A DNA stretch of 64,000 bases, taken from an uncultured Thermoleophilia bacterium. Lineage in GTDB: Bacteria; Actinomycetota; Thermoleophilia; UBA2241. Under the pieces are notes generated by a model. It made no database searches. It was given only the letters and a program-made list of their open reading frames with translations, and had not been told where the DNA came from. This document shows positions 1-64,000 of this stretch, one piece after another. Position numbers and translations under genes: made by a program. The DNA is taken from positions 343,729 through 407,728 of the forward strand of contig CAVPIV010000003.1 of NCBI GenBank assembly GCA_963705085.1. Reading direction: 5' to 3'. Positions within the stretch are counted from its first letter, which is position 1. Every line of letters begins with the position of its first letter.

Positions 1-155
1 CCCGCCTGGGCCGCGAACGCGTCGACGTCGAACCCCGGGTCGGCATCCGCCGCGACGACGAAGCCATCTCGCGAGATGAGCAGGGCGGCGATCATCCCGG
101 GCACCCTACGGTACGGGGCGAGTCTGCCTACGAGGGTGTCAGCCTGGTTGGTCAC
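1..155 (-). CDS. Roadblock/LC7 (MglB-like) domain protein, 5' part only (runs off window)
   Basis: Minus-strand translation from GTG at 155-153: VTNQADTLVGRLAPYRRVPGMIAALLISRDGFVVAADADPGFDVDAFAAQAG, which fits the roadblock/LC7 pattern (hydrophobic stretch then SRDG). GGAGG lies 7 nt upstream. The GTG overlaps the stop of the upstream ORF (GTGA). Confidence 0.55.
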   Translation of the reverse strand, partial: MTNQADTLVGRLAPYRRVPGMIAALLISRDGFVVAADADPGFDVDAFAAQA

Positions 156-454
156 GATGATGCCTCCAAGGCGGTCTCGAGTTGCCTGCGCACTGTGGCG
201 GCGTACTGTTCCGCCGCCGCATCGTCGGCGAACGCGCGGGTGATGCCCTCGCGGCTCGCGGCGAGCTCGCTCAGATAGATGCCGACGCGAGGGATCGGCG
301 TGCTCTCGGCGTCCGGGAGGGCGCCCTCCAGCGGCAAGTGGATCAGGGAGTCCCCGTTCAGAAACAGGCTGCCGGCCTCGCGCCCCGAGAGCGTCACCTG
401 CACGCGGACCATGACTCCGTGGGGGAGCGGCTCTCTGGCGATGTCAATCTCCAC
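152..454 (-). CDS. Hypothetical small protein, translationally coupled to the roadblock gene (start uncertain: GTG at 454 or ATG at 412)
   Basis: ORF in frame 152..586 with TGA at 152-154 overlapping the roadblock GTG. The first 70 nt of the long ORF overlap the GGDEF gene 3' end, so an internal start is assumed. No confident homology; could be PilZ-like. Confidence 0.3.
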   Translation of the reverse strand: MEIDIAREPLPHGVMVRVQVTLSGREAGSLFLNGDSLIHLPLEGALPDAESTPIPRVGIYLSELAASREGITRAFADDAAAEQYAATVRRQLETALEASS

Positions 455-515
455 ACCCCGAAGAGTAGCGAGGCTGCCGAGAGGTGGCAAGACGCGGCCC
501 GCGAGGGCCGCGGAA

Positions 516-1502
516 TCACAGGGCTGTGGCCAGCTCGGCGGCCTGTGGGGCGGCGGGCGCCTCGAGCCCCGCGCGCCGCGCTTCATCGCGGGCTATGGCG
601 AGGAGTTCCCGACACGAGCGGACCGCCGGGAAAGATGCGGCGCCGATCGCCAGGGTCTGCCGGCGCCCGGCGATGAGGCTGTCTGCGACGTCACGCGCCG
701 CCGCGGAGGCGAGGTCGCGCGCCTCGGCGATCGATCGTCCCGGCAGGACGAGCACGAAGGCATCGGGAGGCAGACGGAACGCCAGGTCGGCGCCGGAGAG
801 TCCGTGCTGCAGGCGCCTCGCCACGCCCTTGACCAGCGCCTCGCTCTTGCGAGCGCCGAGGAGTGAGCGGCTGTCGTCATAGTGCTGGAGACGAAGGTAG
901 ACGATGCTGAGCGGCGCACCGTCGGCGGCAGCGAGCTCCATGCGTACCCGGGCGATCTCCGGCAACCTGTGCGCCGCGTAGAAGCCCGTGGCGGCGTCGA
1001 TGCTCGCCGGACGCATGCGGCGGCTGCGCTGGAGGGTCAGGCGGTGCGCCGTGACCACGCCCCCGCCGACGAGGAGCACAACGATCGCGGCGCCTGCGAG
1101 CCTGTTGCCGCCCAGGCTCGGATCGGCGATGGCCAGCACGACGAGCAGCACGAGTGCCGGAGTGAGCAGATACGGCCACTCGTGCCGCGGCGAGACGCCG
1201 AGATGTCCGGCGGCGAGCAGGGGCACAGCCACGAGCAGCCAGCTGTGGACGCCGCCCGCTAGGGCCAGGGCACAGCCGAGGAGGAGCCAGTCGAGGACGA
1301 CAAACGTGTGGGCCAGGCGATGGCCCCGGAAGCGGGCCACCCCGATTGAGAGGAGCGCGACCGCCAGACCGATCACGGCGGGCGCCGCCGCCGCCGGACG
1401 CCCGATCGCACAGGCGGCCAAGGCGAGGAGAAGGAAGAGGAGTGTCCGGAAGCGGCTGCGCAACAGAGCCGGGTCCGGCGGTCTGCGCGGTGATTCTCTC
1501 AA
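516..1502 (-). CDS. Membrane-anchored GGDEF-domain protein with degenerate active-site motif (PPDAF in place of GG[DE]EF)
   Basis: 328 aa; N-terminal part holds about 5 hydrophobic helices. C-terminal GGDEF fold signatures: DAATGFYAAHRLPE, SIVYLRLQHYDD, and GADLAFRLPPDAFVLVLPG where the GGDEF motif should be. Confidence 0.7.
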   Translation of the reverse strand: MRESPRRPPDPALLRSRFRTLLFLLLALAACAIGRPAAAAPAVIGLAVALLSIGVARFRGHRLAHTFVVLDWLLLGCALALAGGVHSWLLVAVPLLAAGHLGVSPRHEWPYLLTPALVLLVVLAIADPSLGGNRLAGAAIVVLLVGGGVVTAHRLTLQRSRRMRPASIDAATGFYAAHRLPEIARVRMELAAADGAPLSIVYLRLQHYDDSRSLLGARKSEALVKGVARRLQHGLSGADLAFRLPPDAFVLVLPGRSIAEARDLASAAARDVADSLIAGRRQTLAIGAASFPAVRSCRELLAIARDEARRAGLEAPAAPQAAELATAL

Positions 1503-1640
1503 GCGGACGCCGCCGCGAGGGTGATAGGTTCTGGCAGGGCATGGTGCATGCGAACGGGTTTCTGCCAGCGGCCATGATCTCCTGCATCGCGCTCCTGCTG
1601 TGACGGCGCCGTCGGCGAGGTGGCCGCCCGAGCCCCGGTC

Positions 1641-1646
1641 GCTATA
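1641..1646 (+). promoter_or_regulatory. Candidate -10 hexamer TATAAT 10 nt upstream of the iorA GTG (leaderless or very short leader)
   Basis: gctTATAATgggaccccGTG; no convincing -35 element. Confidence 0.3.
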
Positions 1647-1656
1647 ATGGGACCCC

Positions 1657-3453
1657 GTGGAAAGGACCCTTTTCTACTCCGGTAACGAGGCCATCGCGCA
1701 CGGCGCCGTACGCGCGGGGGCTGGATTCGCCTGCGGTTACCCGGGCACGCCGTCCACCGAGATCATCGAGGTCGCGGCCAAGCTCGACGGCATTCACGCG
1801 CAGTGGTGCATCAACGAGAAGGTCGCTCTCGAGACGGCGGTCGGGGCCTCCCTGGCCGGCGTGCGGAGCCTCGTCACCATGAAGCACGTCGGTCTCAACG
1901 TCGCCGCCGACCCGTTCATGACCCTGTCGCTCACCGGCGTCAACGCGGGCCTCGTCATCGTCAGCGCCGACGATCCCGGCATGCACTCGTCGCAGAACGA
2001 GCAGGACAACCGCACCTACGCCAGGTTCGCCAAGGTGCCGATGCTCGAGCCCTCGACCAGCCAGGAGGCATACGACTTCCTGGGCGAGGCCTTCGCGCTC
2101 TCCGAGGAGTTCGACACCCCGGTGCTCCTGCGCACGTCGACGCGGTTGTCGCACGGGCGCGGACGTGTTGTGCCCCGCGTACCGATCGAGGTGGAGCCGC
2201 GTGAGTACTCGCGTGACTGCGGCAAGTACGTGATGGTCCCGGCCTACGCCCGGGCCCGCAACCGCGTCGTGCTGGAGCGGCTGGGCAGGTTGCGGCAGCG
2301 TGCCGAGCAGTCACCGCTCAACGTGCTCGAGGCGGGCGCCGCTGATCTCGGCATCATCTCCTCCGGCATCGCCTATGCGTACAGCCGCGAGGCCTTCCCG
2401 CAGGCGTGGTTCCTCAAGCTCGGCATGTCGAATCCGCTGCCCTACGAGAAGGTCGCGAGGCTGTACCGGCAGGTTTCGCGCGTCGCTGTCGTGGAGGAGC
2501 TCGACCCGTTCATCGAGGACCAGGTCCGCGCGCTGAACCTGCCGGTCATTGGCAAGCAGGCGCTTCCGGCCGACGGCGAGCTCGATCAGGAGACGGTGTT
2601 CAGGGCACTGGAGCCGTTCCTCGAGCGCCGCCCGCCGCGCCGCCGCCGTCCCCAGATGCCTCCGGCCGCGAAGCTCTCTCCCGCGCCGCCGGCGACCGAG
2701 CTCCCGGTTCGCCCCCCGGTGCTCTGTCCGGGCTGCTCCCATCGCGCCGTCTACGACGCCCTCAGACGCCACAAGCTGGCCGCCATGGGTGACATCGGCT
2801 GCTACACGCTCGGGGCCCTGCCGCCGCTCGTGGCCCTCGACACGTGCCTCTGCATGGGCGCCAGCATCGGGATGATGGCCGGGTTCAACAAGATGCTCGG
2901 CCGCAAGGGCGCCGTGGGGGTCATCGGCGATTCCACGTTCTTCCACTCCGGCATCACGCCGCTGATCGACGCGCTCTACAACGAGGCGGAGGGCCTGGTG
3001 ATGGTGCTCGACAACCGCACCACGGCCATGACCGGTCACCAGGGACACCCCGGCACCGGCCTCCAGGCGACGGGCGCCGTTGGCCCCGCCATCGACATCC
3101 AGCGGCTGTGCGAGGGCATCGGCGTGCGTTGCTCGACGGTCGACGCGAACGACTTCAAGGCGCTCAACGCCGCCATCCGGGACGAGATCGATGCGCCCGG
3201 CCTCGGCGTGGTCGTGGCGTTGGCCCCCTGTGCGCTCACCGTCCGCGACAAGCGAGGTTCGATCGCCGTCGACGACGAACGCTGCAACCTCTGCGGCCTT
3301 TGTCTCAAACTGGGATGCCCGGCCCTGGTTCCCGGCGAGCAGGCCATCACGATCTCGGACGCTTGCACCGGCTGCGCCCTCTGTGTCGAGGTGTGCCGTC
3401 GTGGCGCTCTCAGTTTCGTCGGCGCTGACGGCGACGAAGGAGGCGACCAGTGA
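1657..3453 (+). CDS. iorA: Indolepyruvate:ferredoxin oxidoreductase alpha subunit
   Basis: 598 aa; MERTLFYSGNEAIAHGAVRAGAGFACGYPGTPSTEI (TPP/PFOR fold). C-terminal 2x CxxCxxCxxxCP ferredoxin motifs (CNLCGLCLKLGCP, CTGCALCVEVC). Confidence 0.9.
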   Translation: MERTLFYSGNEAIAHGAVRAGAGFACGYPGTPSTEIIEVAAKLDGIHAQWCINEKVALETAVGASLAGVRSLVTMKHVGLNVAADPFMTLSLTGVNAGLVIVSADDPGMHSSQNEQDNRTYARFAKVPMLEPSTSQEAYDFLGEAFALSEEFDTPVLLRTSTRLSHGRGRVVPRVPIEVEPREYSRDCGKYVMVPAYARARNRVVLERLGRLRQRAEQSPLNVLEAGAADLGIISSGIAYAYSREAFPQAWFLKLGMSNPLPYEKVARLYRQVSRVAVVEELDPFIEDQVRALNLPVIGKQALPADGELDQETVFRALEPFLERRPPRRRRPQMPPAAKLSPAPPATELPVRPPVLCPGCSHRAVYDALRRHKLAAMGDIGCYTLGALPPLVALDTCLCMGASIGMMAGFNKMLGRKGAVGVIGDSTFFHSGITPLIDALYNEAEGLVMVLDNRTTAMTGHQGHPGTGLQATGAVGPAIDIQRLCEGIGVRCSTVDANDFKALNAAIRDEIDAPGLGVVVALAPCALTVRDKRGSIAVDDERCNLCGLCLKLGCPALVPGEQAITISDACTGCALCVEVCRRGALSFVGADGDEGGDQ

Positions 3454-4043
3454 GCGATGTGACGACCGTCTCCCTGGTCGGCGTCGGAGGGCAGGGCATT
3501 CTTCTCGCGGCCGCCGTGCTCGCCGAGACGGCCGCCGCCGAGGGTTTCGACGTCAAAGCGAGCGAGGTCAAGGGAATGTCGCAGCGCGGCGGCAGCGTCC
3601 TCAGCTCGGTGCGGTTTGGCGACCACGTGTGGTCGCCCGTGTCGCGCCACGCCGACGTGGTGATCGGCATCGAGCTCCTGGAGGGCCGCAGGGGACTCGA
3701 CCTGCTCGAGCCGAACGGGACGCTCGTCTGTGCGGTGACGACACGAATCGCTCCCGGGAGCGTTCTGCGTCGCGAGGCCGCGTATCCGGACGACCTGACC
3801 GAGGCCGCGACGGCCCGCGGCGTTCGCCTCATCGCCGTCGAGGCCACCGAGCTGGCGCGGCAGGCGGGCGCCGACCGCGCCGCCAACGTGGTTCTGCTCG
3901 GCGCGGCAAGCAACGTTCTCCCGTTCAGCGAAGCCTCCTGGCTGCGCGGGCTGTCCGCCGCCGTTCCTGCCAGGATTCTGGAAGTCAACCAGCGGGCGTT
4001 CGCCCTGGGGCGTGCTGTTGGCAGCGAGGAGGTCAAGCCGTGA
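3450..4043 (+). CDS. iorB: Indolepyruvate:ferredoxin oxidoreductase beta subunit
   Basis: 197 aa; VSLVGVGGQGILLAA (PFOR gamma-like domain). ATGA-type overlap with iorA. Confidence 0.88.
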   Translation: MSDVTTVSLVGVGGQGILLAAAVLAETAAAEGFDVKASEVKGMSQRGGSVLSSVRFGDHVWSPVSRHADVVIGIELLEGRRGLDLLEPNGTLVCAVTTRIAPGSVLRREAAYPDDLTEAATARGVRLIAVEATELARQAGADRAANVVLLGAASNVLPFSEASWLRGLSAAVPARILEVNQRAFALGRAVGSEEVKP

Positions 4044-4453
4044 AGGTCAGACAACTCACCGTGTTTCTGGAGAACAGGAGCGGCCGACTCGCCGAGGTCG
4101 CCGACATCCTGGGGAAGGCGGGGATCAACATCCGCGGCTTCTCGACAACCGAGGCCGCCGAGTACGGAATCTTGCGTCTCATCGTCACTGAACCGGAGCG
4201 GGCGCGGGAACTGCTGCACGCCGCCGGATTCACCACGCACTTCGCGCCGGTTCTCTGCGTCAGTGTCCCGGACCGGCCGGGGGGTCTGGCCAAGGTCCTG
4301 GACCAGTTGGCCGAAGCCGGCGTCTCCATCGACTACCTCTACAGCATCTCGTTCCAGAACATCTGCTTTGCCGTGCATGACATCGAGCGCGCCATCGACC
4401 TGTTGCGCGACAAGGTGACGCTGCTGAGCGACGAGGAGGTGCGTGCTCTGTGA
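4040..4453 (+). CDS. ACT-domain protein (tandem ACT, IOR/PaaK-associated)
   Basis: GTG at 4040 overlaps the iorB stop (GTGA). 138 aa with two ACT-like halves (VFLENRSGRLAEVADILGKAGINIRGF / VSVPDRPGGLAKVLDQLAEAGVSIDY). Paralog at 32999..33415. Confidence 0.8.
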   Translation: MKVRQLTVFLENRSGRLAEVADILGKAGINIRGFSTTEAAEYGILRLIVTEPERARELLHAAGFTTHFAPVLCVSVPDRPGGLAKVLDQLAEAGVSIDYLYSISFQNICFAVHDIERAIDLLRDKVTLLSDEEVRAL

Positions 4454-5796
4454 GCGGCTACGACGGCCACCTCCTGCCCGACAAGGTCGGAGGTCTGATG
4501 TGGGAGCCCGCGGCCGAGACCATGCCGCGAGAGGCGCTGCTTGAGCTGCAGATGCAGCGCCTGCAGGCCGTGCTCGAGAACGCACGCGCCAACGTGCCGT
4601 TCTACCGCAAGGGCTTTGAGGAGGTCGGCATCGTCCCGAGCGATGTGAGGACGCATGCCGATGTCGCCCGACTGCCGTTCACGACCAAGACGGACCTCCG
4701 CGACCACTACCCGTTCGGGATGTTCGCGCGGCCCCGTTCCGAGATCGTGCGCGTGCATGCCTCCTCGGGGACCACAGGGAATCCGACGACGGTCGGCTAC
4801 ACCCGCTCGGATATCGACATCTGGGGCGATCTGATCGCCCGTACGCTGGCTGCGGGCGGGATCAAGCCCGGCGATCTGCTCCAGAACGCCTATGGCTACG
4901 GCCTGTTCACCGGCGGCCTCGGCCTCCACTTCGGCGCCGAACGCCTGGGCTGCACGGTGGTGCCGATTTCCGGCGGCAATACCGAACGTCAGCTCAAGAT
5001 CATGCGCGACTTCGGCGCGACTGCCCTGAGCTGCACGCCCTCGTATGCGATGTTCCTTGGCGACGCCGCCCGCGACCGCGGGCTGCGGCCTGAGGATCTG
5101 CCGATTCGCGTCGGCTTCCACGGCGCGGAGCCGTGGACGAACGAGCTGCGCGTCCAGATCGAGGCGGCGCTCGGGATCGACGCCCTCGACATCTACGGTC
5201 TCTCCGAGATGGGCGGACCGGGCGTCGCCTTCGAGTGTCTCTGCAAGGCCGGCATGCACGTCAACGAGGATCACTACCTCGCCGAGATCATCGATCCCGA
5301 CACCCTGCAGCCACTCCCCTACGGCGAGGTGGGCGAACTGGTCTTCACGACGCTGTCGCGGCAGGCGCAGCCGCTCATCCGCTACCGCACGAGAGACCTC
5401 AGCAGCCTCGACGCGACGCCCTGCCCGTGCGGTCGCACGTCCCTGCGCATGACCAAGCCGATCGGTCGCAGCGACGACATGCTCATCATCAGGGGCGTGA
5501 ACGTCTTCCCGAGCCAGATCGAGGAAGTCCTGATGAGCATCCCCGAGATCGAGCCGCACTACCAGATCGTGGTCGATCGCGAGGGGTATCTGGACGTCAT
5601 CGAGGTGTGGGTCGAGGTCGGGGAAGGCATCTTCGCCGAGACCATGGGCGACCTCGAGCGCTTCCAGCGCAAGGTGCAGTCCAGGCTCTTCAACGTGCTG
5701 AACATCCAGGTGGCGGTCAAGCTCAAGGAGCCGCGGGCGATCCAGCGCTCCGAGGGCAAGGCCGTGCGCGTCGTCGACAGGCGCAAGGCGCTCTAG
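4450..5796 (+). CDS. paaK: Phenylacetate-CoA ligase family (PaaK-like, AMP-forming)
   Basis: 448 aa; RLPFTTKTDLRDHYPFGMF, SSGTTGNPT, YGLSEMGGPG. ATGA overlap with the ACT gene. Confidence 0.85.
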   Translation: MSGYDGHLLPDKVGGLMWEPAAETMPREALLELQMQRLQAVLENARANVPFYRKGFEEVGIVPSDVRTHADVARLPFTTKTDLRDHYPFGMFARPRSEIVRVHASSGTTGNPTTVGYTRSDIDIWGDLIARTLAAGGIKPGDLLQNAYGYGLFTGGLGLHFGAERLGCTVVPISGGNTERQLKIMRDFGATALSCTPSYAMFLGDAARDRGLRPEDLPIRVGFHGAEPWTNELRVQIEAALGIDALDIYGLSEMGGPGVAFECLCKAGMHVNEDHYLAEIIDPDTLQPLPYGEVGELVFTTLSRQAQPLIRYRTRDLSSLDATPCPCGRTSLRMTKPIGRSDDMLIIRGVNVFPSQIEEVLMSIPEIEPHYQIVVDREGYLDVIEVWVEVGEGIFAETMGDLERFQRKVQSRLFNVLNIQVAVKLKEPRAIQRSEGKAVRVVDRRKAL

Positions 5797-5819
5797 CGAC
5801 CCGCGGAATCTGGTTTCCT

Positions 5820-5852
5820 GGGGCGGCGCCGGGCCAGGCCCGGCGCCGCCCC
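5820..5852. terminator. Perfect 16-bp inverted repeat between convergent paaK and PBP genes (bidirectional terminator candidate)
   Basis: ggggcggcgccgggcc a ggcccggcgccgcccc; no U-tract. Confidence 0.45.
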
Positions 5853-5910
5853 TACAGATGAGAAGGTTCTGGGTAGGGACGGGCGGCGCTGCCGGCGCCG
5901 GTCTCGTCCG

Positions 5911-8136
5911 CTAGACGCCCAGGAGGCGCGAGAGCCAGGCGACCAACGCCCCAGCCAGTCCTGTTGAGCCATCCCCTACGCGGGAGTCCGCGCCGATCTG
6001 TCCGCCGGCGCCTCCCTGACCGGCTGACAGCGTCGGCGTGGGCGTCGGCGGTGGCGTGGTCGGCGTCGGCTCTGGCGTGGTCGGCGTCGGCGTCGGCGTG
6101 GGGCTCGGCTTGATCGTGTGGGTCGGGGTGGGCGACGGTGAGCCGCTGCCTGACGGCGACGGCGACGCCGACGGCGACATCTTGGAGTAGGCGCCGTCCC
6201 ACGGGGTGAACGTCCACGGGACGCTGGCAAACGCCGCGTGCGACTGGCCCTCGAGGGCGGCGGCGAAGAACTTCGCCCACACCGGCGCGCAGTACGTTCC
6301 GCCGAAGGTCGAGGAACCCATCGAGGTTCGCGCGTCCATGTCGCCCATCCAGACCGCAGCCGACAGCTCAGGCGTGTAGCCGACATACCACGCGTCCGCG
6401 TTGTCCTCGGAGGTGCCGGTCTTGCCGGCCCTGGTGTACGGGTAGTAGGCCCCGACGACAGAGGCCGTTCCACCCGGGCCGGGCGGGCCCTGGAGCACGT
6501 CGGTGACGACCGACGCCACCCCGGCGGGAATGACCCGCTTGCCTTTGGTCTTCGGCTTCCAGTCGAGCTTGCCGTTCTGGAGGACGACCTTCACGATGGC
6601 TTGCGGCTTGTGGTAGATGCCGCCGCTGGCCAGCGTTGCGTACCCTACCGCGTGCTCGAGCGGTGTCACCTCCGACGAACCGAGAGCGATCGAGGGAACC
6701 TCCTGCAGCTCGCTCTGAACGCCCATCTTGTGCGCCACGGCGGCCGTATTCGACGGGCCAACATCCACTGAGAGCTGCGCGTAGACGACGTTGTCGGAGA
6801 TGGTGGTGGCTTGCGATACGGTCTCCGGCCCCCCCGGTCCGTCACCGTTGACCACCCAAGGCGTGCCCCAGCCCATCGGGATGACGATTGGGCTGTTCGA
6901 GATGTAGGTAGTCGTGTAAGGATTCATGCCCTGGAGGACGGCCGCGGTGAGGACGTACGTCTTCATTGAAGAGCCCGGCTGCCGCTTGGCCTGCGAGGCC
7001 AGGTTGTACTTCTGCTTCTTGTAGTCGAGACCGCCGACCATGGTGCGGATGTAGCCCGTCTTGGGCTCGACGGCTACGAACGCCATCGACGGTTTGAAGC
7101 CGAAGTACAGCGAGTTAGTTGTGCTTCGAACGAGATCGATGGCTTTGCGCTGCCAGTCCATGTCGATGCTGGTGTAGACCCTGAGGCCGCCTTCGAACAC
7201 CTGCCGGCTGCCGTAGCGCTTGACCAGTACGCCCTTCACGTAGTCGATGAAGTAGTCGGCCAAGCTGTCGTTCTCCGACGGCGGGTGCTTGTAGACGCCG
7301 AGTTTGCGCTTCTTGGCCGACTCCGCCTGTTCCGTCGTGATGTAGCCCTGCTTGGCCATCAACTCGAGGACCATGTTGCGGCGCGCCTTGGCGGCTTTGG
7401 GGTCGGTGGTCGGCGAGTAGCGGTTGGGGGACTTGGGCACCGCCGCGAGCAGGGCGGCCTCCTCGAGCTCGAGCTGGGAGGCGTTCTTGTGGAAGTAGGT
7501 GCGCGCCCCGGCTTGAACCCCGTACGCTCCGGCTCCGTAGTAGATGGTGTTCAGGTACTCGGTGAGGATCTTGTCCTTCGACCACTTGTTCTCGATCTCC
7601 CAAGCCAGCACCGCTTCGCGCAGCTTGCGGGTGTACGTCCGCTCGTTGCCCACGTAGGCGTTCTTGACGTACTGCTCCGTGATGGTCGAGCCGCCCTGAA
7701 CGATCGTGCCGGCGCGGAGGTTCTGGACCATGGCGCGGGCAACGCCCGGGAAGTCGACGCCGTGGTGCGTGTAGAAACGTTCGTCCTCGACGGCAACGGT
7801 GGCCTGCTTCATCACCTCTGAGATCTGCGGACTCTTCACGAGGACGCGATTCTCGGCGCCGTGCAGCTCGGCGATCTTCTTCCCGTCGACGTCGTAGATC
7901 GTGGTGTTGACCGCGTTGGTCCGGCGCTGTAGCTCGCTGAGCGAGGGGAGGTTGCGAGAGAAGGCGAAGATGGCGCCGGCGCCCAGGCCTATGGCGGCGA
8001 TGACGAGAAGCAGCGCCGCCAGCACCGTGAGCCTGAGCCATGCGCGCTTGCGCCTTCGCGGCCGTGCATTCGCGCGGCGGCGCTGGCGACGGCGAAGCTC
8101 TTCTGGGGTTTCGGCGTGTCGCTCCTGATCAGGCAT
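5911..8136 (-). CDS. Class A penicillin-binding protein (transglycosylase/transpeptidase, PBP1A-like) with Pro/Thr-rich C-terminal tail
   Basis: 741 aa; N-terminal TM anchor. GT51 motifs (EDERFYTHHGVD, ITEQYVKN), transpeptidase motifs (SSMKT, KTGT). Tail SPSASPSPSGSGSPSPTPTHTIKPSPTPTPTPTTPEPTPTTPPPTPTPT. Confidence 0.9.
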   Translation of the reverse strand: MPDQERHAETPEELRRRQRRRANARPRRRKRAWLRLTVLAALLLVIAAIGLGAGAIFAFSRNLPSLSELQRRTNAVNTTIYDVDGKKIAELHGAENRVLVKSPQISEVMKQATVAVEDERFYTHHGVDFPGVARAMVQNLRAGTIVQGGSTITEQYVKNAYVGNERTYTRKLREAVLAWEIENKWSKDKILTEYLNTIYYGAGAYGVQAGARTYFHKNASQLELEEAALLAAVPKSPNRYSPTTDPKAAKARRNMVLELMAKQGYITTEQAESAKKRKLGVYKHPPSENDSLADYFIDYVKGVLVKRYGSRQVFEGGLRVYTSIDMDWQRKAIDLVRSTTNSLYFGFKPSMAFVAVEPKTGYIRTMVGGLDYKKQKYNLASQAKRQPGSSMKTYVLTAAVLQGMNPYTTTYISNSPIVIPMGWGTPWVVNGDGPGGPETVSQATTISDNVVYAQLSVDVGPSNTAAVAHKMGVQSELQEVPSIALGSSEVTPLEHAVGYATLASGGIYHKPQAIVKVVLQNGKLDWKPKTKGKRVIPAGVASVVTDVLQGPPGPGGTASVVGAYYPYTRAGKTGTSEDNADAWYVGYTPELSAAVWMGDMDARTSMGSSTFGGTYCAPVWAKFFAAALEGQSHAAFASVPWTFTPWDGAYSKMSPSASPSPSGSGSPSPTPTHTIKPSPTPTPTPTTPEPTPTTPPPTPTPTLSAGQGGAGGQIGADSRVGDGSTGLAGALVAWLSRLLGV

Positions 8137-8261
8137 GCTTCCTCATTGTACTCGATGCTGCGGCGAGACCCTGCCGCGAACGCTCGCGGTGGTGGAGACG
8201 CGCGCGAGCCCAGAGGGGTTCACCAGAGCACCGCCTGCCCTCGGCGGCCTGGGGTTAGGCG

Positions 8262-9053
8262 TCAGGTCGTTCCCGCGGCTACGTCGTCCGCGTCCTTGGC
8301 GCTCACCGGCTTCACCGGTTTGGGTTGTACGTAGCGGGCGATTGGGATCGATACCTCGTACAGAACCAGCAACGGAATGAGCATCGCCACCATGGAGAAG
8401 GCGTCCTGGCCAGGGGTGAGGAGCGCGGCGGCGAGAGCCATGATCACGATCGCGTAGCGGCGGTGCTTGCGCAGGAACTTGTCGTCGATCACGCCAACCT
8501 TGGCGAGCAGCACAAGAACCACGGGCACTTCAAAGATGAGCCCGAACGCGAGGATGAACAGCGCGACGAACGTGAAGTACTCGGTGGCCCGGTTCTGCAC
8601 GTTGAACGTCGACCCCCCGAAGGTCAGCAGGAACGAGAGGCCCTTGGGCAGGACGAAGAGGTACCCGAAGGACACGCCGACGAGGAACAGGGCCGTCGTC
8701 GCGATGACCACGGGGTAGAAGTAGCGCTTCTCGGTGCTCGTGAACGCGGGCCCGACGAACGCCCAGAGTTGCCAGATCAGGAACGGTGAGGCGACGATGA
8801 GGCTTGCGACCACCCAGACCTTGAGACTCACCATGAACGGTTCGACCGGGCTCAGCGTGATGATCTGATACGAGTCGGCGTCGAGATTCGGGACCTGCTT
8901 GAGGGGATAGAGAAGCACGTCGAAGACGTAGTCGTTGAAGATACCGGCCAGAACGATGCCGACGCCGACGACGACGATCGACCAGAAGATGCGCCGGCGC
9001 AGCTCGTCGAGATGCTCGAGGACGGTGAACTTGTCGTCGGGCGAAATCGGCAT
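8262..9053 (-). CDS. tatC: Twin-arginine translocase subunit TatC
   Basis: 263 aa, 6 TM; MPISPDDKFTVLEHLDELRRRIFWS... Confidence 0.9.
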   Translation of the reverse strand: MPISPDDKFTVLEHLDELRRRIFWSIVVVGVGIVLAGIFNDYVFDVLLYPLKQVPNLDADSYQIITLSPVEPFMVSLKVWVVASLIVASPFLIWQLWAFVGPAFTSTEKRYFYPVVIATTALFLVGVSFGYLFVLPKGLSFLLTFGGSTFNVQNRATEYFTFVALFILAFGLIFEVPVVLVLLAKVGVIDDKFLRKHRRYAIVIMALAAALLTPGQDAFSMVAMLIPLLVLYEVSIPIARYVQPKPVKPVSAKDADDVAAGTT

Positions 9054-9056
9054 GGC

Positions 9057-9767
9057 TCAGGCGTCGTCGTCCGCCGAGGAGGCCTCGGGCGCCGGCCTGC
9101 TGAACCTGCGCCGCGGCGGCCCGGGCGGCGGCTCCGCCGCCGGCTGTGCGGCCTCTGCGACCTCATCGGCCGATGCCGACAGGTCGGTCTCGACCTCCTC
9201 GGGCGCCGGCCTGCTGAACCTGCGCCGCGGCGGCCCAGGCGGCGGCTCCGCAGCCGGCTGTGCGGCCTCTGCGACCTCATCGGCCGATGCCGACAGGTCG
9301 GTCTCGACCTCCTCGGGCGCCGGCCTGCTGAACCTGCGCCGCGGCGGCCCGGCCGGTTCGCCGGCGGCGCCGGCGTCCGGGTATGGGGCGATGCCGGCAG
9401 GCCAGGCCGGGCTCTCCTGAGCCGGCTCCGGCACGGTGGCGGCCCCGGTTGCCGGGGCCAGGTCGATCACGGCTGGGGCAGCCGCGGCTGCGGCAGCGGC
9501 GGCCTGCGCGGGCTTGTCCGTGCTCTTCAGATCGATCGTCATGCTCGACTTGAGATCCTTGACACCGGCAGTGGCCTCGTCGACGCCGAGGCTGGACTTC
9601 AGGTCCCTCACGTCGGCCGCCACCTCGTCGATGCCGAGGTCAGAACGCGCCGAGGCCGTGGCCTTCCGGAGCTCACGCATGGCCTGGCCGAGGCTTCGCC
9701 CCGCCTGCGGCAGCCGCTTGGGGCCGAACACGAGCAGAGCAAGGATCAGCACGATCGCGATCTCCAT
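9057..9767 (-). CDS. tatA: Twin-arginine translocase TatA/TatB-family protein with repeat-containing acidic/Pro-rich C-terminal extension
   Basis: Start taken at MEIAIVLILALLVFGPKRLPQAGRSLGQAMRELRK (TatA TM + amphipathic helix). The longer ORF 9812 start is unlikely. The C-terminus carries 38-aa tandem repeats. Confidence 0.8.
   Translation of the reverse strand: MEIAIVLILALLVFGPKRLPQAGRSLGQAMRELRKATASARSDLGIDEVAADVRDLKSSLGVDEATAGVKDLKSSMTIDLKSTDKPAQAAAAAAAAAPAVIDLAPATGAATVPEPAQESPAWPAGIAPYPDAGAAGEPAGPPRRRFSRPAPEEVETDLSASADEVAEAAQPAAEPPPGPPRRRFSRPAPEEVETDLSASADEVAEAAQPAAEPPPGPPRRRFSRPAPEASSADDDA
9070..9370. repeat. 114-bp tandem direct repeat (about 2.6 copies) inside the tatA 3' region
   Basis: Copies begin near 9084, 9198 and 9312. 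They encode GPPRRRFSRPAPEEVETDLSASADEVAEAAQPAAEPPP x2.6. Confidence 0.85.
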
Positions 9768-9962
9768 GGGGCCGATGTTCACGAAGCGTTCCTTGCGCCG
9801 GGTTCGGGTCAACCCATCTTAGGCGGGGCTGCGAAGCCGGTCAACGCGACGCGCTGGGGCCGGGCACGGAGGGCGGCGGCAGCCCCTCCGCGTCGGGCGT
9901 CCCGGAGGCAAAACCCCTGCATTCCACGCCTGCTCTGGGACGCGTCGCCGGGCGCGGGCTAG

Positions 9963-9992
9963 TTGCGTGCCCGAAACCGCGTTTGGTATAGT
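9963..9992 (+). promoter_or_regulatory. Candidate sigma-70-type promoter of the nuo operon (-35 TTGCGT, 18-nt spacer, extended -10 TGgTATAGT)
   Basis: agTTGCGTgcccgaaaccgcgttTGgTATAGT lies about 70 nt upstream of the nuoA ATG. Confidence 0.4.
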
Positions 9993-10064
9993 CGCGTCCC
10001 AGTGACTCGCCTCCGGTCCTCTCCCGGGGAGCGGGTCCTTTGCCTTCTGTCGGGACAGGTCCTG

Positions 10065-10433
10065 ATGACTGAGACGTACCTCACCAACTGGGTGTACATC
10101 TGGCTCTTCATCGCCGCCGGTGGTGCTCTCGTGGCGCTCATCCTTCTCGTCGCCAAACTGGTCACTCCGGACCATCTCACCGCCGAGAAGCTCGCCCCAT
10201 ACGAGTGCGGCATTCCCGCCGTCGGCCGTCCGTGGTCGCCGTTCGCCGTCCGCTACTTCGTGTTCGGCCTCCTCTTCCTGGTGTTCGATGTCGAGGCTGT
10301 CTTCCTGTTCCCATGGGCGATCGTCTTTCGGGACCTCGGGTCGGCCGGCTTCGTCGAGATGGTGATCTTCGTCGCGGTCCTCGGCTTCGGCCTGCTGTAC
10401 GCCTGGCGCAAGGGGGCACTGGAATGGGCGTAA
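10065..10433 (+). CDS. nuoA: NADH-quinone oxidoreductase subunit A
   Basis: [20 protein letters not shown]...YECG...FDVE..FLFPWA; 122 aa. Confidence 0.88.
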
Positions 10434-10975
10434 CCGACGGGGCCGTCGGTCACGCGAGGATCCGGTACCCCAAGCTCGAGCGCTTCGAGCAGCCCAACAT
10501 CATCACCACGACGACCGACTTCATCTTCAGCTGGGCGCGGTCGAACTCGGTATTTCCGTTCCAGTATGGCCTCGCATGCTGCGCGATCGAGATGCTGAGC
10601 TCGGGGTTCTGCCGCTTCGACATCGCGCGCTTCGGCATGGAGGTCTTCCGGCCCACTCCGCGGCAGTGCGACCTGATGATCGTGGCGGGCACCGTCAACG
10701 AGAAGATGGCGCCGGTGCTCGTCCGGCTCTACGAGCAGATGTCAGAGCCCAAGTGGGTGATGAGCATGGGAGCGTGCGCCAACAGCGGCGGCCCGTTCTA
10801 CGACGGCTACAACGTGGTGAACGGGGTGGACAAGATCGTGCCGGTCGACGTCTACGTGCCCGGCTGCCCGCCTCGCCCCGAGGCTCTGTTCCAGGGTCTG
10901 CTCGAGCTGCAGAAGAAGATCCAGCGGTACTCGTTCGTGCCCCAGGCTCCGGTGGCCGGCGCCGGGGAGGGCTGA
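10424..10975 (+). CDS. nuoB: NADH-quinone oxidoreductase subunit B
   Basis: Start at ATG 10424 (MGVTDGA...). [18 protein letters not shown]...CDLMIVAGT...[10 protein letters not shown]...[13 protein letters not shown]. The upstream ORF extension is rejected. Confidence 0.88.
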
Positions 10976-10979
10976 CGCC

Positions 10980-11471
10980 GTGGCGCTTGAGATAGGCTCC
11001 AATCCCATGGAGATCGAGGAGATCGCCGAGCGGCTGTCACTGACGTTCGCGGGCGAGATCGAGGACGTCCGGGTCCAGGAGCCGGAGACGGTGGTGGCTC
11101 GCTGCGGCGCGGCGACCCTCAAGGACCTCGCGCCGCGCCTCAGGGCCGACGAGGACCTGGCCTACGAGACGCTCAACTGGATGGCGGGCGTCGATCGGCT
11201 GACCAATCTGGAGGCCGTCTACCACCTCTACAGCTGGAAGACCAATTCCTACCTGCAGCTGCACGTCTCCCTCCCGGATCCCGCCGAGATCGAGACGGTC
11301 TGCGGCGTCTGGCCCGCGGCCGAGTGGCTCGAGCGCGAGGCGTGGGACATGTTCGGCATCCGCTTCGCCGGCCACCCGGATCTGCGTCGCATCCTGCTCA
11401 AGGACGACTTCATCGGGCATCCGCTGCGCAAGGACTACATTGACCTCGTCGAGAACCACCCCCATGTCTGA
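10980..11471 (+). CDS. nuoC: NADH-quinone oxidoreductase subunit C
   Basis: 163 aa; ...WPAAEWLEREAWDMFGIRFAGHPDLRRILL. Confidence 0.8.
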   Translation: MALEIGSNPMEIEEIAERLSLTFAGEIEDVRVQEPETVVARCGAATLKDLAPRLRADEDLAYETLNWMAGVDRLTNLEAVYHLYSWKTNSYLQLHVSLPDPAEIETVCGVWPAAEWLEREAWDMFGIRFAGHPDLRRILLKDDFIGHPLRKDYIDLVENHPHV

Positions 11472-12678
11472 CGAGTTCGCGACAGCAGTTCCCGACGAGG
11501 CGGTGAAGCTCGCCCAGCGACGCATCGAGGAGGCGAACGCGCACGGCGCCGGCTCGAATCTCGAGGGGCTCACCTTCAACGAGGTCATCGTCAACATGGG
11601 TCCCCAGCATCCGTCGACCCACGGGGTGCTGCGCCTCGTGGTGACGCTGGACGGTGAGCTCGTCAAGGACGTGATCCCGGTCGTCGGGTACCTGCATCGC
11701 TGCAAGGAGAAGCTGGCCGAGAAGCGCACGTACTTTCAGTACATCCCGGTCATCGACCGCACCGAATACCTGGCCGGCATGAACTGCGAGTGGGGGTACG
11801 TGCTGACGGTCGAGAAGCTGGCCAGCATCAGGCCGCCGCGGCGGGCGGAGTTCATCCGCGTCATCATGGCCGAGCTCAACCGCATCGCCAGCCATCTGGT
11901 CGCGGTCGGCACGTTCACCGCCGACCTGGCGCCGCTCGGGACGGCCATGGTCTTCTATATGTTCCGCGACCGGGAGCTCATCCTCGACCTCCTCGAGGAG
12001 GTGAGCGGCGGTCGCATGATGTTCAACTACTTCCGCTTCGGCGGGGTTCGCGACGATCTGCCGGACGGCTGGATCGAAAGATGCCGCGACGTGATGCGCC
12101 GCATGCCGAAGCTCATCGACGAGCACGAGGCGCTCGTCGGCGACAACGCGATCTTCCTGCAGCGCTGCATCGGCAAGGGCGTGATCACCCAGCAGGACGT
12201 GGTCGACTACGCGATCACCGGACCGAACGCGCGCGCCTCCGGAGTGGCTCTCGACCTTCGCCGCACGCGGCCCTACTCGGTCTATCCCGAGCTCGAGTTC
12301 GACGTGCCCCTCGGACGGCACGGCGATGTCTACGATCGCTACCAGGTGAAGATGGACGAGATGCGCCAGTCGGTCAGGATTGTCGAACAGGCGCTGGACA
12401 TGCTGCCCAAGGGGCCGGTCCAGATTGGCTCGCTGCGGGCACCGTACGCGATCGCGCCGCCGCCCGGCGAGTGCTACGCGGCGCAGGAGAACCCGCGCGG
12501 CGAGTACGGCACGTACATCGTGAGCGACGGGACGCGCTACCCTTATCGCCTCAAGTTCCGCGACCCCTGCTTCATGCATCTGCAGATCTTTCCCAAGCTC
12601 CTGCGCGGCAACAAGATCGCGGATGCGGTGGCCATCTCGGGCAGTATGGATCTCGTTCTGGGAGGCATCGACCGGTGA
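11464..12678 (+). CDS. nuoD: NADH-quinone oxidoreductase subunit D
   Basis: Start MSDEFATA at ATG 11464; NMGPQHPSTHGVLRLVVTLDGE...; 404 aa. Confidence 0.88.
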   Translation: MSDEFATAVPDEAVKLAQRRIEEANAHGAGSNLEGLTFNEVIVNMGPQHPSTHGVLRLVVTLDGELVKDVIPVVGYLHRCKEKLAEKRTYFQYIPVIDRTEYLAGMNCEWGYVLTVEKLASIRPPRRAEFIRVIMAELNRIASHLVAVGTFTADLAPLGTAMVFYMFRDRELILDLLEEVSGGRMMFNYFRFGGVRDDLPDGWIERCRDVMRRMPKLIDEHEALVGDNAIFLQRCIGKGVITQQDVVDYAITGPNARASGVALDLRRTRPYSVYPELEFDVPLGRHGDVYDRYQVKMDEMRQSVRIVEQALDMLPKGPVQIGSLRAPYAIAPPPGECYAAQENPRGEYGTYIVSDGTRYPYRLKFRDPCFMHLQIFPKLLRGNKIADAVAISGSMDLVLGGIDR

Positions 12679-13796
12679 GCGATGCCGTCCTCGCCGTCCT
12701 TCGCGCCGTGCTCTTCGTGTTCATCGCCTACACGGTGGTGATGGTCTCCGCGCTCGTCAACATCGTCTTCGAGCGCCGGGTCCTGGGCTTCATGCAGGAT
12801 CGCCTGGGGCCGAATCGAACCGGCCCTCAGGGCGTCCTGCAGAGCGTCGCCGACTCCTTCAAGATGCTGGGCAAGGAGGACTTCCGGCCGCGGCTTGCCG
12901 ACCCGTACCTCTTCACCCTGGCGCCGATCATGGTGATGATCGGCGCCGTCGCCATCCAGGTCGTCGTGCCGTACACGAAGGGCCTGGTCGCCACCGAGCT
13001 CGACGTCGGCGTGATCTTCCTGGTAGCCATCACTGGCTTCACGACGCTGGCCATCCTGCTGGGCGGGTGGTCGTCGAACAACAAGTACTCGCTGGTCGGC
13101 GCGCTTCGCGGCGCCGCCCAGATGATCAGCTATGAGATCCCGATGATCCTGGGCCTCCTGGTGGTGGCCATGACCGTCGGGTCGCTGCGGCTGACGGACG
13201 TCGTGGCTGCGCAGGCCGGGTACCAGTGGCTCGTCTTCTACGCTCCGTTCACGTTTGTCATCTTCTACATCGCTTCGATCGCGGAGCTGAACCGCGGCCC
13301 CTTTGACCTGCCGGAGTCGGAGTCGGAGCTGGTGTCCGGCTACGGGACGGAGTACTCGGGCATGCGCTTCGGCATGTTCTACCTGAACGAGTACGCCGGC
13401 CTCACCATCATGTCCATGGTGACAGTCACCTTGTTTCTGGGAGGCTGGCACGGGCCGTTCGAGGACGCCATCAGCTTCTGGGGCGTGTCGTGGCTGCCGC
13501 TGATCTACTTCCTGGCGAAGACCTACGCGCTCGTCTTCCTGCTCGTCTGGATCAGGCTGTCGCTGCCTCGCCTGCAGGTTGACCAGCTCATGTCCTTCGC
13601 CTGGAAGATCCTCATCCCTCTCGGCCTTGTCAACATCCTCGCGGTCGGCGCCGTGATCCTCTGGGTGCCGCAGTGGAAGTGGGGGCTGGCAATCTACAGC
13701 TGGGTCGCCCTCCTCGCCTTCGTGGCGCTCTTCGATCCCATTCTCAAGTGGCGCCTGCGCAGGCAGCGCGCCCGCCTGCCGGTGGTGCATGCCTGA
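12675..13796 (+). CDS. nuoH: NADH-quinone oxidoreductase subunit H
   Basis: GTG 12675 overlaps the nuoD stop (GTGA), with GGAGG 9 nt upstream. VSALVNIVFERRVLGFMQDRLGPNRTGPQGVLQSVADSFK...; 373 aa, polytopic. Confidence 0.85.
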   Translation: MSDAVLAVLRAVLFVFIAYTVVMVSALVNIVFERRVLGFMQDRLGPNRTGPQGVLQSVADSFKMLGKEDFRPRLADPYLFTLAPIMVMIGAVAIQVVVPYTKGLVATELDVGVIFLVAITGFTTLAILLGGWSSNNKYSLVGALRGAAQMISYEIPMILGLLVVAMTVGSLRLTDVVAAQAGYQWLVFYAPFTFVIFYIASIAELNRGPFDLPESESELVSGYGTEYSGMRFGMFYLNEYAGLTIMSMVTVTLFLGGWHGPFEDAISFWGVSWLPLIYFLAKTYALVFLLVWIRLSLPRLQVDQLMSFAWKILIPLGLVNILAVGAVILWVPQWKWGLAIYSWVALLAFVALFDPILKWRLRRQRARLPVVHA

Positions 13797-14557
13797 TGCT
13801 CGGGATGTTCAAGGCCATGCGGACGACGATTCGCCACCTGCCGACCAGGAAGCTCACCGTGCAGTATCCGGAGGAGCGGGAGAAGCTGCCGGAGCGCAGC
13901 CGCGGCCTGTTCCGCGTCGTCGTCGACCCGCTGAGCGGCGACGCGCGCTGCCGCTCGTGCACGCTCTGCGAGACCAACTGCCCGGTGCAGGTGATCCGTG
14001 TGGAACACTCGAGCACGTACGACCTGCCGGCCCCCAACCTCGCCCGCCTCACGCGAGCGCGTCTCGGCGCCCAGCCCGGCGTCGACCTCGAGCCGTTGCG
14101 CCCCGTGATCGACGACTACCGCGAGCACGGCACAGGCCTCATCGGCATCCTGCAGAACACCCAGGACACCTACAGGTACCTGCCGCGCCGGGCTCTGGAG
14201 GAGATCGCGCTGCAGACGGGCGTCTCTCTCGCGCAGATCTACGGCGTCGCGAGCTTCTACAACCAATTCCGTCTCTCGCCGACCGGCGACTACATCATCG
14301 AGGTGTGCCACGGGACCGCCTGTCACGTCGCGGGCTCGACCAAGATCAGCGAGGCGCTCCAGGAGGAGCTCGGAGTGTCGGAAGGCAAGACGACGGCCGA
14401 CATGAAGTTCACGTTGTCGTCGGTCGCCTGCATGGGGGCGTGTTCGCAGGCGCCGGTCATGCGCGTGGGCGAGCGCACCTTCGGCGGCCTCACGCCCGAC
14501 AAGACGCGACAGGTCATCCGGGAGATCATGCGCGAGGTCGGGGCCGGCGAGGGGTGA
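13796..14557 (+). CDS. Fusion protein: NuoI N-terminal region (one CxxCxxCxxxCP motif) joined to a NuoE-like thioredoxin-fold [2Fe-2S] domain
   Basis: ATG 13796 overlaps the nuoH stop (TGATG). MLGMFKAMRTTIRHLPTRKLTVQYPEEREKLPERSRGLFRVVVDPLSGDARCRSCTLCETNCPVQVIRVE matches the NuoI N-terminus plus the first cluster motif. The protein then continues as NuoE-like: LIGILQNTQDTYRYLPRRALEEIALQTGVSLAQIYGVASFYNQF...CHGTACHVAGS...CMGACSQAPVMRV. The second NuoI ferredoxin motif is absent. Confidence 0.75.
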   Translation: MLGMFKAMRTTIRHLPTRKLTVQYPEEREKLPERSRGLFRVVVDPLSGDARCRSCTLCETNCPVQVIRVEHSSTYDLPAPNLARLTRARLGAQPGVDLEPLRPVIDDYREHGTGLIGILQNTQDTYRYLPRRALEEIALQTGVSLAQIYGVASFYNQFRLSPTGDYIIEVCHGTACHVAGSTKISEALQEELGVSEGKTTADMKFTLSSVACMGACSQAPVMRVGERTFGGLTPDKTRQVIREIMREVGAGEG

Positions 14558-14559
14558 GC

Positions 14560-16497
14560 ATGGACGTGGACAACCACATCCCCGACGCCCCGGAGCCGGT
14601 CGACCAGACGCCGCCGGCGGACGAGTCAGCACCGCAGGCCGAAGGTCGCGCGGTGCGCGTCGCCGCGACCGAGGGCGGCTACCGCGTCTCGGTCTGCGCC
14701 GGGACCGCCTGCACGTTCGCGGGCTCGGCCGCCGTCTTCGACGCCTTCGTGCGCAAGGTCGAGGCCGCTGGTCTGAGCGATCGTGTCGAGGTCTCGATCG
14801 TGGGGTGCCACGGCCTCTGCACGATGAGCCCGGTCGTGGTGCTTGGCGACGACACGCTCTACGGGCACTTGCGGCCCGAGGATGTGAGCGTCGTCGTGTT
14901 GCAGCACCTCGAGAGCGGCGTTCCCGTCGAGAGGTTCCTCTACAAGGATCCGCGCACCGGTGAGCGGGTGCGCGACTGGCACGACATCGAGTTCTACAAG
15001 CAGCAGACGCGTATTGCGCTGCGCAACGTCGGCCGGGTCAATCCGGAGAGCATCGACGAGTACGTCGCCCGCGGCGGATACGAGGCGGCCCGGATGGTCC
15101 TGACGGAGAAGACGCCGGAATGGGTCGTCGGGCAGGTGACCGAGTCAGGCGTTCGCGGTCGCGGCGGCGCTGGGTTCTCGACGGGCGTCAAGTGGGAGCT
15201 GGCCAAGAAGTCGCGCGGCGACGTCAAGTACATCATCTGCAACGGCGACGAAGGCGACCCCGGGGCGTTCATGGACGCCTCCATCATGGACGGCGATCCG
15301 CACGCGGTGATCGAGGGCATGATCATCGGCAGCTACGCTATCGGCGCGCACCAGGGCTACATCTATGTGCGCGCCGAGTATCCGCTCGCCGTTCGCCGCC
15401 TCACCAAGGCGATCGCCGACGCCGAGGCGGCGGGCTATCTCGGAGATGACGTGATGGGCAGCGGCTGGGCCTTCCACCTCAAGCTCAAACTCGGCGCCGG
15501 CGCCTTCGTCTGCGGCGAAGAGACGGCGCTCATCGCCTCCATCGAGGGCCGCCGCGGCATGCCTCGCACGAGGCCGCCGTATCCTGCCGTGAGCGGCCTC
15601 TGGGGCAAGCCGACGAACATCAACAACGTCGAGACGTTCGCCAACATCCCGTGGATCGTCATGCATGGAGCGGACGCCTACGCCGAGCTCGGCGTGGCGG
15701 GGTGCCACGGCACCAAGGCGTTCAGCCTGGCCGGCAAGCTCGTCAACGGCGGGCTCGCCGAGATCCCCATGGGCGTGACCCTGCGGCACGTCATCTACGA
15801 CGTCGGCGGGGGCATCCGGGACGGCCGTCAATTCAAGGCCGTGCAGCTCGGAGGCCCGTCGGGCGGGTGCGTCCCGGCGAGCATGCTGGACACGCCCGTC
15901 GACTACGAGAGCCTGGCCGCGACGGGCGCCATGGTCGGCTCGGGCGGCATCGTCGCCGTGGACGATCAGACCTGCATGGTCGACATGGCGCGCTTCTTCT
16001 TGCGCTTCACGCAGAGCGAATCCTGCGGCAAGTGCATCCCGTGCCGGCTGGGCACCAAGCGCATGCTCGACGTCCTCGACCGCATCGTCTCCGGAGAGGG
16101 TCGGGACGGCGACGTCGAGCTCCTCGGGGAGATGGGCGCCCACGTGTCGGAAGGCAGCCTGTGCGCCTTGGGGGGCACCGCGCCCAACCCCGTCCTCACC
16201 ACGATCAAGTACTTCCGCCGGGAGTACGAGGCGCACATCCACGAGAAGCGCTGCCCGGCCGGGACCTGCAAGGCGCTCATCCGCTACACCATCGACCCGG
16301 ACGCCTGCACGGGCTGCACGCTCTGCGCGAAGAAGTGCCCGGTCGCTTGCATCGGCGGCGAACGCAAGCAGGTCCACGTCATCGACCAGAGGGCCTGCAT
16401 CAGGTGCGACACGTGTCGTCTGGTCTGCAAGTTCAACGCCGTCCGTGTGCTCTCCGGGGTCGACGAGCCCGCGCCCGTGGTCGGCGGAGGGGTGTGA
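14560..16497 (+). CDS. NuoF-like FMN/NADH-binding flavoprotein with extra N-terminal [2Fe-2S] and C-terminal 2x[4Fe-4S] domains (BfuB/HydB-type)
   Basis: 645 aa. N-terminus VCAGTACTFAGS...VGCHGLC. Core GRGGAGFSTGVKWE, ICNGDEGDPGAFMD, FVCGEETALIASIEG, SCGKCIPCR. C-terminus CPAGTCK...CTGCTLCAKKCP...CIRCDTCRLVC. Confidence 0.82.
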   Translation: MDVDNHIPDAPEPVDQTPPADESAPQAEGRAVRVAATEGGYRVSVCAGTACTFAGSAAVFDAFVRKVEAAGLSDRVEVSIVGCHGLCTMSPVVVLGDDTLYGHLRPEDVSVVVLQHLESGVPVERFLYKDPRTGERVRDWHDIEFYKQQTRIALRNVGRVNPESIDEYVARGGYEAARMVLTEKTPEWVVGQVTESGVRGRGGAGFSTGVKWELAKKSRGDVKYIICNGDEGDPGAFMDASIMDGDPHAVIEGMIIGSYAIGAHQGYIYVRAEYPLAVRRLTKAIADAEAAGYLGDDVMGSGWAFHLKLKLGAGAFVCGEETALIASIEGRRGMPRTRPPYPAVSGLWGKPTNINNVETFANIPWIVMHGADAYAELGVAGCHGTKAFSLAGKLVNGGLAEIPMGVTLRHVIYDVGGGIRDGRQFKAVQLGGPSGGCVPASMLDTPVDYESLAATGAMVGSGGIVAVDDQTCMVDMARFFLRFTQSESCGKCIPCRLGTKRMLDVLDRIVSGEGRDGDVELLGEMGAHVSEGSLCALGGTAPNPVLTTIKYFRREYEAHIHEKRCPAGTCKALIRYTIDPDACTGCTLCAKKCPVACIGGERKQVHVIDQRACIRCDTCRLVCKFNAVRVLSGVDEPAPVVGGGV

Positions 16498-18977
16498 GGA
16501 CGCTGGCCACGCCTGCCCGAGACGTGCGGCGGCCGCCGCCGCAGCCTGGCCAGGTGATCGTCGAGATCGACGGCCAGGAGATCGCCTGCGATCGCGGCGA
16601 GACAGTCCTGGTGGCCGCGCGGCGGGCCGGCATCCACATCCCGACGCTGTGCCTCGAGCCGCGCCTGCCGGCCACCGGCGCCTGCCGTATGTGCGTCGTC
16701 GAGATCGAGGGCGCGCGCAAGGTGATGACCAGCTGCACGACGGCCGTCGCGGACGGTATGGTGGTGCGCACCAACACGCAGAAGCTGCGCGCCATGCGGC
16801 ACTTCTACCTTGAGTTGCTGCTGAGCGACCACAACTCCTTCTGCACCCCGCCGTGTCGCGATGCCTGCCCGACGCACATCAAGATCCCCCAGTTCCTCGA
16901 CTTCATCGCGCACCGCGACTACAAGAACGGCGTACGAAAGCTGCGAGAGGATCTGCCCTTCCCCGCCATTCTCGGTCGGGTCTGCCCGCGACCCTGCGAA
17001 GGACCATGCCGGCGCCAGCTCGTCGACCAGTCGATAACGATCTGCCAGCTGCATCGCTTCATGGCCGACCAGTGCCTCGACGAGGAGCAGGAGGGCGAAT
17101 TGCTGCTGCCGGTCGAGCCGAAGGCCGACACCGGCAAGAAGATCGCGATCGTCGGCGGCGGACCCGCCGGGCTCGCCGCCGCCTTCTACGCGCGGCTCGA
17201 GGGCCATGCGGTCAAGATCTTCGAAGCCATGCCCAAGCCGGGTGGGATGCTGCGCTACGGGATTCCGAGCTACCGGCTGCCGCGCGAAGTGCTGGAGAAG
17301 GAGATCAACGTACTCTGGCGCCTGGGAGTCGGGCTGCAGGCGAACACGAGGCTGGGGGTCGACCTCCAGCTCGAAGATCTGCTCGCGGAGTACGACGCCG
17401 TCTTCCTCGCCCTCGGGGCGTTCAACAGCAACGACATGGGGATCCCGGGCGAGGACGCCGACGGGGTCGTCAACGCGGTCGACTTCCTCGGCGAGCTCGA
17501 GCTCCACGGCGATGTGCACGTGGGCCGGCGGGTGACGGTCATCGGTGGCGGCTTCACCGCCATGGACGCCTGCCGGACCTCGGTGCGCAAGGGGGCCGAG
17601 GAGGTCACCTGTCTCTACCGGCGGTCACGCAAGGAGATGCCGGCGCACCACAGCGAAGTCGACGAGGCCGAGGAAGAAGGCGTCAGGCTCGAGCTCCTGT
17701 GCGCTCCCGTCCGGGTCGTGACGGACGAGGCCAACAAGGTGACGGGGATCGAGATGCAGCGCATGGAGCTCGGTGAGCCGGACGCATCGGGCCGGCGCCG
17801 CCCTGTCCCGCTGGATGGCTCCGAGTTCATCGTCGAGTGCGATCAGATCATCGCGGCGATCGGCCAGTATCCGCGGCTGGACGGGACGAGCGAGGAGCAG
17901 GGTGTCACCCGCACCAGGTGGCGCACGATCAAGGTTGACGACTGGACCTATCAGACCGCCGATCCGCGGGTCTTCGCCGGCGGCGACGTCGTGCTCGGAG
18001 CGCAGACGGTGGTCCAGGCGGTGGCCCAGGGCAAGAAGGCCGCCTGGAGCATGGACGCCTTCTTGCGAGGCGCCGATATGGCGGCCGTGACGGAGCAGCT
18101 CGCGCTCCTCAAGTCGGCGCCCTTCGTCGAGGCGCTGGCCGTCAGGGGCGACGTCGACCCGCGTATTGCGCGCATGGCCGAGATCCCGCCGGTGTTCATC
18201 GACATGACGACCGACGTGACCGGTCCGCTGCCGCCGGCCGAGATGCCGATGCTGACGCCGGGCGAACGCCGCGGCGACTTCCGGCAGATCGAGCTCGGCT
18301 TCGGCGAGGACGCCGCCGCCGAGGGCGCGGGACGGTGCCTCGACTGCTACTGCCCAGCGAACGGCGCCTGCGACCTGCAGCGGTACAGCATTGAGTACGA
18401 GGTCTTCCACAACCGCTTCCACGGCGGAGAGGCTCACAACTACCCCGCCGACTTTCGCCACGACTTCATCATGCGCGAGCCCAATCGCTGCATCAACTGC
18501 GGGCGCTGCGTACGCGTGTGCCGCAGCGAGGTCGGGGCGAGCTGCTACGACAACATGGGGCGGGGGTACGACGCCATCGTCAGCACCGCCGACAACCTGC
18601 CGCTGCAGATGGTCGGTTGCGTGTCGTGCGGCAAGTGCGCCGAGACGTGCCCAACGGGCGCGATCGTCACCAATCCGCGGAAGCTGGAGCGGTACGGGCT
18701 CGACTTCAGCCGCTGCATGTTCTGCGGCGAGTGCGTCGAGGTCTGCCCGTACGACGCGCTCGAACAGAGGAGCTTCTTCGAGCTCGCGGACTTCAGTCGC
18801 GGCGCGCTCGCCGCCGAGTCGCTGTACGTACGGGAGCCGCGCCCTGTCGACCTGCTGCGCGAGACGGTGACCGATCTGGTGCCGCACGTCCTCGACGCGG
18901 AGCTCGGCCGTGGCTGGGTATGGGAGCCCATCAAGGACGATCCCGTGCGCCTTGACGGCGAGGAGGGTGAGTGCTGA
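16494..18977 (+). CDS. Multi-domain Fe-S flavoprotein: N-terminal NuoG/HydA-like [2Fe-2S] ferredoxin domain, GltD/NfnB-like FAD/NAD(P)H domain, and C-terminal NuoG-like His/[4Fe-4S] clusters plus a NuoI-like 2x[4Fe-4S] ferredoxin tail
   Basis: Start uncertain (GTG 16494 or GTG 16521). N-terminus IVEIDGQEIACDRGETV...CLEPRLPATGACRMCVVE. GltD-like CTPPCRDACPTHIKIPQF...GRVCPRPCEGPCRRQ, KKIAIVGGGPAGLAAAFY. C-terminus RCLDCYCPANGACDLQ, RCINCGRCVRVCRSEVG...GRGYDA, CVSCGKCAETCPTGAIVTNPRKLERYGLDFSRCMFCGECVEVCPYDALEQRSFFELADF. The last part aligns to the NuoI core and tail (ERY...RCIFCGLCEEACP...DFEMADY). Confidence 0.75.
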   Translation: MRTLATPARDVRRPPPQPGQVIVEIDGQEIACDRGETVLVAARRAGIHIPTLCLEPRLPATGACRMCVVEIEGARKVMTSCTTAVADGMVVRTNTQKLRAMRHFYLELLLSDHNSFCTPPCRDACPTHIKIPQFLDFIAHRDYKNGVRKLREDLPFPAILGRVCPRPCEGPCRRQLVDQSITICQLHRFMADQCLDEEQEGELLLPVEPKADTGKKIAIVGGGPAGLAAAFYARLEGHAVKIFEAMPKPGGMLRYGIPSYRLPREVLEKEINVLWRLGVGLQANTRLGVDLQLEDLLAEYDAVFLALGAFNSNDMGIPGEDADGVVNAVDFLGELELHGDVHVGRRVTVIGGGFTAMDACRTSVRKGAEEVTCLYRRSRKEMPAHHSEVDEAEEEGVRLELLCAPVRVVTDEANKVTGIEMQRMELGEPDASGRRRPVPLDGSEFIVECDQIIAAIGQYPRLDGTSEEQGVTRTRWRTIKVDDWTYQTADPRVFAGGDVVLGAQTVVQAVAQGKKAAWSMDAFLRGADMAAVTEQLALLKSAPFVEALAVRGDVDPRIARMAEIPPVFIDMTTDVTGPLPPAEMPMLTPGERRGDFRQIELGFGEDAAAEGAGRCLDCYCPANGACDLQRYSIEYEVFHNRFHGGEAHNYPADFRHDFIMREPNRCINCGRCVRVCRSEVGASCYDNMGRGYDAIVSTADNLPLQMVGCVSCGKCAETCPTGAIVTNPRKLERYGLDFSRCMFCGECVEVCPYDALEQRSFFELADFSRGALAAESLYVREPRPVDLLRETVTDLVPHVLDAELGRGWVWEPIKDDPVRLDGEEGEC

Positions 18978-19489
18978 TGCCCGGCGGCGACTTCCATCCG
19001 TGGCTCTTCGTCATCGTCGCCGCCTGGGTGCTGATCTGCGCCCTCGGCGTCGTCGCCGCGAAGAAGGTCATGTACTCGGCCGTGTCGATGGTCCTCTGCT
19101 TCCTTGGGATCGCCTTCGCGTACGCGCTGCTCAACGCCGAGCTCGTGGCCGTCATGCAGTTGCTGGTGTACGTAGGCGCGATCTCCATCGTGATCATCTT
19201 CGCGATCATGCTCACCGAGGTGCAGGAGGGCGGCTATCGGCTGTTCTTCAACCGGCAGGCAGTCGCTGCCGCGGTGCTGGCCGCCGTCGGCGCCGTGGCG
19301 GTCGTGGCGGCGATCGTGACCGACGATACCGGCACGGCGGCGACGGAGACGCTCAGCCCGGGTGTGAGGGAGCTCTCCGCCCTCCTCTTCAACCGCTACG
19401 TGCTGCCCTTCGAGGTCATCTCGCTCGTGCTGCTGGCGGCGATGATCGGCGCCATCGTCCTGGCCCGCAAGCAGGAGGAACGGCGATGA
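18977..19489 (+). CDS. nuoJ: NADH-quinone oxidoreductase subunit J
   Basis: ATG 18977 overlaps the upstream stop (TGATG), with AGGAGGG 10 nt upstream. 170 aa, 5 TM. Confidence 0.8.
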   Translation: MPGGDFHPWLFVIVAAWVLICALGVVAAKKVMYSAVSMVLCFLGIAFAYALLNAELVAVMQLLVYVGAISIVIIFAIMLTEVQEGGYRLFFNRQAVAAAVLAAVGAVAVVAAIVTDDTGTAATETLSPGVRELSALLFNRYVLPFEVISLVLLAAMIGAIVLARKQEERR

Positions 19490-19794
19490 GCGCTCTCACC
19501 TGGTGGCTGGCCCTGGCCGTGGCGCTCTTCTTCATCGGCGCCTACGGCGTGCTCGCCCGGCGCAACGTGATCGTCGTCGTGATGAGCCTGGAGATCATGC
19601 TGAGCGCGGTGAACATCGCGCTGGTGGCGATCTCCTCGTTCCGCACGGGCGTCCCCGGCGGCGGCGCCGTGTTCGCGCTGTTCATCATCGCGCTGGCGGC
19701 CGCCGAGGTGACGGTTGGCATGGCCATCATCGTCGCGAACTATCGGCATCGGCGCACCATCCAGGCCGACCGGTACGACGAGCTCAAGGGCTAG
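19486..19794 (+). CDS. nuoK: NADH-quinone oxidoreductase subunit K
   Basis: ATGA overlap with nuoJ; 102 aa; MSALTWWLALAVALFFIGAYGVLARRNVIVVVMSLEIMLSAVNIALVA. Confidence 0.85.
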   Translation: MSALTWWLALAVALFFIGAYGVLARRNVIVVVMSLEIMLSAVNIALVAISSFRTGVPGGGAVFALFIIALAAAEVTVGMAIIVANYRHRRTIQADRYDELKG

Positions 19795-19818
19795 CGGGCG
19801 AAGGCGCAGAGGCAAGCC

Positions 19819-21715
19819 ATGACCTGGATCGTCGCGCTCATACCGTTGCTGCCGTTGGCCGGGTTCATCATCACGCTGCTCGTCGGCAAGCGACTCAGGC
19901 TGCAGGCGCACCTGGTGCCGACCGCGTTCGTCACAGTCTCGGCGGCGCTCTCGGTGGCCGCGTTCGTCTGGGCGCTCGGCCACGAGGGCGAGGTGTTCAT
20001 CTACCAGCCCTTCACGTGGATCACGGCTGGGACCTTCGACGCTCAGTGGGGTTTCCAGGTCGACAGCCTGACGGGGATCATGCTGCTCGTCGTCGGACCG
20101 ATCGGCATGCTCGTGCACTACTACTCGATCGGCTACATGAAGGAGGACCCGGGCTACTACCGGTTCTTCGCCTACCTCAATCTCTTCATGTTCGCCATGT
20201 TCATGCTGATCCTGGCCGACAACTACCTGCTGATGTTCCTCGGCTGGGAGGGCGTCGGCCTCTGCTCGTACCTGCTGATCGCCTTCTGGTACCGCAAGAA
20301 GAGCGCCAGCCAGGCGGGCAAGAAAGCCTTCCTTGTCAACCGTGTCGGCGACTTCGGCTTCACGCTCGGCATGTTCCTCATCTTCGTGACGACCGGCACG
20401 CTGCAGTTCGCGGGCGTCTTCGAGCGTGCCGACGCGGGCGACATCGGCGCCACGACGCTGACCTGGATCTGCCTGCTCCTCTTCGTCGGCGCCGTGGGCA
20501 AGAGCGCGCAGTTCCCGCTGCACGTCTGGCTGCCGGACGCCATGGAGGGTCCTACGCCGGTCAGCGCGCTCATCCATGCGGCGACGATGGTGAACGCCGG
20601 CGTGTACATGGTGGCGCGCTCCTATCCGCTGTTCCTGCACAGCGAGGCGGCGCTGGGCGTGGTCATGGTCATCGGCACGTTCACGGCGATCTACGCCGCC
20701 TTCATCGCCCTCACCCAGACCGACATCAAGAGGGTCATCGCCTACTCGACGATCTCGTCGCTCGGCTTCATGTTCATGGCCCTGGGCGCCGGCGCCTGGG
20801 TGGCCGGCATCTTCTACCTGTTCGCTCACGGCTTCTTCAAGGGGCTGCTCTTCCTCTGCTCGGGGTCGGTCATCCACGGGATGTCCGGGGAGCAGGACAT
20901 GCGGCTCATGGGCGGCCTGCGACGGAAGCTGCCGATCACCTTCTGGACGATGCTGATCGGGGCGCTGGCCATGGTCGGCGTCTTCCCCTTCGCGGGGTTC
21001 TGGGCCAAAGACGAGATTCTCGCCGGCGCCTTCCATCAGTCGATCGTGGTTTGGACCGTGGGCATCGTGACGGCCTTCCTCACGGCGATCTACATGTTCC
21101 GCCTCATGTTCATGACCTTCTGGGGCGAGTGCCGCGCCGGCAGCGTGACCAAGGCTCACATCCACGAGTCCCGCGCCGTGATGACCGTGCCCCTCGTGCT
21201 GCTCGCGGTACCGGCGGCGCTGCTTGGTCTTCTGGTCGGCTGGCCGCCTGAAGGGGGCTGGCTCCACGCCTTCCTCGAGCCGGTCTTCTTCGAACTGGAG
21301 CACGAGGAGTTCCGTTGGCTTGGTACCGGCGGCCTGCTGATGGCGCTCTCTCTCGCCGTCGTGCTGGTGGGGATCGCCGTCGCCTACCGTCTCTACGTCC
21401 GGGACGTTGCAGTCCCCGACAGGCTGGCCAGGCGGCTCCCGGGCGTGTACCGGGCCTCCCTCAACAAGCTGTACATGGACGAGCTCTACGAAGGTCGTGC
21501 CGATCCGCAGCACCGTCGCCGCGGCGCGGTGGCTCTGGACGTTCTTCGACGTCAAGGTCATCGACGGCGCCGTCAACGGCGTCGCCCGGGTCTGGGAACT
21601 GGCCGGCGAGCGGTTGCGCCCGCTGCAGACCGGCCGCGTGCAGAACTACGCCCTGTCCATGCTCGTCGGCATGGTGATCCTGGTCGTCGTCTTCGCCTGG
21701 GTGTGGGTGGCCTGA
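19819..21715 (+). CDS. nuoL: NADH-quinone oxidoreductase subunit L (one apparent 1-nt frameshift near 21493)
   Basis: Frame 1 runs to ...LNKLYMDELYE. Frame 2 continues VVPIRSTVAAARWLWTFFDVKVIDGAVNGVA...QNYALSML to the stop at 21713-21715. A single missing base in gaa(a)ag restores the full-length protein. Confidence 0.75.
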
Positions 21716-23303
21716 TGGGCTGGCAGGATCAGATCGGCTTCCCCATCCTGTCCGTCATCACCTACCTGCCGCTGCTCGGCGTGCTCGTGATCCTGCTGGC
21801 CGGGAACGGTCGGCCCGTCGTGTACAAGGCCATCTCGCTGGTCGTGACCCTGGCGGCGCTCGTGCTTGCCGTGGTGATGCTGCTGGCCTTCGACACCGTC
21901 GCCCCCGGCCTGCAGTTCGTCGAGGACGTCGCCTGGATCCCGTCGCTCAACATCCGCTACGGCTTCGGCGTCGACGGCATCAGCGCCCTCCTCATCTTTC
22001 TCACGGCGCTGCTCGGCGTGATCGTGGTCGTGGCCAGCTGGCACTACGCCAAGCAGCGCGAGATGGGGTTCTTCGTCTCACTCCTGCTGCTGCAGGCGGG
22101 CATGGTCGGCGTGTTCTGCGCCACCGATCTCTTCCTGTTCTACGTGTTCTGGGAGGCATGCTGGTGCCGATGTACTTCCTCATCGGCATCTGGGGCGGCC
22201 CCGGCGTGTCTACGCGGCGATCAAGTTCTTCCTCTTCACCCTGGTCGGCAGCCTGCTGATGCTGGTCGCCATCGTCGTCGTCGTGTACTACAGTGCAACG
22301 ACGCTCGCGGGGTCCTCACGTTCGACATCCGGGAGCTGAGCGCGCAGGCCTATTCCTACCGCTGCAGTTCTGGGCCTTCCTCGCCTTCTTCCTGGCGTTC
22401 GCCATCAAGGTGCCCATGTTCCCGGTCCACACCTGGCTGCCGGACGCCCACGTGGAGGCGCCGATGGCAGGCTCGGTGATCCTGGCGGGCGTGCTCCTGA
22501 AGATGGGCGGGTACGGCATGCTGCGCTTCTGCCTGCCCTTCTTCCCCGACGCCGCGGTGACTTCGCGCCGTTCATCGTCATCCTCTCGGTGATCGCGATC
22601 GTCTACGGCGCCCTGGTCTCGCTCGCCAGAAGGACCTCAAGAAGCTGGTGGCCTACTCGAGCGTCAGCCACATGGGCTTCGTGACGGCCGGCATCTTCGC
22701 CTCCATCGTGATCGCCGGCAACGCGGTGGGCATGGAGGGCGCCATCCTCGTGATGTTCAGCCACGGCGTCCTCACCGGCGCCCTGTTCCTCATGGTCGGG
22801 CTTCCTGTACGAGCGCACGCATACCCGGCAGCTCGCCGAGATGGCCATGCTGGCCACGCCGTTGCCGGTCACCGGCGGGGTTCCTGCTGTTCTTCGCCCT
22901 GGGCTCGCTCGGCCTGCCCGGCCTGAGCGGGTTCGTCGGGGAGTTCCTCAGCCTGCTCGGGCTGTTCCAGTACTCATCATGGCTGACGGCGATCGCCGCG
23001 CTGGGCGTCATTCTGGCGGCTGCCTATCTGCTCTGGATGTACCAGCGGGTGATGTTCAACGACCGTGGCGACGTTGACTTCGTCACGCCCTCCATCGGCC
23101 TGCAGGACTCGGCGCTCGCGAGATCGTCTCGCTGCTGCCCCTGGTCGTGCTTCGCGGTCTGGCCCGGGGTCTACCCGAACACGTTCCTCGACTTCCTGCA
23201 CGTGCCGGTGCGCGAGATCCTCGATCAGGTCGATGCCGTCGCTCGACGCCGCTCGCTCCGACGGGCTGGCGCAGCTCCTGTCTCCGCCAAGGCGATCTTC
23301 TGA
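21715..23303 (+). pseudogene. nuoM: NADH-quinone oxidoreductase subunit M, interrupted by multiple 1-nt frameshifts (probable sequencing errors)
   Basis: NuoM segments recovered in three frames: MGWQDQIGFPILSVITYLPLL.../MLVPMYFLIGIWGG.../[38 protein letters not shown].../[16 protein letters not shown].../LWMYQRVMFNDRGD. Shifts fall in G/C homopolymer runs. Confidence 0.7.
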
Positions 23304-24890
23304 TGTACGCCAACAACTCGGTCGACGATCATTCTGCCCGTGCGTCGTCCTGGCGCTCGCGGCGGCGGCGGTCTTCGCCGTCGACCTGTTCGTGGAACGC
23401 AAGGCCGCGCTCGCCTGGCTGGCCGGCGCCGGCCTGCTTGGCGCCGCGGCGGTCGCTGTGGGGCAGTGGCTGGCGATGGCCGACGGCGTCGCGGGCGGGC
23501 AGTCGCCCGAGGTCGGCTTCGCCGGCATGGTCGCGCTCGACGAGTACGCGCTCTTCGGGGTCGTCCTGTTCGCCGCGATCGGCGTGTTGACGATCATGCT
23601 CTCGGACTCCTATCTGGCCCGGCGCCGGGCGGCGCGCGGCGAGTTCTACGGCCTGCTGCTGCTGGTCGTGACCGGCATGGTCGGCATGGTCGCGAGCACC
23701 GACATCATCATGTTCTTCATCTCGTTCGAGCTGATGTCGCTGCCCACGTACGTCCTGGCCGGCTACCTGTGGCGGGATGAGCGCTCCGGGGAGGCGTCGC
23801 TCAAGTACTTCGTCAACGGCGCGTTCTCCTCGGCGATCCTCGCTTTCGGTCTGGCGCTCCTGTACGGGGCGACCGGCCAGACCAACTACGGGGCCATCGC
23901 CGAGAGGCTCGCGACGGCGCTCACCCCGGTCGGGACGACGGGTTGCTCGTCGTCGCCCTCGTCCTCACGGTGACCGGCTTCGGCTTCAAAGTGTCGACGG
24001 TGCCCTTCCACGGCTGGGCGCCCGACGTCTACGAGGGTGCCCCTACGCCGGTCACGACATTCATGTCGGTGGGCATCAAGGCGGCGGCCTTCGCCGGATT
24101 CGCGCGGCTGTTCACGGTGGCCGTCGGCGACGGAGTGGGCGACGTGGGGCAACGCCATGATCGTCCTTGCGGTGCTCACGATGATCGTCGGGAACGTTCT
24201 CGCTCTGCCGCAGCGCAATCTCAAGCGGATGCTTGCCTACTCCAGCATCGCCCACGCCGGCTACCTGCTGCTGGGCCTCATCGTCGCGGGTCGCGGCGAC
24301 GGCGCGCTCGGCGTCGTCGGCCGTCCTCTTCTACCTGGCGGCCTACGCCTTCATGAACCTCGGGGCGTTCGGCATCCTGATCTGGATCCGCAACCGACGC
24401 CCGTTCGACTACACCCTGGACGAGATCAGCCGGCCTCGGGCGGCTCGATGCCGTGGGCCGGCGATCTGTCATGGCCGCTGTTCATGCTGTCGCTGACGGG
24501 CATCCCGCCGATGGTCGGGTTCTGGGGCAAGTTCTACCTCTTCACGGCGGTCGTGAGGCCGGCTACACCTGGCTGGCCATCGTTGCCGTGATCATGAGCG
24601 CCGTGTCGGCCTTCTACTACCTGCGCGTCGTCTGGTACATGTACTTCCGCGAGGCGCAGGATCAGCAGGCGGGCGGGCCGGCGGACGAGCTCGCGGCGCC
24701 CCTTCGCGACGGGCCGTCGGGCGTGCCGAGCGCGGACGCGCCCGCTGAGTCCCGGGCCGGTCGAGCGCGGCGCTTCGCCGCCGTCGGCCTGGCGGCGGCG
24801 GGCGTGCTCGCCTTCGGCCTCTTCCCGGAACCGCTGCTCAACGCCACCGAGGTCGCTGTCCGGCTGATCCTCGCGGCTGACGGCCGGCGG
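23303..24890 (+). pseudogene. nuoN: NADH-quinone oxidoreductase subunit N, interrupted by multiple frameshifts (probable sequencing errors)
   Basis: ATG 23303 overlaps the nuoM stop (TGATG). NuoN segments in alternating frames: ...VVLALAAAAVFAVDLF.../MFFISFELMSLPTYVLAGY.../[36 protein letters not shown].../[16 protein letters not shown].../[21 protein letters not shown]. The 3' end is uncertain. Confidence 0.65.
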
Positions 24891-24935
24891 GTGACGCCGG
24901 CTGCGGCGGTGAGGCGTCACCGTGCCGCCGGCGAT
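24888..24935. terminator. Imperfect long hairpin between nuoN and the ymdB-like gene
   Basis: ccggcgggtgacgcc...ggcgtcaccgtgccgccgg inverted repeat. Confidence 0.3.
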
Positions 24936-24950
24936 AGGTACACTACTCTC

Positions 24951-25724
24951 ATGAGGATCCTGTTCGTCGGCGACGTGTTCGGGCAGCCCGGGCGGGACGC
25001 GGTCCTGCGCTGGCTCCCGGGCTTCCGCGACGGAGCGCGCCGTCGACTTCGTGATCGCCAACGGCGAGAACATCGCCAACGGCGCCGGCATCACCTCGAA
25101 GCTCGCCCTCAAGCTGCTGGCCGCCGGCATCGACGTGATCACGACCGGCAACCACGTCTGTCGCCAGCGAGAGGTCTACCGCTTCCTGAACGTCGACGAT
25201 CGCATCGTGCGGCCGGCCAACTACCCCGCCGAGCTCCCGGGCCGGGGCCTGACCGTCCGTCCGGCCGCGGACGGCAGCGAGGTCGCCGTGGTCAATCTCG
25301 CCGGCGGGCTCTTCATGGGCAGCGGCATGTCGCCGTTCCGCCTCGTCGACCGCCTCGTCGAGAAGCGATCGGGATGGCGGAGACGGTCGTCGTCGACCTG
25401 CACGCCGAGGCGACAAGCGAGAAGGTTGCCATGGGGCACTACCTCGACGGGCGCGTCACGGCGCTCATCGGGACGCACACGCACGTGCAGACCTCCGATG
25501 CCCGCGTCCTCCCCGGAGGCACCGCCTACATCACCGACGTCGGCATGACCGGCGCGCTCGAGTCCGTCATCGGCGTCCGCACCGACATCATCATTCAGCG
25601 CTTCCTCACGGAGCTGCCCGCGCAGTTCGAGGTGGCAGACGGCGCCGTTCGTCTCAACGCCGTGCTTGTCGATGGCCAGGCGGGCCGGGCCACGGGCATC
25701 GAGACGATCGAGGCGATCCTCTAG
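24951..25724 (+). pseudogene. YmdB-like (TIGR00282) metallophosphoesterase/2',3'-cyclic-nucleotide phosphodiesterase, with about 2 frameshifts
   Basis: [18 protein letters not shown]... then, in other frames, [37 protein letters not shown]... and [38 protein letters not shown]... Confidence 0.65.
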
Positions 25725-25757
25725 CAGGTGCGGGCCGCCCGGCGGCGCCGGAGCTCG

Positions 25758-27065
25758 CTACCGGGCGTTCTCGTTGCGCAGGTCCAGCACGCGCTTCGTC
25801 TTGCCTGGGGTCCGCTCGATCGCGCCGGGTTCGACGAGGGTGATGCGAGCCCGGAGTCCGAGGACGGACTGGAGCTTGTTGGCGACGCCCTGCTGGAACT
25901 CCACCATCGCCGCCATGCTGTCCGAGAAGACGTTCTCCTCGACCTCGAGCCGAACCTCGAGATCGTCGAGGTTCTTCTTGCGATCGACGACGATGAGGTA
26001 GTGGGGGCGCACGCCCTCGATCCGGAAGAGCACGTCCTCGATCTGGCTCGGGAACACGTTGACGCCGCGAATGATGAGCATGTCGTCGGTGCGCTGCCGC
26101 ACCTTGCTCATCCGTACCAGCGTGCGCCCGCACTCGCAGCGGGAGGGATCCAGGACCGTCAGGTCGCGGGTGCGGTAGCGCAGAACGGGGAAGGCCTCCT
26201 TGGTGAGGGTGGTGATCACCAGCTCACCCTGCCGTCCGTACTCGAGCGCCTCCCCGGTGGCCGGGTCCACGACCTCGACCAGCAGGTGGTCCTCGTTGAG
26301 GTGCAGACCGCAGGAGCACTCGCACTCGCCGGCGACGCCGGGGCCCATCACCTCGGACAAGCCGTAGTTGTCGGTGGCGCGGATGACGAGCCGGGACTCG
26401 ATCTCCTGCTTCATCTTGTCAGAGCACGGCTCGCCGCCAAAGAGACCCAGTCTGAGCTTCAGCTTCGAGAAGTCGACGCCGAGCGCCTCGCCCTGCTCCG
26501 CCAGGTACAGGGCGTAGGACGGCGTCGACACCAGGGCCGTCGTGCCGAAGTCCTCCATCATGAGGAGGTGACGCTCGGTCTGGCCGGCCCCGGCCGGGAT
26601 GATCGTCGCGCCGATGCGCTCGATGCCGTAGTGCATACCCCAGCCGCCCGTGAACATGCCGTACTGAAACGCCATCTGCACGAAGTCGCCGCGGTGGACG
26701 CCGGCCGCGGCGGCGACCCGGGCCGTGCACTCCGTCCAGGTGTTGATGTCGCCCCGGGAGTAGCCGACCACGATCGGCTTGCCGGTGGTGCCCGACGAGG
26801 AGTGGATGCGGACCACCTCTTCCAGCGGCAGAGCGAACATGCCGAACGGATACGTGTCGCGCAGCGCCGACTTGTCCGTGAACGGAAGGCGGCGGACGTC
26901 GTCGAGGGAGCGGATGTCTCGCGGCCGGACGCCGCGTTCGTCCATGCGGTCCCTGTAGTACGAGACCCGCTCGTACGCCCACGAGGTGGTCATTTGCAGA
27001 CGCCGCAACTGCAGTTCGTGCAGCGCCGTCCGGTCCATGGTCTCGTACTCCGGGTTCCAGATCAT
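25758..27065 (-). CDS. Phenylacetate-CoA ligase family protein (second PaaK paralog)
   Basis: 435 aa; RLPFTDKSALRDTYPFGMF, SSGTTGKPI, YGLSEVMGPG. Confidence 0.85.
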   Translation of the reverse strand: MIWNPEYETMDRTALHELQLRRLQMTTSWAYERVSYYRDRMDERGVRPRDIRSLDDVRRLPFTDKSALRDTYPFGMFALPLEEVVRIHSSSGTTGKPIVVGYSRGDINTWTECTARVAAAAGVHRGDFVQMAFQYGMFTGGWGMHYGIERIGATIIPAGAGQTERHLLMMEDFGTTALVSTPSYALYLAEQGEALGVDFSKLKLRLGLFGGEPCSDKMKQEIESRLVIRATDNYGLSEVMGPGVAGECECSCGLHLNEDHLLVEVVDPATGEALEYGRQGELVITTLTKEAFPVLRYRTRDLTVLDPSRCECGRTLVRMSKVRQRTDDMLIIRGVNVFPSQIEDVLFRIEGVRPHYLIVVDRKKNLDDLEVRLEVEENVFSDSMAAMVEFQQGVANKLQSVLGLRARITLVEPGAIERTPGKTKRVLDLRNENAR

Positions 27066-27814
27066 GATTCCTCTCCTTCACCGCGCCATGCGCCAAGGTA
27101 GATGGTGCGCACGGACTCGTCGGCGAGCAGGTCGCCGGCCGAGCCTTCGAGAACGACGCGGCCCGTTCGCATGACGTAGCCGCGATCCGCGTGCTTGAGC
27201 GCCAGGCGGGCGTCCTGCTCGACCAGCAGGATGGTGACGCCCTGGGCGCGCAACTCCTCCAGGACTGAGAAGATCTCGGCGATGACTTTCGGCGCCAAAC
27301 CGAGCGACGGCTCGTCCAGCAGCAGGAGGCGGGGCCGCGACATGAGGGCGCGGCCGACGGCCAGCATCTGCTGCTCGCCGCCGGAGAGCGTCTCGGCCGG
27401 TTGCGCCGAGCGCTCCTCAAGCACCGGGAACAGGTGGTGGACGCGCGCCAGCCCCTCAACGATCGCCGCGCGCCGGTCGCGCCCTGTGCCATATGCGCCG
27501 AGCTCGAGGTTCTCGCGGACCGTCATGGAGCCGAAGAGCAGGCGGCCTTCGGGAACGAGGGCGAGGCCATGACGTACCATGCGCTCCGGTCGCGGGTGAG
27601 CGACGGTCGTCCCGTGGTACGTGATCTTGCCGCGGCGCGAAGTGACGAGCCCCACGATGGCCTTGAGCAGCGTCGACTTGCCGGCGCCGTTGGCGCCGAT
27701 CACAGTCACGAGCTCGCCCTCGCCGACGGCCAGGCCGATGCCGTGCAGCACCTCGACCCGCCCGTAGCCGGCGTGCACGTCCTCCATGAGGAGCATAGGG
27801 GACGACTCAGCCAA
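27062..27814 (-). CDS. livF: Branched-chain amino acid-type ABC transporter ATP-binding protein (LivF-like)
   Basis: Walker A GANGAGKST, signature LSGGEQQML; 250 aa. Confidence 0.85.
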   Translation of the reverse strand: MAESSPMLLMEDVHAGYGRVEVLHGIGLAVGEGELVTVIGANGAGKSTLLKAIVGLVTSRRGKITYHGTTVAHPRPERMVRHGLALVPEGRLLFGSMTVRENLELGAYGTGRDRRAAIVEGLARVHHLFPVLEERSAQPAETLSGGEQQMLAVGRALMSRPRLLLLDEPSLGLAPKVIAEIFSVLEELRAQGVTILLVEQDARLALKHADRGYVMRTGRVVLEGSAGDLLADESVRTIYLGAWRGEGEES

Positions 27815-28580
27815 GGTCGTCGGCCTCTTCTCCGAGATACGCGGCGATCACGGCCGGGTCCTTCTGGATCATGCGCGGCGGTCCTTCGGCTATCTTGCGC
27901 CCGCGATCGAGGACCACGATCTCGTCCGACACGTCCATGACCAGGCCCATGTCATGCTCGACGATGACCACGGTGATGCCGGTGTCTCTGACGCGGAACA
28001 GCGTCTGGACCAGCTCGTGGGTCTCGGGGGCGTTGAGCCCCGCCGCCGGCTCGTCAAGCAGCAGCAGGCGGGGCCTGGTGGCGAGCGCCCGGGCGATCTC
28101 GACGAGCCGGCGGATGCCGGCCGGGAGATCGGCGGCCGGGGTGTCGGACCACTCCTCGATGCCGATGAGGCGCAGCAGGCGGCCGGCCTCGTCGCGCGCC
28201 TCCCGATCCTCGGAGCGAGCCATGGGGAGGCGCAGCATGGCCGTCGTGAAGCCGCGCCCCTGGTGGGCTTGGCGGCCGACCATGACGTTCTCGGCCGCCG
28301 TCATCTCTTCAAAGAGCTGGGTGTTCTGGAAGGTGCGCGCCACTCCCGCGCGCACCGTGTCGCGGGGCCGGCGCCCGACCAGCTCGGCGCCGTCGAAAAG
28401 GACTGAGCCGTGGTCCGGTCTGTCGAAGCCGGTCAGCGAGTTGAAGAGCGTGGACTTGCCGGCGCCGTTGGGGCCGATCAGCGCCTTGATGGTCCCTTCG
28501 TGGACGTCGAAGCTCACGTCGTCGACGGCCGTCAGGCCGCCGAAACGCTTGGTGAGGCTGCGCACCTGGAGAAGGGTCAC
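27807..28580 (-). CDS. livG: ABC transporter ATP-binding protein (LivG-like)
   Basis: GPNGAGKST, LLLDEPAAG; 257 aa. Confidence 0.85.
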   Translation of the reverse strand: MTLLQVRSLTKRFGGLTAVDDVSFDVHEGTIKALIGPNGAGKSTLFNSLTGFDRPDHGSVLFDGAELVGRRPRDTVRAGVARTFQNTQLFEEMTAAENVMVGRQAHQGRGFTTAMLRLPMARSEDREARDEAGRLLRLIGIEEWSDTPAADLPAGIRRLVEIARALATRPRLLLLDEPAAGLNAPETHELVQTLFRVRDTGITVVIVEHDMGLVMDVSDEIVVLDRGRKIAEGPPRMIQKDPAVIAAYLGEEADDLG

Positions 28581-29554
28581 GCCACACCCTTTCCGCCGCG
28601 CCGTCGCCAGAGGCTGGCGATCCCCCCCGGCGCGAGCACGACCACCAGCACGATGGCGAGGCCGTAGATGTCCTCCTGGTAGGACTGGAGGGTCTGTGCC
28701 GTCGTCCGGGGGATGCCGGGGATGAGCGCATCGAGGTACTGCACCAGTGTGAGCAGCGCCGCCGCGGCGAGAGGCCCGGCGAGCGAGCCGGTGCCGCCCA
28801 GCACCGTCATCGCCAGAAAGGCGATTGAGGCCGTCAGTGTGAAGACGCTCGGGGACACGAAGCCGACGACGCTCGCGTAGAGGGCCCCGGCGAGCCCGGC
28901 GAGCAGGGCGCTCAGCACGAACGTGCGGACCTTGACGCCGACGATGTCGACGCCGCAGGCCTGGGCGCCGAGGGCGCTGCCGTGCAGCGCTCTCATGGCT
29001 CGGCCGGGGCGCAGCGACGTGATGTTGTACGCGATCACCAGCGCCATGCCCACCGTGATCCAGACGAGCCAGTAGAGGGTGGGCGCCGTACGGACCTCGA
29101 AGGGGCCGAGGGCGGGGAACGGGATCCCGCCGAAGCCGTCGACGCCGCCGGTGATGAACTCAGCCTCGACGAAGCCCAGCGACATGAGAAGCCCGAAGCT
29201 GAGGGTCGCCATGGCCAGGTAGTGGCCCTTGAGGCGAAGGCTGGGCAGCGCCAGCACGAGCCCCCCCAAGGCCGCCAGGACGCCGGCCAGGGCGAAGGCG
29301 GCCAGCCACGGCCAACCGAGCTCCTTGGTGCAATAGGCGCACGTATATGCCCCGACGCCGACGAAGGCTGCGTGCCCCAGAGACACCTGACCCGCATAGC
29401 CGAAGAGGAGCGCCAGGCCGGTGACGACCAGCGCGTTGATGCCGGCGAAGGTGAAGATCTTGAGCAGGAAGCGGTCGCTCACGACCAGCGGCACGGCCAG
29501 GACGAGTATGGCCGCCACCAAGGGCGCCAGCATCCTGATGGTTCGGCCGGCCAT
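28577..29554 (-). CDS. livM: ABC transporter permease (LivM-like)
   Basis: Start MAGRTIRML at 29554-29552 overlaps the livH stop (ATGA). The longer upstream ORF extension is rejected. Polytopic. Confidence 0.8.
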   Translation of the reverse strand: MAGRTIRMLAPLVAAILVLAVPLVVSDRFLLKIFTFAGINALVVTGLALLFGYAGQVSLGHAAFVGVGAYTCAYCTKELGWPWLAAFALAGVLAALGGLVLALPSLRLKGHYLAMATLSFGLLMSLGFVEAEFITGGVDGFGGIPFPALGPFEVRTAPTLYWLVWITVGMALVIAYNITSLRPGRAMRALHGSALGAQACGVDIVGVKVRTFVLSALLAGLAGALYASVVGFVSPSVFTLTASIAFLAMTVLGGTGSLAGPLAAAALLTLVQYLDALIPGIPRTTAQTLQSYQEDIYGLAIVLVVVLAPGGIASLWRRRGGKGVA

Positions 29555-30426
29555 CAGACCTTGACCCTCCCTGACCCCCCGAAGAGCCCCTGCGGGCGCA
29601 CGAAGAGGACGACGAGCAAGACGACCAGCGCCACCGCGTCCTTGTACACAGGATTGAGATAGCCGGCCGCGAGGGCCTCGAGGAGTCCGAGGATGAGCCC
29701 GCCGGCGACGGCGGCGACGGGGTTGCCCAGCCCGCCGAGGATCGCCGCCGCGAAGCCCTTGACGGCGGTCCCGGCGCCGACGTTGAAGGCGGTCTGGGTG
29801 AGAGGGGCGACCGCCAGGCCGCCGAGCGCGCCGAGGGCGGCGGCCAGGGCGAACGAGGCGGTGACCATCATCTGGGCGTCGATGCCGACGAGACGGGCGG
29901 CGTCGGGGCGGATCGACGTGGCCCGCATGGCCCTGCCGAAGGTCGTCCTGCGATAGAGCAACGCCAGGACGACGACGGCGGCCGCCGTGAGGAGCCAGAT
30001 CCACACCGTCTGCCGCTCGATGGCGGCGCCGAGCAGCTTGATGGATGCGCCCTCGGTGAACGGCGCCAGAGGCTGCTCGTCCGGTCCGAAGAGGTGGAGC
30101 GCAAGCTGTCGCAGCACGACGGCGCCCCCGATCGTCACCATGATGACGCGCAAGGGATCGCCGCCGGCGATGGGTCGCACGGCGAGAAGCTCGAAGACCG
30201 CCCCGATGGCGGCGGTGGCGGCGATCGCCGCCACCGCCGCCAGAGGCAGCGGCAAGCCAAGGTTCGCGAAGAACACGCCGAGCATGCCTCCGAGCATGAA
30301 GAACTCGCCCTGCGCGAAGTTGATCGCGCCGGTTGCTGCGTACACGATCGTGAAGCCGAGCGCCACGAGCGCGTAGATCGAGCCGTTCTTCAGACCCGCG
30401 ATGAGGAATTGCAGCAGCGCGTCCAT
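29554..30426 (-). CDS. livH: ABC transporter permease (LivH-like)
   Basis: 290 aa; MDALLQFLIAGLKNGSIYALVALGFTIVYAATG... Confidence 0.85.
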   Translation of the reverse strand: MDALLQFLIAGLKNGSIYALVALGFTIVYAATGAINFAQGEFFMLGGMLGVFFANLGLPLPLAAVAAIAATAAIGAVFELLAVRPIAGGDPLRVIMVTIGGAVVLRQLALHLFGPDEQPLAPFTEGASIKLLGAAIERQTVWIWLLTAAAVVVLALLYRRTTFGRAMRATSIRPDAARLVGIDAQMMVTASFALAAALGALGGLAVAPLTQTAFNVGAGTAVKGFAAAILGGLGNPVAAVAGGLILGLLEALAAGYLNPVYKDAVALVVLLVVLFVRPQGLFGGSGRVKV

Positions 30427-30480
30427 CTCTCCGGCCTCAGACGTGCAAGGCCGGGCCGGCGCTGTTGGTCCTGCCGACCG

Positions 30481-31671
30481 TCACTTGACGGTCACCCACT
30501 CGCCCCCCTGGATCTTGTACAGCGCCAGGTCGTCGGCGGTGAGACCGTTGTGGTCGGTCGCCGAGAACGTGAAGGAGCCGCCGAACCCGGTGAGGTCGGC
30601 GGTCTGCTCGATAGCGTCGCGCAGTTGCTCGGCGGATGGGTTGTCTCCGGCCCGTTCGAGCGCGTCGGCGAGGATCGTCACGGCGTCGAAGGCGTGGCCG
30701 GCGAAGATGTCCGGCGCCTGGCCGTACGCCTGCTCGTAGCGGTCGGCGAAGTCGGACACGACCGTGAACTGCTCCGTGCCCTCGCCCCAGTTGCTCGGTA
30801 TAAGGCTCTTGCCGGTGCCGAAGACGAAGCCTTCGGCCGCCTCGCCCGCGCCCGCCGCGAACTCACTGCGGGCCTGGCCCGACCCGCCGTACAGCGGCTG
30901 TTCGAGGCCGAGGTCCGCGGTGTTCTTGACCACGATCGCGGCTTCCTTGCCGGCGGTCCAGAGCAGGATAGCCTCGGCGTCCGTGCCCTTGATCTTGGTG
31001 AGCTGCGCCGTCATGTCCGTGTCGCCCGGGTTGAAGGTCTGGTCCGCGACGATGTCGAGGCCGAGCTTCGGCGCCTCCGCCTTGATCACCGCAAGACCGT
31101 CCTTGCCGTAGCCGCCCGTATCGCTGACGACGGCGATCCTGGTGAGCCCGTCGCTCTTGATCGCGGTCAGGACGAAGGGAACGACGAGCGTGTTCGACCA
31201 CGGCGTCTGGAACACCAGCGGGTCGAACTCACCGGTGACAACCGTGCCGCCGGCCATCGAGATCTGCGGGATGCCGGCGCGGTCGACGTCGCCGCGCATC
31301 GCCATCGTCTGGCCGGTGCCGCTCGCGCCGAGGAGAGCGATCACGCCCTCCTGCTCGATCAGCTTCGTCGTCGCGGCGACGGCCTTGGCCTCGTCGGTGG
31401 CGTCGTCCTCAATCAGAACCTCGAGCTGGCGCCCGTTGACGCCCCCAGCGTCGTTGATGCGCTTGACCTCGAGTTCGATGGCCTGCTTCTCGGCGGCGCC
31501 CAGGGCCGCGTACGTGCCCGTGAGCGAGAGAACGGCTCCGATCTTGTAGGAATCGGCTGTGGGACTTGTGCTGGAGCTGCTGCCGGTGTCGGACGACGAC
31601 CCGCATGCCGCCGCGGCAAGCACCAGAGCAACGACCGCGGCGAACAGCGCCACTCTGCGTAGTGCGAACAT
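30481..31671 (-). CDS. ABC transporter substrate-binding lipoprotein (Liv/aromatic acid SBP family), copy 1
   Basis: Signal peptide + lipobox (LAAAACGSSS). Type I periplasmic binding fold: KIGAVLSLTGTYAALG... Confidence 0.8.
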   Translation of the reverse strand: MFALRRVALFAAVVALVLAAAACGSSSDTGSSSSTSPTADSYKIGAVLSLTGTYAALGAAEKQAIELEVKRINDAGGVNGRQLEVLIEDDATDEAKAVAATTKLIEQEGVIALLGASGTGQTMAMRGDVDRAGIPQISMAGGTVVTGEFDPLVFQTPWSNTLVVPFVLTAIKSDGLTRIAVVSDTGGYGKDGLAVIKAEAPKLGLDIVADQTFNPGDTDMTAQLTKIKGTDAEAILLWTAGKEAAIVVKNTADLGLEQPLYGGSGQARSEFAAGAGEAAEGFVFGTGKSLIPSNWGEGTEQFTVVSDFADRYEQAYGQAPDIFAGHAFDAVTILADALERAGDNPSAEQLRDAIEQTADLTGFGGSFTFSATDHNGLTADDLALYKIQGGEWVTVK

Positions 31672-31741
31672 CAGGTCACTCCCCCCTTGGAACAGTGTGC
31701 GGCCCTCCGAGCCGTGCGGGCTCGGAGGGCCGCTGAATGCG

Positions 31742-32956
31742 TTACTGCGCTGTCTGCCACTTGCCGTTCTTGATCTCGTACATCACCAGGTCCTTCTGGC
31801 TGAGACCGTTGTGGTCGGTCGCGGACATGTTGAACGTGCCCCCGATGCCGATGAACCCGGCGGTCTTCTCAATCTCGTCGCGGAGTGCGGCCGGGGTGAG
31901 ATCGCCCTGGACGCGCCCGGCCGCCTCGGTGATCAGGTAGAGCGCGTCGTAGGCGTGGCCAGCGAACGTGCTCGGCGCCGCGCCGTAGGCCGCCTGGTAG
32001 CGATCCACGAACTCGGTCGCCACCGTGTACTCCTCGGTCCCCATGCCGTAGGTCTCGGGGAGGAGGATCTTGCCAGCCGCGAACTTGACGCCCTCGGCGG
32101 CGCTCCCGGCGCCGTCGATGAACTCCTGACGGGCGATGCCGTGGCTGCCGTAGAGAGGAATGTCCATCGCCAGGTCCTGCATGTTCTTGGCGATGATGGC
32201 GGCTTCCTTGCCGGCGGTCCACATCACCACGGCCTGCGCATCGGTGCCTTTGATCTTGGTGAGCTGCGCCGTCATGTCGGTGTCGCCGGGGTTGAACGTC
32301 TCGTTGGCCACGATCTTGATGCCGGCCTTGGGAGCCTCGGCCGTGAGGACCGCCACGCCGTCCTTGCCGAAGCCGCCGCTGTCGCTGATGACGCCGATCT
32401 TGGTGATGTCCTGGCTCTTCACGTAGTCGAGGGTGAAGGGCACCACGATCAGGTTGGACCAGGGGGTGGCGAACACGAGCGGGTCGACCGGGCTGGTGAC
32501 CACGGTGCCGCCGGCCATCGAGACCTGCGGGATGGCGGCGCGCTGCACGTCGCCGCGCATTGCCATCGTCTGACCGGTGCCGGTGGCGCCAATGATGGCG
32601 ATCACGCCGTCCTGCTCGATCAGCTTGCTGGTCGCGGCGACCGCCTTGGCCTCGTCGGTGGCGTCGTCTTCGTAGATGACCTCGATCTGCTTGCCGTTGA
32701 CGCCGCCGGCCTCGTTGATCCGCGCGACTTCCATCTCGAGGGCGTTCTTCTCAGGCTGGCCGAGGCCCGCGTACGTCCCGGTGAGGGAAACGACGGCCCC
32801 GATCTTGATCATCTCGCCGCCGGCCGCCGACGCACTGCTGCTCGGGGTGCTCGTAGATGACGAGCTCCCCCCGCAAGCGGCAATCGTGATCGCTAGCGCT
32901 ACGGCCATGGCCGCCGCGAGCACCGCCATCGCGAGTCTCAGTCTACGTCCACGCAT
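31742..32956 (-). CDS. ABC transporter substrate-binding lipoprotein, copy 2 (paralog of 30481..31671)
   Basis: AITIAACGGSSS lipobox; KIGAVVSLTGTYAGLG...; nearly collinear with copy 1. Confidence 0.8.
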   Translation of the reverse strand: MRGRRLRLAMAVLAAAMAVALAITIAACGGSSSSTSTPSSSASAAGGEMIKIGAVVSLTGTYAGLGQPEKNALEMEVARINEAGGVNGKQIEVIYEDDATDEAKAVAATSKLIEQDGVIAIIGATGTGQTMAMRGDVQRAAIPQVSMAGGTVVTSPVDPLVFATPWSNLIVVPFTLDYVKSQDITKIGVISDSGGFGKDGVAVLTAEAPKAGIKIVANETFNPGDTDMTAQLTKIKGTDAQAVVMWTAGKEAAIIAKNMQDLAMDIPLYGSHGIARQEFIDGAGSAAEGVKFAAGKILLPETYGMGTEEYTVATEFVDRYQAAYGAAPSTFAGHAYDALYLITEAAGRVQGDLTPAALRDEIEKTAGFIGIGGTFNMSATDHNGLSQKDLVMYEIKNGKWQTAQ

Positions 32957-32998
32957 CGTGCCTACCTCCGTCCTGGTTGCGCGCGCATCCCGACCGGC

Positions 32999-33415
32999 TC
33001 AGATGCGCGCAATCTGTTCTTGAGTGACGAGCGCGACCTGCTGGTCCCTGAGAAGGGAGACAGCCCGGTCGATGTCGGCGACATTGATGACCACGTAGGT
33101 CGAGATCAGGGAGTACACGTACTCGATGTTCACGCCGGCGTCCGAGACTCGCCTGAGGACGGCGGCGAGCCCGCCAAGCTCGTCGGGCAGGCAGATGCAG
33201 ATGACTTCGGACGTCTTGACGGTGAAGCCGGCCTGAGCCAGGGCGTCGCGCCCGCGCGAGGGATCGTCCACCACGACGCGCACGATGCCGAAGCCGGCGG
33301 TGTCCGAGACGGAGAAGCCCCGGATGTTGACGCCTGCCGCCCCGAGCGCTTCGCTGACCTCGGTCAGGCGCCCCGCCTTGTTCTCGATGAAGACGCTCAG
33401 CTGCTGCACGTTCAC
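32999..33415 (-). CDS. ACT-domain protein (paralog of 4040..4453), first gene of the PaaK/Liv operon
   Basis: VFIENKAGRLTEVSEALGAAGVNIRGF ... LPDELGGLAAVLRRVSDAGVNIEY. Confidence 0.8.
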   Translation of the reverse strand: MNVQQLSVFIENKAGRLTEVSEALGAAGVNIRGFSVSDTAGFGIVRVVVDDPSRGRDALAQAGFTVKTSEVICICLPDELGGLAAVLRRVSDAGVNIEYVYSLISTYVVINVADIDRAVSLLRDQQVALVTQEQIARI

Positions 33416-33698
33416 GGGTGGACCGCCTCCTCACACGCGCCGCGGGTGGCCAGCCTTCGGGGGAAAGGGGCGGCTGCGCGAGTCTGGGCGTCCGCAACTC
33501 GAGCGCGCGGCGCGGGGGGCGCCTCGCCGGAGATCAGGACGCGCACTCACGCAGTCATCCTTCCGTCGCGACGGGTACACGCCCCGGGGCGGGCGCCCGG
33601 GGTGTGGCGGATGTTATCACACGCACGCGCGGGAGCGTTCTGGGAGGCGGGACGAGGCCTGGGGTCGAGCTGCGTGAGGATGCACGGTGAGCGGGGGG

Positions 33699-33774
33699 TG
33701 GTAGCGCATACGGGATTTGAACCCGTGCTACCGCCGTGAGAGGGCGGCGTCCTAGGCCCCTAGACGAATGCGCC
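33699..33774 (-). tRNA. tRNA-Glu (anticodon CUC), CCA encoded
   Basis: Minus-strand GGCGCATTCGTCTAGGGGCCTAGGACGCCGCCCTCTCACGGCGGTAGCACGGGTTCAAATCCCGTATGCGCTACCA. Cloverleaf has 7-bp acceptor and 5-bp anticodon stem; loop CTCTCAC gives anticodon CTC; T-loop GGTTCAAATCC. Confidence 0.85.
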
Positions 33775-33874
33775 ACGCAAACCGAGCTGCCGCCGGGTCG
33801 CGAACGAGCCTGCACCTGCAGCGGCTCACAAGGCTAGCACACCGGGGCGGAACGGCAAACCCGTCGCGGCTGGT

Positions 33875-35059
33875 ATGCTTCCCCGTGCCGGCCACCGGCC
33901 ACATGGAGGGCACGCATGCGTCGTCGTGTCGCCCGGCACGATCACAGCAGGGAGACCGTCATCACCCCGGGGGCCTGTCGAGCGGGCGGGAGGGCCGGGG
34001 GCTGCGCCCCCGCGGGACCCGTCGGCCGCACTGGCTTCGACGGCCGCCGGCGCAGGACAACGGCCGCCTCCTTCGCGCTCGTCCTCGTCTGTGGCCCTGG
34101 CGGCGACGCAGGTCGTCGCGCCCGACAGGGCCGCCGCTCAGGCGCTCGACGCTTCGAGCCGGGCCGCGGAGCTCGCGCAGGCCGATCCGCGTGTCGCGGC
34201 GGTGCTTGCCGGCGCCGACTACCAGACGGAGACCACGGCCTGGGGAGGCGGCGACGGCCCAGTCGGCGCGACGGTGATCTACACGTGGCCGGCGCCCGAC
34301 GCGCGCTCCGTGTCCGCCGTCTGGCCGCTGCTGCACACCGGCAGCAGCGGCGCGCCGGCTCCTCCCTACGATCCGGTAGAGCACCGCCTGCGTGTCGAGG
34401 ACCTCACGAGCCTCAGAGTGGATGTGCTGCTGGATGATGGCCGCGTCGTGCAGATCCGTCCACTGGCCGCGGAGACCACGTACGTGCTGCGTGAGGAGAC
34501 GTGGCCGCCCTTCTCCGGGATGCCGTGGCTGACCGCGCGACCATGGGTGATCGCTCCGCTCTTCGTGATCGCCGCCATCTGGATCATCGGCTGGGCCTGG
34601 CGCAGATCGCGTGCCTGGAATCGCCGGCTGCCGTCGATGACGCGGCACGATCGCCAATTCATCGTTCGCCTGAGCGTGATCCTGTTCCTCGTCGCCAGCA
34701 TCGCCTGGATGGTGTACGAGAGCGTCGTCGCCGCCCGCTCGCCTTCGGTCGACATCGGCGGGTTCGGCGCCGGCGATCTCGCGGCACTGCCGAGCCTCCT
34801 GTTTCCCCCGGCGCTGTTCTTCGCGGCGCTGGCCCTGGAGTTCAGCCCGGGCGCTCACCGCGGGGCGTGGGGCCTGGTCGCACTCCTCGCGGGGTGCGGC
34901 AGCATCTACTTTCTGGCCGCGGCGACGACCGGCACCGCGGGCAACCTCAACATCAGCTCCTACATCCTGCTCGGCGTGCTCGCGCTCCTGACGGCTCCCC
35001 GCGCCTTCTCCCGGGGGCGGATGGGCTGGAGCCGGCAGGGGATGTCGCGGTACGCCTGA
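33875..35059 (+). CDS. Hypothetical membrane protein (start/5' frame uncertain)
   Basis: Long ORF; Ala/Pro-rich N-terminus then several TM helices (PLFVIAAIWIIGWAW, FIVRLSVILFLVASIAWMVY, ...). A frameshift in the 5' part is possible. Confidence 0.4.
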   Translation: MLPRAGHRPHGGHACVVVSPGTITAGRPSSPRGPVERAGGPGAAPPRDPSAALASTAAGAGQRPPPSRSSSSVALAATQVVAPDRAAAQALDASSRAAELAQADPRVAAVLAGADYQTETTAWGGGDGPVGATVIYTWPAPDARSVSAVWPLLHTGSSGAPAPPYDPVEHRLRVEDLTSLRVDVLLDDGRVVQIRPLAAETTYVLREETWPPFSGMPWLTARPWVIAPLFVIAAIWIIGWAWRRSRAWNRRLPSMTRHDRQFIVRLSVILFLVASIAWMVYESVVAARSPSVDIGGFGAGDLAALPSLLFPPALFFAALALEFSPGAHRGAWGLVALLAGCGSIYFLAAATTGTAGNLNISSYILLGVLALLTAPRAFSRGRMGWSRQGMSRYA

Positions 35060-35084
35060 CGGCTCAGGCGGCCCGTCCGGCTCG

Positions 35085-35459
35085 TCAGCGCTCGATCAGC
35101 TCCACGGCGTTGCCGTCCGGGTCGGCGACGAAGGCGATTCTCGGTCCGGTTTCCTCGAGCAGGTACGGCTCGCGCAGGACGCTGCCGCCGGCCGCCGTCA
35201 CCGCCGGCAGCACGGCGTCGATGCGGTCCACCTCGAAGGCGAAGTGCCCGAAGCGCTCACCACCCTCGTAGGCGTCGTCTCTGCCCCAGTTGTACACGAG
35301 CTCGATCGCGAAGTTGCCCTGCGGAGGCTCGACGAACGCGAGGGTCGCCTTGCCCTTCGTCAGCTCCTTGGTGCGGCTCACGCGCATGCCGAGAGCCGCA
35401 TAGAAGGCGATGGCCTGATCCAGATCCTTGGTGCGGGTCGCGACGTGCACGAACTTCAT
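35085..35459 (-). CDS. VOC family protein (glyoxalase I / lactoylglutathione lyase-like)
   Basis: 124 aa; MKFVHVATRTKDLDQAIAFY...HFAFEVD...FVADPDGNAVELIE. Confidence 0.8.
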   Translation of the reverse strand: MKFVHVATRTKDLDQAIAFYAALGMRVSRTKELTKGKATLAFVEPPQGNFAIELVYNWGRDDAYEGGERFGHFAFEVDRIDAVLPAVTAAGGSVLREPYLLEETGPRIAFVADPDGNAVELIER

Positions 35460-35482
35460 TGGACCTCCGCTATACTCGGGCC

Positions 35483-36025
35483 ATGTCCATCACGGCGTTT
35501 GGCGACAGGATTCCCGTTTTCGGCCGCGATGCCTTCGTCCACCCGGATGCGTCGGTCATCGGCGACGTCGTCCTGGGGGACGGCGCCAGCCTGTGGCCGG
35601 GCGCCGTCCTGCGCGGCGACCTGGAGGGCATCGTCATCGGCGCGCACACCAGTGTGCAAGACAACTGCGTGGGCCACACCGATCACGGTCACCCGCTGGT
35701 CGTCGGATCCGACACCGTGATCGGGCACGGCGTCATCCTGCACGGCGCCGGCGTCGGGGCGCGCTGTCTCGTCGGGATGGGCAGCATCCTCCTGAATGGC
35801 TGCGAGATCGGCGACGAGTGCGTCGTCGGCGCCGGGGCGCTGGTCACGCAGGGCAAGCGCTTCCCGGCGCGCAGTCTGATCGTCGGCTCGCCGGCCAAGG
35901 TGCTGCGCGAGGTCACCGACGAGGATCTGGCGGTGCGCGTGTCGCTGCGCGACATGTACGCGGAGCTCTCGCGGCGGTACGCGGAGCTCGGTCTGGGCGC
36001 CGACCTGGCGGCGTTCCGCCGCTGA
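35483..36025 (+). CDS. Gamma-class carbonic anhydrase / hexapeptide-repeat protein (PaaY/CaiE family)
   Basis: Start at ATG 35483 (MSITAFGD). Left-handed beta-helix hexapeptide repeats with His ligands (GHTDHGHP). Confidence 0.8.
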   Translation: MSITAFGDRIPVFGRDAFVHPDASVIGDVVLGDGASLWPGAVLRGDLEGIVIGAHTSVQDNCVGHTDHGHPLVVGSDTVIGHGVILHGAGVGARCLVGMGSILLNGCEIGDECVVGAGALVTQGKRFPARSLIVGSPAKVLREVTDEDLAVRVSLRDMYAELSRRYAELGLGADLAAFRR

Positions 36026-36050
36026 TCGCCGGCGCCACTCCGAGGCGGCT

Positions 36051-36629
36051 ATGAACGAATCCGAAGGCACCTTCTTCGCGTCGGATCGGCAGACGTGGCG
36101 CGCGTGGCTGCAGGAGCATCACGCCACCTCAGGAGCAGTCTGGTTGGTGCTGAAGAAGAAGGGCGTCGCGGAGTCGGGCGTCACCTACGATGATGCAGTC
36201 GAGGAAGCGCTGTGCTTCGGGTGGATCGACAGTCAGGGGCGTCGCATCGACGAGCGCACGCACAAGCTTCGTTTCTCCCGCAGAAAGCCGGACAGCGTCT
36301 GGGCGGATTCCAACAAGGCCCGCGTCGAGAAGCTGATCGCCGCGGGCCTGATGACGGAGGCCGGTATGGCGGTCGTGCGGGCCGCCAAGGAGCGCGGCAC
36401 CTGGGACGCGGGCAGCGACCGGCGGCTGGACGAGACGCCGCCGGACCTCGAAGAGGCGCTGGCGTCGTCGCCTGCGGCAGCGGAGCGCTGGCGCAGATGG
36501 GCCCCAAGTCACCGCCGCCAGTACGTGTCCTGGGTGCTAGATGCCAAGCGGCCCGAGACGAGGTCGCGCCGGATCGCCGAGACGGTGCGCCGCGCGGCCG
36601 GCGGCCTACGGCCGGGCGAGCCCGGCTGA
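36051..36629 (+). CDS. YdeI/OmpD-associated family protein
   Basis: 192 aa; WRAWLQEHHATSGAVWLVLKKKG...FGWIDSQ...; C-terminal ...YVSWVLDAKRPETRSRRI. Confidence 0.6.
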   Translation: MNESEGTFFASDRQTWRAWLQEHHATSGAVWLVLKKKGVAESGVTYDDAVEEALCFGWIDSQGRRIDERTHKLRFSRRKPDSVWADSNKARVEKLIAAGLMTEAGMAVVRAAKERGTWDAGSDRRLDETPPDLEEALASSPAAAERWRRWAPSHRRQYVSWVLDAKRPETRSRRIAETVRRAAGGLRPGEPG

Positions 36630-36754
36630 CCGGCGGTCGCGGCGGATCGCTGCTCGGGCCCTCGCCATCGGCGCCGCGGTGCCGTCGTGGGGGCGTGCTG
36701 GTAGCATGAGCGGAGACGCAGCGGGTGGGCCGTCGCCGGCCCAGAGGAGGGCCA

Positions 36755-38326
36755 ATGTCCGACGAGACGAGCGGAGACCAGACGCAGCAGCCGACGGTTG
36801 AGGATCTCAAGGCCAGGGCGTACCAGCCCATGGAAGACGCGATGAGGCTCCACCCCTTCTATCGCGGCAAGATCGAGACCACGCTCAAGTGCTGCATCCG
36901 CGACTTCAACGACTTCGGCATCTGGTACACGCCGGGCGTCAGCAAGCCTTGCCTCGACATCAAGGACGACCCCGAGAAGGTCTACGAGCACACCAACAAG
37001 TGGAACACGGTGGCCGTGATCAGCGACGGCACGCGTGTCCTGGGGATGGGCGACATCGGCCCCAAAGCCGGCCTGCCGGTCATGGAGGGCAAGAGCCTTC
37101 TCTACAAGTACCTCGGCGGGGTGGACGGCTTTCCGCTCATGGTCGACACCAAGGATCCGGACAAGTTCATCGAGTTCGTGAAGCTCGTGCAGCCCGGGCT
37201 GGGCGGCGTGAACCTCGAAGACATCGCCCAGCCCAAGTGCTTCCGCATCCTCGACACGCTGCGTGAGGAGTGCGAGATCCCGGTGTGGCACGACGACCAG
37301 CAAGGGACGGCTTGCGTGACGCTGGCCGGGCTGATCAACGCTCTCAAGGTCGTGGGCCGCGACATCGGCGACGTGAAGATCGCCTTCATCGGCGCCGGCG
37401 CGGCCAATGTGGCGATCAGTCGGTTGATCTTCTCTCATGGCGCAGACCCCGCGAAGTGCGTGGTCGTCGACAGCAAGGGCATCCTCCACCGGCATCGTAC
37501 CGACGTCGAGGCCGTCAGGCACGAGTGGGCCGACAAGTGGAAGTACTGCCAGATCACCAACGCCGAGGGCCGGACGGGCGGCATCGCCGATGCGCTCAAG
37601 GGCGCCGACGTCTGCATCGCCCTGAGCAAGCAGGGCCCGGATACGATCCAGAAGGAGTGGATCCGGGCCATGGCGCCGGACCCCATCGTCTTCGTCTGCG
37701 CCAATCCGATCCCGGAGATGTGGCCGTGGGACGCCAAAGAGGCCGGCGCCGCCGTGGTGGCCACCGGCCGCTCGGACTTCCCGAACCAGGTCAACAACTC
37801 CGTCGGCTTCCCCGGCATCTTCCGCGGCACGCTCGACGCGCGCGCCCGGACGATCACCGACGAGATGTGCATCGCCGCGGCCCTCGAGCTGGCCAAGGTT
37901 GCCGAGGACAAAGGCCTGAGCGCCGACTACATCATGCCGACGATGGACGACTGGGAGGTCTTCCCGCGCGAGGCCGCGGCCGTGGCGATGAAGGCCATCG
38001 AGCAGGGCATCGCGCAGCGCACCGACCTCACGTTCGAGCAGGAGGTCAAGGAGGCGACGGCGATCATCGCCCGTGCCCGCGGCCTCGTGCAGGATGCGAT
38101 GGCCTTCGGCTACATCCCCATGCCGGAGGGCAGCGCGCCGCCCCTGCCCAGCAAGGACGCGATGAGGGCCGCCGGCCGGCGGGCCGGCGACTACGCCGGA
38201 GACCTCGCCGACCGGGCGGTCGATGCGGTCGGCCCGGCGGCGCAGAAAGCCGCGGATGCGGCCCAGGTCGCGGTCGACAAGGTCGCGGAGGCGATCAGGC
38301 GGCTCGGCGAACGCAAGAAGGACTGA
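36755..38326 (+). CDS. NAD(P)-dependent malic enzyme with C-terminal extension
   Basis: ATG 36755 with AGAGGAGGG 5 nt upstream. DLKARAYQPMEDAMRLHPFYRGKIE, VISDGTRVLGMGDIG, AFIGAGAANVAIS. Confidence 0.85.
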   Translation: MSDETSGDQTQQPTVEDLKARAYQPMEDAMRLHPFYRGKIETTLKCCIRDFNDFGIWYTPGVSKPCLDIKDDPEKVYEHTNKWNTVAVISDGTRVLGMGDIGPKAGLPVMEGKSLLYKYLGGVDGFPLMVDTKDPDKFIEFVKLVQPGLGGVNLEDIAQPKCFRILDTLREECEIPVWHDDQQGTACVTLAGLINALKVVGRDIGDVKIAFIGAGAANVAISRLIFSHGADPAKCVVVDSKGILHRHRTDVEAVRHEWADKWKYCQITNAEGRTGGIADALKGADVCIALSKQGPDTIQKEWIRAMAPDPIVFVCANPIPEMWPWDAKEAGAAVVATGRSDFPNQVNNSVGFPGIFRGTLDARARTITDEMCIAAALELAKVAEDKGLSADYIMPTMDDWEVFPREAAAVAMKAIEQGIAQRTDLTFEQEVKEATAIIARARGLVQDAMAFGYIPMPEGSAPPLPSKDAMRAAGRRAGDYAGDLADRAVDAVGPAAQKAADAAQVAVDKVAEAIRRLGERKKD

Positions 38327-38379
38327 GAGCTGGGCGGGCGACCAGACGGCGGCGGAGAGCGGGCCCCGCGCGTGAGGCC

Positions 38380-39234
38380 ATGACGACGGTGCGAGAGCTC
38401 GACGTCGGCCTGATCACCGAAGCGGTGGCGGCACTGTGCGTCGCGGCCAACTGCGACCTGCCCGACGACGTCCGGGCGGCGCTGACGGCGGCCAGAGCCG
38501 CCGAGGAGAGCGATGTCGGTCGCGAGGTCCTCGGGCAGCTATTGGAGAACGCCGACATCGCCGCCGGGCAGCGGCTGCCCATCTGCCAGGACACCGGCTT
38601 CGCCGTCGTCTTCGCTGAGGTGGGCCAGGACGTGCACCTGGTCGGCGGCGACTTCGCCGCCGCGGTGAACGAAGGCGTGCGCCGCGGCTACCGCGACGGC
38701 TACCTGCGCAAGTCGATCGTGTCGGAGCCGGCTCACGCCCGCCGCAACACGGGAGACAACACGCCCGCCATTCTCCACACCAGCATCGTGCCGGGCGATC
38801 GGGTGCGCCTCACCCTGATGACCAAGGGCGGCGGCGCCGAGAACATGAGCAGCCTGACCATGCTGAAGCCCTCGCAGGGCTGGGAGGGCGTGGCCAAGGC
38901 CGTCGTCGAGACGGTCGGCAGGGCAGGCTCCAATCCGTGCCCGCCGACCATCGTCGGGGTCGGCATCGGGGGCACGATCGAGATGGTGACCCTGCTGGCC
39001 AAGAAGGCGCTGCTGCGGGAGATAGGCTCCCGGCACCCCGACGAGAGGCTCGCCGCGCTGGAGGACGAACTGCTGGCGGCCGTCAACGATCTCGGCCTCG
39101 GTCCTCAGGGCCTGGGCGGCAGGACGACCTCGCTGGCGGTCTTCATCGAGGAGATGCCGTGCCACATCGCCAGCTTGCCGGTTGCCGTCAACGTCCAGTG
39201 TCACGCCCAGCGGCACAAGACCATGGTGCTGTGA
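38380..39234 (+). CDS. Class I (Fe-S) fumarate hydratase / L(+)-tartrate dehydratase alpha subunit
   Basis: 285 aa; ICQDTGFAVVFAEVGQDV..., TKGGGAENMS, ...CPPTIVGVGIGGT. Confidence 0.85.
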   Translation: MTTVRELDVGLITEAVAALCVAANCDLPDDVRAALTAARAAEESDVGREVLGQLLENADIAAGQRLPICQDTGFAVVFAEVGQDVHLVGGDFAAAVNEGVRRGYRDGYLRKSIVSEPAHARRNTGDNTPAILHTSIVPGDRVRLTLMTKGGGAENMSSLTMLKPSQGWEGVAKAVVETVGRAGSNPCPPTIVGVGIGGTIEMVTLLAKKALLREIGSRHPDERLAALEDELLAAVNDLGLGPQGLGGRTTSLAVFIEEMPCHIASLPVAVNVQCHAQRHKTMVL

Positions 39235-39247
39235 GGGGGCGGCCGGC

Positions 39248-39805
39248 ATGGCGGTGAAGGAGGTCGCGACGCCGCTGACCGACGACGTGGTGAGGGAGCT
39301 GCGGGCGGGCGACCATGTGCGTCTCAGCGGCGTGCTCTACCAGGCGCGCGACGCCGCTCACAAGCGGCTCGCCGCTCTCATCGAGAAGGGCGAGCCGCTG
39401 CCGTTCGACCTGCGCGGCGCCGTTGTCTACTACATGGGGCCAAGTCCGGCGCCGCCCGGCCACGTCATCGGCGCCGCCGGGCCGACGACCAGCGGCCGTA
39501 TGGATGCGTACACGCCGCTCCTGCTGCGCCACGGGCTCAAGGGCATGATCGGCAAAGGGTCGCGCAGCCAGGCCGTGAAGGACTCGATGCGCGAGTACAC
39601 GGCCGTCTATCTGGCGGCCATCGGCGGAGCAGGCGCGCTGCTCAGCACCCATATCGTCAGTCACGAGGTCATCGCCTATCCGGAACTGGGGGCCGAGGCT
39701 GTCGCTCGGCTCGAGGTTGCCGGGTTCCCGGCCGTAGTCGTCAACGACTGCTACGGCGGGGACCTCTACGAGGAGGGACGAGCGCGGTACCAACGGCGTC
39801 GCTGA
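39248..39805 (+). CDS. Class I fumarate hydratase / tartrate dehydratase beta subunit
   Basis: 185 aa; LSGVLYQARDAAHKRL...VYYMGPSPAPPGHVIGAAGPTTSGRMD. Confidence 0.85.
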   Translation: MAVKEVATPLTDDVVRELRAGDHVRLSGVLYQARDAAHKRLAALIEKGEPLPFDLRGAVVYYMGPSPAPPGHVIGAAGPTTSGRMDAYTPLLLRHGLKGMIGKGSRSQAVKDSMREYTAVYLAAIGGAGALLSTHIVSHEVIAYPELGAEAVARLEVAGFPAVVVNDCYGGDLYEEGRARYQRRR

Positions 39806-39841
39806 ACGCGCCGGCAGCAGTAACGAAGCGGAGGAGGTCTG

Positions 39842-40459
39842 GTGATCGAGCTCCTGTTCGCCCTCGGGCGCACAGTCGGTCTTGGCACCTCCGCCGGCAT
39901 CCGCCCGTCGCTCACCATCGCCGTGATCGGCATGATGGACCACCTCCATGCCGGCACCACGCTCAATCCCACGTTCTCCTTCCTGGGCAGCTGGGCGGCG
40001 ATCGTGGCCTTCGTGGTGCTGGCCATCATCGAGTGCGGCATCGACAAGATCCCCAGCTTCGACCGCGTCCAGGGTCGCCTCTCGATGCCGTACCGGGTCG
40101 TGATGGGCGGCATTGGCGGCGCCGCGACGATTCCCTATGGCTGGGCGGGCGTCGCGATCGGGTTCGCCGTGGGGGCGTCCGTGGCGTGGTTCGCGCTCTA
40201 CACCAAGCAGCTCGTCCGGCCCAAGACCGTCTCCAGCGACGCGGTTCTGGTGATCGTGAGCATGCTGGAGGACCTGGCGACGTTCGCGACCTCCATCCTG
40301 ACGCTGGTCATCGCGCCGTTCGGCTACTTGGCGATCGGCTTCACCTCCGCCATGTACTGGCGCGGTCGGTACCGGCGCCGCGCGAAGTACCGTAGGATGC
40401 AGCGCAGAGGCGGAATGGGACGCAGCCTCCCCGCGGACGACGAGTTCGACGAAGGATGA
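39842..40459 (+). CDS. DUF4126-family membrane protein
   Basis: 205 aa, 4-5 TM; MIELLFALGRTVGLGTSAGIRPSL... Confidence 0.6.
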   Translation: MIELLFALGRTVGLGTSAGIRPSLTIAVIGMMDHLHAGTTLNPTFSFLGSWAAIVAFVVLAIIECGIDKIPSFDRVQGRLSMPYRVVMGGIGGAATIPYGWAGVAIGFAVGASVAWFALYTKQLVRPKTVSSDAVLVIVSMLEDLATFATSILTLVIAPFGYLAIGFTSAMYWRGRYRRRAKYRRMQRRGGMGRSLPADDEFDEG

Positions 40460-41460
40460 CGGGCGTGGTGAGCGATCAGGTGACGCGGCGGGCGCGCATG
40501 GTGGGGGAGCAGATCGCCGCGCGCGGCATCCGTGACGGGGACGTCCTCGACGCCATGCGCTCCGTGCCTCGCCACCTCTTCGTGCCCGAGGGACTGGAGG
40601 ACAGGGCGTACGTCGACACGCCTCTTTCCATCGGCTACGGCCAGACGATCTCCCAGCCGTACATGGTGGCGCTGATGACGGAGTTGCTCCAGGTCAACGT
40701 CCGCAGCCGCGTCCTCGAGATCGGCGCCGGCAGCGGCTACCAGACGGCTGTGCTGGCCGAGCTTGCGGGCGAGGTCTTCGCTCTCGAGCGCCTGGCGCCC
40801 CTCGCCGAACGCGCCCGGGCCGTGCTGACTCGCCTCCACTACGACAATCTGCACATCGCGATCGGCGACGGGACCAAGGGCTGGCCGGAGGCCGCGCCGT
40901 TCGACGGCATCATCGTGGCGGCGGCGGTCGAGAAGGCGCCGCCGGCCCTGCTGGAGCAGCTCGCCGAGGGCGGCCGCATGGTCATCCCCATCGGTCGGCC
41001 CCACCTCGAGCAGACGCTGATCGTCTGCGAGCGTCGCGGCGACGAGTTCGTGCGCCGCACCAGCGTGGCCTGCCGGTTCGTCCCTCTGGTGAGCGATGCG
41101 GAGCGTCAAAGCGTACTCGAGGGGCCGGTCGCGCGGGAGTGGGGCGTGTTCGCCGGGGCAGAAGGGACGAGGCCCGGGGAGGTGGCCGCCATGAAGGCCG
41201 TGGAGGCGCGCGTGTACGGTCGCGTGCAGGGTGTGTTCTACAGGGCCACGGCGCGGGCCGAAGGGGCGCGCCTCGGCCTTCGGGGCTGGGTGAAGAACGT
41301 CGCCGACGGCTCCGTCGCCCTGCGCCTGCAGGGCGATCCGGCCGTCGTCGACGCGATGCTCGACTGGTGCAGCGTGGGCCCGCCCGCCGCGCGGGTTCAC
41401 CGTGTCGAGGTGATCGACGCCGCGCCGGACGAGCGGCTTCGCGGCTTCGAGGTGCGGTAG
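40456..41460 (+). CDS. pcm: Protein-L-isoaspartate O-methyltransferase fused in-frame to an acylphosphatase domain
   Basis: ATGA overlap with the upstream gene. PCMT region (SVPRHLFVPE, SQPYMVALM, VLEIGAGSGYQTAVLA) through about aa 220. After a linker comes MKAVEARVYGRVQGVFYRATARAEGARLGLRGWVKNVADGSVALRLQG (acylphosphatase, aa 246-334). No intervening stop; GGGGAGG lies 5 nt before the internal ATG 41191. Confidence 0.75.
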   Translation: MTGVVSDQVTRRARMVGEQIAARGIRDGDVLDAMRSVPRHLFVPEGLEDRAYVDTPLSIGYGQTISQPYMVALMTELLQVNVRSRVLEIGAGSGYQTAVLAELAGEVFALERLAPLAERARAVLTRLHYDNLHIAIGDGTKGWPEAAPFDGIIVAAAVEKAPPALLEQLAEGGRMVIPIGRPHLEQTLIVCERRGDEFVRRTSVACRFVPLVSDAERQSVLEGPVAREWGVFAGAEGTRPGEVAAMKAVEARVYGRVQGVFYRATARAEGARLGLRGWVKNVADGSVALRLQGDPAVVDAMLDWCSVGPPAARVHRVEVIDAAPDERLRGFEVR

Positions 41461-42122
41461 TGGCCGTCACGCTCAACGACGTGCGTCACGATGCGGAGGT
41501 CCAGGCCTTCATCGCTCGGGCCGACAAGAGCTTGGGCGTGCTTGGGTTCACCGAGCACGGGGCTCGGCACGCGGCCCTCGTCGCCACGACCGCCTCCAGC
41601 CTGCTGCTGCGCCTCGGCCACGCCCAGCGCGATGCCGAGCTGGCCTCAATCGCCGGTTACCTGCACGACATCGGCAACGGCGTCAGCCGTCTCGATCACG
41701 GCATCGCCGCGGCGCTCACGGCGCGGCACATCCTTCAGCGTCTGGGCATGCCGGCCGAGGAATACGTCGAGGTGATGTGCGCCATAGGCAACCACGAGGA
41801 GGAGTACGGTGAGGCGGTGAGCGCGCTGGCGGCGGCCGTGATCCTCGGCGACAAGTCGGAGGTGCATCGTTCGCGCGTGCGGCGCCCGGATCCGGAGACC
41901 GCGGACATGCACGACCGCGTCAACCTGGCGACGACACGCTCCTTCCTCAAGGTCGACGGCGCGGCCAGGACGATCACGCTCGACCTCGACATCGACACCC
42001 GGATTACGCAGCCCATGCACTACTTCGAGATCTTCCTGGACCGGATGGTGATGTGCCGCAGGGCGGCCGAGTTCCTCGGCTGCTCGTTCGGCATGATGAT
42101 GAACGGCAATCGGCTGTTGTAG
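41460..42122 (+). CDS. HD-domain phosphohydrolase
   Basis: GTG 41460 (TAGTG overlap). HGARHAALVA...YLHDIGNGVSRLDHG...; 221 aa. Confidence 0.7.
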   Translation: MAVTLNDVRHDAEVQAFIARADKSLGVLGFTEHGARHAALVATTASSLLLRLGHAQRDAELASIAGYLHDIGNGVSRLDHGIAAALTARHILQRLGMPAEEYVEVMCAIGNHEEEYGEAVSALAAAVILGDKSEVHRSRVRRPDPETADMHDRVNLATTRSFLKVDGAARTITLDLDIDTRITQPMHYFEIFLDRMVMCRRAAEFLGCSFGMMMNGNRLL

Positions 42123-42164
42123 GCGCGCCGCCGGCGATGACGGCGCGGCGCGTGGAGCGGCAAC

Positions 42165-42521
42165 TTGACACGTGGAGGTGGCACGGTGAGCAGGTCGGAG
42201 AAGACGGGCGGCAGGCGCCGCGGAGGGTTCCTGCTGGGCGCGATCGCCGGCGCCATCGTGGCGATCCTGCTGGCCCCGCGGAGCGGTAAGGAGACGCGGC
42301 AGCAGCTGTTCGGCGGCACGGACGGCGCCGGCGGTCAGGTGGACCGCATCAGGGGCGCCCTCGAGGCGGGCATGGGCCAGGCCGCCGACCAGTCGGAGGC
42401 GCTGCGCCGCAAGATCGAAGAGACGCGGGATCGCCTGCGTCGCCAGATGGACGCCGGCGAGAAGAGCTCGGCGGAGGCCTGGGCCGGCGATACCCCCGAC
42501 GATCGGCCCGAAGTCATCTGA
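42165..42521 (+). CDS. YtxH-like stress protein (single TM, Gly-zipper)
   Basis: GGFLLGAIAGAIVAILLAPRSGKETRQQL... Confidence 0.55.
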   Translation: MTRGGGTVSRSEKTGGRRRGGFLLGAIAGAIVAILLAPRSGKETRQQLFGGTDGAGGQVDRIRGALEAGMGQAADQSEALRRKIEETRDRLRRQMDAGEKSSAEAWAGDTPDDRPEVI

Positions 42522-42544
42522 GCGAGTTTCACCGCAAACACCGG

Positions 42545-43372
42545 GTGGCGGCGGCGCTCGGCGTCGCCGCCGCTCTGGGTGTCGCCTACCTGCTCCACGA
42601 GGCGCAGTGGGTCCGCCGTGTGGACCGGCGCCTGCCGGCGCCGGCCGGCGCGGCGGACCTCGACGGCCTCACGATCGTCCACTTCTCCGACCTGCACGCC
42701 GGCTTCGCGCCGAGTCTCAACCTGCTGGCGCTGCGCAAGGCTGTCGACCTGACGCTGGCGGCACGCCCGGACCTTGTTCTCATCACGGGCGACTTCGCCG
42801 GCGGCCCGTTCGGCGAGGCCGGGCTCCAGCGCCAGCTGCGGCGGCTGCGGGCGCCGCTCGGCGTCTACGGCGTGCTCGGCAACCACGATCACGGCGTCAG
42901 CAAGGCGCCGTTCGTGACGGTCCTCGATCCGGCGCTCGTGACCGGCTGCGGGGTCCGCCTGCTCTCGAACGAGGCGGTCACGGTGGAGCGCGGCGCCGCC
43001 GCCGTCCAGGTGTGCGGCGTCGACGACAGCTCTGCCGGCTACGACGACCTGCCGGCGGTGCTCGCGGTGCTCGACGCCCGGCCCAGCGTGCTTCGGCTCC
43101 TGCTGACCCATCACGCCGACGTCGCCCTGCGGGCGGCGCCGGGCGACTTTCACATGGCGTTCGCCGGCGACACGCACGGCGGGCAGATCCGTCTGCCGCT
43201 GCCGGGGGGCAGCTTCCCCTTCGCCTCTCCGCGGGCGCCGATCGTCGACGGCCTGCACGACATCGGCGGCCGGCCGATCCACGTGACGCGGGGCGTGGGA
43301 ACGAGCCTCCTGCCCTTGCGGGCCTTCTGCCGGCCGGAGATCGTCGTGTTCCGCGTGCAGGCGCAGAACTGA
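42545..43372 (+). CDS. Calcineurin-like metallophosphoesterase
   Basis: IVHFSDLHAG, LVLITGDF, GVLGNHDH, GDTHGGQIRLP. Confidence 0.8.
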   Translation: MAAALGVAAALGVAYLLHEAQWVRRVDRRLPAPAGAADLDGLTIVHFSDLHAGFAPSLNLLALRKAVDLTLAARPDLVLITGDFAGGPFGEAGLQRQLRRLRAPLGVYGVLGNHDHGVSKAPFVTVLDPALVTGCGVRLLSNEAVTVERGAAAVQVCGVDDSSAGYDDLPAVLAVLDARPSVLRLLLTHHADVALRAAPGDFHMAFAGDTHGGQIRLPLPGGSFPFASPRAPIVDGLHDIGGRPIHVTRGVGTSLLPLRAFCRPEIVVFRVQAQN

Positions 43373-43392
43373 GGCGGCCGGCCGCCGATCTC

Positions 43393-44556
43393 TCAGCGCC
43401 GGCCCTCCAGGAGCCGCGCCAGCGGCGGCGTGATCGCGTCCAGGGCAGCCGTGGGGCAGACCTCCGTGCAGGCGTAGCAGCGCACGCAGAGGGTGTCGTC
43501 GAACACCGGCTTGGGGGTGAGCGTGATCGCCTTGGCGCCGCAGATCGCGGCGCACTCCCCGCACTCGATGCAGGCCGCCGGATCGACCAGGCTCGGGCGG
43601 GCCGTGACCAGGCGGCGGGCGGTGCGCCGCAGCCCCAGCGGGACGAACTCCTGCAGGTCGCGGCGGGCCTGCCTGAAGCCGGCGTCCTTGTGGATGGGGT
43701 CGCCGGCCAGGCGGTAGGGTCGGTCGAGGTCGATGAGGCGACGACGTTCGGCGGCCGCCAGCGTGTAGACCGAACGTCGCGCGTGGTTCGTGCGGTCGGC
43801 CAGGGCGGCGTCGAGGGCGTTGCAGTCAACCGCCGCGAACAGTGAGTTGAGGGCCCGCGGCGTTCCACTGCCGGGCCCCTGCCCCTCCATCGCGATGATG
43901 CCGTCGATGATGGTGATGCGCGGCCGCACGGCCAGGTGCAGGTCCAGGAGCATGTCGGCGAAGTCCTCGCGCCGCGGGGCGCGGACGTGGAGCTGCGCCT
44001 TTGCCAGCCCCGGGATGCAGCCATAGGTGAGCTTGACGCCGCCGGTGAGGCGCATGAGCTGGTGCGTCTTGAGCACGCCGACCTGGACGATCGCGTCGGC
44101 CTCGGCGAAGGCCCGCCCGAGCGGGAAGCTGCGGAACAGCCGTCCGTCCGGCGCCGGGAGAGAGACGCGATCATCCTCGACGTCGACGATGGGCACCTGC
44201 TCCTCCACGCAGACGTCGCTCATGCCGCTGATCTTGAAGGCGCGGGCGACTTTGGCCGGTCCGTTCATGCCGCCGGGACTGTCGGCGACGAAGGGCAGCG
44301 CTCCCTGTCCTTTGAGCGCCCGCAGGACGGTGCGCAGCGTCTCGGGGTGGGTGCACACGGCCGTCTCTGGCGCGCCGCCGCGCAGCAGGTTCACTTTGAC
44401 CGCGATACGTTCGCCGGGCGAGGCCACCGTCTCCCAGCCGCCAAACGGCTCGACGAGACGGTCCAGGCTGGTCGCGAGGCTCGGGCCGTGCGCCGCGCTG
44501 ACATGGCCGACGAGCGCGGGGGCGCCTGGGCCTGCGGCCCACGGCGCGTCGCTCAC
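43393..44556 (-). CDS. DUF362-domain protein with C-terminal 2x[4Fe-4S] ferredoxin domain
   Basis: 387 aa; C-terminal CIECGECAAICGAKAI...CVRCYACTEVCPTAAL. Confidence 0.7.
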   Translation of the reverse strand: MSDAPWAAGPGAPALVGHVSAAHGPSLATSLDRLVEPFGGWETVASPGERIAVKVNLLRGGAPETAVCTHPETLRTVLRALKGQGALPFVADSPGGMNGPAKVARAFKISGMSDVCVEEQVPIVDVEDDRVSLPAPDGRLFRSFPLGRAFAEADAIVQVGVLKTHQLMRLTGGVKLTYGCIPGLAKAQLHVRAPRREDFADMLLDLHLAVRPRITIIDGIIAMEGQGPGSGTPRALNSLFAAVDCNALDAALADRTNHARRSVYTLAAAERRRLIDLDRPYRLAGDPIHKDAGFRQARRDLQEFVPLGLRRTARRLVTARPSLVDPAACIECGECAAICGAKAITLTPKPVFDDTLCVRCYACTEVCPTAALDAITPPLARLLEGRR

Positions 44557-45143
44557 GAGGGCGGCTTCTCGGCGACGATCACGTTGTGGTAGCGGCCGAC
44601 CTCCCCGGGGCCGTACACGGAGCGCTCGCGCAGTCCGAGACGAGTGACGGCCTCTCGGAGATCCTCGAGCGCCAGCACGTGGTCGTTGGGCGGGCCGACG
44701 GGGCGCTCCATGCGGGCGAACTCGGCGGTGAGCAGGAGCCCGCCCGGGGCGACGAGTCGCAGCACCTCGGCCAGGGCGGCCGGATCGTCATGGATGTGGT
44801 GCAGCACGTTGATCATGAGGAGGCGGTCAGCGGCGCCGTCCGGCAGCGGCACGCGGCCGCCCTCGTTCACGACGATCCGCACGTGTCCGGCCGGCGGGTG
44901 CGCGGCGACCTTCTCCCGCAAGCGCTCGAGGAGCACCGGCTGCTCGTCGACCGCCACGAGCTCGCCCTGCGGCAGCGCGTCGGCGATGGGCAGGGCGTAC
45001 ATGCCGGTGCCGGCGCCGAAGTCGACGACGGTCTCGGCGCCGCTGAGCTCCAGCAGTTCCACGAGCCGCGCCGGGGGCATCTCGATCAGCCGGTCGGGGT
45101 TCTCGAGTTTGCAGGCGTTCTTGGGGTCGAACTTCTCGGCCAT
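44553..45143 (-). CDS. Class I SAM-dependent methyltransferase
   Basis: Start MAEKFDP at 45143 with GAGGG RBS. VVDFGAGTGMYALP, LLMINVLHHI. Confidence 0.75.
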   Translation of the reverse strand: MAEKFDPKNACKLENPDRLIEMPPARLVELLELSGAETVVDFGAGTGMYALPIADALPQGELVAVDEQPVLLERLREKVAAHPPAGHVRIVVNEGGRVPLPDGAADRLLMINVLHHIHDDPAALAEVLRLVAPGGLLLTAEFARMERPVGPPNDHVLALEDLREAVTRLGLRERSVYGPGEVGRYHNVIVAEKPPS

Positions 45144-45145
45144 CG

Positions 45146-45508
45146 CTAGCCCTCGCGGATGCAGCGAGAGTACTTGAGGAAGGCGTCGAGCGCCTTCTCG
45201 ACAGCCTCCTGCGTGGCCAGCCCCTGGACGTCGCCCATGAGGCACTCACGCATCTTGAGCGAGATGAGGAGAATGCCCACGCGGTCGAGGGCCGCCTTGG
45301 TCGCGGAGAGCTGGGTGAAGATCTCCTCGCACGGCCGGCCCTCCTCGATCATCCGCTGCAGGCCGCGGGACTGACCCTCGACGCGGCGGAGGCGGTTGAT
45401 CAGACGGGACGCGTCGTCCTGGCCGAAGTGCTCACCCTCTTGCTCGTCCGGCGTCTCGACCGGCCGCTCGACAACCGGCTCGCTCGGATTCAGGTTTGGC
45501 TGATCCAT
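45146..45508 (-). CDS. CsoR/RcnR/FrmR-family metal/formaldehyde-responsive repressor
   Basis: 120 aa; RLINRLRRVEGQSRGLQRMIEEGRPCEEIFTQLSATKAALDRVGILL...CL. The W-X-Y-Z positions include Cys. Confidence 0.75.
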   Translation of the reverse strand: MDQPNLNPSEPVVERPVETPDEQEGEHFGQDDASRLINRLRRVEGQSRGLQRMIEEGRPCEEIFTQLSATKAALDRVGILLISLKMRECLMGDVQGLATQEAVEKALDAFLKYSRCIREG

Positions 45509-45587
45509 GGCGCGATTATACCCCCCGGGGGATTGCTGCCAAGCGGGTCCGCCGGGTCAAGCGCTCAAGTCGTCGCCGGCCTCCGAT

Positions 45588-46442
45588 TCAGGCCGACGCC
45601 CAGGTCGCGGCGCGCGCCGCGAGGCCGGCGAGCAGCTCGTCGGGGAAGGACATGCCGCCGGGGCCGACACCGAGGCGGACGTGCGGTTTGACAGCCCCGT
45701 GGTAGTCGGAGCCGCCGGAGACGGCCAGGTCGTGGTGAGCCGCGAGGCGCAGGCAGGTGCTCACGGTCTCCTCGCCGTGGGCGGGGTGGTAGCACTCGAG
45801 CCCGCCGATGCCGGCCTCGACCGCGTCACGGACGATGTGCTCGAGGCCGGCGCGATCGGCTCTGATGATGCCCGGATGGGCCAGCACCGGCACCGCGCCG
45901 GAGGCGCGCAGCAGATCGACGGCGGCGTGCAGCGAGAGCCGCCGTCTGTCGACCCAAGCCGGCGCGCCACGGCCCAGGTAGAGGCGGAAAGCCTCGCTGA
46001 CCGAGCCGACGTAGCCGCGGCGGACCATGGCGACGCCGATGTGCGGGCGGCCCACGGCGCCGTCGCCCGCGGCTGCCGCCAGCTCGGCCGGGGCGAGCGG
46101 CATGCCGAGCTCGGCGAGGCGCCCGAGGATGCGGGCGTTGCGCTCGTTGCGATAGCGGCGCAGCTCCAGGAGCTGCCCCTGGAGCGCGTCGCTCGGCGCG
46201 CCGCCGAAGAAGTAGCCGAGCATGTCCATCGTCACGCGGTCGTGCTCGAGGTTGATCTCCACGCCGGGCACGACCCGAAAACCGAGGCGCTCGCCTGCGG
46301 CCAGCGCCTCCGGCAGCCCGTCAACGGTGTCGTGGTCGGTGACCGCGACGGCCGAGAGGCCGAGGTCGGCGGCCATGGCGACGAGCTGCGTCGGCGTGAG
46401 CGAGCCGTCCGAGTAGGTAGTATGTGTATGAAGATCAATCAT
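45588..46442 (-). CDS. PHP-domain metal-dependent phosphoesterase (TrpH/YciV-like)
   Basis: Start MIDLHTHTTYSDGS at 46442; the longer upstream extension is rejected. Confidence 0.75.
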   Translation of the reverse strand: MIDLHTHTTYSDGSLTPTQLVAMAADLGLSAVAVTDHDTVDGLPEALAAGERLGFRVVPGVEINLEHDRVTMDMLGYFFGGAPSDALQGQLLELRRYRNERNARILGRLAELGMPLAPAELAAAAGDGAVGRPHIGVAMVRRGYVGSVSEAFRLYLGRGAPAWVDRRRLSLHAAVDLLRASGAVPVLAHPGIIRADRAGLEHIVRDAVEAGIGGLECYHPAHGEETVSTCLRLAAHHDLAVSGGSDYHGAVKPHVRLGVGPGGMSFPDELLAGLAARAATWASA

Positions 46443-46527
46443 GTCCTCAAGCGTACCCGACCGGACACCGTCCGGCACATGGCCGTCCTTGTTGTCGCCG
46501 TCAGGGGCGCGCGGTAGGGTTCGGCAC

Positions 46528-47964
46528 GTGAGACTCCCCTACGACGACATCCATCTCATCGCCGACCCGCTCTACGGCTATTTGCGGATCACGCTGTCGC
46601 GGGCCGGCGAGATCGCCGAAGCGGACGTCATCGACAACCCCTGGGTGCAGCGTCTCAAGCGCATTCACCAATTGCAGAGCTCGTGGTGGGTCTTCCCCGC
46701 TGCCGAGCACAGCCGCTTCGCTCACAGCATCGGCACCATGCACCTGGCTGGCCTGCTGGCCCGGCAGGTGTACGAGACCCTGGCCGAGGTCGAGCCGGAC
46801 ACACCGTCACTGCCGCTGATGGAGGAGACGTTGCGCCTGGCCGGCCTCCTGCACGACCTCGGCCACGGACCCTTCAGCCACTTCTGCGACGAGGAGTACC
46901 TCCAGCCCGTCTTCGGCCTCGACCACGAGCAGGTCTCGCAGTACCTCATCGTCAACGAGCTCGGCGATCTCATCCGCGAGCTCGGCCGCAGCCCGTCGGG
47001 GCCGTTCGCGCCGGGGGAGGCGGTCGATCCGTGGCACGTGGCCTTCCTCGTCCGTGCCGAGGAGGACGGGGTGCGGGCGGACGGCATGCGGGCCGACGCG
47101 CGCGGCGGCGACGCCGCCAGCCCGATCCCGCGCTGGGTGCGCCTCCTGCACCGCGCTCTCTCCGGCGCCGTGACGGTCGACAACATGGACTACGTGCGGC
47201 GCGACGCCTACATGTGCGGGGTGTCCATCGGCCCGGTCGACGTCAACCGTCTCATCTACTACACCTTCTGCACGGACGAGGGCCTGACGTTCCACAAGCG
47301 CGCCCTGAGCACGCTGCGCGCCTTCCTCAACGCCCGCTTCTACATGTACGAGAACGTCTACTTCCACCGCGTCGGGCACGCGATCGACCTGCACCTGCGC
47401 GAGATCTTCCGGCCCACGCTGGAGCTCGTGCTGCCGGAGAGCCCGCTGGAGAATCCGGCTGCCTACCGGCGGCTCAGCGAGTGGTCCCTGTTCAGCACTG
47501 TCGAAGACTGGCTCGACGAGCCGCTGGCCGGCGCCCGCCGCGGGCTGGCCGAGCAGTGGCAGGCGATCATCCACCGTCACGTCAAGTACAGCATGGTGTA
47601 CGAACACCACGTCGAGCGGCAGCAGCCGCTGCCGGCGGCGCGGGACCTGACGAAGGAGGAGTTCCGCGCCGCGATCGTCCAGCGGCTGCCGGCCGGGCTC
47701 AAGGACATCGAGTTCGTGGTTGATATCGCTTCGCAGGATCCCCGGCCGCTCAATCCCCTCATGGGCCCGAAGCGCATCGCCGTCTACGATCCCGTGAGCC
47801 AGCAGATCGAGGAGCAGCTGCTCAGCGGCATCCTCGAGTTCGTACCGGCCAAGGCGCACCTCTACCGCGTCTTCGCCGTGGGCCGCGAGCACGAGCGCGA
47901 GCTCAACTTCGCGGCTCGCGCGGCCCTCGAGCAGTCGGCGCCGCAGAGCCTCGTCAACCTGTAG
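46528..47964 (+). CDS. HD-domain protein, dGTPase/SAMHD1-like
   Basis: RFAHSIGTMHLAGLLA...LLHDLGHGPFSH...VDNMDYVRRDAYMCGV. Start assumed at GTG 46528. Confidence 0.7.
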   Translation: MRLPYDDIHLIADPLYGYLRITLSRAGEIAEADVIDNPWVQRLKRIHQLQSSWWVFPAAEHSRFAHSIGTMHLAGLLARQVYETLAEVEPDTPSLPLMEETLRLAGLLHDLGHGPFSHFCDEEYLQPVFGLDHEQVSQYLIVNELGDLIRELGRSPSGPFAPGEAVDPWHVAFLVRAEEDGVRADGMRADARGGDAASPIPRWVRLLHRALSGAVTVDNMDYVRRDAYMCGVSIGPVDVNRLIYYTFCTDEGLTFHKRALSTLRAFLNARFYMYENVYFHRVGHAIDLHLREIFRPTLELVLPESPLENPAAYRRLSEWSLFSTVEDWLDEPLAGARRGLAEQWQAIIHRHVKYSMVYEHHVERQQPLPAARDLTKEEFRAAIVQRLPAGLKDIEFVVDIASQDPRPLNPLMGPKRIAVYDPVSQQIEEQLLSGILEFVPAKAHLYRVFAVGREHERELNFAARAALEQSAPQSLVNL

Positions 47965-48034
47965 GGCGGCGGCCTGCGGTACCGCCCTGCCGGCGTGCGG
48001 CGACCGGCGGTCATCGGGTACCGTTGCAGGCACG

Positions 48035-48394
48035 ATGAGCACTGAGGGGCTACCGCCACACCTCGAGCGCGAAGACAGGACGATCGCCGTGATGATCGCC
48101 ATGTACTGCCGCGATCATCATGGAGAGGCGGAGCGCGACGCCGCCGGGCTCTGCCCAGAGTGCGCCGCGCTCCGCGCCTACGCCCGTCGCCGCCTCGAGG
48201 TGTGCCGCTACGGCGCCGAGAAGCCGACCTGCGTGAAGTGCCCGACGCACTGCTATCGGCCGGAGATGCGGGAGCGCGTGCGCGTGGTCATGCGCTACAG
48301 CGGACCGCGCATGCTCAAGACGCATCCGGTCCTGGCGGTGCGGCATCTCATCGACGGCCGCCGCAAGGTTCCCGGAGCGCCCGCGAAGGGGTGA
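48035..48394 (+). CDS. Cys-rich small protein (nitrous-oxide-stimulated-promoter family-like)
   Basis: 119 aa with CPEC...C...CVKCPTHC motifs. Confidence 0.4.
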   Translation: MSTEGLPPHLEREDRTIAVMIAMYCRDHHGEAERDAAGLCPECAALRAYARRRLEVCRYGAEKPTCVKCPTHCYRPEMRERVRVVMRYSGPRMLKTHPVLAVRHLIDGRRKVPGAPAKG

Positions 48395-48431
48395 CGGGAG
48401 CCGCGCAGCACTCCGGGCTGGCCGCTCTCCC

Positions 48432-49889
48432 TTAGAGTACTTCCGAGAGGAGCCGGGCCGCCTGATTGCGGAAGCGCCGCAGGCGGCCCATCCCCCGGAT
48501 GTCGTCGAGCGTGATCTCCCGGCAGTGCTCGAGATCGACGAGGAACGAGTCCCGGACCTGCTGCGCGAACATCTTGTCGAAGACCCAGAGCATGAGCTCC
48601 TTGTGCAGTTTGAGGCTGCGGTTGTCCATGTTCATCGTGCCGACCGCGGCGAGGTTCCCGTCGACGACGATCGTCTTGGGGTGGAAGAAGCCGGCCGTGT
48701 AGAGGTGAACGTGGGCGCCGGCCTCGATGAGCCTGCGGAAGTAGGTGTGCGCCGCCCAGAACGGCATCCGTCTGTCGGCCACTCCAGTCATCATCAGGCG
48801 CACCTCGATACCGGAGAGGGCGGCGTTGATGAGCTCGTCGTAGATGCTGTAGTCGGGAACGAAGTAGGGCGACTGGATGAAGACGGCGCGCTCGGCCTGG
48901 GCGATGGCCACGAGGTGGGCGCGGCGCGCCATGTCCCAGTAGTCCTCGACGCCTTGTGAGGCGATCTCGACGAGGATCCCCTCTTCGATGCAGCAGGCGT
49001 CGGGGGCCGGCATGTACCGCGCGTCGAACACACTCTCGGGCAGGCGGCTGTACTCGTACCAGCGTGAGGCGAACAGCTTCTGGAGGTCGGCGACGGCCTG
49101 CCCGGTGATGCGCACGTGGCTGTCGCGCCACGTGGCGAACCGCGGGCCGCCGTCGATGTACTCCTGGCCCATGTTCATGCCGCCGGTGTAGCCCACCTCG
49201 CCGTCGATGACGGCGATCTTGCGGTGGTTGCGGTAGTTGGCGCGCAGGACGTCGGCCAGGTCGGCGTGGACGTGGGCTCCGGCGCCGGCGAGCCGCTTCA
49301 GCTCGCGCTTGCCGAATCTGATGGAGCCGATCCAGTCGTAGGTGATGCGGACCTCGACGCCGGCCTTCAGGCGCTCATGGAGGATGGCCGTGATCTCGGC
49401 CGTGAGCTCGTCCTGCTCCCAGATGAAGTACTGCAAGTGGATGAACCGGCGGGCATTGCGAAGGTCCCTCTTGAGGCTGGCGAACTTGTCGGCGCCGGTC
49501 ACGAACAGCTCGATGGAGCTGGCCGGGAGGACCTGGGCGACCTCCTTGGCGCTGATGGCGCGCTGCACCTTGTCGGCGGTCGTTCCGCGCCACTCGCGCC
49601 GGAAGCGTTCTGCGGCGGGCCGGTTGCGCTCGTACAGAGGCGCCATTCCCTCGACTCGCTGGGCGTGGAGCGCCTGCGTCCACCCTTTGCGCTTGGCGAC
49701 CACTCGCCAGTCCCGGCCCATGAGTATGTAGAGCAGCACGCCCAGGAACGGCAAGAAGATGAGGACGAGCAGCCAGGCGAGGGTGAGCGACGGCTCGCGT
49801 TCGTCGCCGATCATCAGCACGATCAGGACCATCAAGTAGACGACGAACGCGATGAGGAAGAAGTAGGCGGAGATGTGCATGGTGAACAT
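48432..49889 (-). CDS. cls: Cardiolipin synthase
   Basis: 485 aa; 2 N-terminal TM; two HKD motifs (HRKIAVIDGEVGYTGGMN..., HPKTIVVDG...GTMNMD). Confidence 0.88.
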   Translation of the reverse strand: MFTMHISAYFFLIAFVVYLMVLIVLMIGDEREPSLTLAWLLVLIFLPFLGVLLYILMGRDWRVVAKRKGWTQALHAQRVEGMAPLYERNRPAAERFRREWRGTTADKVQRAISAKEVAQVLPASSIELFVTGADKFASLKRDLRNARRFIHLQYFIWEQDELTAEITAILHERLKAGVEVRITYDWIGSIRFGKRELKRLAGAGAHVHADLADVLRANYRNHRKIAVIDGEVGYTGGMNMGQEYIDGGPRFATWRDSHVRITGQAVADLQKLFASRWYEYSRLPESVFDARYMPAPDACCIEEGILVEIASQGVEDYWDMARRAHLVAIAQAERAVFIQSPYFVPDYSIYDELINAALSGIEVRLMMTGVADRRMPFWAAHTYFRRLIEAGAHVHLYTAGFFHPKTIVVDGNLAAVGTMNMDNRSLKLHKELMLWVFDKMFAQQVRDSFLVDLEHCREITLDDIRGMGRLRRFRNQAARLLSEVL

Positions 49890-50028
49890 TCACGCTACCC
49901 GAGAGCCGGTGGCTTGTCCACGCGGGCACAAGAGGACGGTGTGACCGTGTGACCCGGTGGGTAGACCTGATTCAGCGCCGCATGCCATTGTTGCGATGGC
50001 AAGAATCACTCGGATGGAAGGCGTACCC

Positions 50029-50304
50029 ATGATCGGTGCTCTCATCCTCGGACTTCTGGCTGGCGCGCTGGCCCGGTACCTCATTCGCGGCGACATCTTC
50101 GAGAGCATGAGCGGCCCGTTGAGCTGGCTGTTCACGCTGGTGGTCGGGCTCGTGGGCGCCTGGGTCGGCTGGTGGCTGTTCACCGGTTTCCTGGGGATCG
50201 GCGACTCGGACATGTTCGACCTCGGCGGCATCATCGGCGCCGTGATCGGCGCCGTCATCCTGCTGCTCGGGCTGGGGTGGCTGCTGCGCCGGCGGCGGGC
50301 CTGA
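50029..50304 (+). CDS. GlsB/YeaQ/YmgE-family (transglycosylase-associated) stress membrane protein
   Basis: MIGALILGLLAGALARYL...; about 91 aa, 3 TM. Confidence 0.7.
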   Translation: MIGALILGLLAGALARYLIRGDIFESMSGPLSWLFTLVVGLVGAWVGWWLFTGFLGIGDSDMFDLGGIIGAVIGAVILLLGLGWLLRRRRA

Positions 50305-50343
50305 CGGCGATCGCCGCCGGCAGCCGACGTTCGGCAGTCCAGC

Positions 50344-52606
50344 GTGAAACGACGGCGCGATCGGAGGTATCCCGTGAACCTGTCGGCGCGGCATCTGACG
50401 GCCCTGTTCGTCGTCTGCGTACTGGGCACGGTACTGCTCATGGCCCCGGCCGCGAGTGCGTCGGGCACGCTCAACGAGACGCCGGACGAAGGCATGCCCT
50501 ACATCAACGGGCCGGTCAGAGCGATCGCCATCGGCCCCGACGGCACCACCTACATCGGCGGGTCCTTCACCTACATCGGTCCCGAGACGGGCGCGGGAGT
50601 GGTCGTCGACCCGGTCACCGCGCGCAGGTACACGCGCTTCGCGCAGGTCACACCCGACTCCGGCGGGGGCGTCTCGACCGTCATCTCCGACGGTCACGGC
50701 GGCTTCTACTTCGCCGGGTCGTTCTACATAGGCGGGCAGTGGCGTGTTCTTGCGCACCTGCGCGCGGACGGATCGATAGATGCCGGTTTCCGCCCGCGCG
50801 TGTACGACGTGAGCTGCCTCGCTCTCTCCGGCAACACCCTCTTCGTCGGCGGGCACTTCACCTCGGTCGACGGCCGCGCCCGCTACCACCTGGTGGCGCT
50901 CGACGCGGCCACCGGGGGAGTGAAGAGGTGGAATGCGCACCTGAACGGGGGAAGGGTCAGCTGCCTCGCCCTCTCCGGCAGGACCCTCTTCGTCGGCGGC
51001 TCCTTCAACGCCTCCATCGGCGGCCGATCTCGCCGGGCCCTCGCCGCCTTTGATGTGGGTACGGGGCGCCTGCTTCCGTGGGACGCAGCGCTCGCGGCGG
51101 GCTCCGACGTGCGCACGCTCGCCGTGTCCGGCTCGAGGCTCTACGTCGGGGGGGCCTCCTCGACCACAAATGCCCATCCACTCCTCATGGCGACGGACGT
51201 CCGCAGCGGGGCCACGCTCGACTGGGATCCGTTCGGGGAATCCGGCCGAACGCAGTTCGGCACGGTGGAGACCATGGCGGTGTCCGATTCCACGGTCTAC
51301 GTCGGTGGCTCCTTCACCTCGATCGGCGGTCAGGCGCGGGGCAGTCTCGCCGCCGTCGACGCGAGCACCGGGCTCGTCACTCCCTGGGATCCGAGCGCAC
51401 TGGCCCGTATCGAGTCCCTCGTCGTCCTCGGGCGGACGCGTGTACGTGGCCGGCTCCTTCGACTCGATCGGGGGGCAGGCCCGGAACGGCGCCGCCGCGC
51501 TGGACGCGACCACCGGCCTGGCCACGGCGTGGGATGTCGGCGACCCCATGTCGACCTGGCTGCACCGTCCCCCATACGATTCCACGTACGCCGGGGACGG
51601 GTATGTCTACGTCGTCGCCCGATCGGACTCGAGGATCTACGTAGGGGGCAGCTTTGCGTTCATCTGCGGCAGCAGGCGGAGCAACCTCGCGGCCATCGGT
51701 TCGGACGGGAGCCTTGCCGACTGGAATCCCTCGGCCGGCCGGGGCGTGCGCGCGCTCGCCGTCTCCGGCCAAACCGTCTACGCGGGCGGGACCTTCCGCC
51801 ATGTGGCCGGGCAGCGGCGCGACTACATCGCCGCATTGGACGCGGTCAGCGGCCAGCCGCTTCCGTGGAACCCTCGAGCCGATGACGCGGTGAATGCGCT
51901 CGCCGTCTCTGGGTCCACGGTCTATGCCGGCGGCCTCTTCACGAGGATCGGTGGCAGCCGGCGCGACTTCCTCGCGGCACTCGGCGCCGACGGGGCGGCG
52001 ACGTCGTGGAACCCGGGGGCGGTCAGCACAGCGGCTCGCTCGGAACGCGGCGTCCGCGCCCTGGCCGTGTCGTCGACCTGCGTCTACGCCGGCGGCGCGT
52101 TCACGGCGCTGGGCGGCGAGCGGCGCAACAACATCGCGGCGATCGACGCGGCAAGCGGCTTGGCGACCGCCTGGAACCCCGGGGCCGACAAGGTCGTCTG
52201 GGCGCTCGCCCTGTCCGGATCGAGGCTCTACGTCGGCGGCTCGTTCGCCCGACTCGGCGGCAAGGCTCGCAGCCGGCTCGGCGTTGTGGACGTCGACCGA
52301 GGGACGACGCTGCCCTGGAATCCACGCGCCGGCGGGTCTGAGGCGGATGTGCGCTCCCTCGCCGTCCTCGACCAAACGCTCTACGCGGGTGGGTGGTTCA
52401 CCTCGATGGGAGGCTGCCGTCGGGTTCACCTGGCCGCAGTGAGCGCCGGCAGCGGCGTCGTCACGCCGTGGCGGACGTCGTGGGCCATCGGGCGCATCGA
52501 CGCCCTCGCGGTGAGCGGCGGCGGCCTGTGGGCGGGCGAGACCCTGCGGACCGGGGCGTCCAACCCCAAGCCGTACCTGGCACGGTTCTCCCAGGCCGGT
52601 CCATGA
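50344..52606 (+). CDS. Secreted delta-60-repeat (DUF5122-like beta-propeller) protein; one apparent 1-nt frameshift near 51430
   Basis: Signal peptide LTALFVVCVLGTVLLMAPAASA. About 14 repeats of about 45 aa ([VL]YVGGSFTSIGGQAR..LAA[VL]DA.TG....W[ND]P). The reading frame changes at ctcGGGcgg (extra G). Confidence 0.7.
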
Positions 52607-52662
52607 CCTGGCCCTGATTCGATCTGCCCCGTCGGCAGCCATTCCGCAAACCAGATGCCCCC

Positions 52663-52863
52663 TTGCTCGACAGGCTCAGACGGGCCCGTGCGGATCAACT
52701 TGTGATCGTCGACCAGATTGAAAGTGAGCAGGCGCTGGTTGATGGCAACAGGGATGTCATCTCTCGCTTCGAGAAGAAGTTACAGGCCAGTTTGAGTCGC
52801 ATCTGGGATGGGAGCCAGGCAACCCTCGGCTCCGATGGCCAAGACGAACCGCACGGGACATGA
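52663..52863 (+). pseudogene. Possible type I R-M specificity subunit (HsdS) C-terminal fragment, lower GC
   Basis: 66 aa; LDRLRRARADQLVIVDQIESEQALVDGNRDVISRFEKKLQASL (coiled-coil-like). About 50% GC; flanked by a QP[FI]R[KN]PD-encoding direct repeat. Confidence 0.3.
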
Positions 52864-52973
52864 CTTAGACGGGGCTGACGACTCCTGGATCTTCACAGTC
52901 TCTACGACGGTCCGCAGCCAATCCGCAACCCAGATACCCGTGCCTTGATGGGTCCGGCGGGTCTCCCTGAGTT

Positions 52974-53027
52974 CGCGCGGTGTACTGAACCCCCTCGTGG
53001 TCCGCTAGCTCAGTTGAGAAGGCCGCC
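52974..53027 (+). repeat. Degenerate copy of the tRNA-Ala 5' half plus about 25 bp of upstream flank (direct repeat of 54706..54760)
   Basis: gcgcggtGtactgaACcccctcgtggTccgctagctcagttgAgaAGgCccgcc vs gcgcggtAtactgaGTcccctcgtggGccgctagctcagttgGgaGAgCGccgcc. Confidence 0.7.
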
Positions 53028-54448
53028 TAGAGACGGGTGAAGCACCGGGGTGCGCTCTGCCCGACGACCGTCGCCACCGTCACCTTGACTTGCCCTTTGG
53101 CTGTGCCGCTGGGGACCCTCACCTTGATCTTGAAGGAGTCCCAGCTGAGGTAGTCGGTCACGGTCTTGCCGCCGAACTGGACGACGCCTCCTGGCCGAAG
53201 CGCCTTCCCGTCAGCGTGACGACGTCGCCGACGCGGCCCTGCGCGGGCGACACGCCGGTCAGCCGGGCAAGACGCCCGTTCATCCACACACTCAGGCTCC
53301 TGGTCTCCACGTCCGTCGTCGCCAGGTCCGGCCTACGGTCGCCATTGAGGTCGGCCACGATCACCTCCCCGGGGAGTCGGCCCGCGAGGAACGACGTCGG
53401 TTCCAGGAACACGCCGTCGTAGCATATGGCTGAGCATGATGTAGATGCGCGGCGGCCCCGGCGGCACGGTCACCCAGTGCCCGTTGGAGCCGGTCATGTA
53501 GCCCGGCCTATAGCCAGTCGTGACCACGTCGGCGCGACCGTCCTGGTTCAGTTCGCCGACGGCGAGTCCCGAGGCGCTCAAGTTGCGGCTGAACATCGTC
53601 CTGCAGGTAGGGACGAGGATGCCCATGCCGTCGCCGAGGAACGCGTTGACGTCAGCGTCGCCCTCCAGATGGCCGGCGGTGACGAGGTCCGGCCGGCGGT
53701 CGCCGTTCAGGTCGCACAGCGCTAGATCGCCGGGCTCGAGGACCGTGCCGTACGAGGCGAGAGGGGAGAAGCCTCCCGCGCCGTCCCCGAGCAGCACTCC
53801 GAAACCGGAGTACTCCTCCCATGAGTTCCTCGTGAACGCGAGGTCGAGTGTGCCGTCGAGATCGAGATCGCCGGCGACGATGCGCCGGCAACCTTCTCCG
53901 ACGGCCAGGTGCAGTGGGGAGAGGAGACCGCCCGCGCCGTCGCCTGCGAGGATGCTCAGGCCGTCGCCGTCCGCCGTTGCCACATCGGGGACACCGTCGC
54001 CGGTGAGATCCCCGACCGCGACGTCGCTCGGGGTCGCTCCCGTCGGGAAGGTGCCCTTGAGCACGAAGGCGCCGCTGCCGTCACCCAGCAGGACGCTGAC
54101 GGTGCCGTCGCCGCTCGCCGTGACGACGTCCACCGTGCCGTCGCGATCGAAGTCCGTCAGGACGATGGCCCCGGGCCGGTGCTCCAGGGGGATACGGGTC
54201 GCCGGCGCGAAGCGACCCAGCCCGCGGCCGAGGAGGATGTCTACTCCGCGGCCTGCGCTCGCGACGATATCCGGCAGGCCGTCCCCGTTGAGATCTGCGG
54301 TCGCCAGGTCGGCGGGCCTCCCCCCCAGCCCGTAGTGTACGGGCGGGGCGAAGGAGAGCGCGGCGGCGGGTGCGGCCAAGGCCAGGGGCAGCGCGGAGAC
54401 GAGGCAGACGCCCACGACGAGCCACAGCAGGAACCTCTGCGTGCGCAT
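53027..54448 (-). pseudogene. Secreted FG-GAP/VCBS-repeat protein with C-terminal IPT/TIG-like domain; about 2 frameshifts
   Basis: Start MRTQRFLLWLVVGVCLVSALPLALAAP (signal peptide) at 54448, GGAAGGTGA RBS. FG-GAP repeats (DLNGDGLPDIV, DFDRDGTVDVV, DLTGDGVPDVA, DLDLDGTLDLA, DLNGDRRPDLV). C-terminal segments continue in two other frames (VADLNGDRRPDLATTD...; VQFGGKTVTDYLSWDSFKIKVRVPSGTAKGQVKVTV). Confidence 0.6.
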
Positions 54449-54730
54449 CGCATCACCTTCCCGCTCCGCGACCGGAAGAACACGGACTCCAGACGAGCCG
54501 CCTGTCGTGCCGCCTACCGAGAGCATACCCCCTGACTCCTTCGCACGGTCGTTGTCCGCTCTGGTGAACAGCTCTGAGCACGTGTCCGGGGCGTGTTGCC
54601 TGGGCCGTGACGCCCAGCCGTCATGCACCAGATTGCATGCTACTGACGGAGTCGGGCTCGCGCACCGGTAGCTTTGACCGGCCCCCATTCATTGGTTCAC
54701 CACCGCGCGCGGTATACTGAGTCCCCTCGT

Positions 54731-54806
54731 GGGCCGCTAGCTCAGTTGGGAGAGCGCCGCCTTTGCACGGCGGAGGTCAGGGGTTCGACTCCCCTGCGGT
54801 CCACCA
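54731..54806 (+). tRNA. tRNA-Ala (anticodon UGC), G3:U70, CCA encoded
   Basis: GGGCCGCTAGCTCAGTTGGGAGAGCGCCGCCTTTGCACGGCGGAGGTCAGGGGTTCGACTCCCCTGCGGTCCACCA; canonical cloverleaf; anticodon loop CTTTGCA. Confidence 0.9.
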
Positions 54807-54904
54807 GCCTCTTCTACGCTCAGATGCAGGGGTTTTGCGTGCCGTGAGAGCCGCGACGAAGCCCTCGAAATGGCCTCGTGCAAACACACGGCTAACGAAC
54901 GGGG
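54767..54904 (+). repeat. Direct repeat copy 1: tRNA-Ala 3' half (from anticodon stem) plus about 98 bp downstream
   Basis: Matches 60491..60625 at about 85-90% identity (cggcggaggtcaggggttcgactCccctgcggtccaccagcctctTctacGctcagatgcaggg...gccctcgaaatgg...ggctaacgaacggg). Confidence 0.8.
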
Positions 54905-55091
54905 TGTCACGCGGAGGGACTCCCCGGCACTACGGTCGGCGCGGCGGCCTCGCTGTGCCTACCGGCGTCACCGTGTTGCGGGCTCGTGATTCGACGATGG
55001 CGCTGACGGACACTACCGGTTCACAACTCTCGCGCAGGGCAACTGCCCTCTTTCGGACAATGAGCCAGCGGCAGTGGTCTGAAATACGCGC

Positions 55092-56204
55092 CTACTGTCC
55101 GCCGTGGAGATGGTGCGCGAAGTAGGTCTCTTCGAAGGACCCGGGCTCCTCGTAGTGCTCGACGACCTCGTCCCCCTGATAGCGGTCCAGCCTGACAGGG
55201 CCTGAGAAGCGAAGGTATCCGCCCGGATACCTGATCATCTCGGCGACCAGCTTCTTCACCCCTGACGTGAAGTCGATGAGTGTCTGACTGACGAGCGTGC
55301 GCTCACGCGTGAAGGACAGGACGTAGCGCGTGTCCCCGTCGCGGTACTCGAAGCGCAGGGTATCGGGGACGGGCTTGCCGGTGTGCTCGTCAGTCTCGCT
55401 CTCGCTCTTGGCGAAGGTCACCTTGGTGCCATCGTCCGCGATCACCTTGCCGTCGCGGGCGAGCATGTACCAGGGGATCGTGGTGAAGCCGTACTTCTTC
55501 GCGGCCGTGATGTAGGCCGCGACGAACGAGTAGGGACCCACGCGCCCTCGTCCCCAATACCAGTGGTCGATCAGGTGCGCCATGTCGCAGTAGGCCCGGT
55601 TGACCCAGTTGTGGTCGTGATACCCCATGCCCGTGCTCTCGTGGACCTCGGAGCCGATCCGGTAGGTCGCCGTCACCTTGCCCATGGGTACCGCCACCAG
55701 CCAGGCGAGGAACTCCTCCCCCTCAGCGCCGAAGACGAGGTGCCCCGTCTCCGGGCGCCACGGCTCCGTGGTCGCCTCGAGGCGGACCTCGGCCGAGACG
55801 TCTTCGGCCGCGGCCGTGATGTGATACTCGTGCAGGTCGCCGACGAAACGGTACTCCCCGATGCGCGTGTCGCAGCCGTCCGCGGCGGCCTCGAACTCGT
55901 CGGCCTTGAACTTGCCGTACTTCATCAGTCTGCGCCCGTCGGGCAGGTCCAGGTCGATCTCGATGAGCGGCTCCAGGGGCTGCTTGGAGCTGGAGCCGTC
56001 CTTGGTGCAGAAGATGATGGCCAGTTTGGCGCCGTCGTCCAGCAGCGAGTCGAAGTACCACCACTCCTCGCTCGGCGGGGCGGGATCGAGACGCAGGCCA
56101 TCCTCTCGCTGCTGGATATCACCCTTGGCTATCTTGAAGCGCGCGTAGTCCTCGGGGCGGATAGCCAGGCGGGCCGGTTCGGCGTGGTCGTGAGCGGGGT
56201 GCAT
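55092..56204 (-). CDS. AttH/CrtC-like (hydroxyneurosporene synthase / lipocalin-like hydratase family) protein
   Basis: Start taken at MHPAHDHAEP (longer ORF to 56252 possible). WWYFDSLLDDGAKLAIIF, GYHDHNWVNRAY, WYWGRGRVGPYSFV. Family assignment is from motif memory only. Confidence 0.45.
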   Translation of the reverse strand: MHPAHDHAEPARLAIRPEDYARFKIAKGDIQQREDGLRLDPAPPSEEWWYFDSLLDDGAKLAIIFCTKDGSSSKQPLEPLIEIDLDLPDGRRLMKYGKFKADEFEAAADGCDTRIGEYRFVGDLHEYHITAAAEDVSAEVRLEATTEPWRPETGHLVFGAEGEEFLAWLVAVPMGKVTATYRIGSEVHESTGMGYHDHNWVNRAYCDMAHLIDHWYWGRGRVGPYSFVAAYITAAKKYGFTTIPWYMLARDGKVIADDGTKVTFAKSESETDEHTGKPVPDTLRFEYRDGDTRYVLSFTRERTLVSQTLIDFTSGVKKLVAEMIRYPGGYLRFSGPVRLDRYQGDEVVEHYEEPGSFEETYFAHHLHGGQ

Positions 56205-56978
56205 GGTCCTCCTCCTTCTCCTGCATCGCAGGTTCGATTTCAGCCGGGGCAATCAGTCCTCTGCTGCTCAGGGCGACTTTCGTGACCTGGCGCTCACAGG
56301 CCCGAGTTTCCGCAGCCAGTGTGAGCCCGGCGCCGATCTATTCGCGCAGGCGTGCTGCTTGGTCTTGATCTTGAGCAGGTCGAGCGACTCGAGCCATCGG
56401 ATGCCAGGCGACGGGAGGTGACGTGCTCAGCCCTCAGCGCGCTGCCGTGCACGGACATGGCGAATATCATGACCCCTCCGAAGGCCGCCGGTCACCATTC
56501 TTCCCACGGCGGTGCGAGTCGAAATGCGCCTCCGTTGGTCGGCAGGCTACGCTCACGCGGTCGCCGAGGGTGCGCGACAGCGCTCCGCCGGTGGCGGATC
56601 GACCTGGGCCGTAGGCCGACCGGCCTTCGTACCTCCCAGCCGACGCGATGCCGACGAGACGCCTCATCCGGCGTGATACGGCCGGGCACAGCCCAGCAGG
56701 GTGGGCGCGCGAAACCTCGGAGGACGCAGCACTTTCGCGCACGCGGGACTACGCCGCGTTACGCCTAGTATCCGACTGGATTGGGTCCGCCCGAGAGCCC
56801 AATCCCCTCCGTCACCCCTCAGGTGATAGCGTCACATCTAGCGATTGGCCCGTACGGGGACAGTCCGAGGATGGAGGGCTGGTGTTCGCCTTCATGGGCG
56901 AGCGGGTGGGGCAATGTGCTCACCTCGCAGGCGCTGCGCCGGACGCTCTCGACCCGCGTCGACAGAGAGGAGTGAACC

Positions 56979-57695
56979 GTGGAACGTCCAGGCGAGGCTC
57001 ACGGCTGGAGGTTCACGCGCAGGGCGGAGCACCACGCGGGCACACTGACCGTCGGCTGCATCGCCGGGATGTGCTTCGCGGTCCTGTTCGGCCTCTGCGC
57101 GGTCCTCGTCCGCAGCAGCGTTGGGAGTGCTTCGGACACCACTGGGGCGTGGCTGGCCGAGAGCCGGCGGCAGGTTGAGATCGCCCTCGCCCTCCTCCCC
57201 TTCGCGGGGATCTTCTTCCTCTGGTTCATCGCCGTGTCCCGGCAGCGCCTCGGGCGCTACGAGGACCGCTTCATCTCGACGCTCGTCCTCGGCAGCGGGC
57301 TGCTGTTCCTCGGGATGGTCTTCGTCGCCGCCGCCCTCGGCGCGGCGATCCTGACCGCCTACTCGAATTCGGCCTCCTTCGCCGGCAGCGAAACCTACAT
57401 GTTTATCACGCTCGCGTTCTCGCAGTTGTTCGGCGTGTACGCGCTGCGCATGGCGGCGGTATTCCTCATCTGCCAGGCGACGGCGTGGCTGCGGCACGGG
57501 CTCATGCCCAAATGGCTGGCTTTGCCGACCTACGTCGTCGCCCTGGTGCTCCTGTTCGTCGTGGGCGTTCAGGCGTGGGCAATCCTGATCTTCCCCGCCT
57601 GGGTCTTCCTCGTGAGTGCCTACCTGCTCGTGGTCAGCGGCCGTGGCGGGGTCGACGAGGCGGGGGGCCCGGAGGCCGTGGGTCCCGACGCCTGA
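56979..57695 (+). CDS. Hypothetical polytopic membrane protein
   Basis: 238 aa, about 6 TM; no recognisable family. Confidence 0.45.
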   Translation: MERPGEAHGWRFTRRAEHHAGTLTVGCIAGMCFAVLFGLCAVLVRSSVGSASDTTGAWLAESRRQVEIALALLPFAGIFFLWFIAVSRQRLGRYEDRFISTLVLGSGLLFLGMVFVAAALGAAILTAYSNSASFAGSETYMFITLAFSQLFGVYALRMAAVFLICQATAWLRHGLMPKWLALPTYVVALVLLFVVGVQAWAILIFPAWVFLVSAYLLVVSGRGGVDEAGGPEAVGPDA

Positions 57696-58201
57696 CGGCC
57701 CTGCGCGGTCTAAGCCGGCGGGGTGTTCGCCTCGCGGTCGAGAACGTGTTACAGGTGACCTGGCCTGTCCGGGCGTCGCACCCCGCCGTATTGCACCAAC
57801 TGCAAGATCAACAACAGGGTCTACCGTCACAGCACAGCCGGCGATGAACTCAGGCTGCGGATCCATGAATCGCGGAATCCGGGGAATCTCGAACGCAATC
57901 CGATCGTCTCGCTGCGCCCATCTTGGAACACCCAGATTCCTTGGTGGGGAGCCTCTCCCGGCAAACAACGGCGTCAAGCCGGACGGCGCGCCCCCGAGAG
58001 CTAGAATCGAAGAGCAACGGCGGGCGAAGGCGCGGCGCCGCGCACGCCGAACAACGTTAGATGCATCACGCCTCACGGCGGGAGATCGCACTTGGGGCCC
58101 TCATACGCGCATCGCGAACGAAGCAGGGACCCCGATCCTCCAGCCCCTTTGTCAAGCTTGCCAGTGGGACCCTTCGACCTTGTCATTGAAAGGAGCAACC
58201 C

Positions 58202-58897
58202 ATGAACGAGCCTAGTTTGGCGGACAGGACCTTTCACATCATTATGAGGCGCATGGTGGAGACCGGTCAGGCTCCCCACTTCACTGAGATAGCAGCTGAC
58301 TTAGGTGTATCCATGGAGGAAGGGCGGCAGGCGCTTCATGCATTGATAGGTATAGGTCTAGGGGGCTGGCTATATCCTGGGACGGATCTCATTGTCTCCA
58401 TGGCACCTTTTCACAGTTTACCGAATCAGTATCGTATCACCATTGATGGTCAACAGAAGTGGTTTGCCCAATGAGCTTTCGAATCGCCAGCAGTCTGCTG
58501 GCTCTTTCCAGGTAAAACCGTCCATCTTGAAGCGCCCTGTCTCGATTGTGGCCAACCGATCCGCGTGGATTTCAAGGACGGGGAAGTTCTGAACAGTGAT
58601 CCCGAGGGACTGATTGGGCATGTGTCTGTTCCCCTTCGCCAATGGGCAGAGAATGTCACCTTCACCTGAAGTACCATGCACTTCTTCCGGTCGGAAGAAC
58701 ATCTGCGGAACTGGGCTGGTTTTGAGGCGGAAAACGAGGGCGGAATCATTTCCCTCTCTGATCTTGTCAAGTTGACTGCTATTGATCACTTCCGAAAGCG
58801 ATTGGAACCTGACTACATTTCGAGCTACTTTGGGGTTGGAGAGGTCATGAAGAGGTTGCAGGAGATCGGCAAGACAGATCCTTATTGGTTGCTCTAG
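58202..58897 (+). CDS. merB: Organomercurial lyase (MerB)-like protein with two in-frame UGA codons at the catalytic Cys positions (candidate selenoprotein, Sec at 58472-58474 and 58667-58669)
   Basis: AAAGGAG RBS 7 nt before ATG 58202. One continuous frame reads MNEPSL...YRITIDGQQKWFAQ[UGA]AFESPAVCWLFPGKTVHLEAPCLDCGQPIRV...ENVTFT[UGA]STMHFFRSEEHLRNWAGFE...DPYWLL. It aligns to MerB ...FEIDDRRLYAW-C96-ALD99...GRTARVSSHCAATGAPV...SFC-C159-HVHFFAS. Each UGA is followed at +12 by a 7-bp hairpin with a GUCU/GGUC loop. Local GC is about 50%. Confidence 0.6.
58486..58502 (+). promoter_or_regulatory. Candidate bacterial SECIS hairpin 1 (11 nt after the UGA at 58472-58474)
   Basis: GCCAGCA-GUC-UGCUGGC; conserved G and U in the apical loop about 20 nt from the UGA; resembles the fdhF apical stem-loop (UGCAG-GUCU-GCA). 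Confidence 0.5.
58682..58699 (+). promoter_or_regulatory. Candidate bacterial SECIS hairpin 2 (12 nt after the UGA at 58667-58669)
   Basis: UUCUUCC-GGUC-GGAAGAA: perfect 7-bp stem with a GGUC apical loop. Confidence 0.55.
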
Positions 58898-59161
58898 CCC
58901 GGATGTGATCTATCACGTGGTTTCAGTGGCCGTTCGCTGGTCCGGACCAGAGGATCCAATAAGCGCCTCAACCTGACGCGCACAAGATGGGCGGTTGACT
59001 GATAGGGAAGTGGGCCGGCACCGTCTACGCGGTGGCTACTGTGTCCACTCCGCCCGTCGATTCCGAGGTCAACTATGGGTTGAGCCAGCGTACTCACCAG
59101 CGGGCAGCCACCATTCGGATGGACACCCAAGAGCGGACGTCGCATGAAAGGAGCAGGGGCC

Positions 59162-59536
59162 ATGCACAGCAACTTGGAAGGTGTCCCCGTGGTGTTTCAG
59201 GCCGGCTCTTCATACGGCCGCCAAGTCGAATGGGGGGACATGGACGGGGGTTTTTGGGCTTTTCCGGCAGGGTTCGACAGCACGCCGCTCTTCGAGGGGT
59301 TGCCCTTTGGGTGCGAGTGTCCGCATTGGGGCTACTTGCTCAAGGGCAAAATGCGGGTGAAGTACGCCGATCACGAGGAGGTGATCGCGGCAGGGGAGGC
59401 CTACTACCTGGAGCCGGGTCACCTGCCGGTGATGGAAGAGGACTGCGAGATGGTCGAGTTCAGCCCCAAGTACGAGAGTCGGAGGATGCTCGAGTTCGCA
59501 GGTCGCGGCATGCCGTCGATGAGCCGGGTATCCTGA
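59162..59536 (+). CDS. Cupin-domain protein
   Basis: AAGGAG RBS; GYLLKGKMRVKYADHEEVIAAGEAYYLEPGH (cupin motifs). Confidence 0.55.
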   Translation: MHSNLEGVPVVFQAGSSYGRQVEWGDMDGGFWAFPAGFDSTPLFEGLPFGCECPHWGYLLKGKMRVKYADHEEVIAAGEAYYLEPGHLPVMEEDCEMVEFSPKYESRRMLEFAGRGMPSMSRVS

Positions 59537-59731
59537 ACACTCGCCGTCAAGGTGTGGGTCCACGTTGCCCACTGCCGGTCAAAGGGGGACGCGTCCGGTG
59601 CGCGGGCGCGTACGGCGCGCGGGGGCAGGCCAAGAAAGGCTACGCCGGGTTGCTGCTGGAAGAGCCCAACGCCAGCTTCACCACGTTCGATGCGCCCGCC
59701 GCCTGACGAGGTGTGACCCCAGGAGTCGTCC

Positions 59732-60373
59732 ATGGGAGTGATGGAGTACATGGCGGGCCAGCTGAGGAGGCCCTCGGGCCTCGTCGGCCGGCACGTTACT
59801 TCGAGGCTCCTGAACAGAGCCAACGTCGGGGTCAACCAGCTGACGCTGGCGTCGCTGGACCTCGAACCCGACGATCGGGTGATCGAGGTGGGGTTCGGCG
59901 CCGGCGACCTCATCGGTCGCCTCGCATCGGTTGTCGTCGAGGGCTCCGTCACAGGGATCGACTTCTCAGGTGACATGGTCGAGCTCTGCGCGAAGCGCTT
60001 CGCCTCGCTGGTTCGATCAGGGCGCGTCGACCTGCTGTGTGCGAGGGCGGAGCGCCTGCCCTGCGCCGCCGAGAGCTTCACCAGGGCCTGCACGGTCAAC
60101 ACGATCTACTTCTGGCGTGATCCGGCCGTTCCCCTGCGCGAGCTCAGGCGCGTGCTGCGCGCGGACGGCAGTCTGGCTGTCGGTTTCAGTCCCCGAGCCG
60201 TCATGCAGAAGCTGCCGGTCACGCGGCACGGCTTCACGCTCTACGAGCCGAACGAGATCGGCCGTCTGCTCGAGGCGGCCGGGTTCGGCGATGTCGAGAT
60301 CCTCCCCGGTCCCGACCCACGTGCGGAGTTCCTCTGCGCGGTTGGCACGAAGCACGGTGGGGGTGCCGTCTAG
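59732..60373 (+). CDS. Class I SAM-dependent methyltransferase
   Basis: AGGAG RBS; VIEVGFGAGDLIGRLA...TVNTIYFW... Confidence 0.7.
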   Translation: MGVMEYMAGQLRRPSGLVGRHVTSRLLNRANVGVNQLTLASLDLEPDDRVIEVGFGAGDLIGRLASVVVEGSVTGIDFSGDMVELCAKRFASLVRSGRVDLLCARAERLPCAAESFTRACTVNTIYFWRDPAVPLRELRRVLRADGSLAVGFSPRAVMQKLPVTRHGFTLYEPNEIGRLLEAAGFGDVEILPGPDPRAEFLCAVGTKHGGGAV

Positions 60374-60490
60374 CCAGGGGATCGAGCCGACTCGCGGAAC
60401 GGGTGTTGCCCAACTGCGGTCTTGCCCTCGCCACCCGGCAACGCCGGACACCTGGCTGACACGAAGCAGCAGCACAGGCGACGCGCGGGC

Positions 60491-60625
60491 ACGGCGGAGG
60501 TCAGGGGTTCGACTGCCCTGCGGTCCACCAGCCTCTCTACTCTCAGATGCAGGGATCTTCTGCGCTCTCGGAGCCGCTCAGGAGCCCTCGAAATGGTCTT
60601 CGGCAAACATCCGGCTAACGAACGG
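60491..60625 (+). repeat. Direct repeat copy 2 of the tRNA-Ala 3' half plus downstream flank (candidate attR of the island)
   Basis: acggcggaggtcaggggttcgactGccctgcggtccaccagcctctCtacTctcagatgcaggg...; ends about ggctaacgaacggg. Confidence 0.8.
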
Positions 60626-61094
60626 GTCGTTAGCTGGCAGCACTCGGCGGCACGTGGCATCACTAGTCGGCACTGCGGGGCCCATAGTCTCGCATGGCCG
60701 GAGGGCCTTCTTCACGCGCTCTCGCTACTCCCGAAGGGCGACTTGCTTTGTGCCTCGTCGAGTGCGACGGAGAAACCTCCGTGGCCGCGGAGACCGTGCT
60801 GCAGCCAGATCCGCGCGTCGTCGGGGGACAGGCCGGGACGCGTCGGGACCAAACGGGACTACTGTGCCGTCCAGCGGGTACGCCAACCTCATGCGAGACT
60901 CCTGAGATGAGCGACGCTCGAGACGGGAGACTGTGATCCGCCGGACGTACCAGACCAGGTCCCCGCATGGTTCGCTGTGCTAGCTCTTGGCATTGTCGGA
61001 TGCCACGCGTCTGATGGAGGGGAGGTCGTGTTTCAAGCATGAGTTTCAAGGCACGAAGGTAGCACGAGGATAGGTTTGTTAGGGGGGTTTCTCA

Positions 61095-61940
61095 ATGAGA
61101 AGGCGCATGATCGTTTGCGTCGTCGTGGCGATGATGGCCGTGCTGGGGTCTGGGCTGTTCGCCGGCTCAGCACTGGCAGGCCCGTCACCCATGACGATCG
61201 CCAAAGACATCCTTGGCCACGCTCCACGCGGGCTCGCCAAGACCGTCGTGCAAAGCGGGAAGATCCGCGTCGCGAACGACCTCAACTACCCTCCCCAGAG
61301 CTATGTCGACCCGAAGACCCACAAGCTCGTCGGCTTCGATGTCGACGTGGCCAAGAAGGTCGCTCGGATCCTCGGCCTGACCGTCGTGTGGAAGCACCCG
61401 GCGTGGGCGAACGTCATCTCCGGCCTGCGCCACGGTCGGTACGACGTCTCCATCGGTTCGATGAGTGTATCGCCCGAGCGCAAGAAGCTGGTTGCCTTCA
61501 CCGGCCCATACTACTTCGATGAGGGCCAAGTATTCGTGAAGTCGGGCGGCACTCAGATCACCGGTCCCGCCGACCTGGCCGGCAAGACGGTCGGGGTCGG
61601 CGCCGGCACCACGTACAGCGATTACCTGAACAAGAATACCCAAGCGATCGTGGAGACCTACGACAGCGACCTTGCTGCGCTGCCGGACCTCCTCAACGGC
61701 ACCATCGACTTCTGGATGACGAACCCCGTCACCGGCCAGATAGCCATCCTCGAGGGCAAGGCGCTGGAGTTCTCGGGCAAGCCCCTCTACTACGAGGATA
61801 TTGCCTTCGCCCTGAAGAAGGGCGAGAGCGACTGGCGGGCGCTCTTGAACTACACCGTGAAGCAGATGCACAAGGACGGCTCGCTGACCGCCATGTCGAA
61901 GAAGTGGTACAGCGGCCTGGACCTGACCGTCAAGCAGTAG
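61095..61940 (+). CDS. Polar amino acid ABC transporter substrate-binding protein (SBP_bac_3 family)
   Basis: Signal peptide; KIRVANDLNYPPQSYVD...LVGFDVDVAKKVARILG...GRYDVSIGSMSVSPERKK. Confidence 0.75.
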   Translation: MRRRMIVCVVVAMMAVLGSGLFAGSALAGPSPMTIAKDILGHAPRGLAKTVVQSGKIRVANDLNYPPQSYVDPKTHKLVGFDVDVAKKVARILGLTVVWKHPAWANVISGLRHGRYDVSIGSMSVSPERKKLVAFTGPYYFDEGQVFVKSGGTQITGPADLAGKTVGVGAGTTYSDYLNKNTQAIVETYDSDLAALPDLLNGTIDFWMTNPVTGQIAILEGKALEFSGKPLYYEDIAFALKKGESDWRALLNYTVKQMHKDGSLTAMSKKWYSGLDLTVKQ

Positions 61941-62396
61941 TTGGACTCCGCTCAACCCGGGTGAGACTGGACAAGTCGGGTGCCTTCAAGTGGGCCACGC
62001 GTAGGGTGTCAGAGTTCTTGGGCACTTGGCCGCGAAAGAGGTGTGGACTTGCGCGGTGGCCGGGCCCGGGCCAGTCGCCTCGCACAGAGACCCGCCACCC
62101 GTGAGGGCAGCGGGGCCTCCACGACATCCCCTTGGCCGCCGGCTCCCGAGGGTCCCGGACGCTCGTGTAGTCGCTTCCGCGTACTACGAAGAGCTGTCGA
62201 TCCCGGGAGCGTGTCCCGGGCCTCCTGCCGGGAGTCTTCACCTCGACGCGCTGAAGGCCTGCTGATCTGCTGCAGCAGCATGGATCTGTTCGAGAGGGCC
62301 TCATGTGAACGGGGGCGACCATCCGCCGCCTTGAGCGCTTGTCCCAGCAAGGCGGGATGGTCGCCCCCGTACCAGGGCACGGGCCTTGGCACGAAC

Positions 62397-62849
62397 CTAG
62401 GCGTGTGCGGCGGCAGGAGTAGGGGCGCCTGTCGGCGGGGCCGCCAGTCTGAGCTGGAAGAGCGCACCGAGACGGTCCGGGATCCCCCAGTGTTCGACTA
62501 GACGGTCGTCCTCGAAGCGGAGAGCGTCGAAGACGTCGATACGCATCGGGTGGCCAGTCGGTGGATGACCCATGAAGAAACCGTCATTGGTGCCGGTGCC
62601 GGTCATGCGCAGCCAGACGGTGTCGCCGTTGACGGTGATGTCGTCGATGGTGAGATGGAAGTCGGAGAAGGCGCGCCGTAGCGAGGAGATGATCGCTTTG
62701 AGGCCCTCCGCTCCGGGAGCGTGGTCGGGTCCGAAGTTCTGGTGTTCGACCATGCTGGGAGAGGTGAGATCGTCGACGACGTTCAGGTCGCCCTCGTTGA
62801 AGCCTTCCTCGATCAAACGGCGGGCGAGCACTTCTGGGCTAGATGACAT
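62397..62849 (-). CDS. SnoaL-like / ester cyclase-family protein
   Basis: Start MSSSPEVLARRLIEEGFNEGDLNVVDDL...; NTF2-like fold signature. Confidence 0.55.
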   Translation of the reverse strand: MSSSPEVLARRLIEEGFNEGDLNVVDDLTSPSMVEHQNFGPDHAPGAEGLKAIISSLRRAFSDFHLTIDDITVNGDTVWLRMTGTGTNDGFFMGHPPTGHPMRIDVFDALRFEDDRLVEHWGIPDRLGALFQLRLAAPPTGAPTPAAAHA

Positions 62850-62898
62850 GGTGTCCTCCATTTGAATACTGTTTGACTTTACTGGATACTGTGTTAGT

Positions 62899-63546
62899 AT
62901 GCCCAATATGTCGAGAAGCGAACATGCACGTCGCCGGTATCGCTCCGAGCTCCGGCGCGGTCAGGCAGAGCAGACGCGAGCGCTGGTGCTCTATGCGGCC
63001 GCGACCCTCTTCGAGGAGCGCGGCTACCAGGGCACGAGCATCGCGGCGATCGCCGAGGAAGCTCACGTATCGGCCGAGACCGTCTACGCCCGCTTCGGCA
63101 ACAAGCGCGCCCTGCTCGGTGAACTCGTGCGCCTTGCGGTCCGCGGCCCGGATCACGCGCCTGTACCTGAGCAGCGGGTCCCGAAGGCGCTGGCGGCGGT
63201 GACCGACCAGCACGAGCAGCTCCGGCTCTTCGCCGCCGACGTAGTGCTCCGCCTCGAGCGGGCCGCGCCGCTCGTTGCGGTCGTCACCGGCGCCTCACGA
63301 TCCAACCCCGAGCTTGCGCAGCTTCTCACCACGCTTCATGCCGACCGACTGAAGAACCTCCGGACGCTCGTGGACGCCCTCGCCGCGAACGGGCCGCTCC
63401 GGCTTCAGGGCGACGACGCCGTCGACACAGTCTGGGCACTCACGAGTCCCGAGCTCCACCAGCTCCTCATCCGCATCCGGGGGTGGAGTCGCCGCCGCTA
63501 CCAAGATTGGCTTGCCTCGAGCTTGGCTGGACTTCTTCTGCCCTAG
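62899..63546 (+). CDS. TetR-family transcriptional regulator
   Basis: N-terminal HTH: TRALVLYAAATLFEERGYQGTSIAAIAEEAHVSAETVYARFGNKRAL. Divergent from the SnoaL-like gene. Confidence 0.8.
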   Translation: MPNMSRSEHARRRYRSELRRGQAEQTRALVLYAAATLFEERGYQGTSIAAIAEEAHVSAETVYARFGNKRALLGELVRLAVRGPDHAPVPEQRVPKALAAVTDQHEQLRLFAADVVLRLERAAPLVAVVTGASRSNPELAQLLTTLHADRLKNLRTLVDALAANGPLRLQGDDAVDTVWALTSPELHQLLIRIRGWSRRRYQDWLASSLAGLLLP

Positions 63547-64000
63547 ATCGCGCGTGCGACAGCCAATGGCACCTGAGATCAGGTCACCCTTTCTCGACGC
63601 GTATCAGCCACCGCATGAGCGGCTGCGCGTGCTGCCTTTCTTGGCTTCCCCTCAGTTCGTCGCGCCAGGTTCGGCGTCGACGCGCACGGCCCAGTCAGCC
63701 GCCCCCCGCCGGTGCTCGCCCGCAAAGTGCAGGCGGTGCGTGAACGGAGTTGACTGCCCGGGCGTGGCGTATACATCCACGCACTCCACGTGCACCTCGC
63801 CCGGCGTGTCCCCTATCACCAACTCGACGGGTTCGAAGCCGCACCGACAGCATGTTCGAACCGTACGCTAGGTACTCCACGCCCCTGGACCTCCCGAGTC
63901 CGCCGGGCGTTCGGCTGGCGAGCTGCCGGCGGACTGCGCCCGATGATTCATGGTGCCGCCGGGCCGATTGGCCTCAGCTGTGGTTGCGTCCAATCAGGCA

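Follow-up and report, generated by a model that had tools for sequence, protein, structure and literature searches.

A predicted Nfn-type Bfu module joined to complex I through a split NuoI in uncultured Thermoleophilia

The coupling of Bfu modules to ion pumping is so far an untested proposal, put forward in 2022 under the names Nuo-Bfu and Mbh-Bfu. Nuo-Bfu was predicted by Schut et al. 2022 for BfuB clades 38 and 39 in Geobacter and other Proteobacteria, Deferribacteres, Planctomycetes and Nitrospirae, and was proposed to couple the oxidation of NADH and reduced ferredoxin to menaquinone reduction and proton pumping; the system is uncharacterized (PMC9304861). Actinobacteria (Actinomycetota) are not mentioned in the main text or in one supplementary file of that study (PMC9304861). 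Among enzymes of known structure, the best PDB matches of the three proteins described below are the NfnABC/Stn transhydrogenases of C. saccharolyticus (NfnABC, 9bov; PMC11829005), Sporomusa ovata (StnABC, 8oh5; PMC7483475) and Thermococcus sibiricus (NfnABC, 9n5u; PMC12018979). The C. saccharolyticus (Csac) enzyme is the source of the cofactor path and of the B1-FMN-C1 site used here, and the B5 site of its NfnB can hold Zn with retention of function (PMC11829005). A different arrangement, in which a GltD-like protein replaces NuoI in Mbx-like operons, was described by Degli Esposti 2015.

The locus lies in a stretch of 64,000 nucleotides from an uncultured Thermoleophilia bacterium, which we refer to as the window. 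Its operon has the order nuoABCDH-[NuoI N-half+BfuC]-BfuB-[BfuA with GltD insert+NuoI C-half]-nuoJKLMN, with all genes on the plus strand.

Domains and placement of the flavoprotein

The middle gene of the module (14560..16497) is intact from ATG 14560 to TGA 16497 and encodes a BfuB/HydB-type flavoprotein of 645 amino acids, assigned from Pfam domains, alignment with PDB sequences, a cysteine count, core-only scores and orthologue conservation. The preliminary description had proposed a NuoF homologue extended by an N-terminal [2Fe-2S] and a C-terminal 2x[4Fe-4S] domain, and the Pfam domains, the cysteine count and an end-to-end alignment with BfuB agree with this proposal. The N-terminal B5 [2Fe-2S] domain (nt 14671-14898) was recognized as 2Fe-2S_thioredx at residues 38-113 (E 1.4e-9), and its ligands C46/C51/C83/C87 are spaced Cx4C...Cx3C as in NiFe-HydB. 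The NuoF-type FMN-binding core contains the RGRGGAGFSTG motif, with the FMN domain at nt 15136-15651 (Complex1_51K, residues 193-364, E 6e-48) and the N3/B1 [4Fe-4S] domain at nt 15982-16236 (NADH_4Fe-4S, residues 475-559, E 9e-32; ligands C489/C492/C495/C535). In the segment that links the core to the C-terminal domain, C565 and C570 follow an HIH sequence (HIH..CPAGTC, nt 16234-16269) at a predicted B2/Zn site, where the flavoprotein sequence HIHEKRCPAGTC is aligned with HIKDKRCPAKIC of 7t2r_B and HIRDKKCPAKQC of 9bov_B. This site was assigned by homology and the identity of its metal is inferred. The C-terminal B3/B4 domain (nt 16285-16443) consists of two Fer4 motifs at residues 576-628 (E 5.8e-8), with C583/586/589/593 and C613/616/619/623 as the ligands of its 2x[4Fe-4S].

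A count of cysteine ligand motifs had been suggested as a check on the two extensions. The terminal motifs score as Fe-S domains, match B5 and B3/B4 of bifurcating enzymes of known structure residue for residue, and are invariant or nearly so in orthologues: the ligands of the N-terminal domain are kept in 53-54 of 54-55 orthologous loci, and all eight of the C-terminal domain in every locus compared (41-43 of 41-43). The four N3/B1 cysteines are likewise invariant, and C565 and C570 are kept in 44 of 45 and 43 of 44 orthologues, respectively. The non-ligand residues C382 and C597 are variable.

Residues 43-628 align with seven structurally characterized bifurcating B subunits at E values of about 1e-240 to 1e-200. 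The matches include NiFe-HydABCSL (7t2r_B, 4e-240) and Csac NfnABC (9bov_B, 7e-233), and further full-length matches are Sporomusa Stn (8oh5_B), T. sibiricus (Tsib) NfnABC (9n5u_B) and HydB of A. woodii, T. kivui and T. maritima. The 418-464-aa chains of canonical NuoF/Nqo1/NDUFV1 cover only residues ~153-564, consistent with the earlier statement that canonical NuoF lacks both additions, and the NCBIfam model nuoF_fam covers only residues 158-560, with a score of 491.9 bits that falls below its cutoff of 558.65. For placement, we ranked bit scores obtained when the query was restricted to the FMN/N3 core; no phylogenetic tree was built. BfuB proteins scored 528-649 bits (Csac NfnB 649, StnB 639, NiFe-HydB 622, Tsib NfnB 607, HydB 569-528) versus 425 for the non-bifurcating FdsB and 354-384 for NuoF (T. 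thermophilus and E. coli 384, the actinobacterial M. smegmatis 354). This ranking supports a grouping of the flavoprotein with BfuB and not with NuoF/HoxF/FdsB, in line with the preliminary description. The protein most likely serves as subunit B in an Nfn/Stn-type BfuABC module; judged from sequence, a coupled three-substrate (bifurcating or confurcating) activity can only be inferred.

A NuoI divided over two partner proteins

The genes on either side of the flavoprotein encode its partners, one NfnC/HydC-like and one NfnA/StnA-like, and each is fused to a part of NuoI. The upstream gene (13796..14557) encodes protein 1, of 253 amino acids, which was assigned from Pfam, NCBIfam and PDB matches and from its homologues, more than 120 of which are full-length. 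Residues 1-74 (nt 13796-14017) form the N-terminal half of NuoI, with a first CxxCxxCxxxCP motif at C52-C62, and a conserved linker (residues 75-103) leads to a BfuC/NuoE/HydC [2Fe-2S] domain at residues 104-244 (C171/C176/C212/C216; Pfam 2Fe-2S_thioredx, 3.5e-48). The PDB matches show the same division, with NDUFS8 at residues 4-73 and NfnC/HydC at residues 95-246 (5.6e-49). All eight cysteines of protein 1, including the C1 ligands, are invariant in the orthologous loci.

The downstream gene (16494..18977) encodes protein 3, a BfuA/NfnA-type fusion of 827 amino acids when read from GTG 16494 (alternative starts are 16524 or 16554), assigned by Pfam, PDB and NCBIfam. The A1 cluster is followed by an insert with two [4Fe-4S] clusters and a GltD-type FAD/NADPH domain, so that A1 [2Fe-2S] (nt 16554-16778) is followed by the 2x[4Fe-4S] of the GltD insert (nt 16842-17084), the GltD FAD/NADPH domains with the motif LYRRSRKEMPA (nt 17139-18032), an all-Cys A2 cluster (nt 18324-18416) and the A3/A4 2x[4Fe-4S] domain (nt 18465-18665). 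The GltD-domain subunit that the preliminary description placed next to the flavoprotein is thus real; Pfam finds Fer2_4 at residues 21-95, Fer4_20 at 117-197 and Pyr_redox_2 at 216-513. Residues 21-746 match 9bov_A (6e-191) and are also colinear with 8oh5_C and 9n5u_A. The homology with 9bov_A ends at residue ~746, and the remainder is made up by the C-terminal half of NuoI (residues 727-773, nt 18672-18812; CMFCGECVEVCP...FELADF) and a conserved tail of about 55 amino acids (nt 18813-18974). The cluster cysteines of protein 3 are invariant except that one of the eight in the GltD clusters is kept in 43 of 44 orthologues.

The NCBIfam model for NuoI, TIGR01971, is shared out between the two proteins, with its positions 2-66 on residues 8-74 of protein 1 (3.4e-13) and its positions 69-115 on residues 727-773 of protein 3 (1.1e-16). 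When the halves were concatenated, they gave a single colinear match to positions 2-115 of 121 (E 8.6e-28; 96.4 bits versus a cutoff of 113), and they were also colinear with NDUFS8/NuoI chains, with a gap of just five residues at the join. The N-terminal amphipathic segment, the YPEE..P.R.RG sequence and both CxxCxxCxxxCP motifs of NuoI are all present and in order on the two polypeptides, and both halves are highly conserved, including the NuoI-specific N-terminal 50 residues. The two proteins have four CxxCxxCxxxC motifs, W in protein 1 and X, Y and Z in protein 3. X and Y are homologous to A3/A4 of Csac NfnA, and W and Z would together constitute the NuoI fold. We also considered a complete ferredoxin formed by Y and Z of protein 3, which would leave the motif of protein 1 orphaned. 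This pairing was rejected on two grounds: Y aligns with A4 of Csac NfnA, and the NuoI profile matches protein 3 at positions 69-115 only, with positions 2-66 falling in protein 1. An AlphaFold2 model of the concatenated halves made without an alignment was unusable (pLDDT 29.7, pTM 0.17). With the concatenate as query, no unsplit NuoI relative was found among the 120 matches listed, which contained only the two halves themselves.

The remaining genes are those of a complex I. Upstream, nuoA (10065..10433) has a translation typical of NuoA and heads a block that is syntenic in ~50 loci. Translation and synteny identified nuoB (10424..10975), with the N2 cluster ligands CC...GAC...GCPP, a short nuoC of 163 amino acids (10980..11471), and nuoD (11440..12678), whose translation contains QHPSTHG and DRTEY, both motifs of the quinone site, and lacks NiFe cysteine motifs. 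The last gene before the module, nuoH (12675..13796), was identified by translation, junction and synteny, and its TGA at 13794-13796 overlaps the ATG of protein 1. Downstream, nuoJ (18977..19489) begins at ATG 18977, overlapping the TGA of protein 3, with an in-frame GTG at 18971, and is followed by nuoK (19486..19794; translation, synteny). Compared with orthologues, nuoL (19819..21682) has an apparent frameshift near 21490, nuoM (21594..23234, approximate limits) has several, and nuoN (23383..24872, approximate limits) has one near 24555. Elsewhere, the window encodes an indolepyruvate:ferredoxin oxidoreductase and two phenylacetate-CoA ligases, that is, ferredoxin-reducing catabolism.

The frameshifts in nuoL, nuoM and nuoN may be assembly errors or could reflect decay in this particular genome, and they are what would suggest an artefact of assembly, or pseudogene decay, for the whole cluster. 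For the architecture this explanation is refuted, since the three central open reading frames are intact and the combination of split NuoI and Bfu genes recurs in ~55 independent metagenome-assembled genomes (MAGs) that come from many different studies, as well as in hundreds of proteins from metagenomes. The order nuoABCDH-[I'E]-F-[G'..'I]-JKL is kept in ~55 MAG loci of uncultured Thermoleophilia, down to ~50-60% identity. The carriers are widespread, with finds in soils and bogs, in the sediments of lakes and in anaerobic reactors. A split NuoI is also seen on one distant contig of low GC content.

No nuoE, nuoF or nuoG besides the three module genes is present in the operon, nor is there an intact nuoI in addition to the halves fused to BfuC and BfuA. 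The junctions from nuoH through protein 1, BfuB and protein 3 to nuoJ are, in this order, TGATG, a 2-nt gap, GTGA and TGATG; the overlaps indicate co-translation. Free-standing soluble BfuABC enzymes exist, and the three genes might in principle encode a soluble NfnABC transhydrogenase that merely lies inside an 11-subunit complex I operon. We regard two separate enzymes as highly improbable, given that the only NuoI of the operon consists of the halves on BfuC and BfuA, that both halves are highly conserved, and that the overlaps speak for co-translation. The split NuoI is a physical link and as such less disputable than mere adjacency of genes. With the only NuoI of the operon divided over BfuC and BfuA, the module very probably must sit on the Q-module. 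The data support the interpretation that the three genes encode a putative NADPH-linked Nfn-type module inserted into a complex I operon by cutting NuoI in two.

Predicted electron flow and its alternatives

Our preferred explanation, which we consider probable, is that an Nfn/Stn-type BfuABC takes the place of the NuoEFG input module, is joined covalently to complex I through the split NuoI, and forms a proton-pumping menaquinone reductase fed by reduced ferredoxin, NADH and NADPH; the function is inferred. The NuoI halves would reassemble on NuoB/D/H as a ferredoxin fold with two clusters, N6a and N6b, and the Fe-S chain of BfuA would branch like a T-junction. Electrons from NADPH would come in at the GltD FAD and reach A3 through A7-A6. 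From there one branch would pass through A2-A1 to the expected NAD(H)-binding site, B1-FMN-C1, and on to B3/B4, the presumed ferredoxin-binding domain, while the other would run through A4 and N6a/N6b to N2 and menaquinone. The position on the Q-module makes this second path (A4 to N6a/N6b to N2) a definite prediction. In Csac NfnA the A4 branch heads to a formate-dehydrogenase-like C-terminal domain (PMC11829005), and in protein 3 the C-terminal half of NuoI takes that place. Most plausibly, the complex would carry out confurcation, the joint oxidation of NADH and reduced ferredoxin that has been proposed for Nuo-Bfu, and NADPH would have a port of its own. With no biochemical or structural data on the complex, its stoichiometry, the direction in which electrons flow and any coupling of ferredoxin to quinone are at most inferred. 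The NAD(P)H/ferredoxin chemistry to which the preliminary description pointed, rather than simple NADH:quinone input, is supported by homology only, and that description leaves out the physical joining of the module to complex I. With the split NuoI tying the two together, the quinone very probably remains a substrate, so that the Bfu module very probably supplements NADH:quinone input instead of replacing it.

A quinone at about -74 mV would draw electrons downhill from every donor, which counts against the preferred explanation; this could short-circuit the bifurcating core, which might then be no more than a wire. Two relatives with altered flavoproteins bear on this point. In L081, a locus from a distant lineage, the split NuoI and the nuo context are kept in reshuffled form and GltD is found where the B3/B4 domain would be; in L051 both are kept with a degenerate flavoprotein. 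Without an intact BfuB in L081 and L051, the ferredoxin-binding domain cannot be essential to the general design. These two loci, the exergonic nature of electron transfer from NAD(P)H to quinone, and the finding that B5 of Csac NfnB can carry Zn without loss of function (PMC11829005) would all fit a non-bifurcating NADH- and NADPH:menaquinone oxidoreductase, in which the extra domains of BfuB are structural or wire-like relics of an Nfn ancestor and ferredoxin is not a substrate. We consider this unlikely. The eight B3/B4 and four B5 ligands are kept in 41-55 orthologues in which non-ligand cysteines vary, the core is closest to enzymes shown to require ferredoxin, and ferredoxin-reducing oxidoreductases are found in the genome context.

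In the same Thermoleophilia genomes, a paralogous cassette is tied to pyruvate:ferredoxin oxidoreductase (POR; 18 loci). It has the order [half-ferredoxin-BfuC]-BfuB-[BfuA(GltD)-half-ferredoxin], with porG-porA upstream and a fused PorB downstream. In the one paralog scanned with NCBIfam (locus L059), the half-ferredoxins rank NuoI first (2.1e-20). The possibility that they are a split PorD was rejected for this locus, as PorD is not among the top 25 NCBIfam families. Given low-potential electrons, the POR of this cassette can go towards pyruvate synthesis, and Bfu enzymes and complex I are each reversible (PMC9304861). The complex could accordingly be imagined to run in reverse, with the proton-motive force and menaquinol pushing electrons uphill to supply biosynthesis with NADPH and/or reduced ferredoxin, much as complex I does in reverse electron transport. 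Nothing in the sequence signals a direction, and the neighboring genes point to amino acid catabolism that makes rather than uses reduced ferredoxin; we think reverse operation improbable.

Returning to the ferredoxin-, NADH- and NADPH-fed menaquinone reductase, a more specific proposal, which we offer tentatively and would not yet call probable, is that an Nfn-type BfuCBA cassette of three genes was inserted in frame into a surface loop of NuoI between its two cluster-binding halves. The resulting two-chain ferredoxin fold would be a covalent "plug" that connects a flavin-based bifurcation module with its host enzyme and is reused for POR, and complex I would become a proton pump with four substrates (NADH, NADPH, ferredoxin, menaquinone). 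If true, this would be a natural two-chain ferredoxin fold and one adaptor reused for two host enzymes, and all three soluble redox pools would be linked to the membrane by a four-substrate proton pump. The energy metabolism of uncultured Thermoleophilia would then be more centered on ferredoxin than one would expect from the cultured members of the class, which are aerobic.

Comparison with known systems

A full-text literature search found no description of the split-NuoI/Bfu architecture. The three proteins share with NfnABC/Stn a BfuC with its [2Fe-2S] domain, a BfuB in the order thioredoxin-like domain, FMN, B1, Zn-site motif and B3/B4, and a BfuA in the order A1, GltD insert (A6/A7, FAD, NADPH motif), all-Cys A2 and A3/A4. 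They differ in that protein 3 lacks the formate-dehydrogenase-like C-terminal domain of NfnA/StnA and has the C-terminal half of NuoI instead, that BfuC bears the N-terminal half of NuoI, and that the genes are located within a nuo operon and do not encode a free-standing soluble enzyme.

With canonical complex I (T. thermophilus Nqo2/1/3, E. coli, M. smegmatis) the locus has in common a homologous FMN/N3 core, the [2Fe-2S] of NuoE, the N-terminal clusters of NuoG, and the subunits of the membrane arm and Q-module. The canonical N-module, in contrast, has a NuoF of ~420-460 amino acids with FMN and N3 only and a NuoG whose C-terminal domain is molybdopterin-like and which contains no GltD insert, and the canonical NuoI is a single chain. 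Like Por-Bfu, predicted by Schut et al. 2022, the POR-linked paralog combines a Bfu module with another oxidoreductase at the gene level, but the published Por-Bfu has separate POR subunits and comes from Chloroflexi and Proteobacteria, whereas PorB is fused in the Thermoleophilia paralog.

A counterpart in general plan is Nuo-Bfu, likewise a complex I whose NADH module is of the BfuABC type with a HydB-like NuoF (PMC9304861). Nuo-Bfu has 14 separate subunits, A-N, with an intact NuoI and no NADPH/GltD domain (PMC9304861), whereas in Thermoleophilia nuoH and nuoJ flank the module, BfuC and BfuA each carry one part of a split NuoI, and BfuA is Nfn-type with a GltD insert. The locus is thus of a known kind, predicted in 2022 for other phyla as Nuo-Bfu; what sets it apart from that prediction are the split and fused NuoI, the Nfn-type BfuA with GltD, and the Thermoleophilia host.

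The flavoprotein and its affinities

The operon lies on the plus strand from ~10.06 kb to 24.9 kb, in a window whose G+C content is 65-73%. Its flavoprotein, BfuB, is encoded by an uninterrupted ORF from the ATG at 14560 to the TGA at 16497 (645 residues), as in the preliminary description, which had proposed an N-terminal [2Fe-2S] and a C-terminal 2x[4Fe-4S] domain on a NuoF homologue. Both additions were confirmed by Pfam domains and PDB alignment. Pfam detected a thioredoxin-like [2Fe-2S] domain (residues 38-113, E = 1.4e-9), the Nuo51 FMN domain (193-364, 6e-48), the NuoF [4Fe-4S] region (475-559, 9e-32) and two 4Fe-4S ferredoxin motifs (576-628, 5.8e-8). The expected cysteine ligand sets are present, with C46/C51/C83/C87, C583/586/589/593 and C613/616/619/623 in the added domains; the remainder are C489/C492/C495/C535 and the pair C565/C570, just after an HIH sequence. 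Canonical NuoF does lack both additions, as had been stated: in a PDB sequence search, complex I NuoF chains matched residues ~153-564 only.

When all PDB sequences were searched, residues 43-628 of BfuB aligned in one continuous stretch with the B subunit of each of seven bifurcating enzymes of known structure. These are NiFe-HydABCSL (7t2r_B, 4e-240), Caldicellulosiruptor saccharolyticus (Csac) NfnABC (9bov_B), the Sporomusa transhydrogenase Stn (8oh5_B), Thermococcus sibiricus (Tsib) NfnABC (9n5u_B) and HydB of A. woodii, T. kivui and T. maritima. To keep the terminal domains from raising the scores, the search was repeated with the FMN/N3 core (residues 153-565) as the sole query, and the order of matches was the same: Csac NfnB (649 bits), StnB (639), NiFe-HydB (622), Tsib NfnB (607), HydB of the three species (569-528), non-bifurcating FdsB (425), NuoF of T. 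thermophilus and E. coli (384) and NuoF of the actinobacterium M. smegmatis (354). From this order we infer that the flavoprotein is Bfu-derived and closest in sequence to the Nfn/Stn type, an inference that rests on score order without a phylogeny; the anticipated grouping with bifurcating Bfu enzymes, and not with NuoF, is upheld to that extent. Descent from an elaborated actinobacterial NuoF was ruled out by the same ranking (354 bits for M. smegmatis against 649 for Csac NfnB).

A NuoI divided between the flanking subunits

Upstream of BfuB, protein 1 (13796-14557, +, 253 residues) falls into two parts: residues 104-244 form a NuoE/HydC/NfnC [2Fe-2S] domain, and residues 1-74 match NuoI/NDUFS8 through the first CxxCxxCxxxCP motif inclusive. 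Downstream lies the adjoining GltD-domain subunit of the preliminary description, protein 3 (16494-18977, +, 827 residues; the start codon, at 16494, 16524 or 16554, is uncertain), which is colinear with NfnA/StnA to residue ~746 (9bov_A, 6e-191). Pfam and PDB matches identify in it a NuoG-type [2Fe-2S] domain, a GltD insert that combines two [4Fe-4S] sites with an FAD/NADPH domain containing the motif LYRRSRKEMPA, an all-Cys CxxCxCx5C cluster and a two-cluster ferredoxin-like domain. At the C-terminal position where NfnA/StnA have a formate-dehydrogenase-like domain, protein 3 instead has the second half of NuoI (CMFCGECVEVCPYDALEQRSFFELADF...), followed by a conserved tail of ~55 residues.

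Of the 121 positions of the curated NuoI profile TIGR01971, 2-66 were matched by protein 1 (3.4e-13) and 69-115 by protein 3 (1.1e-16); concatenation of the two pieces head to tail gave a single match over positions 2-115 (8.6e-28). The joined halves are colinear with NuoI/NDUFS8 chains from bacteria, yeast, plants and human, the gap at the join being only 5 residues, and the split falls in the loop separating the two cluster motifs. With NuoI split over both proteins, all four CxxCxxCxxxC motifs can be assigned as pairs, inferred from homology: the two in the NfnA-homologous region would form the A3/A4 domain of BfuA, and the protein 1 motif and the last protein 3 motif the N6a/N6b pair of NuoI. 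The operon reads nuoA, B, C, D, H, [I'-E], F, [G'-GltD-'I], J, K, L, M, N, with junctions TGATG, a 2-nt spacer, GTGA and TGATG, and it contains no nuoI besides the two halves. A soluble NfnABC that merely adjoins complex I genes is contradicted by the split NuoI and seems very improbable. We have high confidence that the Bfu module is physically integrated with complex I, in the absence of structural data.

Elsewhere in the window, a 114-bp tandem repeat (9083-9356, 2.4 copies, 97% match) lies in the minus-strand gene 9057-9812, which encodes a TatA/B-like protein, and accounts for repeated 38-residue units in that protein's C-terminal tail; the gene adjoins one that looks like tatC (8262-9053; resemblance only, without a domain scan). 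The gene at 43393-44787 (-) encodes a DUF362 protein whose C-terminal domain is of the 2x[4Fe-4S] kind, and the sole Rfam matches in the window are two tRNA genes (33702-33774, -; 54731-54803, +).

Conservation and variant cassettes

Public data contain >120 full-length homologues of protein 1 (63-100% identity), the named ones all from Thermoleophilia MAGs. When one genome per species was scanned, 80 loci were recovered, ~55 of which have the whole syntenic block at identities down to ~50-60%; nearly all of these are labelled Thermoleophilia, Actinomycetes or Actinomycetota, and their sources are anaerobic reactors, lake sediment, peat and soils. The predicted ligand cysteines of all three proteins, both NuoI halves included, are invariant or near-invariant while non-ligand cysteines vary, and NuoI-N is the best-conserved segment of protein 1 (mean identity to the window residue 0.78). 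In a 50%-identity library of 1.84 billion representatives, only two clusters plus fragments contain the full NuoI-N+NuoE fusion; the split-NuoI design is therefore phylogenetically narrow. The sequence shows directly which parts are present, in what order, how well they are conserved and that the operon lacks an intact NuoI; the identities are held with very high confidence. An artefact is scarcely credible: nuoL (near 21490), nuoM (several places) and nuoN (near 24555), within 19819-24872, shift frame relative to orthologues in other MAGs, which bears on that explanation, but many independent assemblies with the same architecture exclude it. The frameshifts are probably assembly indels of the long-read type, with pseudogenisation not excluded.

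A POR-linked paralogue, porG-porA-[half-ferredoxin-BfuC]-BfuB-[BfuA(GltD)-half-ferredoxin-PorB], occurs at 18 of the homologous loci (L057, L059, L060, L062, L063, L066-L068, L070-L079; for example L059:7691-15836), often in the same MAG as the nuo-linked cassette and with all ligand cysteines invariant. At L059, the sole such locus scanned, NuoI is the best family for the half-ferredoxins (2.1e-20, positions 33-120), with the first ~26 NuoI residues missing; PorD origin was rejected there on that score. Five further loci (L058, L061, L064, L069, L080) have BfuC+BfuB without a BfuA match, their BfuB being 63-69% identical to that of the window. In the one examined (L069:6370-12374) the pair is directly 3' of fhs (formate-THF ligase), fchA (cyclodeaminase) and folD, and may represent a Bfu core tied to the folate branch of one-carbon metabolism.

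Two loci depart further. L051:10001-14273 keeps the nuo context and split NuoI with a degenerate 461-residue flavoprotein lacking the terminal Fe-S domains, and its protein 3 has the BfuB-type C-terminal two-cluster domain within the GltD region. The singleton contig L081 (359-11571, 49% G+C) reads nuoH-[NuoI-N+NuoE]-[BfuB N-domain+FMN core+GltD]-[NuoG-N+NuoI-C]-nuoJKLMN, its BfuB-GltD fusion lacking B3/B4, the C-terminal 2x[4Fe-4S]. Comparison of this layout with that of Thermoleophilia indicates that a split NuoI carrying an inserted input module is present in at least two distant lineages, with the domains of the inserted subunits shuffled. Similar NuoF-GltD fusions in one Dehalococcoidia and one Poribacteria genome adjoin NuoE and/or FdhA-like genes, not nuo. 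A plain NADH/NADPH dehydrogenase with vestigial Bfu features, for which L051 and L081 count, remains a possibility that we regard as doubtful, given a main family in which the B3/B4/B5 ligands are strictly conserved. Two proteins, P0166 (L086:2459-3367) and P0259, each have an N-terminal HdrA fragment and a NuoE domain together with a single CxxCxxCxxxCP motif, and their genes come after hdrC- and hdrB-like genes on short contigs; HdrA may thus also use the cassette-within-ferredoxin-domain arrangement.

Predicted electron route and comparison with known systems

In complex I the chain ends N6a-N6b-N2-quinone; the N2 ligands are present in the window NuoB, as are the His and Tyr motifs of the quinone site in NuoD. 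The two NuoI halves would reassemble on the Q-module, and the A4 cluster, just ~20 residues upstream of the NuoI C-half, could pass electrons to N6a/N6b. Three entry points for electrons are predicted, namely FMN for NADH, the GltD FAD for NADPH and B3/B4 for reduced ferredoxin, with the complex putatively reducing menaquinone and pumping protons. In Csac NfnABC, the path is FAD-A7-A6-A3-A2-A1 to the B1-FMN-C1 site, and from C1 through B3/B4 to ferredoxin (PMC11829005). Schut et al. proposed that Nuo-Bfu would co-oxidise NADH and ferredoxin and so have a greater driving force with which to reduce menaquinone (PMC9304861); the window complex would have an NADPH port in addition. At 1648-5796 and 25758-33430 lie genes for a protein resembling indolepyruvate:ferredoxin oxidoreductase (POR_N, TPP_enzyme_C, Fer4), two phenylacetate-CoA ligase-like proteins, an ABC transporter set for branched-chain amino acids and a protein with an ACT domain, which fits catabolism yielding reduced ferredoxin and suggests that aromatic amino acids are the source.

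Without activity, expression or structure data, we favour, with some reserve, an Nfn-type Bfu module in complex I serving a menaquinone-reducing proton pump fed by NADH, NADPH and ferredoxin. Confidence in true ferredoxin-coupled (confurcating) quinone reduction is moderate in the absence of activity data. Operation in reverse, with proton-motive force spent to make NADPH or reduced ferredoxin, appears unlikely but cannot be excluded from sequence.

BfuB hallmarks on a NuoF homologue are already known, and on that count alone the window would only add one more member. The flavoprotein has every sequence-level feature of BfuB, and protein 3 those of an Nfn-type BfuA until its last domain. Nfn-Bfu, however, is a soluble enzyme with an Fdh-like C-terminus, and Nuo-Bfu has been described with an intact NuoI, no GltD and canonical order; the window system fits neither. 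No description of a split NuoI, a GltD-bearing Nuo-Bfu or such systems in Actinomycetota was found by full-text literature searches or in the text and supplement of Schut et al., and we therefore take the layout as new and the underlying Nuo-Bfu kind as known. Overall, the system resembles an Nfn/Stn-type Bfu enzyme that has been joined to complex I, which is the predicted, uncharacterised Nuo-Bfu idea.

Follow-up and report, generated by a model that had tools for sequence, protein, structure and literature searches.

The 64-kb window, the whole stretch of DNA analysed here, contains an intact tRNA-Ala(UGC) gene, which ARAGORN and Rfam both placed on the forward strand at the coordinates of the original prediction, with displaced pieces of the same gene on either side of it (Table 1). 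To the right lies a 3' fragment in direct orientation; the alignment of 54765-54930 to 60489-60653 (blastn, E ~3e-35) recovered, in slightly enlarged form, the repeat of the 3' half and flank previously placed at 60491-60625. This repeat comprises the tRNA from anticodon-loop position 35 onwards and ~125-160 nt of downstream sequence, and the homology of the distal flank with the flanks of relatives extends to ~60671. The single mismatch in the tRNA part disrupts one T-stem pair, and the flank portion is ~80% identical, with four small indels. To the left, 54706-54762 matches 52974-53028/29 at 89% identity with two 1-nt deletions (blastn-short, E 1.6e-8), corresponding to the degenerate 5' half, with ~25 bp of upstream sequence, that had been noticed at 52974-53027. 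This copy spans 25 nt upstream of the gene, including a TATACT -10-like box, and tRNA positions 1-32, the latter having accumulated about five changes in 32 nt, including two substitutions and two deletions. Pairwise alignment of the copies therefore confirmed the duplication of both tRNA halves.

Table 1. Features around the tRNA-Ala(UGC) gene, in window coordinates.
Feature	Position	Strand	Details
Debris upstream of 5' fragment	52629-52950	+	HsdS-C-terminus-like peptide at ~52680-52810
Displaced tRNA-Ala 5' fragment	52974-53028/29	+	Leader/-10 box 52974-52998; tRNA positions 1-32 at 52999-53028
FG-GAP repeat gene segment	53022-54508	-	Pfam; two frameshifts, near 53422 and 53190
Promoter/leader of intact tRNA-Ala	54706-54730	+	TATACT box; kept in relatives; second copy at 52974
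Intact tRNA-Ala(UGC)	54731-54806	+	ARAGORN and Rfam
Anticodon loop of intact tRNA-Ala	54762-54768		Putative crossover site
Island remnant	54807-60488		Integrase-less; probably CIME-like
Proximal conserved arm (P'-like)	54807-54935	+	GCAGGGGTTTT box; GCAAACACACGGCTAACGAACG box 54880-54901; phased heptamers
AttH/CrtC-like gene (AsqO/CrtC-AttH-like)	55092-56252	-	Pfam
Unknown ORF	56352-56768
238-aa membrane protein	56979-57695	+
MerB-like gene	58202-58897	+	Pfam; two in-frame TGA codons
Cupin	59144-59536	+	Pfam
Methyltransferase	59732-60373	+	Pfam
Displaced tRNA-Ala 3' fragment	60489-60530	+	tRNA positions 35-76; 41/42 identical
Distal conserved arm	60531-60675	+	GCAAACATCCGGCTAACGAACG box 60603-60624; phased heptamers

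Both breakpoints fall within the anticodon loop, the 5' copy stopping at position 32 and the 3' copy beginning at position 35, and this seven-nucleotide loop is bordered by an inverted CCGCC/GGCGG stem that constitutes a core inverted repeat. The anticodon loop is a frequent crossover site of tyrosine integrases targeting tRNA genes, and classes of sublocation within such genes were reportedly described by Williams in 2002. The orientation of the 3' repeat, and its start within the loop, agree with the attL/attR signature originally attributed to it. The repeats might instead have arisen without site-specific recombination, by segmental duplication or illegitimate recombination, or belong to a family of MITEs or other dispersed repeats, as could be suggested by a seven-nucleotide microhomology at the left junction, and by an inversion in the island interior, the breakpoints of which carry short GCNGCTG repeats. 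However, both fragments, and more than 15 independent ones in other genomes, break in the same seven-nucleotide loop; furthermore, the two ~80% identical flank copies are as divergent from one another as from those of other species, and hence are not the products of duplication in situ. Nor do they represent a dispersed family, as the flank motif occurs twice within the 64 kb, both times at the tRNA locus, and solely beside tRNA-Ala sequences in all loci examined. Such an origin is extremely improbable, and is largely refuted.

The downstream part of the repeat is a structured module in its own right, consisting of GCAAAC-N5-GCWAACGAACG followed by three to five GNCACTN heptamers phased at 10 bp, which was present in four genomes and 33 metagenome contigs. 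In the window, the proximal heptamers are GTCACGC, GGGACTC and GGCACTA, at 54906, 54916 and 54926, and the distal series is AGCACTC, GGCACGT, ATCACTA and GGCACTG, at 60639-60675. Successive heptamers were spaced by exactly 10 nt on 29 occasions, and by 20 nt on ten, whereas shuffled sequences gave 0.4 on average. Because the pattern used to retrieve the metagenome contigs included the GCAAAC box, the conservation of this box among them is circular; the phasing of the heptamers is not. Related boxes and heptamers were also found upstream of 3' fragments elsewhere, in the position of P arms (z of 4-17 among loci). In the window, the phased heptamers and GCAAAC boxes were found on the P' side; in L082, L093, L039 and L001 they flank the core on both sides. 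Although GACGC at 60480-84 precedes the displaced 3' fragment, as it does in P arms elsewhere, the sequence upstream of this fragment had no significant similarity to the P arms of other loci. No consensus RNA structure was apparent for the arm (RNAalifold, -2.69 kcal/mol, with no compensatory or covarying pairs over 32 sequences), and tRNA was the sole Rfam family matched, with no structured non-coding RNA family assigned to the arm. Given this lack of covariation, the arm looks like putative recombinase or excisionase binding DNA. The attP arms of pSAM2 reportedly carry repeats of the GTCACGC type. In the attP of heterobivalent tyrosine integrases, repeated arm-type sites flank both sides of a core with inverted core-type sites; here the core inverted repeat is CCGCC/GGCGG, and in the window the candidate arm-type sites were seen on the P' side, with no detectable P side.

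The genomic surroundings were compared with those in other Thermoleophilia metagenome-assembled genomes (MAGs), which may hold assembly errors, using GC3-filtered ORFs and blastp; tblastx was swamped by high-GC noise. Synteny with six relatives (L039, L001, L002, L045, L012 and L026) ends at cls (49.9 kb), and the genes on either side of the tRNA differ throughout among them. The island genes are absent from this locus in relatives, indicating they were acquired, rather than ancestral, as had been proposed. The island that the repeats had been taken to delimit does not bound the variable DNA, which is non-syntenic with relatives, starts at 49.9 kb and reaches at least 64.0 kb. The relatives bear 3' fragments of their own, with three further repeats in series after the tRNA in L039, and one decayed fragment 2.5 kb downstream of the gene in L001. 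Eleven of the 33 metagenome contigs had fragment-only copies, all 11 of which start at ..TTTGCACGG, as do the fragments in L039 and L001. Besides an intact tRNA, contig L103 contains a promoter with a 5' fragment, separated by 838 nt from a 3' fragment. tRNA-Ala(UGC) thus behaves as a recurrent integration hot spot in relatives, in line with the multiple sequential events originally suspected at this site.

This distribution also bears on whether the ~150-nt module is native chromosomal DNA, such as a trailer, terminator or regulatory sequence, inherited vertically and captured by elements, in which case the distal copy at 60531 would be the true host flank, and only one island would lie on the right. 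The module does follow the intact tRNA in L001, L002, L045 and ~20 metagenome contigs, where conserved element genes are absent downstream of it, its similarity roughly tracks host relatedness, and its first ~40 nt are shared with the more distant L026. Yet in L001 the arm adjoins the intact tRNA, with unrelated DNA following the terminal decayed fragment; the same box and heptamers occur upstream of fragments, as P arms; the arm is absent from L012 and from the proximal copy in L039; and beyond 60.7 kb the DNA has a low GC content and no synteny with relatives. Together with the RNA folding results, these observations make a native origin unlikely. The flank of ~98 bp previously described is indeed repeated, but is not simply host flank, as a conserved arm accompanies the 3' part of the tRNA in many genomes.

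The original prediction that the island has no integrase, excisionase or transposase was upheld. Neither these nor serine recombinases were found in the 64-kb window by Pfam searches of ORFs and six-frame intergenic translations, motif regular expressions or phmmer, although divergent recombinases could escape all three; the phmmer searches of the six-frame window used approximate query sequences of XerD and Hin. No integrase was found near ~45 related loci, such that the enzyme is inferred rather than identified, and no recombinase adjoined the tRNA at any locus examined. These searches, in which Pfam was also applied to 137 neighbouring ORFs, turned up only IS transposases (IS256, IS3 and IS630), in the relatives. 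Two scans of viral contigs, one with the tRNA end and arm, the other with the 3' half, returned no matches, and hence no phage source.

The island's gene content, as originally listed, agreed with Pfam: an AttH/CrtC-like gene, a membrane ORF, the MerB-like gene with its TGA codons, a cupin and a methyltransferase. The AttH-like and membrane protein genes form a pair that shares 89-92% identity with contigs of unrelated context, and 55066-56237 is inverted relative to contigs L114-L116. The lower GC reported for the island was borne out on average (0.642 over 54905-60490, compared with 0.687 upstream and 0.681 across the window), but most of the dip is at 57.75-59.25 kb (0.57), and the DNA to the right of the island (60626-64000) is likewise low, at 0.649. 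The dips in GC to 0.53-0.57, the context of the AttH-membrane pair and the divergence of the two flank copies all point to a foreign origin.

To the left of the tRNA, the DNA of the FG-GAP segment is 82% identical to L003:2461-3949, the homologue relative to which its two frameshifts were counted; it had been described as an FG-GAP/IPT pseudogene, of which the FG-GAP part stands, while no IPT domain was seen. Its stop codon (53027-53029) adjoins the 5' tRNA fragment, with an overlap of seven nucleotides, GCCGCCT, so that the junction is a microhomology in the stem, with no identity in the loop. The 5' fragment is best regarded as a separate, probably older event with a microhomology junction, to which illegitimate recombination is at least as good a fit as the action of an integrase. 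Recent transfer of the FG-GAP gene was considered, but the difference between its 82% DNA identity to L003 and the 76.5% of cls is too small to prove this. The debris upstream includes the HsdS-like fragment noted previously, a candidate identification based on resemblance, for which no Pfam match was obtained. The debris also contains two copies of GCAGCCAnTCCGCAAmCCAGAT (52635-52670 and 52915-52950), resembling a motif beside the tRNA fragments in L103 (z ~4.5). Several further candidates were rejected: a third, strongly decayed att remnant at ~52820-52950, the tRNA part of which was no better than shuffles; the GCAACC motifs near the L103 fragments as ends of an IS256, which was not supported, the ORF after them being just a C-terminal transposase fragment; and an extra 5' fragment in L028, which was a chance 13-mer inside a gene.

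The locus is likely to be a hot spot of tyrosine-integrase-type insertions, comprising a CIME-like remnant at 54807-60488, a further remnant from 60531, and a separate, older event on the 5' side. Elements of this type would have integrated recurrently at tRNA-Ala(UGC), with crossover in the anticodon loop. On the right, an element carrying the 3' part of the tRNA and a ~150-nt arm may have integrated so as to rebuild the tRNA (attL, 54731-54935), pushing the old 3' part to 60489-60530 (attR). This element would since have lost its integrase and mobility genes, undergone internal rearrangement, and lost its recognisable right arm, and the attR overlap would have mutated, as suggested by CGGGCAC occupying the loop of the distal fragment in place of TTTGCAC. 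Such losses would leave an immobile cargo remnant comparable to a CIME. The distal arm at 60531-60675 would derive from a related element that was already resident, of the same family, making the locus a tandem accretion; this arm is probably the left boundary of another, older remnant that extends past 64000. On the left, 52974-53028 may be the trace of a separate and probably older event at the opposite side of the crossover point, which left the old 5' half separated from the gene by 1.7 kb containing the FG-GAP gene, together with a new promoter and 5' half. The earlier suggestion of an old, decayed or cargo-only island, or of sequential insertions, accords with this evidence.

The two fragments could alternatively be the halves of one old gene, split in the anticodon loop by a single 7.5-kb insertion (53029-60488) that brought its own complete tRNA-Ala, rather than rebuilding that of the host. 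The geometry is exact, with a 5' fragment, an intact tRNA of the same isotype and a 3' fragment, lacking only positions 33-34; the arrangement in L103 is similar, and this mechanism, tRNA-dependent lysogeny, is documented for Actinomycetota phages (Guerrero-Bustamante & Hatfull 2024, PMC10865867), in which the host tRNA is likewise split, and the insert likewise carries an intact tRNA of the same isotype. However, the right junction has the standard form seen at many loci, with the 3' fragment starting from the loop and preceded by GACGC, and the intact tRNA carries the family's arm, such that ordinary tRNA rebuilding already explains this side. Moreover, the unequal decay of the fragments, with ~5 changes in 32 nt compared with one in 42, suggests they differ in age; at the left junction, the 5' fragment shares microhomology with a homologue of the FG-GAP gene of L003; and no phage or integrase genes were found. 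A single insertion is hence quite improbable.

Tyrosine-integrase-type accretion has parallels in several known systems. Among the 3919 tDNA islands of Islander, 2083 have an anticodon-centred attP, 159 have 5' tDNA fragments and 125 form tandem arrays (Hudson, Lau & Williams 2015, PMC4383910). The locus shares with these islands an intact tRNA with a cognate fragment in the same orientation, the canonical anticodon-loop crossover, tandem arrangement and the occasional 5' fragment. It differs in that the repeat reaches ~125-160 nt beyond the tRNA end, in that 5' and 3' fragments both flank one gene, and in having no integrase gene in the island or the 64-kb window, meaning Islander would filter it out. 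CIMEs and tandem accretion (Pavlovic 2004; Bellanger 2011), in the summary given in PMC5704250, are similar in lacking integration and transfer genes, and in being arrayed alongside other remnants at a single target gene. A CIME also keeps functional attL and attR sites, and is mobilised in cis once it has accreted with a functional element. Here attL is intact, but the mutated attR overlap and the absence of a detectable P arm make mobilisation in cis doubtful; no functional ICE or IME partner was seen, and the host belongs to the uncultured Thermoleophilia, not to the Firmicutes. In Dehalococcoides, a series of islands likewise lies downstream of the single ssrA gene, with direct repeats of the 3' end of this gene as boundaries, and some of the islands have no integration module (PMC3146451), although there the serine recombinase DsiB lies beside attL and the repeat is 20 bp, whereas here 42 nt of tRNA are joined to a long arm, and no recombinase was found. 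The AICEs pSAM2, SLP1 and pMEA300, from the same phylum, Actinomycetota, integrate into tRNA genes through identity segments reaching the 3' end (PMC2440964), but have int, xis, rep, tra and kor modules, none of which were detected by Pfam at 52.6-64 kb.

A more speculative reading, which we regard as very unlikely, is that the phased-heptamer arm is the hallmark of a family of Thermoleophilia gene cassettes without integrases, inserted and stacked at the tRNA-Ala(UGC) anticodon stem-loop by a recombinase whose gene lies in another part of the genome. Were this so, the locus would be a trans-acting, integron-like gene-capture platform on a tRNA gene, and not a graveyard of decayed self-integrating elements. 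It differs from integron-like platforms in that no recombinase was found beside the tRNA at any locus examined, and the units are bounded by tRNA fragments, rather than attC sites.

The leftover pieces of tRNA probably mark old, integrase-less foreign insertions, the architecture of which is that of a textbook genome scar, found here in a poorly studied lineage; we know of no mobile elements characterised in Thermoleophilia. This locus shows variable DNA gathering to the left and right of a single tRNA gene in an uncultured class of actinobacteria. The phased-repeat arm could be used to find the cognate integrase or excisionase, and to map islands in Thermoleophilia MAGs. The unusual MerB-like gene, with its two in-frame TGA codons, is also now placed in a defined context of horizontally acquired, rearranged DNA.

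The tRNA-Ala(UGC) locus of the window carries remnants of tRNA-targeted islands with tandem accretion, a feature of a well-known kind. Both repeats on which the original prediction had been built, one of the 3' half and one of the 5' half of the gene, were reproduced by repeat search and local alignment. In the 3' repeat, the tRNA portions are identical at 41 of 42 positions, whereas identity is approximately 80% across the flank portions, which differ by four small indels. The copies of the 5' repeat share 89% identity and differ by two deletions of 1 nt each; this repeat spans tRNA positions 1-32 and 25 nt of upstream sequence, including a TATACT box. Numbering linearly along the 76-nt gene, which places the anticodon loop at 32-38, both breakpoints fall within this loop: the 5' copy stops at 32, and the 3' copy begins at 35. 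The flank motif GCWAAC-N5-GCWAACGMACG occurs twice in 64 kb, at the two flank copies only.

Features of the tRNA-Ala locus and its surroundings (window coordinates)
Feature	Position	Strand	Basis
PHP, HD, YgbA_NO, Transgly_assoc genes	upstream		Pfam
Cardiolipin synthase (cls)	upstream, 48432-49889		Pfam
Beta-propeller repeat protein	upstream, 50344-52606	+	Pfam
FG-GAP protein	53333-54688, pieces extending down to 53027	-	Pfam
tRNA-Ala(UGC), single	54731-54806	+	ARAGORN, Rfam
5' repeat	54706-54762 vs 52974-53028		repeat search, local alignment
3' repeat	54765-54930 vs 60489-60653		repeat search, local alignment
Heptamers, proximal copy	54906, 54916, 54926
Heptamers, distal copy	60639, 60649, 60659, 60669
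AsqO/Diels-Alderase-like protein (AttH/CrtC-like in other sources)	55092-56252	-	Pfam
AttH-like segment matching L114-L116	55066-56237
Membrane-gene segment matching L114-L116	56932-57697
Cupin	right island		Pfam
Class I methyltransferase	right island		Pfam
MerB-like ORF	58202-58897	+	Pfam, when two in-frame stops are read as Cys
SBP_bac_3, SnoaL, TetR genes	downstream		Pfam

The right island (54807-60488) opens with an arm, the conserved DNA 3' of tRNA-Ala, beside the regenerated tRNA, and closes at the displaced 3' fragment, which is the standard attL ... attR layout of the Islander principle (PMC4383910). The GC content is 0.642 within 54905-60490, compared with 0.687 upstream, and reaches its minimum at 57.75-59.25 kb (0.53-0.57). 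Pfam assigned no family to a 238-aa membrane ORF and two further ORFs. The absence of any integrase, excisionase or transposase, as originally claimed, held among the window ORFs searched with Pfam, and in six-frame translations of the gaps at 52600-53035 and 56245-56985; a tyrosine-recombinase motif regex yielded no candidate in the window, and phmmer searches of its six-frame translation with XerD, Hin and three IS transposases found no recombinase or transposase. The attR overlap is mutated, reading CGGGCAC rather than the expected TTTGCAC, and the 160 nt before the distal fragment have no significant similarity to the P arms, the counterparts of the arm upstream of 3' fragments elsewhere, with GACGC at 60480-60484 the sole match. 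The interior is also rearranged. The AttH-like and membrane genes are 92% and 89% identical, respectively, to those of three ENA metagenome contigs (L114-L116), where the two sit side by side and collinear, the gene context being otherwise unrelated and lacking a nearby tRNA; relative to these contigs, the first segment is inverted in the window, 695 nt (56238-56931) are inserted, and the breakpoints carry short GCNGCTG repeats. Therefore, given the missing recombinase, mutated attR overlap, undetected P arm and rearranged interior, the right island behaves as a decayed cargo remnant that is now probably immobile. The original interpretation, of a decayed or cargo-only island or several successive events at a hot spot, was essentially right. 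The nearest concept is a CIME arising by decay and tandem accretion (PMC5704250), and a parallel is provided by the tandem ssrA islands in Dehalococcoides, where integration modules are likewise missing from some islands (PMC3146451). A complete arm also stands after the distal 3' fragment, and farther right the DNA is likewise low in GC (0.649) and non-syntenic; on these grounds, an older resident remnant may have its left end at 60531, and would run past the end of the window at 64 kb. Beyond its cargo and the conserved arm of phased repeats, the locus is of modest interest.

Comparison with loci from related Thermoleophilia genomes and metagenome contigs places these remnants in a wider setting. 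The best matches to cls in a scan of genome contigs were L039 (85%), L001 (80%) and L002 (79%), which places the organism among uncultured Thermoleophilia. Six relatives retain tRNA-Ala(UGC) at a distance of 0.5-4 kb from cls, with its orientation preserved. At the DNA level, synteny with the window extends from about 39.8 to 49.9 kb, ending at cls, beyond which the tRNA unit alone aligns. Between cls and the tRNA, and likewise 3' of the tRNA, the window shares no gene with any relative, with the sole exception of FG-GAP (L003). The relatives have scars of their own: in L039, the intact tRNA is followed by a 3' fragment and flank at 1.3 kb, a second 3' fragment 1.6 kb further and a partial flank 2.5 kb beyond that, and in L001 a decayed 3' fragment lies 2.5 kb 3' of the tRNA, followed by unrelated DNA. 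Hence integration has recurred at the tRNA-Ala locus, making it a hot spot, and the genes of the island are not ancestral. In L001, the 2.5-kb unit from tRNA-Ala to the fragment carries genes (4492-6220, minus strand; equivalent in L002) for an HTH protein of sigma-70-region-4/GerE type and for a Macro-HD fusion, which may be remnant phage or defence cargo. IS transposases occur in many relatives 0.2-2.5 kb from tRNA-Ala or its fragments, being IS256-like in L087, L091, L096, L103 and L026, IS3 in L002, L087 and L113, and IS630 in L012; an integrase was never found there.

The DNA accompanying the tRNA is conserved, in contrast to its surroundings. The 25 nt 5' and approximately 100-160 nt 3' of the gene are 70-86% conserved in L001, L002, L045 and L039, with surroundings that all differ. 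Local duplication is excluded as the origin of the two window flank copies, since they are 80% alike and no nearer each other than to those of other species. More generally, the idea that the repeats reflect non-site-specific duplication or a dispersed repeat family is contradicted by more than 15 independent fragments that break in the common loop, and by the repeats being locus-specific. Scanning metagenomes for the tRNA end followed by the GCAAAC box retrieved 33 contigs, about 20 with the full tRNA and downstream module and 11 with only a 3' fragment, all 11 of which start at ..TTTGCACGG. Since the search pattern included the box, its invariance among these matches is circular; this does not affect the heptamer phasing or the P arms, neither of which depends on that pattern. 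Downstream-module heptamers (G-N-[CG]-A-C-N) are spaced by exactly 10 nt in 29 cases and 20 nt in 10, against a shuffle mean of 0.4. The P arm is a conserved segment of about 150 nt upstream of 3' fragments, in which the GCAAAC-N5-GCAAACGAACG box recurs along with paired GNCACTC heptamers, and is significantly similar between loci (z 4-17); a second arm family (TGGTCACCA twice, GTCAATGC twice) lies upstream of the fragments in L087, L095, L099 and L109. A structured RNA is an unsupported account of the arm: RNAalifold found no conserved structure across 32 aligned modules (-2.7 kcal/mol, 0 compensatory pairs), and Rfam matched nothing besides the tRNA at the locus.

Between the arms, the core consists of a 7-nt spacer enclosed by an inverted repeat (CCGCC / GGCGG), with helically phased direct repeats on both sides. 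In the attP sites of heterobivalent lambda-type tyrosine integrases, arm repeats likewise flank an inverted-repeat core, and a directionality factor takes part. By this analogy, the arm-core-arm layout, conserved in primary sequence, would match the expected attP architecture, with the repeats as putative binding sites for an integrase and a directionality factor. It is unlikely that the arm is instead native trailer DNA copied by the elements; were it so, the second remnant would fall away and the main conclusion would stay. No recombinase was found within reach of any of the approximately 45 arm-bearing loci, using Pfam on neighbours and phmmer, for which pervasive decay and short contigs are the simplest reading; a trans-acting recombinase serving these loci would be more novel, and is improbable. 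In L084, L089, L094 and L101, the units are near-empty: about 570 nt separate the tRNA and its arm from a P arm, after which only a vestigial core (CACGG...AGGTC) follows, such that some "islands" at tRNA-Ala loci are hardly more than att arms.

On the left side, the 5' fragment, comprising the -10 box and 5' half, runs directly into the FG-GAP gene, which is on the opposite strand and meets the fragment with its 3' end. This gene is homologous to L003 as far as 53022 and tRNA homology reaches 53028, and therefore the junction is a 7-nt overlap, GCCGCCT, corresponding to the 5' strand of the anticodon stem and the first loop base; it is compatible both with an integrase acting at a pseudo-site and with microhomology-mediated joining. 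The FG-GAP gene (53022-54688) has 82% DNA identity to L003:2461-3949, with a +1 frameshift at about 53422 and a -1 frameshift at about 53190. L003 is a more distant relative (cls 76.5% DNA, 68% aa), where the counterpart has the same orientation and is located upstream of cls, and the gene is missing from the closer relatives L039, L001 and L002. The 5' fragment is more decayed than the 3' fragment (about 5 changes in 32 nt, compared with 1 in 42), which suggests that it derives from an older, separate event. The alternative of one insertion, splitting the tRNA of the host and supplying a substitute tRNA, following the logic of tRNA-dependent lysogeny (PMC10865867), fits the geometry, and is made less likely by a right junction of ordinary form, this unequal decay and the absence of phage genes from the window. 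Islands displacing a 5' tDNA fragment are uncommon, at 159 of 3919 in Islander (PMC4383910). In a second example in the tRNA-Ala arm family, the metagenome contig L103, the promoter and 5' half lie downstream of the intact tRNA, with 838 nt separating them from a P arm and 3' fragment; its order (oriented 1117-3913) is intact tRNA-Ala and arm, truncated P arm, promoter and 5' half fragment (2968-3026), then P arm and 3' fragment (3730-3913), the last having a T-arm variant unlike that of the intact gene.

Within the cargo, the MerB-like ORF sits in the lowest-GC part of the island, and contains in-frame TGA codons at 58472-58474 and 58667-58669, at the positions of the catalytic Cys96 and Cys159 of MerB. 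Reading TGA as Cys, it matches PF03243 (E 8.7e-23). A perfect 7-bp hairpin follows each TGA by 14-15 nt (58486-58502 and 58682-58699), which is a bacterial-SECIS-like position; no tRNA-Sec was found in the window. Upstream of the locus, the beta-propeller gene is DUF5122-type, with at least nine repeats of about 48 aa, and appears as a pair of long ORFs that overlap in different frames (50344-51885 and 51050-52606), which suggests a frameshift or assembly error. The HsdS-like fragment of the original prediction, a peptide resembling an HsdS C-terminus, had no Pfam match. Either side of it are two direct copies of GCAGCCAnTCCGCAAmCCAGAT (52629-52696 and 52909-52950), which resemble the GCAACC repeats beside the tRNA fragments in L103 (local alignment z ~4.5), and might represent the arm of a third family of elements.

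Follow-up and report, generated by a model that had tools for sequence, protein, structure and literature searches.

The open reading frame at 58202-58897 of the window, as we call the whole 64,000-nucleotide stretch of DNA that was analyzed, is very likely a genuine selenoprotein gene, the product of which would have the MerB fold with selenocysteine (Sec) at both catalytic nucleophile positions. TGA at both of the corresponding codons (TGA/TGA) is the commonest state among the recovered loci of its family. We propose, tentatively and with some doubt, that the family is a widespread and overlooked diselenolate methylmercury or organomercurial lyase that operates without a mer operon.

Reading frame and catalytic residues

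Translation of the window showed a frame on the forward strand running from the ATG at 58202 to the TAG at 58895-58897, with 231 sense codons and exactly two in-frame stops, both TGA. Table 1 lists the features of the gene. The motif TTGAAAGGAGCA ahead of the start codon is retained in the window and in the relatives L001, L008 and L009; TTCAAAGGA/TTCAGAGGA are found instead in L006 and L010. By simple counting, the chance that two random stops fall on two given columns of a 231-codon frame is about 4e-5, and the pair recurs in over 100 independent sequences, so that chance is no explanation at all. The orthologous frames are intact in more than 100 loci.

Table 1. Features of the window gene and its surroundings; functional assignments are predictions
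Feature	Position	Strand	Remarks
Putative imported segment, ~960 bp	58055..59013	+	Upstream leader, gene and ~115 nt trailer; lies in GC trough
Shine-Dalgarno-like GAAAGGAG	58188..58195	+	6 nt upstream of ATG; direct sequence reading
Candidate coding sequence, MerB-family selenoprotein	58202..58897	+	231 residues, Sec91 + Sec156, stop TAG
UGA1, codon 91 (predicted Sec91)	58472..58474	+	MerB Cys96 equivalent by alignment
SECIS-like element 1	58475..58513	+	Core hairpin 58486-58502 plus lower 3-bp helix, nt 10-12/34-36
Glu94 codon	58481..58483	+	Equivalent of MerB proton donor Asp99 (HMMER alignment)
Cys113-x-x-Cys116 pair (PCLDCG)	58538..58549	+	Cys113 = MerB Cys117 equivalent; Cys116 family-specific
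UGA2, codon 156 (predicted Sec156)	58667..58669	+	MerB Cys159 equivalent by alignment
SECIS-like element 2	58682..58699	+	7-bp stem UUCUUCC/GGAAGAA, apical loop GGUC

The predicted protein matched the Pfam MerB model PF03243 over residues 73-192 with 81.1 bits against a gathering cutoff of 27 (E = 8.7e-23). In the HMMER alignment to solved MerB chains, codon 91 falls on Cys96 (WCALD versus QUAFE) and codon 156 on Cys159 (SFC[C/S]HVHFF versus FTUSTMHFF). The nucleophile, acid and nucleophile columns of MerB (Cys96, Asp99 and Cys159) would be filled by Sec91, Glu94 and Sec156, residues that are chemically equivalent and not identical. All 41 aligned family sequences have Glu in the Glu94 column; Cys113 and Cys116 are both unvarying in the same 41 and also in alignment A3. 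These results bear out the original prediction, which described a MerB homologue with a frame broken only by two TGA codons, the first on Cys96 with an acidic residue three positions on and the second on the other catalytic Cys.

The fold was approached through a natural Cys/Cys homologue, P0039, which is 54% identical to the window protein. Its AlphaFold model has a pLDDT of 93.8, and 11 MerB/MerB2 chains are its only significant matches in the PDB, the highest TM-score being 0.68 (Foldseek E 3.6e-10 to 3.4e-7). The model points to the three-dimensional fold of MerB for the family.

State of the two UGA columns across the family

An otherwise intact frame of 231-238 codons with TGA/TGA was found in 32 of the 35 readable named loci from genomes and metagenome-assembled genomes (MAGs), down to 39% identity, and of 80 metagenome loci, drawn from at least 579 relatives, at least 71 also had TGA/TGA. 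The labels on the named TGA/TGA loci span at least six phyla and include Chloroflexia, Acidobacteriota, Abyssobacteria, Desulfobacterales, Smithella, Desulfarculus, Acidimicrobiia, Nitrospirota/Thermodesulfovibrionales, Syntrophobacter, Geobacteraceae, Desulfobulbaceae and Desulforhabdus sp. TSK, locus L028, whose record NZ_BQXM01000004.1 is one of only two not labelled as a MAG.

Taken separately, site 1 is TGA in 32 of the 35 genome loci that could be read and, among the 80 metagenome loci, in at least 77; nine loci have TGC or TGT there (L001, L025-L027, L096, L130-L132 and L136). One of the nine, L001, is about 94% identical to the window at the nucleotide level inside the gene. Since TGA is found at this site in the remaining close relatives (L005-L011) and in the outgroups that come next (L012 and L013), the TGC of L001 looks derived. 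The nearest sequence motifs of two others, L027 and L096, are those of Sec-type loci, and further Cys/Sec loci form a separate group. Site 2 is TGA in all DNA loci in which it could be read. About 70 database proteins end exactly at site 2, and about 68 have Cys at site 1 and a stop at site 2; Cys/Cys was found only in the database proteins P0008, P0039 and P0045. The homologues are thus mostly TGA at both columns, with some Cys at site 1 and rare Cys/Cys. On these sequence comparisons, pseudogene decay is excluded at the family level, which agrees with the earlier judgment that decay was improbable. The proposal that Cys codons had changed independently to TGA in this genome did not hold, as TGA/TGA is the commonest state among the family loci recovered and the window's copy appears to have been acquired horizontally.

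Hairpins downstream of the UGA codons

The hairpin predicted 11-12 nt after each UGA was recovered at both sites. Counting from the U of UGA1, hairpin 1 has its stem at nt 15-21/25-31 and a GUC (or AGUCU) loop with G22 and U23; hairpin 2, counted from the U of UGA2, has its stem at nt 16-22/27-33 and the loop GGUC. When the E. coli fdhF SECIS was folded identically, its stem occupied nt 15-31 and its GGUC loop nt 22-25, so the window hairpins agree with it within 1 nt. As in fdhF, each hairpin lies directly downstream of the UGA and inside the coding sequence; the upper stem-loop spans nt 15-31 at site 1 and nt 16-33 at site 2, and the apical loop of site 2 is that of fdhF, while site 1 shares G22-U23. 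Unlike the fdhF element, the window hairpins have an upper stem without a bulged U and occur as two elements 195 nt apart in one short gene, and their binding by SelB is putative. Judged from sequence, both hairpins have the geometry of bacterial SECIS elements.

Conservation across the family supports this assignment. In element 1, the six core pairs form in about 100% of the 103 unique Sec-type sequences, with G22 and U23 unvarying. The six of element 2 form in at least 98% of its 86 unique sequences, 79 of which have the GGUC loop; at pair 16-33, 58 sequences have C-G, 8 have U-A, 2 have U-G and 18 have a C/A mismatch. Synonymous-codon entropy is near zero at stem codons versus about 0.75 in the rest of the gene. 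It is 0-0.2 at codons 95, 96 and 99 in element 1, and the collapse of synonymous variation at the hairpin arms is clearest downstream of UGA2, where 27-41 of 41 sequences use CTC/TTC/CGG/TCG/GAA for codons 161-165, with entropy of about 0 and a fixed choice of CGG for Arg and TCG for Ser. A Leu-to-Pro change of the window within stem 1 turned two wobble pairs into Watson-Crick pairs and broke none. Folding energies did not distinguish the hairpins from shuffled sequence (z = -1.15 for hairpin 1 and -0.79 for hairpin 2), and their support therefore comes from the comparative data rather than from folding energy. An Rfam scan at gathering and permissive thresholds gave no match to a SECIS family, a result that is uninformative for hairpins so short and located within a coding region.

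The two sites differ in weight. Hairpin 1 is also retained in six of the nine genes with Cys at site 1 and weakened in the other three, with mean energies of -9.4 kcal/mol in Sec-type and -8.0 kcal/mol in Cys-type genes (p ~0.01, uncorrected), and the conserved L-A-V-x-W-L codons account for part of it. Because it is present in Cys-type genes, hairpin 1 is the weaker as stand-alone evidence and site 2 makes the stronger case; of the original prediction, in which each hairpin was taken as support for its UGA, the part concerning site 2 stands and that concerning site 1 is weakened. If the hairpins with their G-U apical loops are read as bacterial SECIS elements, SelB carrying Sec-tRNA(Sec) would be recruited, by analogy with fdhF, to insert Sec91 and then, 65 codons on, Sec156, giving a product of 231 residues.

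Relation to known systems and possible function

A MerB-related selenoprotein, SaoL, has already been published (Haft & Gwadz, bioRxiv 10.1101/2022.07.06.499078) and is listed in PMC13188914; the statement that no Sec-containing MerB had been described was thus mistaken. SaoL (NF040728) resembles the window protein in matching PF03243, in the MerB fold, in Sec at the equivalent of MerB Cys159, in database entries truncated at the UGA and in its occurrence in anaerobes, including Deltaproteobacteria. It differs in having one Sec, within a CU dipeptide, and in keeping Cys at the Cys96 equivalent; the window protein has a T-U motif (A-U in most relatives), and its Cys96 equivalent would be Sec, as in most recovered members. 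SaoL also sits in a conserved nine-gene SAO locus, whereas the window gene is solitary and has no conserved neighbours. The window protein scored 32.8 bits against the SaoL model, under the cutoff of 140. Neither the two-Sec arrangement nor this clade turned up in the catalogues searched.

With MerB itself (E. coli R831b, PDB 3F0P/3F0O; MerB2, PDB 5C17) the window protein shares the fold, the three catalytic columns and the order of secondary structure elements, and MerB Cys117 aligns to its Cys113. Identity is about 20%, however, and the predicted Sec/Glu/Sec replaces Cys/Asp/Cys. The equivalent of Cys160 is missing, the extra Cys116 makes a CxxC, and the gene lies outside a mer operon and is not adjacent to merA.

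By analogy with MerB, the two selenolates would grip the metal atom of an organometal compound, for which methylmercury or another organomercurial is the most plausible candidate, and Glu94, in the place of Asp99, would protonate the leaving carbon. The metal ion may then be held between the two Se atoms until it is handed over. As neither MerA nor a mer operon accompanies the gene, Cys113-x-x-Cys116 or small thiols are proposed as possible acceptors. The substrate, the catalytic steps and the release of the metal are all drawn from this analogy.

It is a serious possibility, to which we would give rather less than an even chance, that the gene encodes a genuine two-Sec protein with another task, such as a stoichiometric metal or metalloid trap or chaperone, a lyase for other organometal(loid) compounds or a metal sensor. 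The genes merR, merT, merP and merA were not found beside the window gene, and an all-against-all comparison of the ORFs within 6 kb at about 40 loci revealed no conserved neighbours. The scores against the NCBIfam MerB equivalogs NF009710 and NF033555 are far under their cutoffs (42.3 versus 193 and 37.3 versus 200, respectively), and the change of Asp99 to Glu and the additional CxxC point the same way. One Cys/Sec relative adjoins genes for Cu/Zn-SOD, Metal_resist and RND efflux. A sensor acting through its N-terminal domain would fit the weak winged helix-turn-helix (wHTH)-like fold matches of the first 60 residues, the E-values of which are non-significant. Haft & Gwadz voice the same caution on SaoL. 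Selenium compounds bind Hg very tightly and form inert HgSe-type products (PMC11639659), which argues for poor turnover. The much higher reactivity toward Hg-C bonds that the original prediction expected of a Sec enzyme is thus only one possible outcome, as so tight a bond between Hg and Se could equally well slow it. In favor of a lyase, selones outpace thiones at breaking Hg-C bonds in chemical models (PMC11639659). The full catalytic geometry of MerB, nucleophile, acid and nucleophile, is conserved and unvarying in the family. We know of no other biochemical role for the MerB fold.

Genomic setting and origin of the window copy

In a blastn comparison of the window, identity of 91-92% to L008, L009 and L010 was limited to 58141-59013 and the flanks were unrelated. 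Copies of more than 90% identity occur in Chloroflexia and Acidobacteriota MAGs (CAVPDG01, CAVOSB01 and CAVRYD01). Upstream homology to L001 and L006 begins near 58055, and the downstream limit of the shared segment lies about 45 or about 115 nt beyond the stop codon. The gene region has a GC content of 51-53%, compared with 62-70% in the flanks and about 68% in the host. The host was placed by its NuoD, which shares about 80% identity with proteins of MAGs labelled "Thermoleophilia bacterium". These sequence features indicate that the window's copy is a recently imported, horizontally acquired solo gene. Its neighbours encode an FG-GAP protein, a tRNA-Ala, an AsqO-like protein, a methyltransferase, a solute-binding protein, SnoaL and TetR. 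The common upstream boundary of the copies carries a GTTAGAT core. Mobility as an integron cassette was considered and is unsupported, with inconsistent downstream ends, no convincing attC and no integrase.

Genes for Sec machinery were sought in the same stretch. selA, selB and selD were not found among the approximately 50 annotated genes of the 64-kb window, and neither the window nor 33 fetched family loci yielded a tRNA-Sec. Four other candidates for in-frame TGA in the window turned out to be merely adjacent genes sharing a frame.

Foreign composition, and the fact that the gene is all that is shared with its closest relatives, mean that the window copy could be a recent arrival in a host that does not decode Sec. 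The family would then be a real selenoprotein and this copy a dead import in a Thermoleophilia-like host without Sec machinery, where translation would stop at codon 91. We consider this unlikely. It is favored by the GC difference (51% versus about 68% for the host), by relatives in other phyla with which the gene alone is common, by the window's yield of neither Sec machinery nor another in-frame-TGA gene, and by the literature, in which no record of Sec use in the Thermoleophilia lineage was found. Nonetheless, the frame is fully intact and preceded by a Shine-Dalgarno-like site, the differences between the nearest copies are mostly synonymous downstream of both UGAs, and a 64-kb window from a contig of at least 428 kb says little on Sec machinery in the rest of the genome. 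The same allele class is, moreover, abundant across many samples. The window's exact 90-aa N-terminal fragment was found again in three other metagenomes, and the cluster of this fragment has 28 members, 14 of the 15 among the members listed being 90 aa long. From the sequence we infer that Sec is inserted at both codons in this host.

Probable translation beyond the UGA codons and the genetic code

Purifying selection acts downstream of both UGAs. In the close clade of the window, dN/dS for the three gene segments in order is 0.14, 0.30 (codons 92-155) and 0.28 (codons 157-231), figures that pool non-independent pairs and describe the clade rather than the terminal branch of the window. The reading of the codons as something other than Sec, either Trp or Gly through a reassigned code or Cys through near-cognate read-through or a Cys-charged tRNA(Sec), is highly improbable. 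Public gene calls on short contigs do give Trp at both codons, but these calls, which are confined to contigs of 2.7 kb or less, probably arose from translation with a TGA=Trp table; in the two database homologues with "W" at both columns that were checked, P0002 and P0005, the DNA has TGA/TGA. Reassignment of the code was rejected because TGA serves as the chief normal stop codon of the window, ending 23 of 33 Pfam-supported genes. The codons occupy the columns of the catalytic Cys residues and alternate there with Cys codons, which is the signature of a Sec/Cys pair, and they are followed by fdhF-like hairpins at the right spacing. That only UGA2 encodes Sec and UGA1 is a nonsense mutation of a Cys codon is scarcely credible and already contradicted by the comparative sequence data: the TGC of the closely similar L001, the approximately 68 database proteins with Cys at site 1 and a stop at site 2 and the lack of specificity of hairpin 1 for Sec-type genes speak for it, but TGA is the majority state at site 1 down to 39% identity, L005-L011, L012 and L013 all have it and make the L001 codon look derived, and the 64 codons past UGA1 are under purifying selection.

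Significance

Gene callers routinely split members of this family into two or three pieces, and in the public protein sets searched it appears as fragments of roughly 90, 64 and 75 aa or with Trp wrongly read into the sequence. The family has hundreds of environmental members, and surveys of merB-like genes that use such gene calls would miss members. The copy in the window suggests that a gene with two UGAs can move between phyla all in one piece; it would be useful only where the host already decodes Sec.

The replacement of both metal-ligating Cys residues of a lyase by Sec would be unusual, and the natural series of Sec/Sec, Cys/Sec and Cys/Cys proteins offers a ready test of the part of selenium in the cleavage of carbon-metal bonds versus the release of the metal. 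The Desulfobacterota, Nitrospirota, Chloroflexota, Syntrophobacter and Geobacteraceae lineages include anaerobes and mercury methylators. Because the labels of the carriers overlap known mercury methylators, the family is a testable candidate for the degradation of methylmercury without a mer operon. If the proposal of a diselenolate lyase is true, this would be the first enzyme of the MerB fold with Sec at both catalytic nucleophiles, and it would provide a molecular candidate for mer-independent demethylation of methylmercury in anoxic sediments and soils.

Reading frame and predicted fold

Translation bore out the prediction of one MerB-like frame interrupted by only two stops, TGA at 58472 (codon 91, site 1) and TGA at 58667 (codon 156, site 2). 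The sequence reads as having a Shine-Dalgarno-like GAAAGGAG that ends 6 nt 5′ of the ATG at 58202. With Cys placed at both stops, the protein scored 81 bits on Pfam MerB (PF03243; cutoff 27). It fell far below the NCBIfam cutoffs of canonical MerB (42 vs 193 and 37 vs 200 bits) and of SaoL, a published MerB-related selenoprotein (33 vs 140 bits), and none of the models of NCBIfam release 20 captured it. HMMER alignment with solved MerB and MerB2 chains placed codon 91 in the MerB Cys96 column, Glu94 in the Asp99 column and codon 156 in the Cys159 column; the UGAs were thus located at both catalytic Cys columns, as originally proposed. P0039, a natural Cys/Cys homologue, was modeled with AlphaFold2 from a family alignment of 35 sequences (mean pLDDT 93.8). 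The only significant PDB matches of the model were 11 chains, all MerB or MerB2 (E 3.6e-10 to 3.4e-7), with a maximum TM-score of 0.68.

Features of the MerB-like gene and of the reference SECIS element (hairpin positions in nt from the U of UGA; dN/dS pooled over seven close sequences)
Feature	Position	Strand	Property
MerB-like CDS (translation)	58202-58897	+	ATG to TAG, 231 sense codons
E. coli fdhF SECIS	stem nt 15-31		apical loop GGUC nt 22-25
Hairpin 1 (after UGA1)	stem nt 15-21/25-31		apical loop includes G22 U23
Hairpin 2 (after UGA2)	stem nt 16-22/27-33		apical loop GGUC nt 23-26
Segment 5′ of UGA1	codons 1-90		dN/dS 0.14
Segment between UGAs	codons 92-155		dN/dS 0.30
Segment 3′ of UGA2	codons 157-231		dN/dS 0.28

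The two UGAs across homologues

When one genome per species was scanned, 42 loci were identified, 35 of them readable at both sites: 32 were TGA/TGA and three TGC/TGA, the comparison with homologues that the original prediction had suggested. The homologues had intact frames of 231-238 codons at identities as low as 39%. Carriers were labeled Chloroflexia, Acidobacteriota, Abyssobacteria, Desulfobacterales, Smithella, Desulfarculus, Acidimicrobiia, Nitrospirota/Thermodesulfovibrionales, Syntrophobacter sp. SbD1, Geobacteraceae and Desulfobulbaceae; Desulforhabdus sp. TSK was a further carrier and one of two genome-scan records without a MAG label. Metagenomes contained at least 579 relatives, of which 80 loci were read. 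TGA/TGA occurred in 71 of these and TGT/TGA in one; in six others site 1 was TGA and site 2 could not be read. As the original prediction argued, pseudogene decay does not account for the UGAs, which these comparisons show to be a family trait. In six loci (L014, L018, L022, L024, L026 and L041) the true stop, a few codons past a conserved GPFW, is also TGA, and these genes would hold two recoded UGAs and a terminating one. Three loci from long-read delta-proteobacterial MAGs (L045, L047 and L048) have frameshifts or early stops, which could reflect either indels introduced during assembly or true pseudogenes of this family.

In protein databases, family representatives at 50% identity were mostly fragments covering profile positions 1-90, ~91-155 and 159-234, the pattern left when a gene is cut at two UGAs. 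The UGA2 column was the exact end of about 70 homologous proteins of 150-170 aa, of which 68 had Cys at the first column; three full-length homologues were Cys/Cys. Another 47 full-length homologues, every one from a contig of 2.7 kb or less, had Trp at both columns; the DNA of two was checked and showed TGA at both codons in each, and the gene caller apparently used a TGA=Trp translation table. The W/W mistranslations (P0002-P0047, L002 and L004) are public gene calls on short contigs, mostly from JGI and some from ENA, NCBI or Logan. The databases thus contain full-length but mistranslated members of the family.

The exact 90-aa N-terminal fragment of the window protein was found in three other metagenomes, with TGA/TGA in each, and its 90%-identity cluster had 28 members (90 aa in 14 of the 15 members listed). 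At locus L001, whose gene is ~94% identical to that of the window, site 1 is TGC; since every other close relative, like the next outgroups, carries TGA there, this codon looks like a derived state. The Nei-Gojobori dN/dS values 3′ of the UGAs, which come from pooled, non-independent pairs and apply to the clade, not to the terminal branch, show purifying selection on both downstream segments.

SECIS-like hairpins

Folded in one register with the real E. coli fdhF element (UGA at codon 140), both hairpins described earlier were present. At site 2, the six core pairs formed in at least 98% of the 86 unique sequences and the apical loop was GGUC in 79, while the seventh pair was C-G in 58, U-A in eight, U-G in two and a C/A mismatch in 18. 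At site 1, the six core pairs formed in ~100% of 103 unique Sec-type sequences (TGA at site 1), in which G22 and U23 were invariant, yet lie within a conserved Val codon. A Leu-to-Pro change in the window converts two wobble pairs of hairpin 1 to Watson-Crick pairs. Normalized synonymous-codon entropy, ~0.75 across most of the gene, was 0-0.2 at codons 161-165 of the site 2 hairpin (CTC 27/27, TTC 41/41, CGG 39/39, TCG 41/41, GAA 40/41) and also dropped at codons 95, 96 and 99 at site 1. Judged from these alignments, the evidence for RNA-level selection is strong at site 2 and good at site 1. Six of nine Cys-type genes (TGC or TGT at site 1) still had hairpin 1, in part as a consequence of the L-A-V-x-W-L codons that encode it, and the stability gap between Sec-type and Cys-type genes was modest. 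Folding energies of both hairpins were no better than those of shuffles, and an Rfam scan of the window gave no match at them.

Genomic setting

GC falls to 51-53% over the gene, from 62-70% around it. Copies more than 90% identical occur in unrelated contexts in three MAGs (two Chloroflexia, one Acidobacteriota), and share with the window only the gene and 40-115 nt per side; the NuoD of the window is ~80% identical to 'Thermoleophilia bacterium' proteins. Taken together, the foreign GC, the gene-only sharing and the NuoD make the gene look like a solo import that crossed phyla. The segment 58055-59013 behaves as a single-gene mobile unit; no integrase or attC was recognized. Upstream homology in L001 and another locus, L006, starts at a common point containing GTTAGAT, and the downstream ends vary. 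The neighbors in the window are unrelated to mercury resistance, no conserved neighbor genes were found across family loci, and selA, selB, selD and tRNA-Sec were absent from the 64-kb window.

A tRNA-Ala(TGC) at 54731-54806 lies 3.4 kb 5′ of the imported gene, and the intervening ~1.8 kb at 56300-58100 (ORFs 56979-57695, + strand, and 56892-58091, − strand) has high GC3 and no Pfam match. On the same strand, ~830 nt downstream, a class I SAM methyltransferase ORF (Methyltransf_11/25, 59732-60373) has no in-frame TGA; a 2026 review names MduS (PF13649), a methyltransferase-domain selenoprotein family. Genes at 15651-18977, 23065-23973 and 24453-25724 appear fused or fragmented, including a 1108-aa ORF joining 2Fe-2S, GltD-like and NuoG-like domains, a partial Proton_antipo_M and a YmdB match limited to the C-terminal part; they may be indel errors of a long-read MAG or genuine fusions. 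Elsewhere, a Cys/Sec member (L130, 4151-15273) adjoins a Cu/Zn superoxide dismutase, a Metal_resist protein, a TetR regulator and RND/MFP/OEP efflux genes, a possible metal-stress setting. Another Cys/Sec member keeps its place beside ETF alpha/beta, EamA transporter, MttB-type methyltransferase and B12-binding genes in the four contigs inspected (L132-L135).

Decoding and proposed function

A reassigned genetic code was ruled out, since TGA is the ordinary stop of 23 of the 33 Pfam-supported genes in the window. The UGAs fall exactly at the catalytic Cys columns and are swapped for Cys codons in relatives, the classic signature of Sec/Cys pairs. We are highly confident that these are true selenoproteins of the MerB fold with two Sec residues, and the window copy is probably functional in its host. 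SelB and Sec-tRNA(Sec) would be drawn to each hairpin, leading to two Sec insertions 65 codons apart. By analogy with MerB, Sec91 and Sec156 would hold the metal of the organometal and Glu94 would protonate the leaving carbon. A Cys113-x-x-Cys116 pair, invariant in the family alignments and family-specific, is a candidate metal acceptor. In model chemistry, selones cleave Hg-C faster than thiones and yield very stable Hg-Se products (PMC11639659), so product release may be the limiting step. Activity as an organomercurial lyase is a tentative assignment, with even odds at best.

The belief that no Sec-containing MerB had been described did not hold, because SaoL (NF040728) has been published (Haft & Gwadz, bioRxiv 10.1101/2022.07.06.499078). 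SaoL is the sole MerB-family selenoprotein in that work and in the selenoproteome reviews of 2022 and 2026, and a literature search combining organomercurial or alkylmercury lyase with selenocysteine or selenoprotein, with Haft & Tolstoy 2025 outside its scope, returned nothing beyond it. While the single Sec of SaoL is part of a CU motif and its gene belongs to the nine-gene SAO locus, the family studied here has Sec at both catalytic positions and is solitary. The joint explanation that fits best, and that we consider likely, is a genuine MerB-fold selenoprotein gene with Sec at both catalytic positions, SECIS-decoded and with a probably MerB-like action. The family is a distinct MerB-fold clade, solitary, with Sec at both catalytic positions, and systematically mis-annotated.
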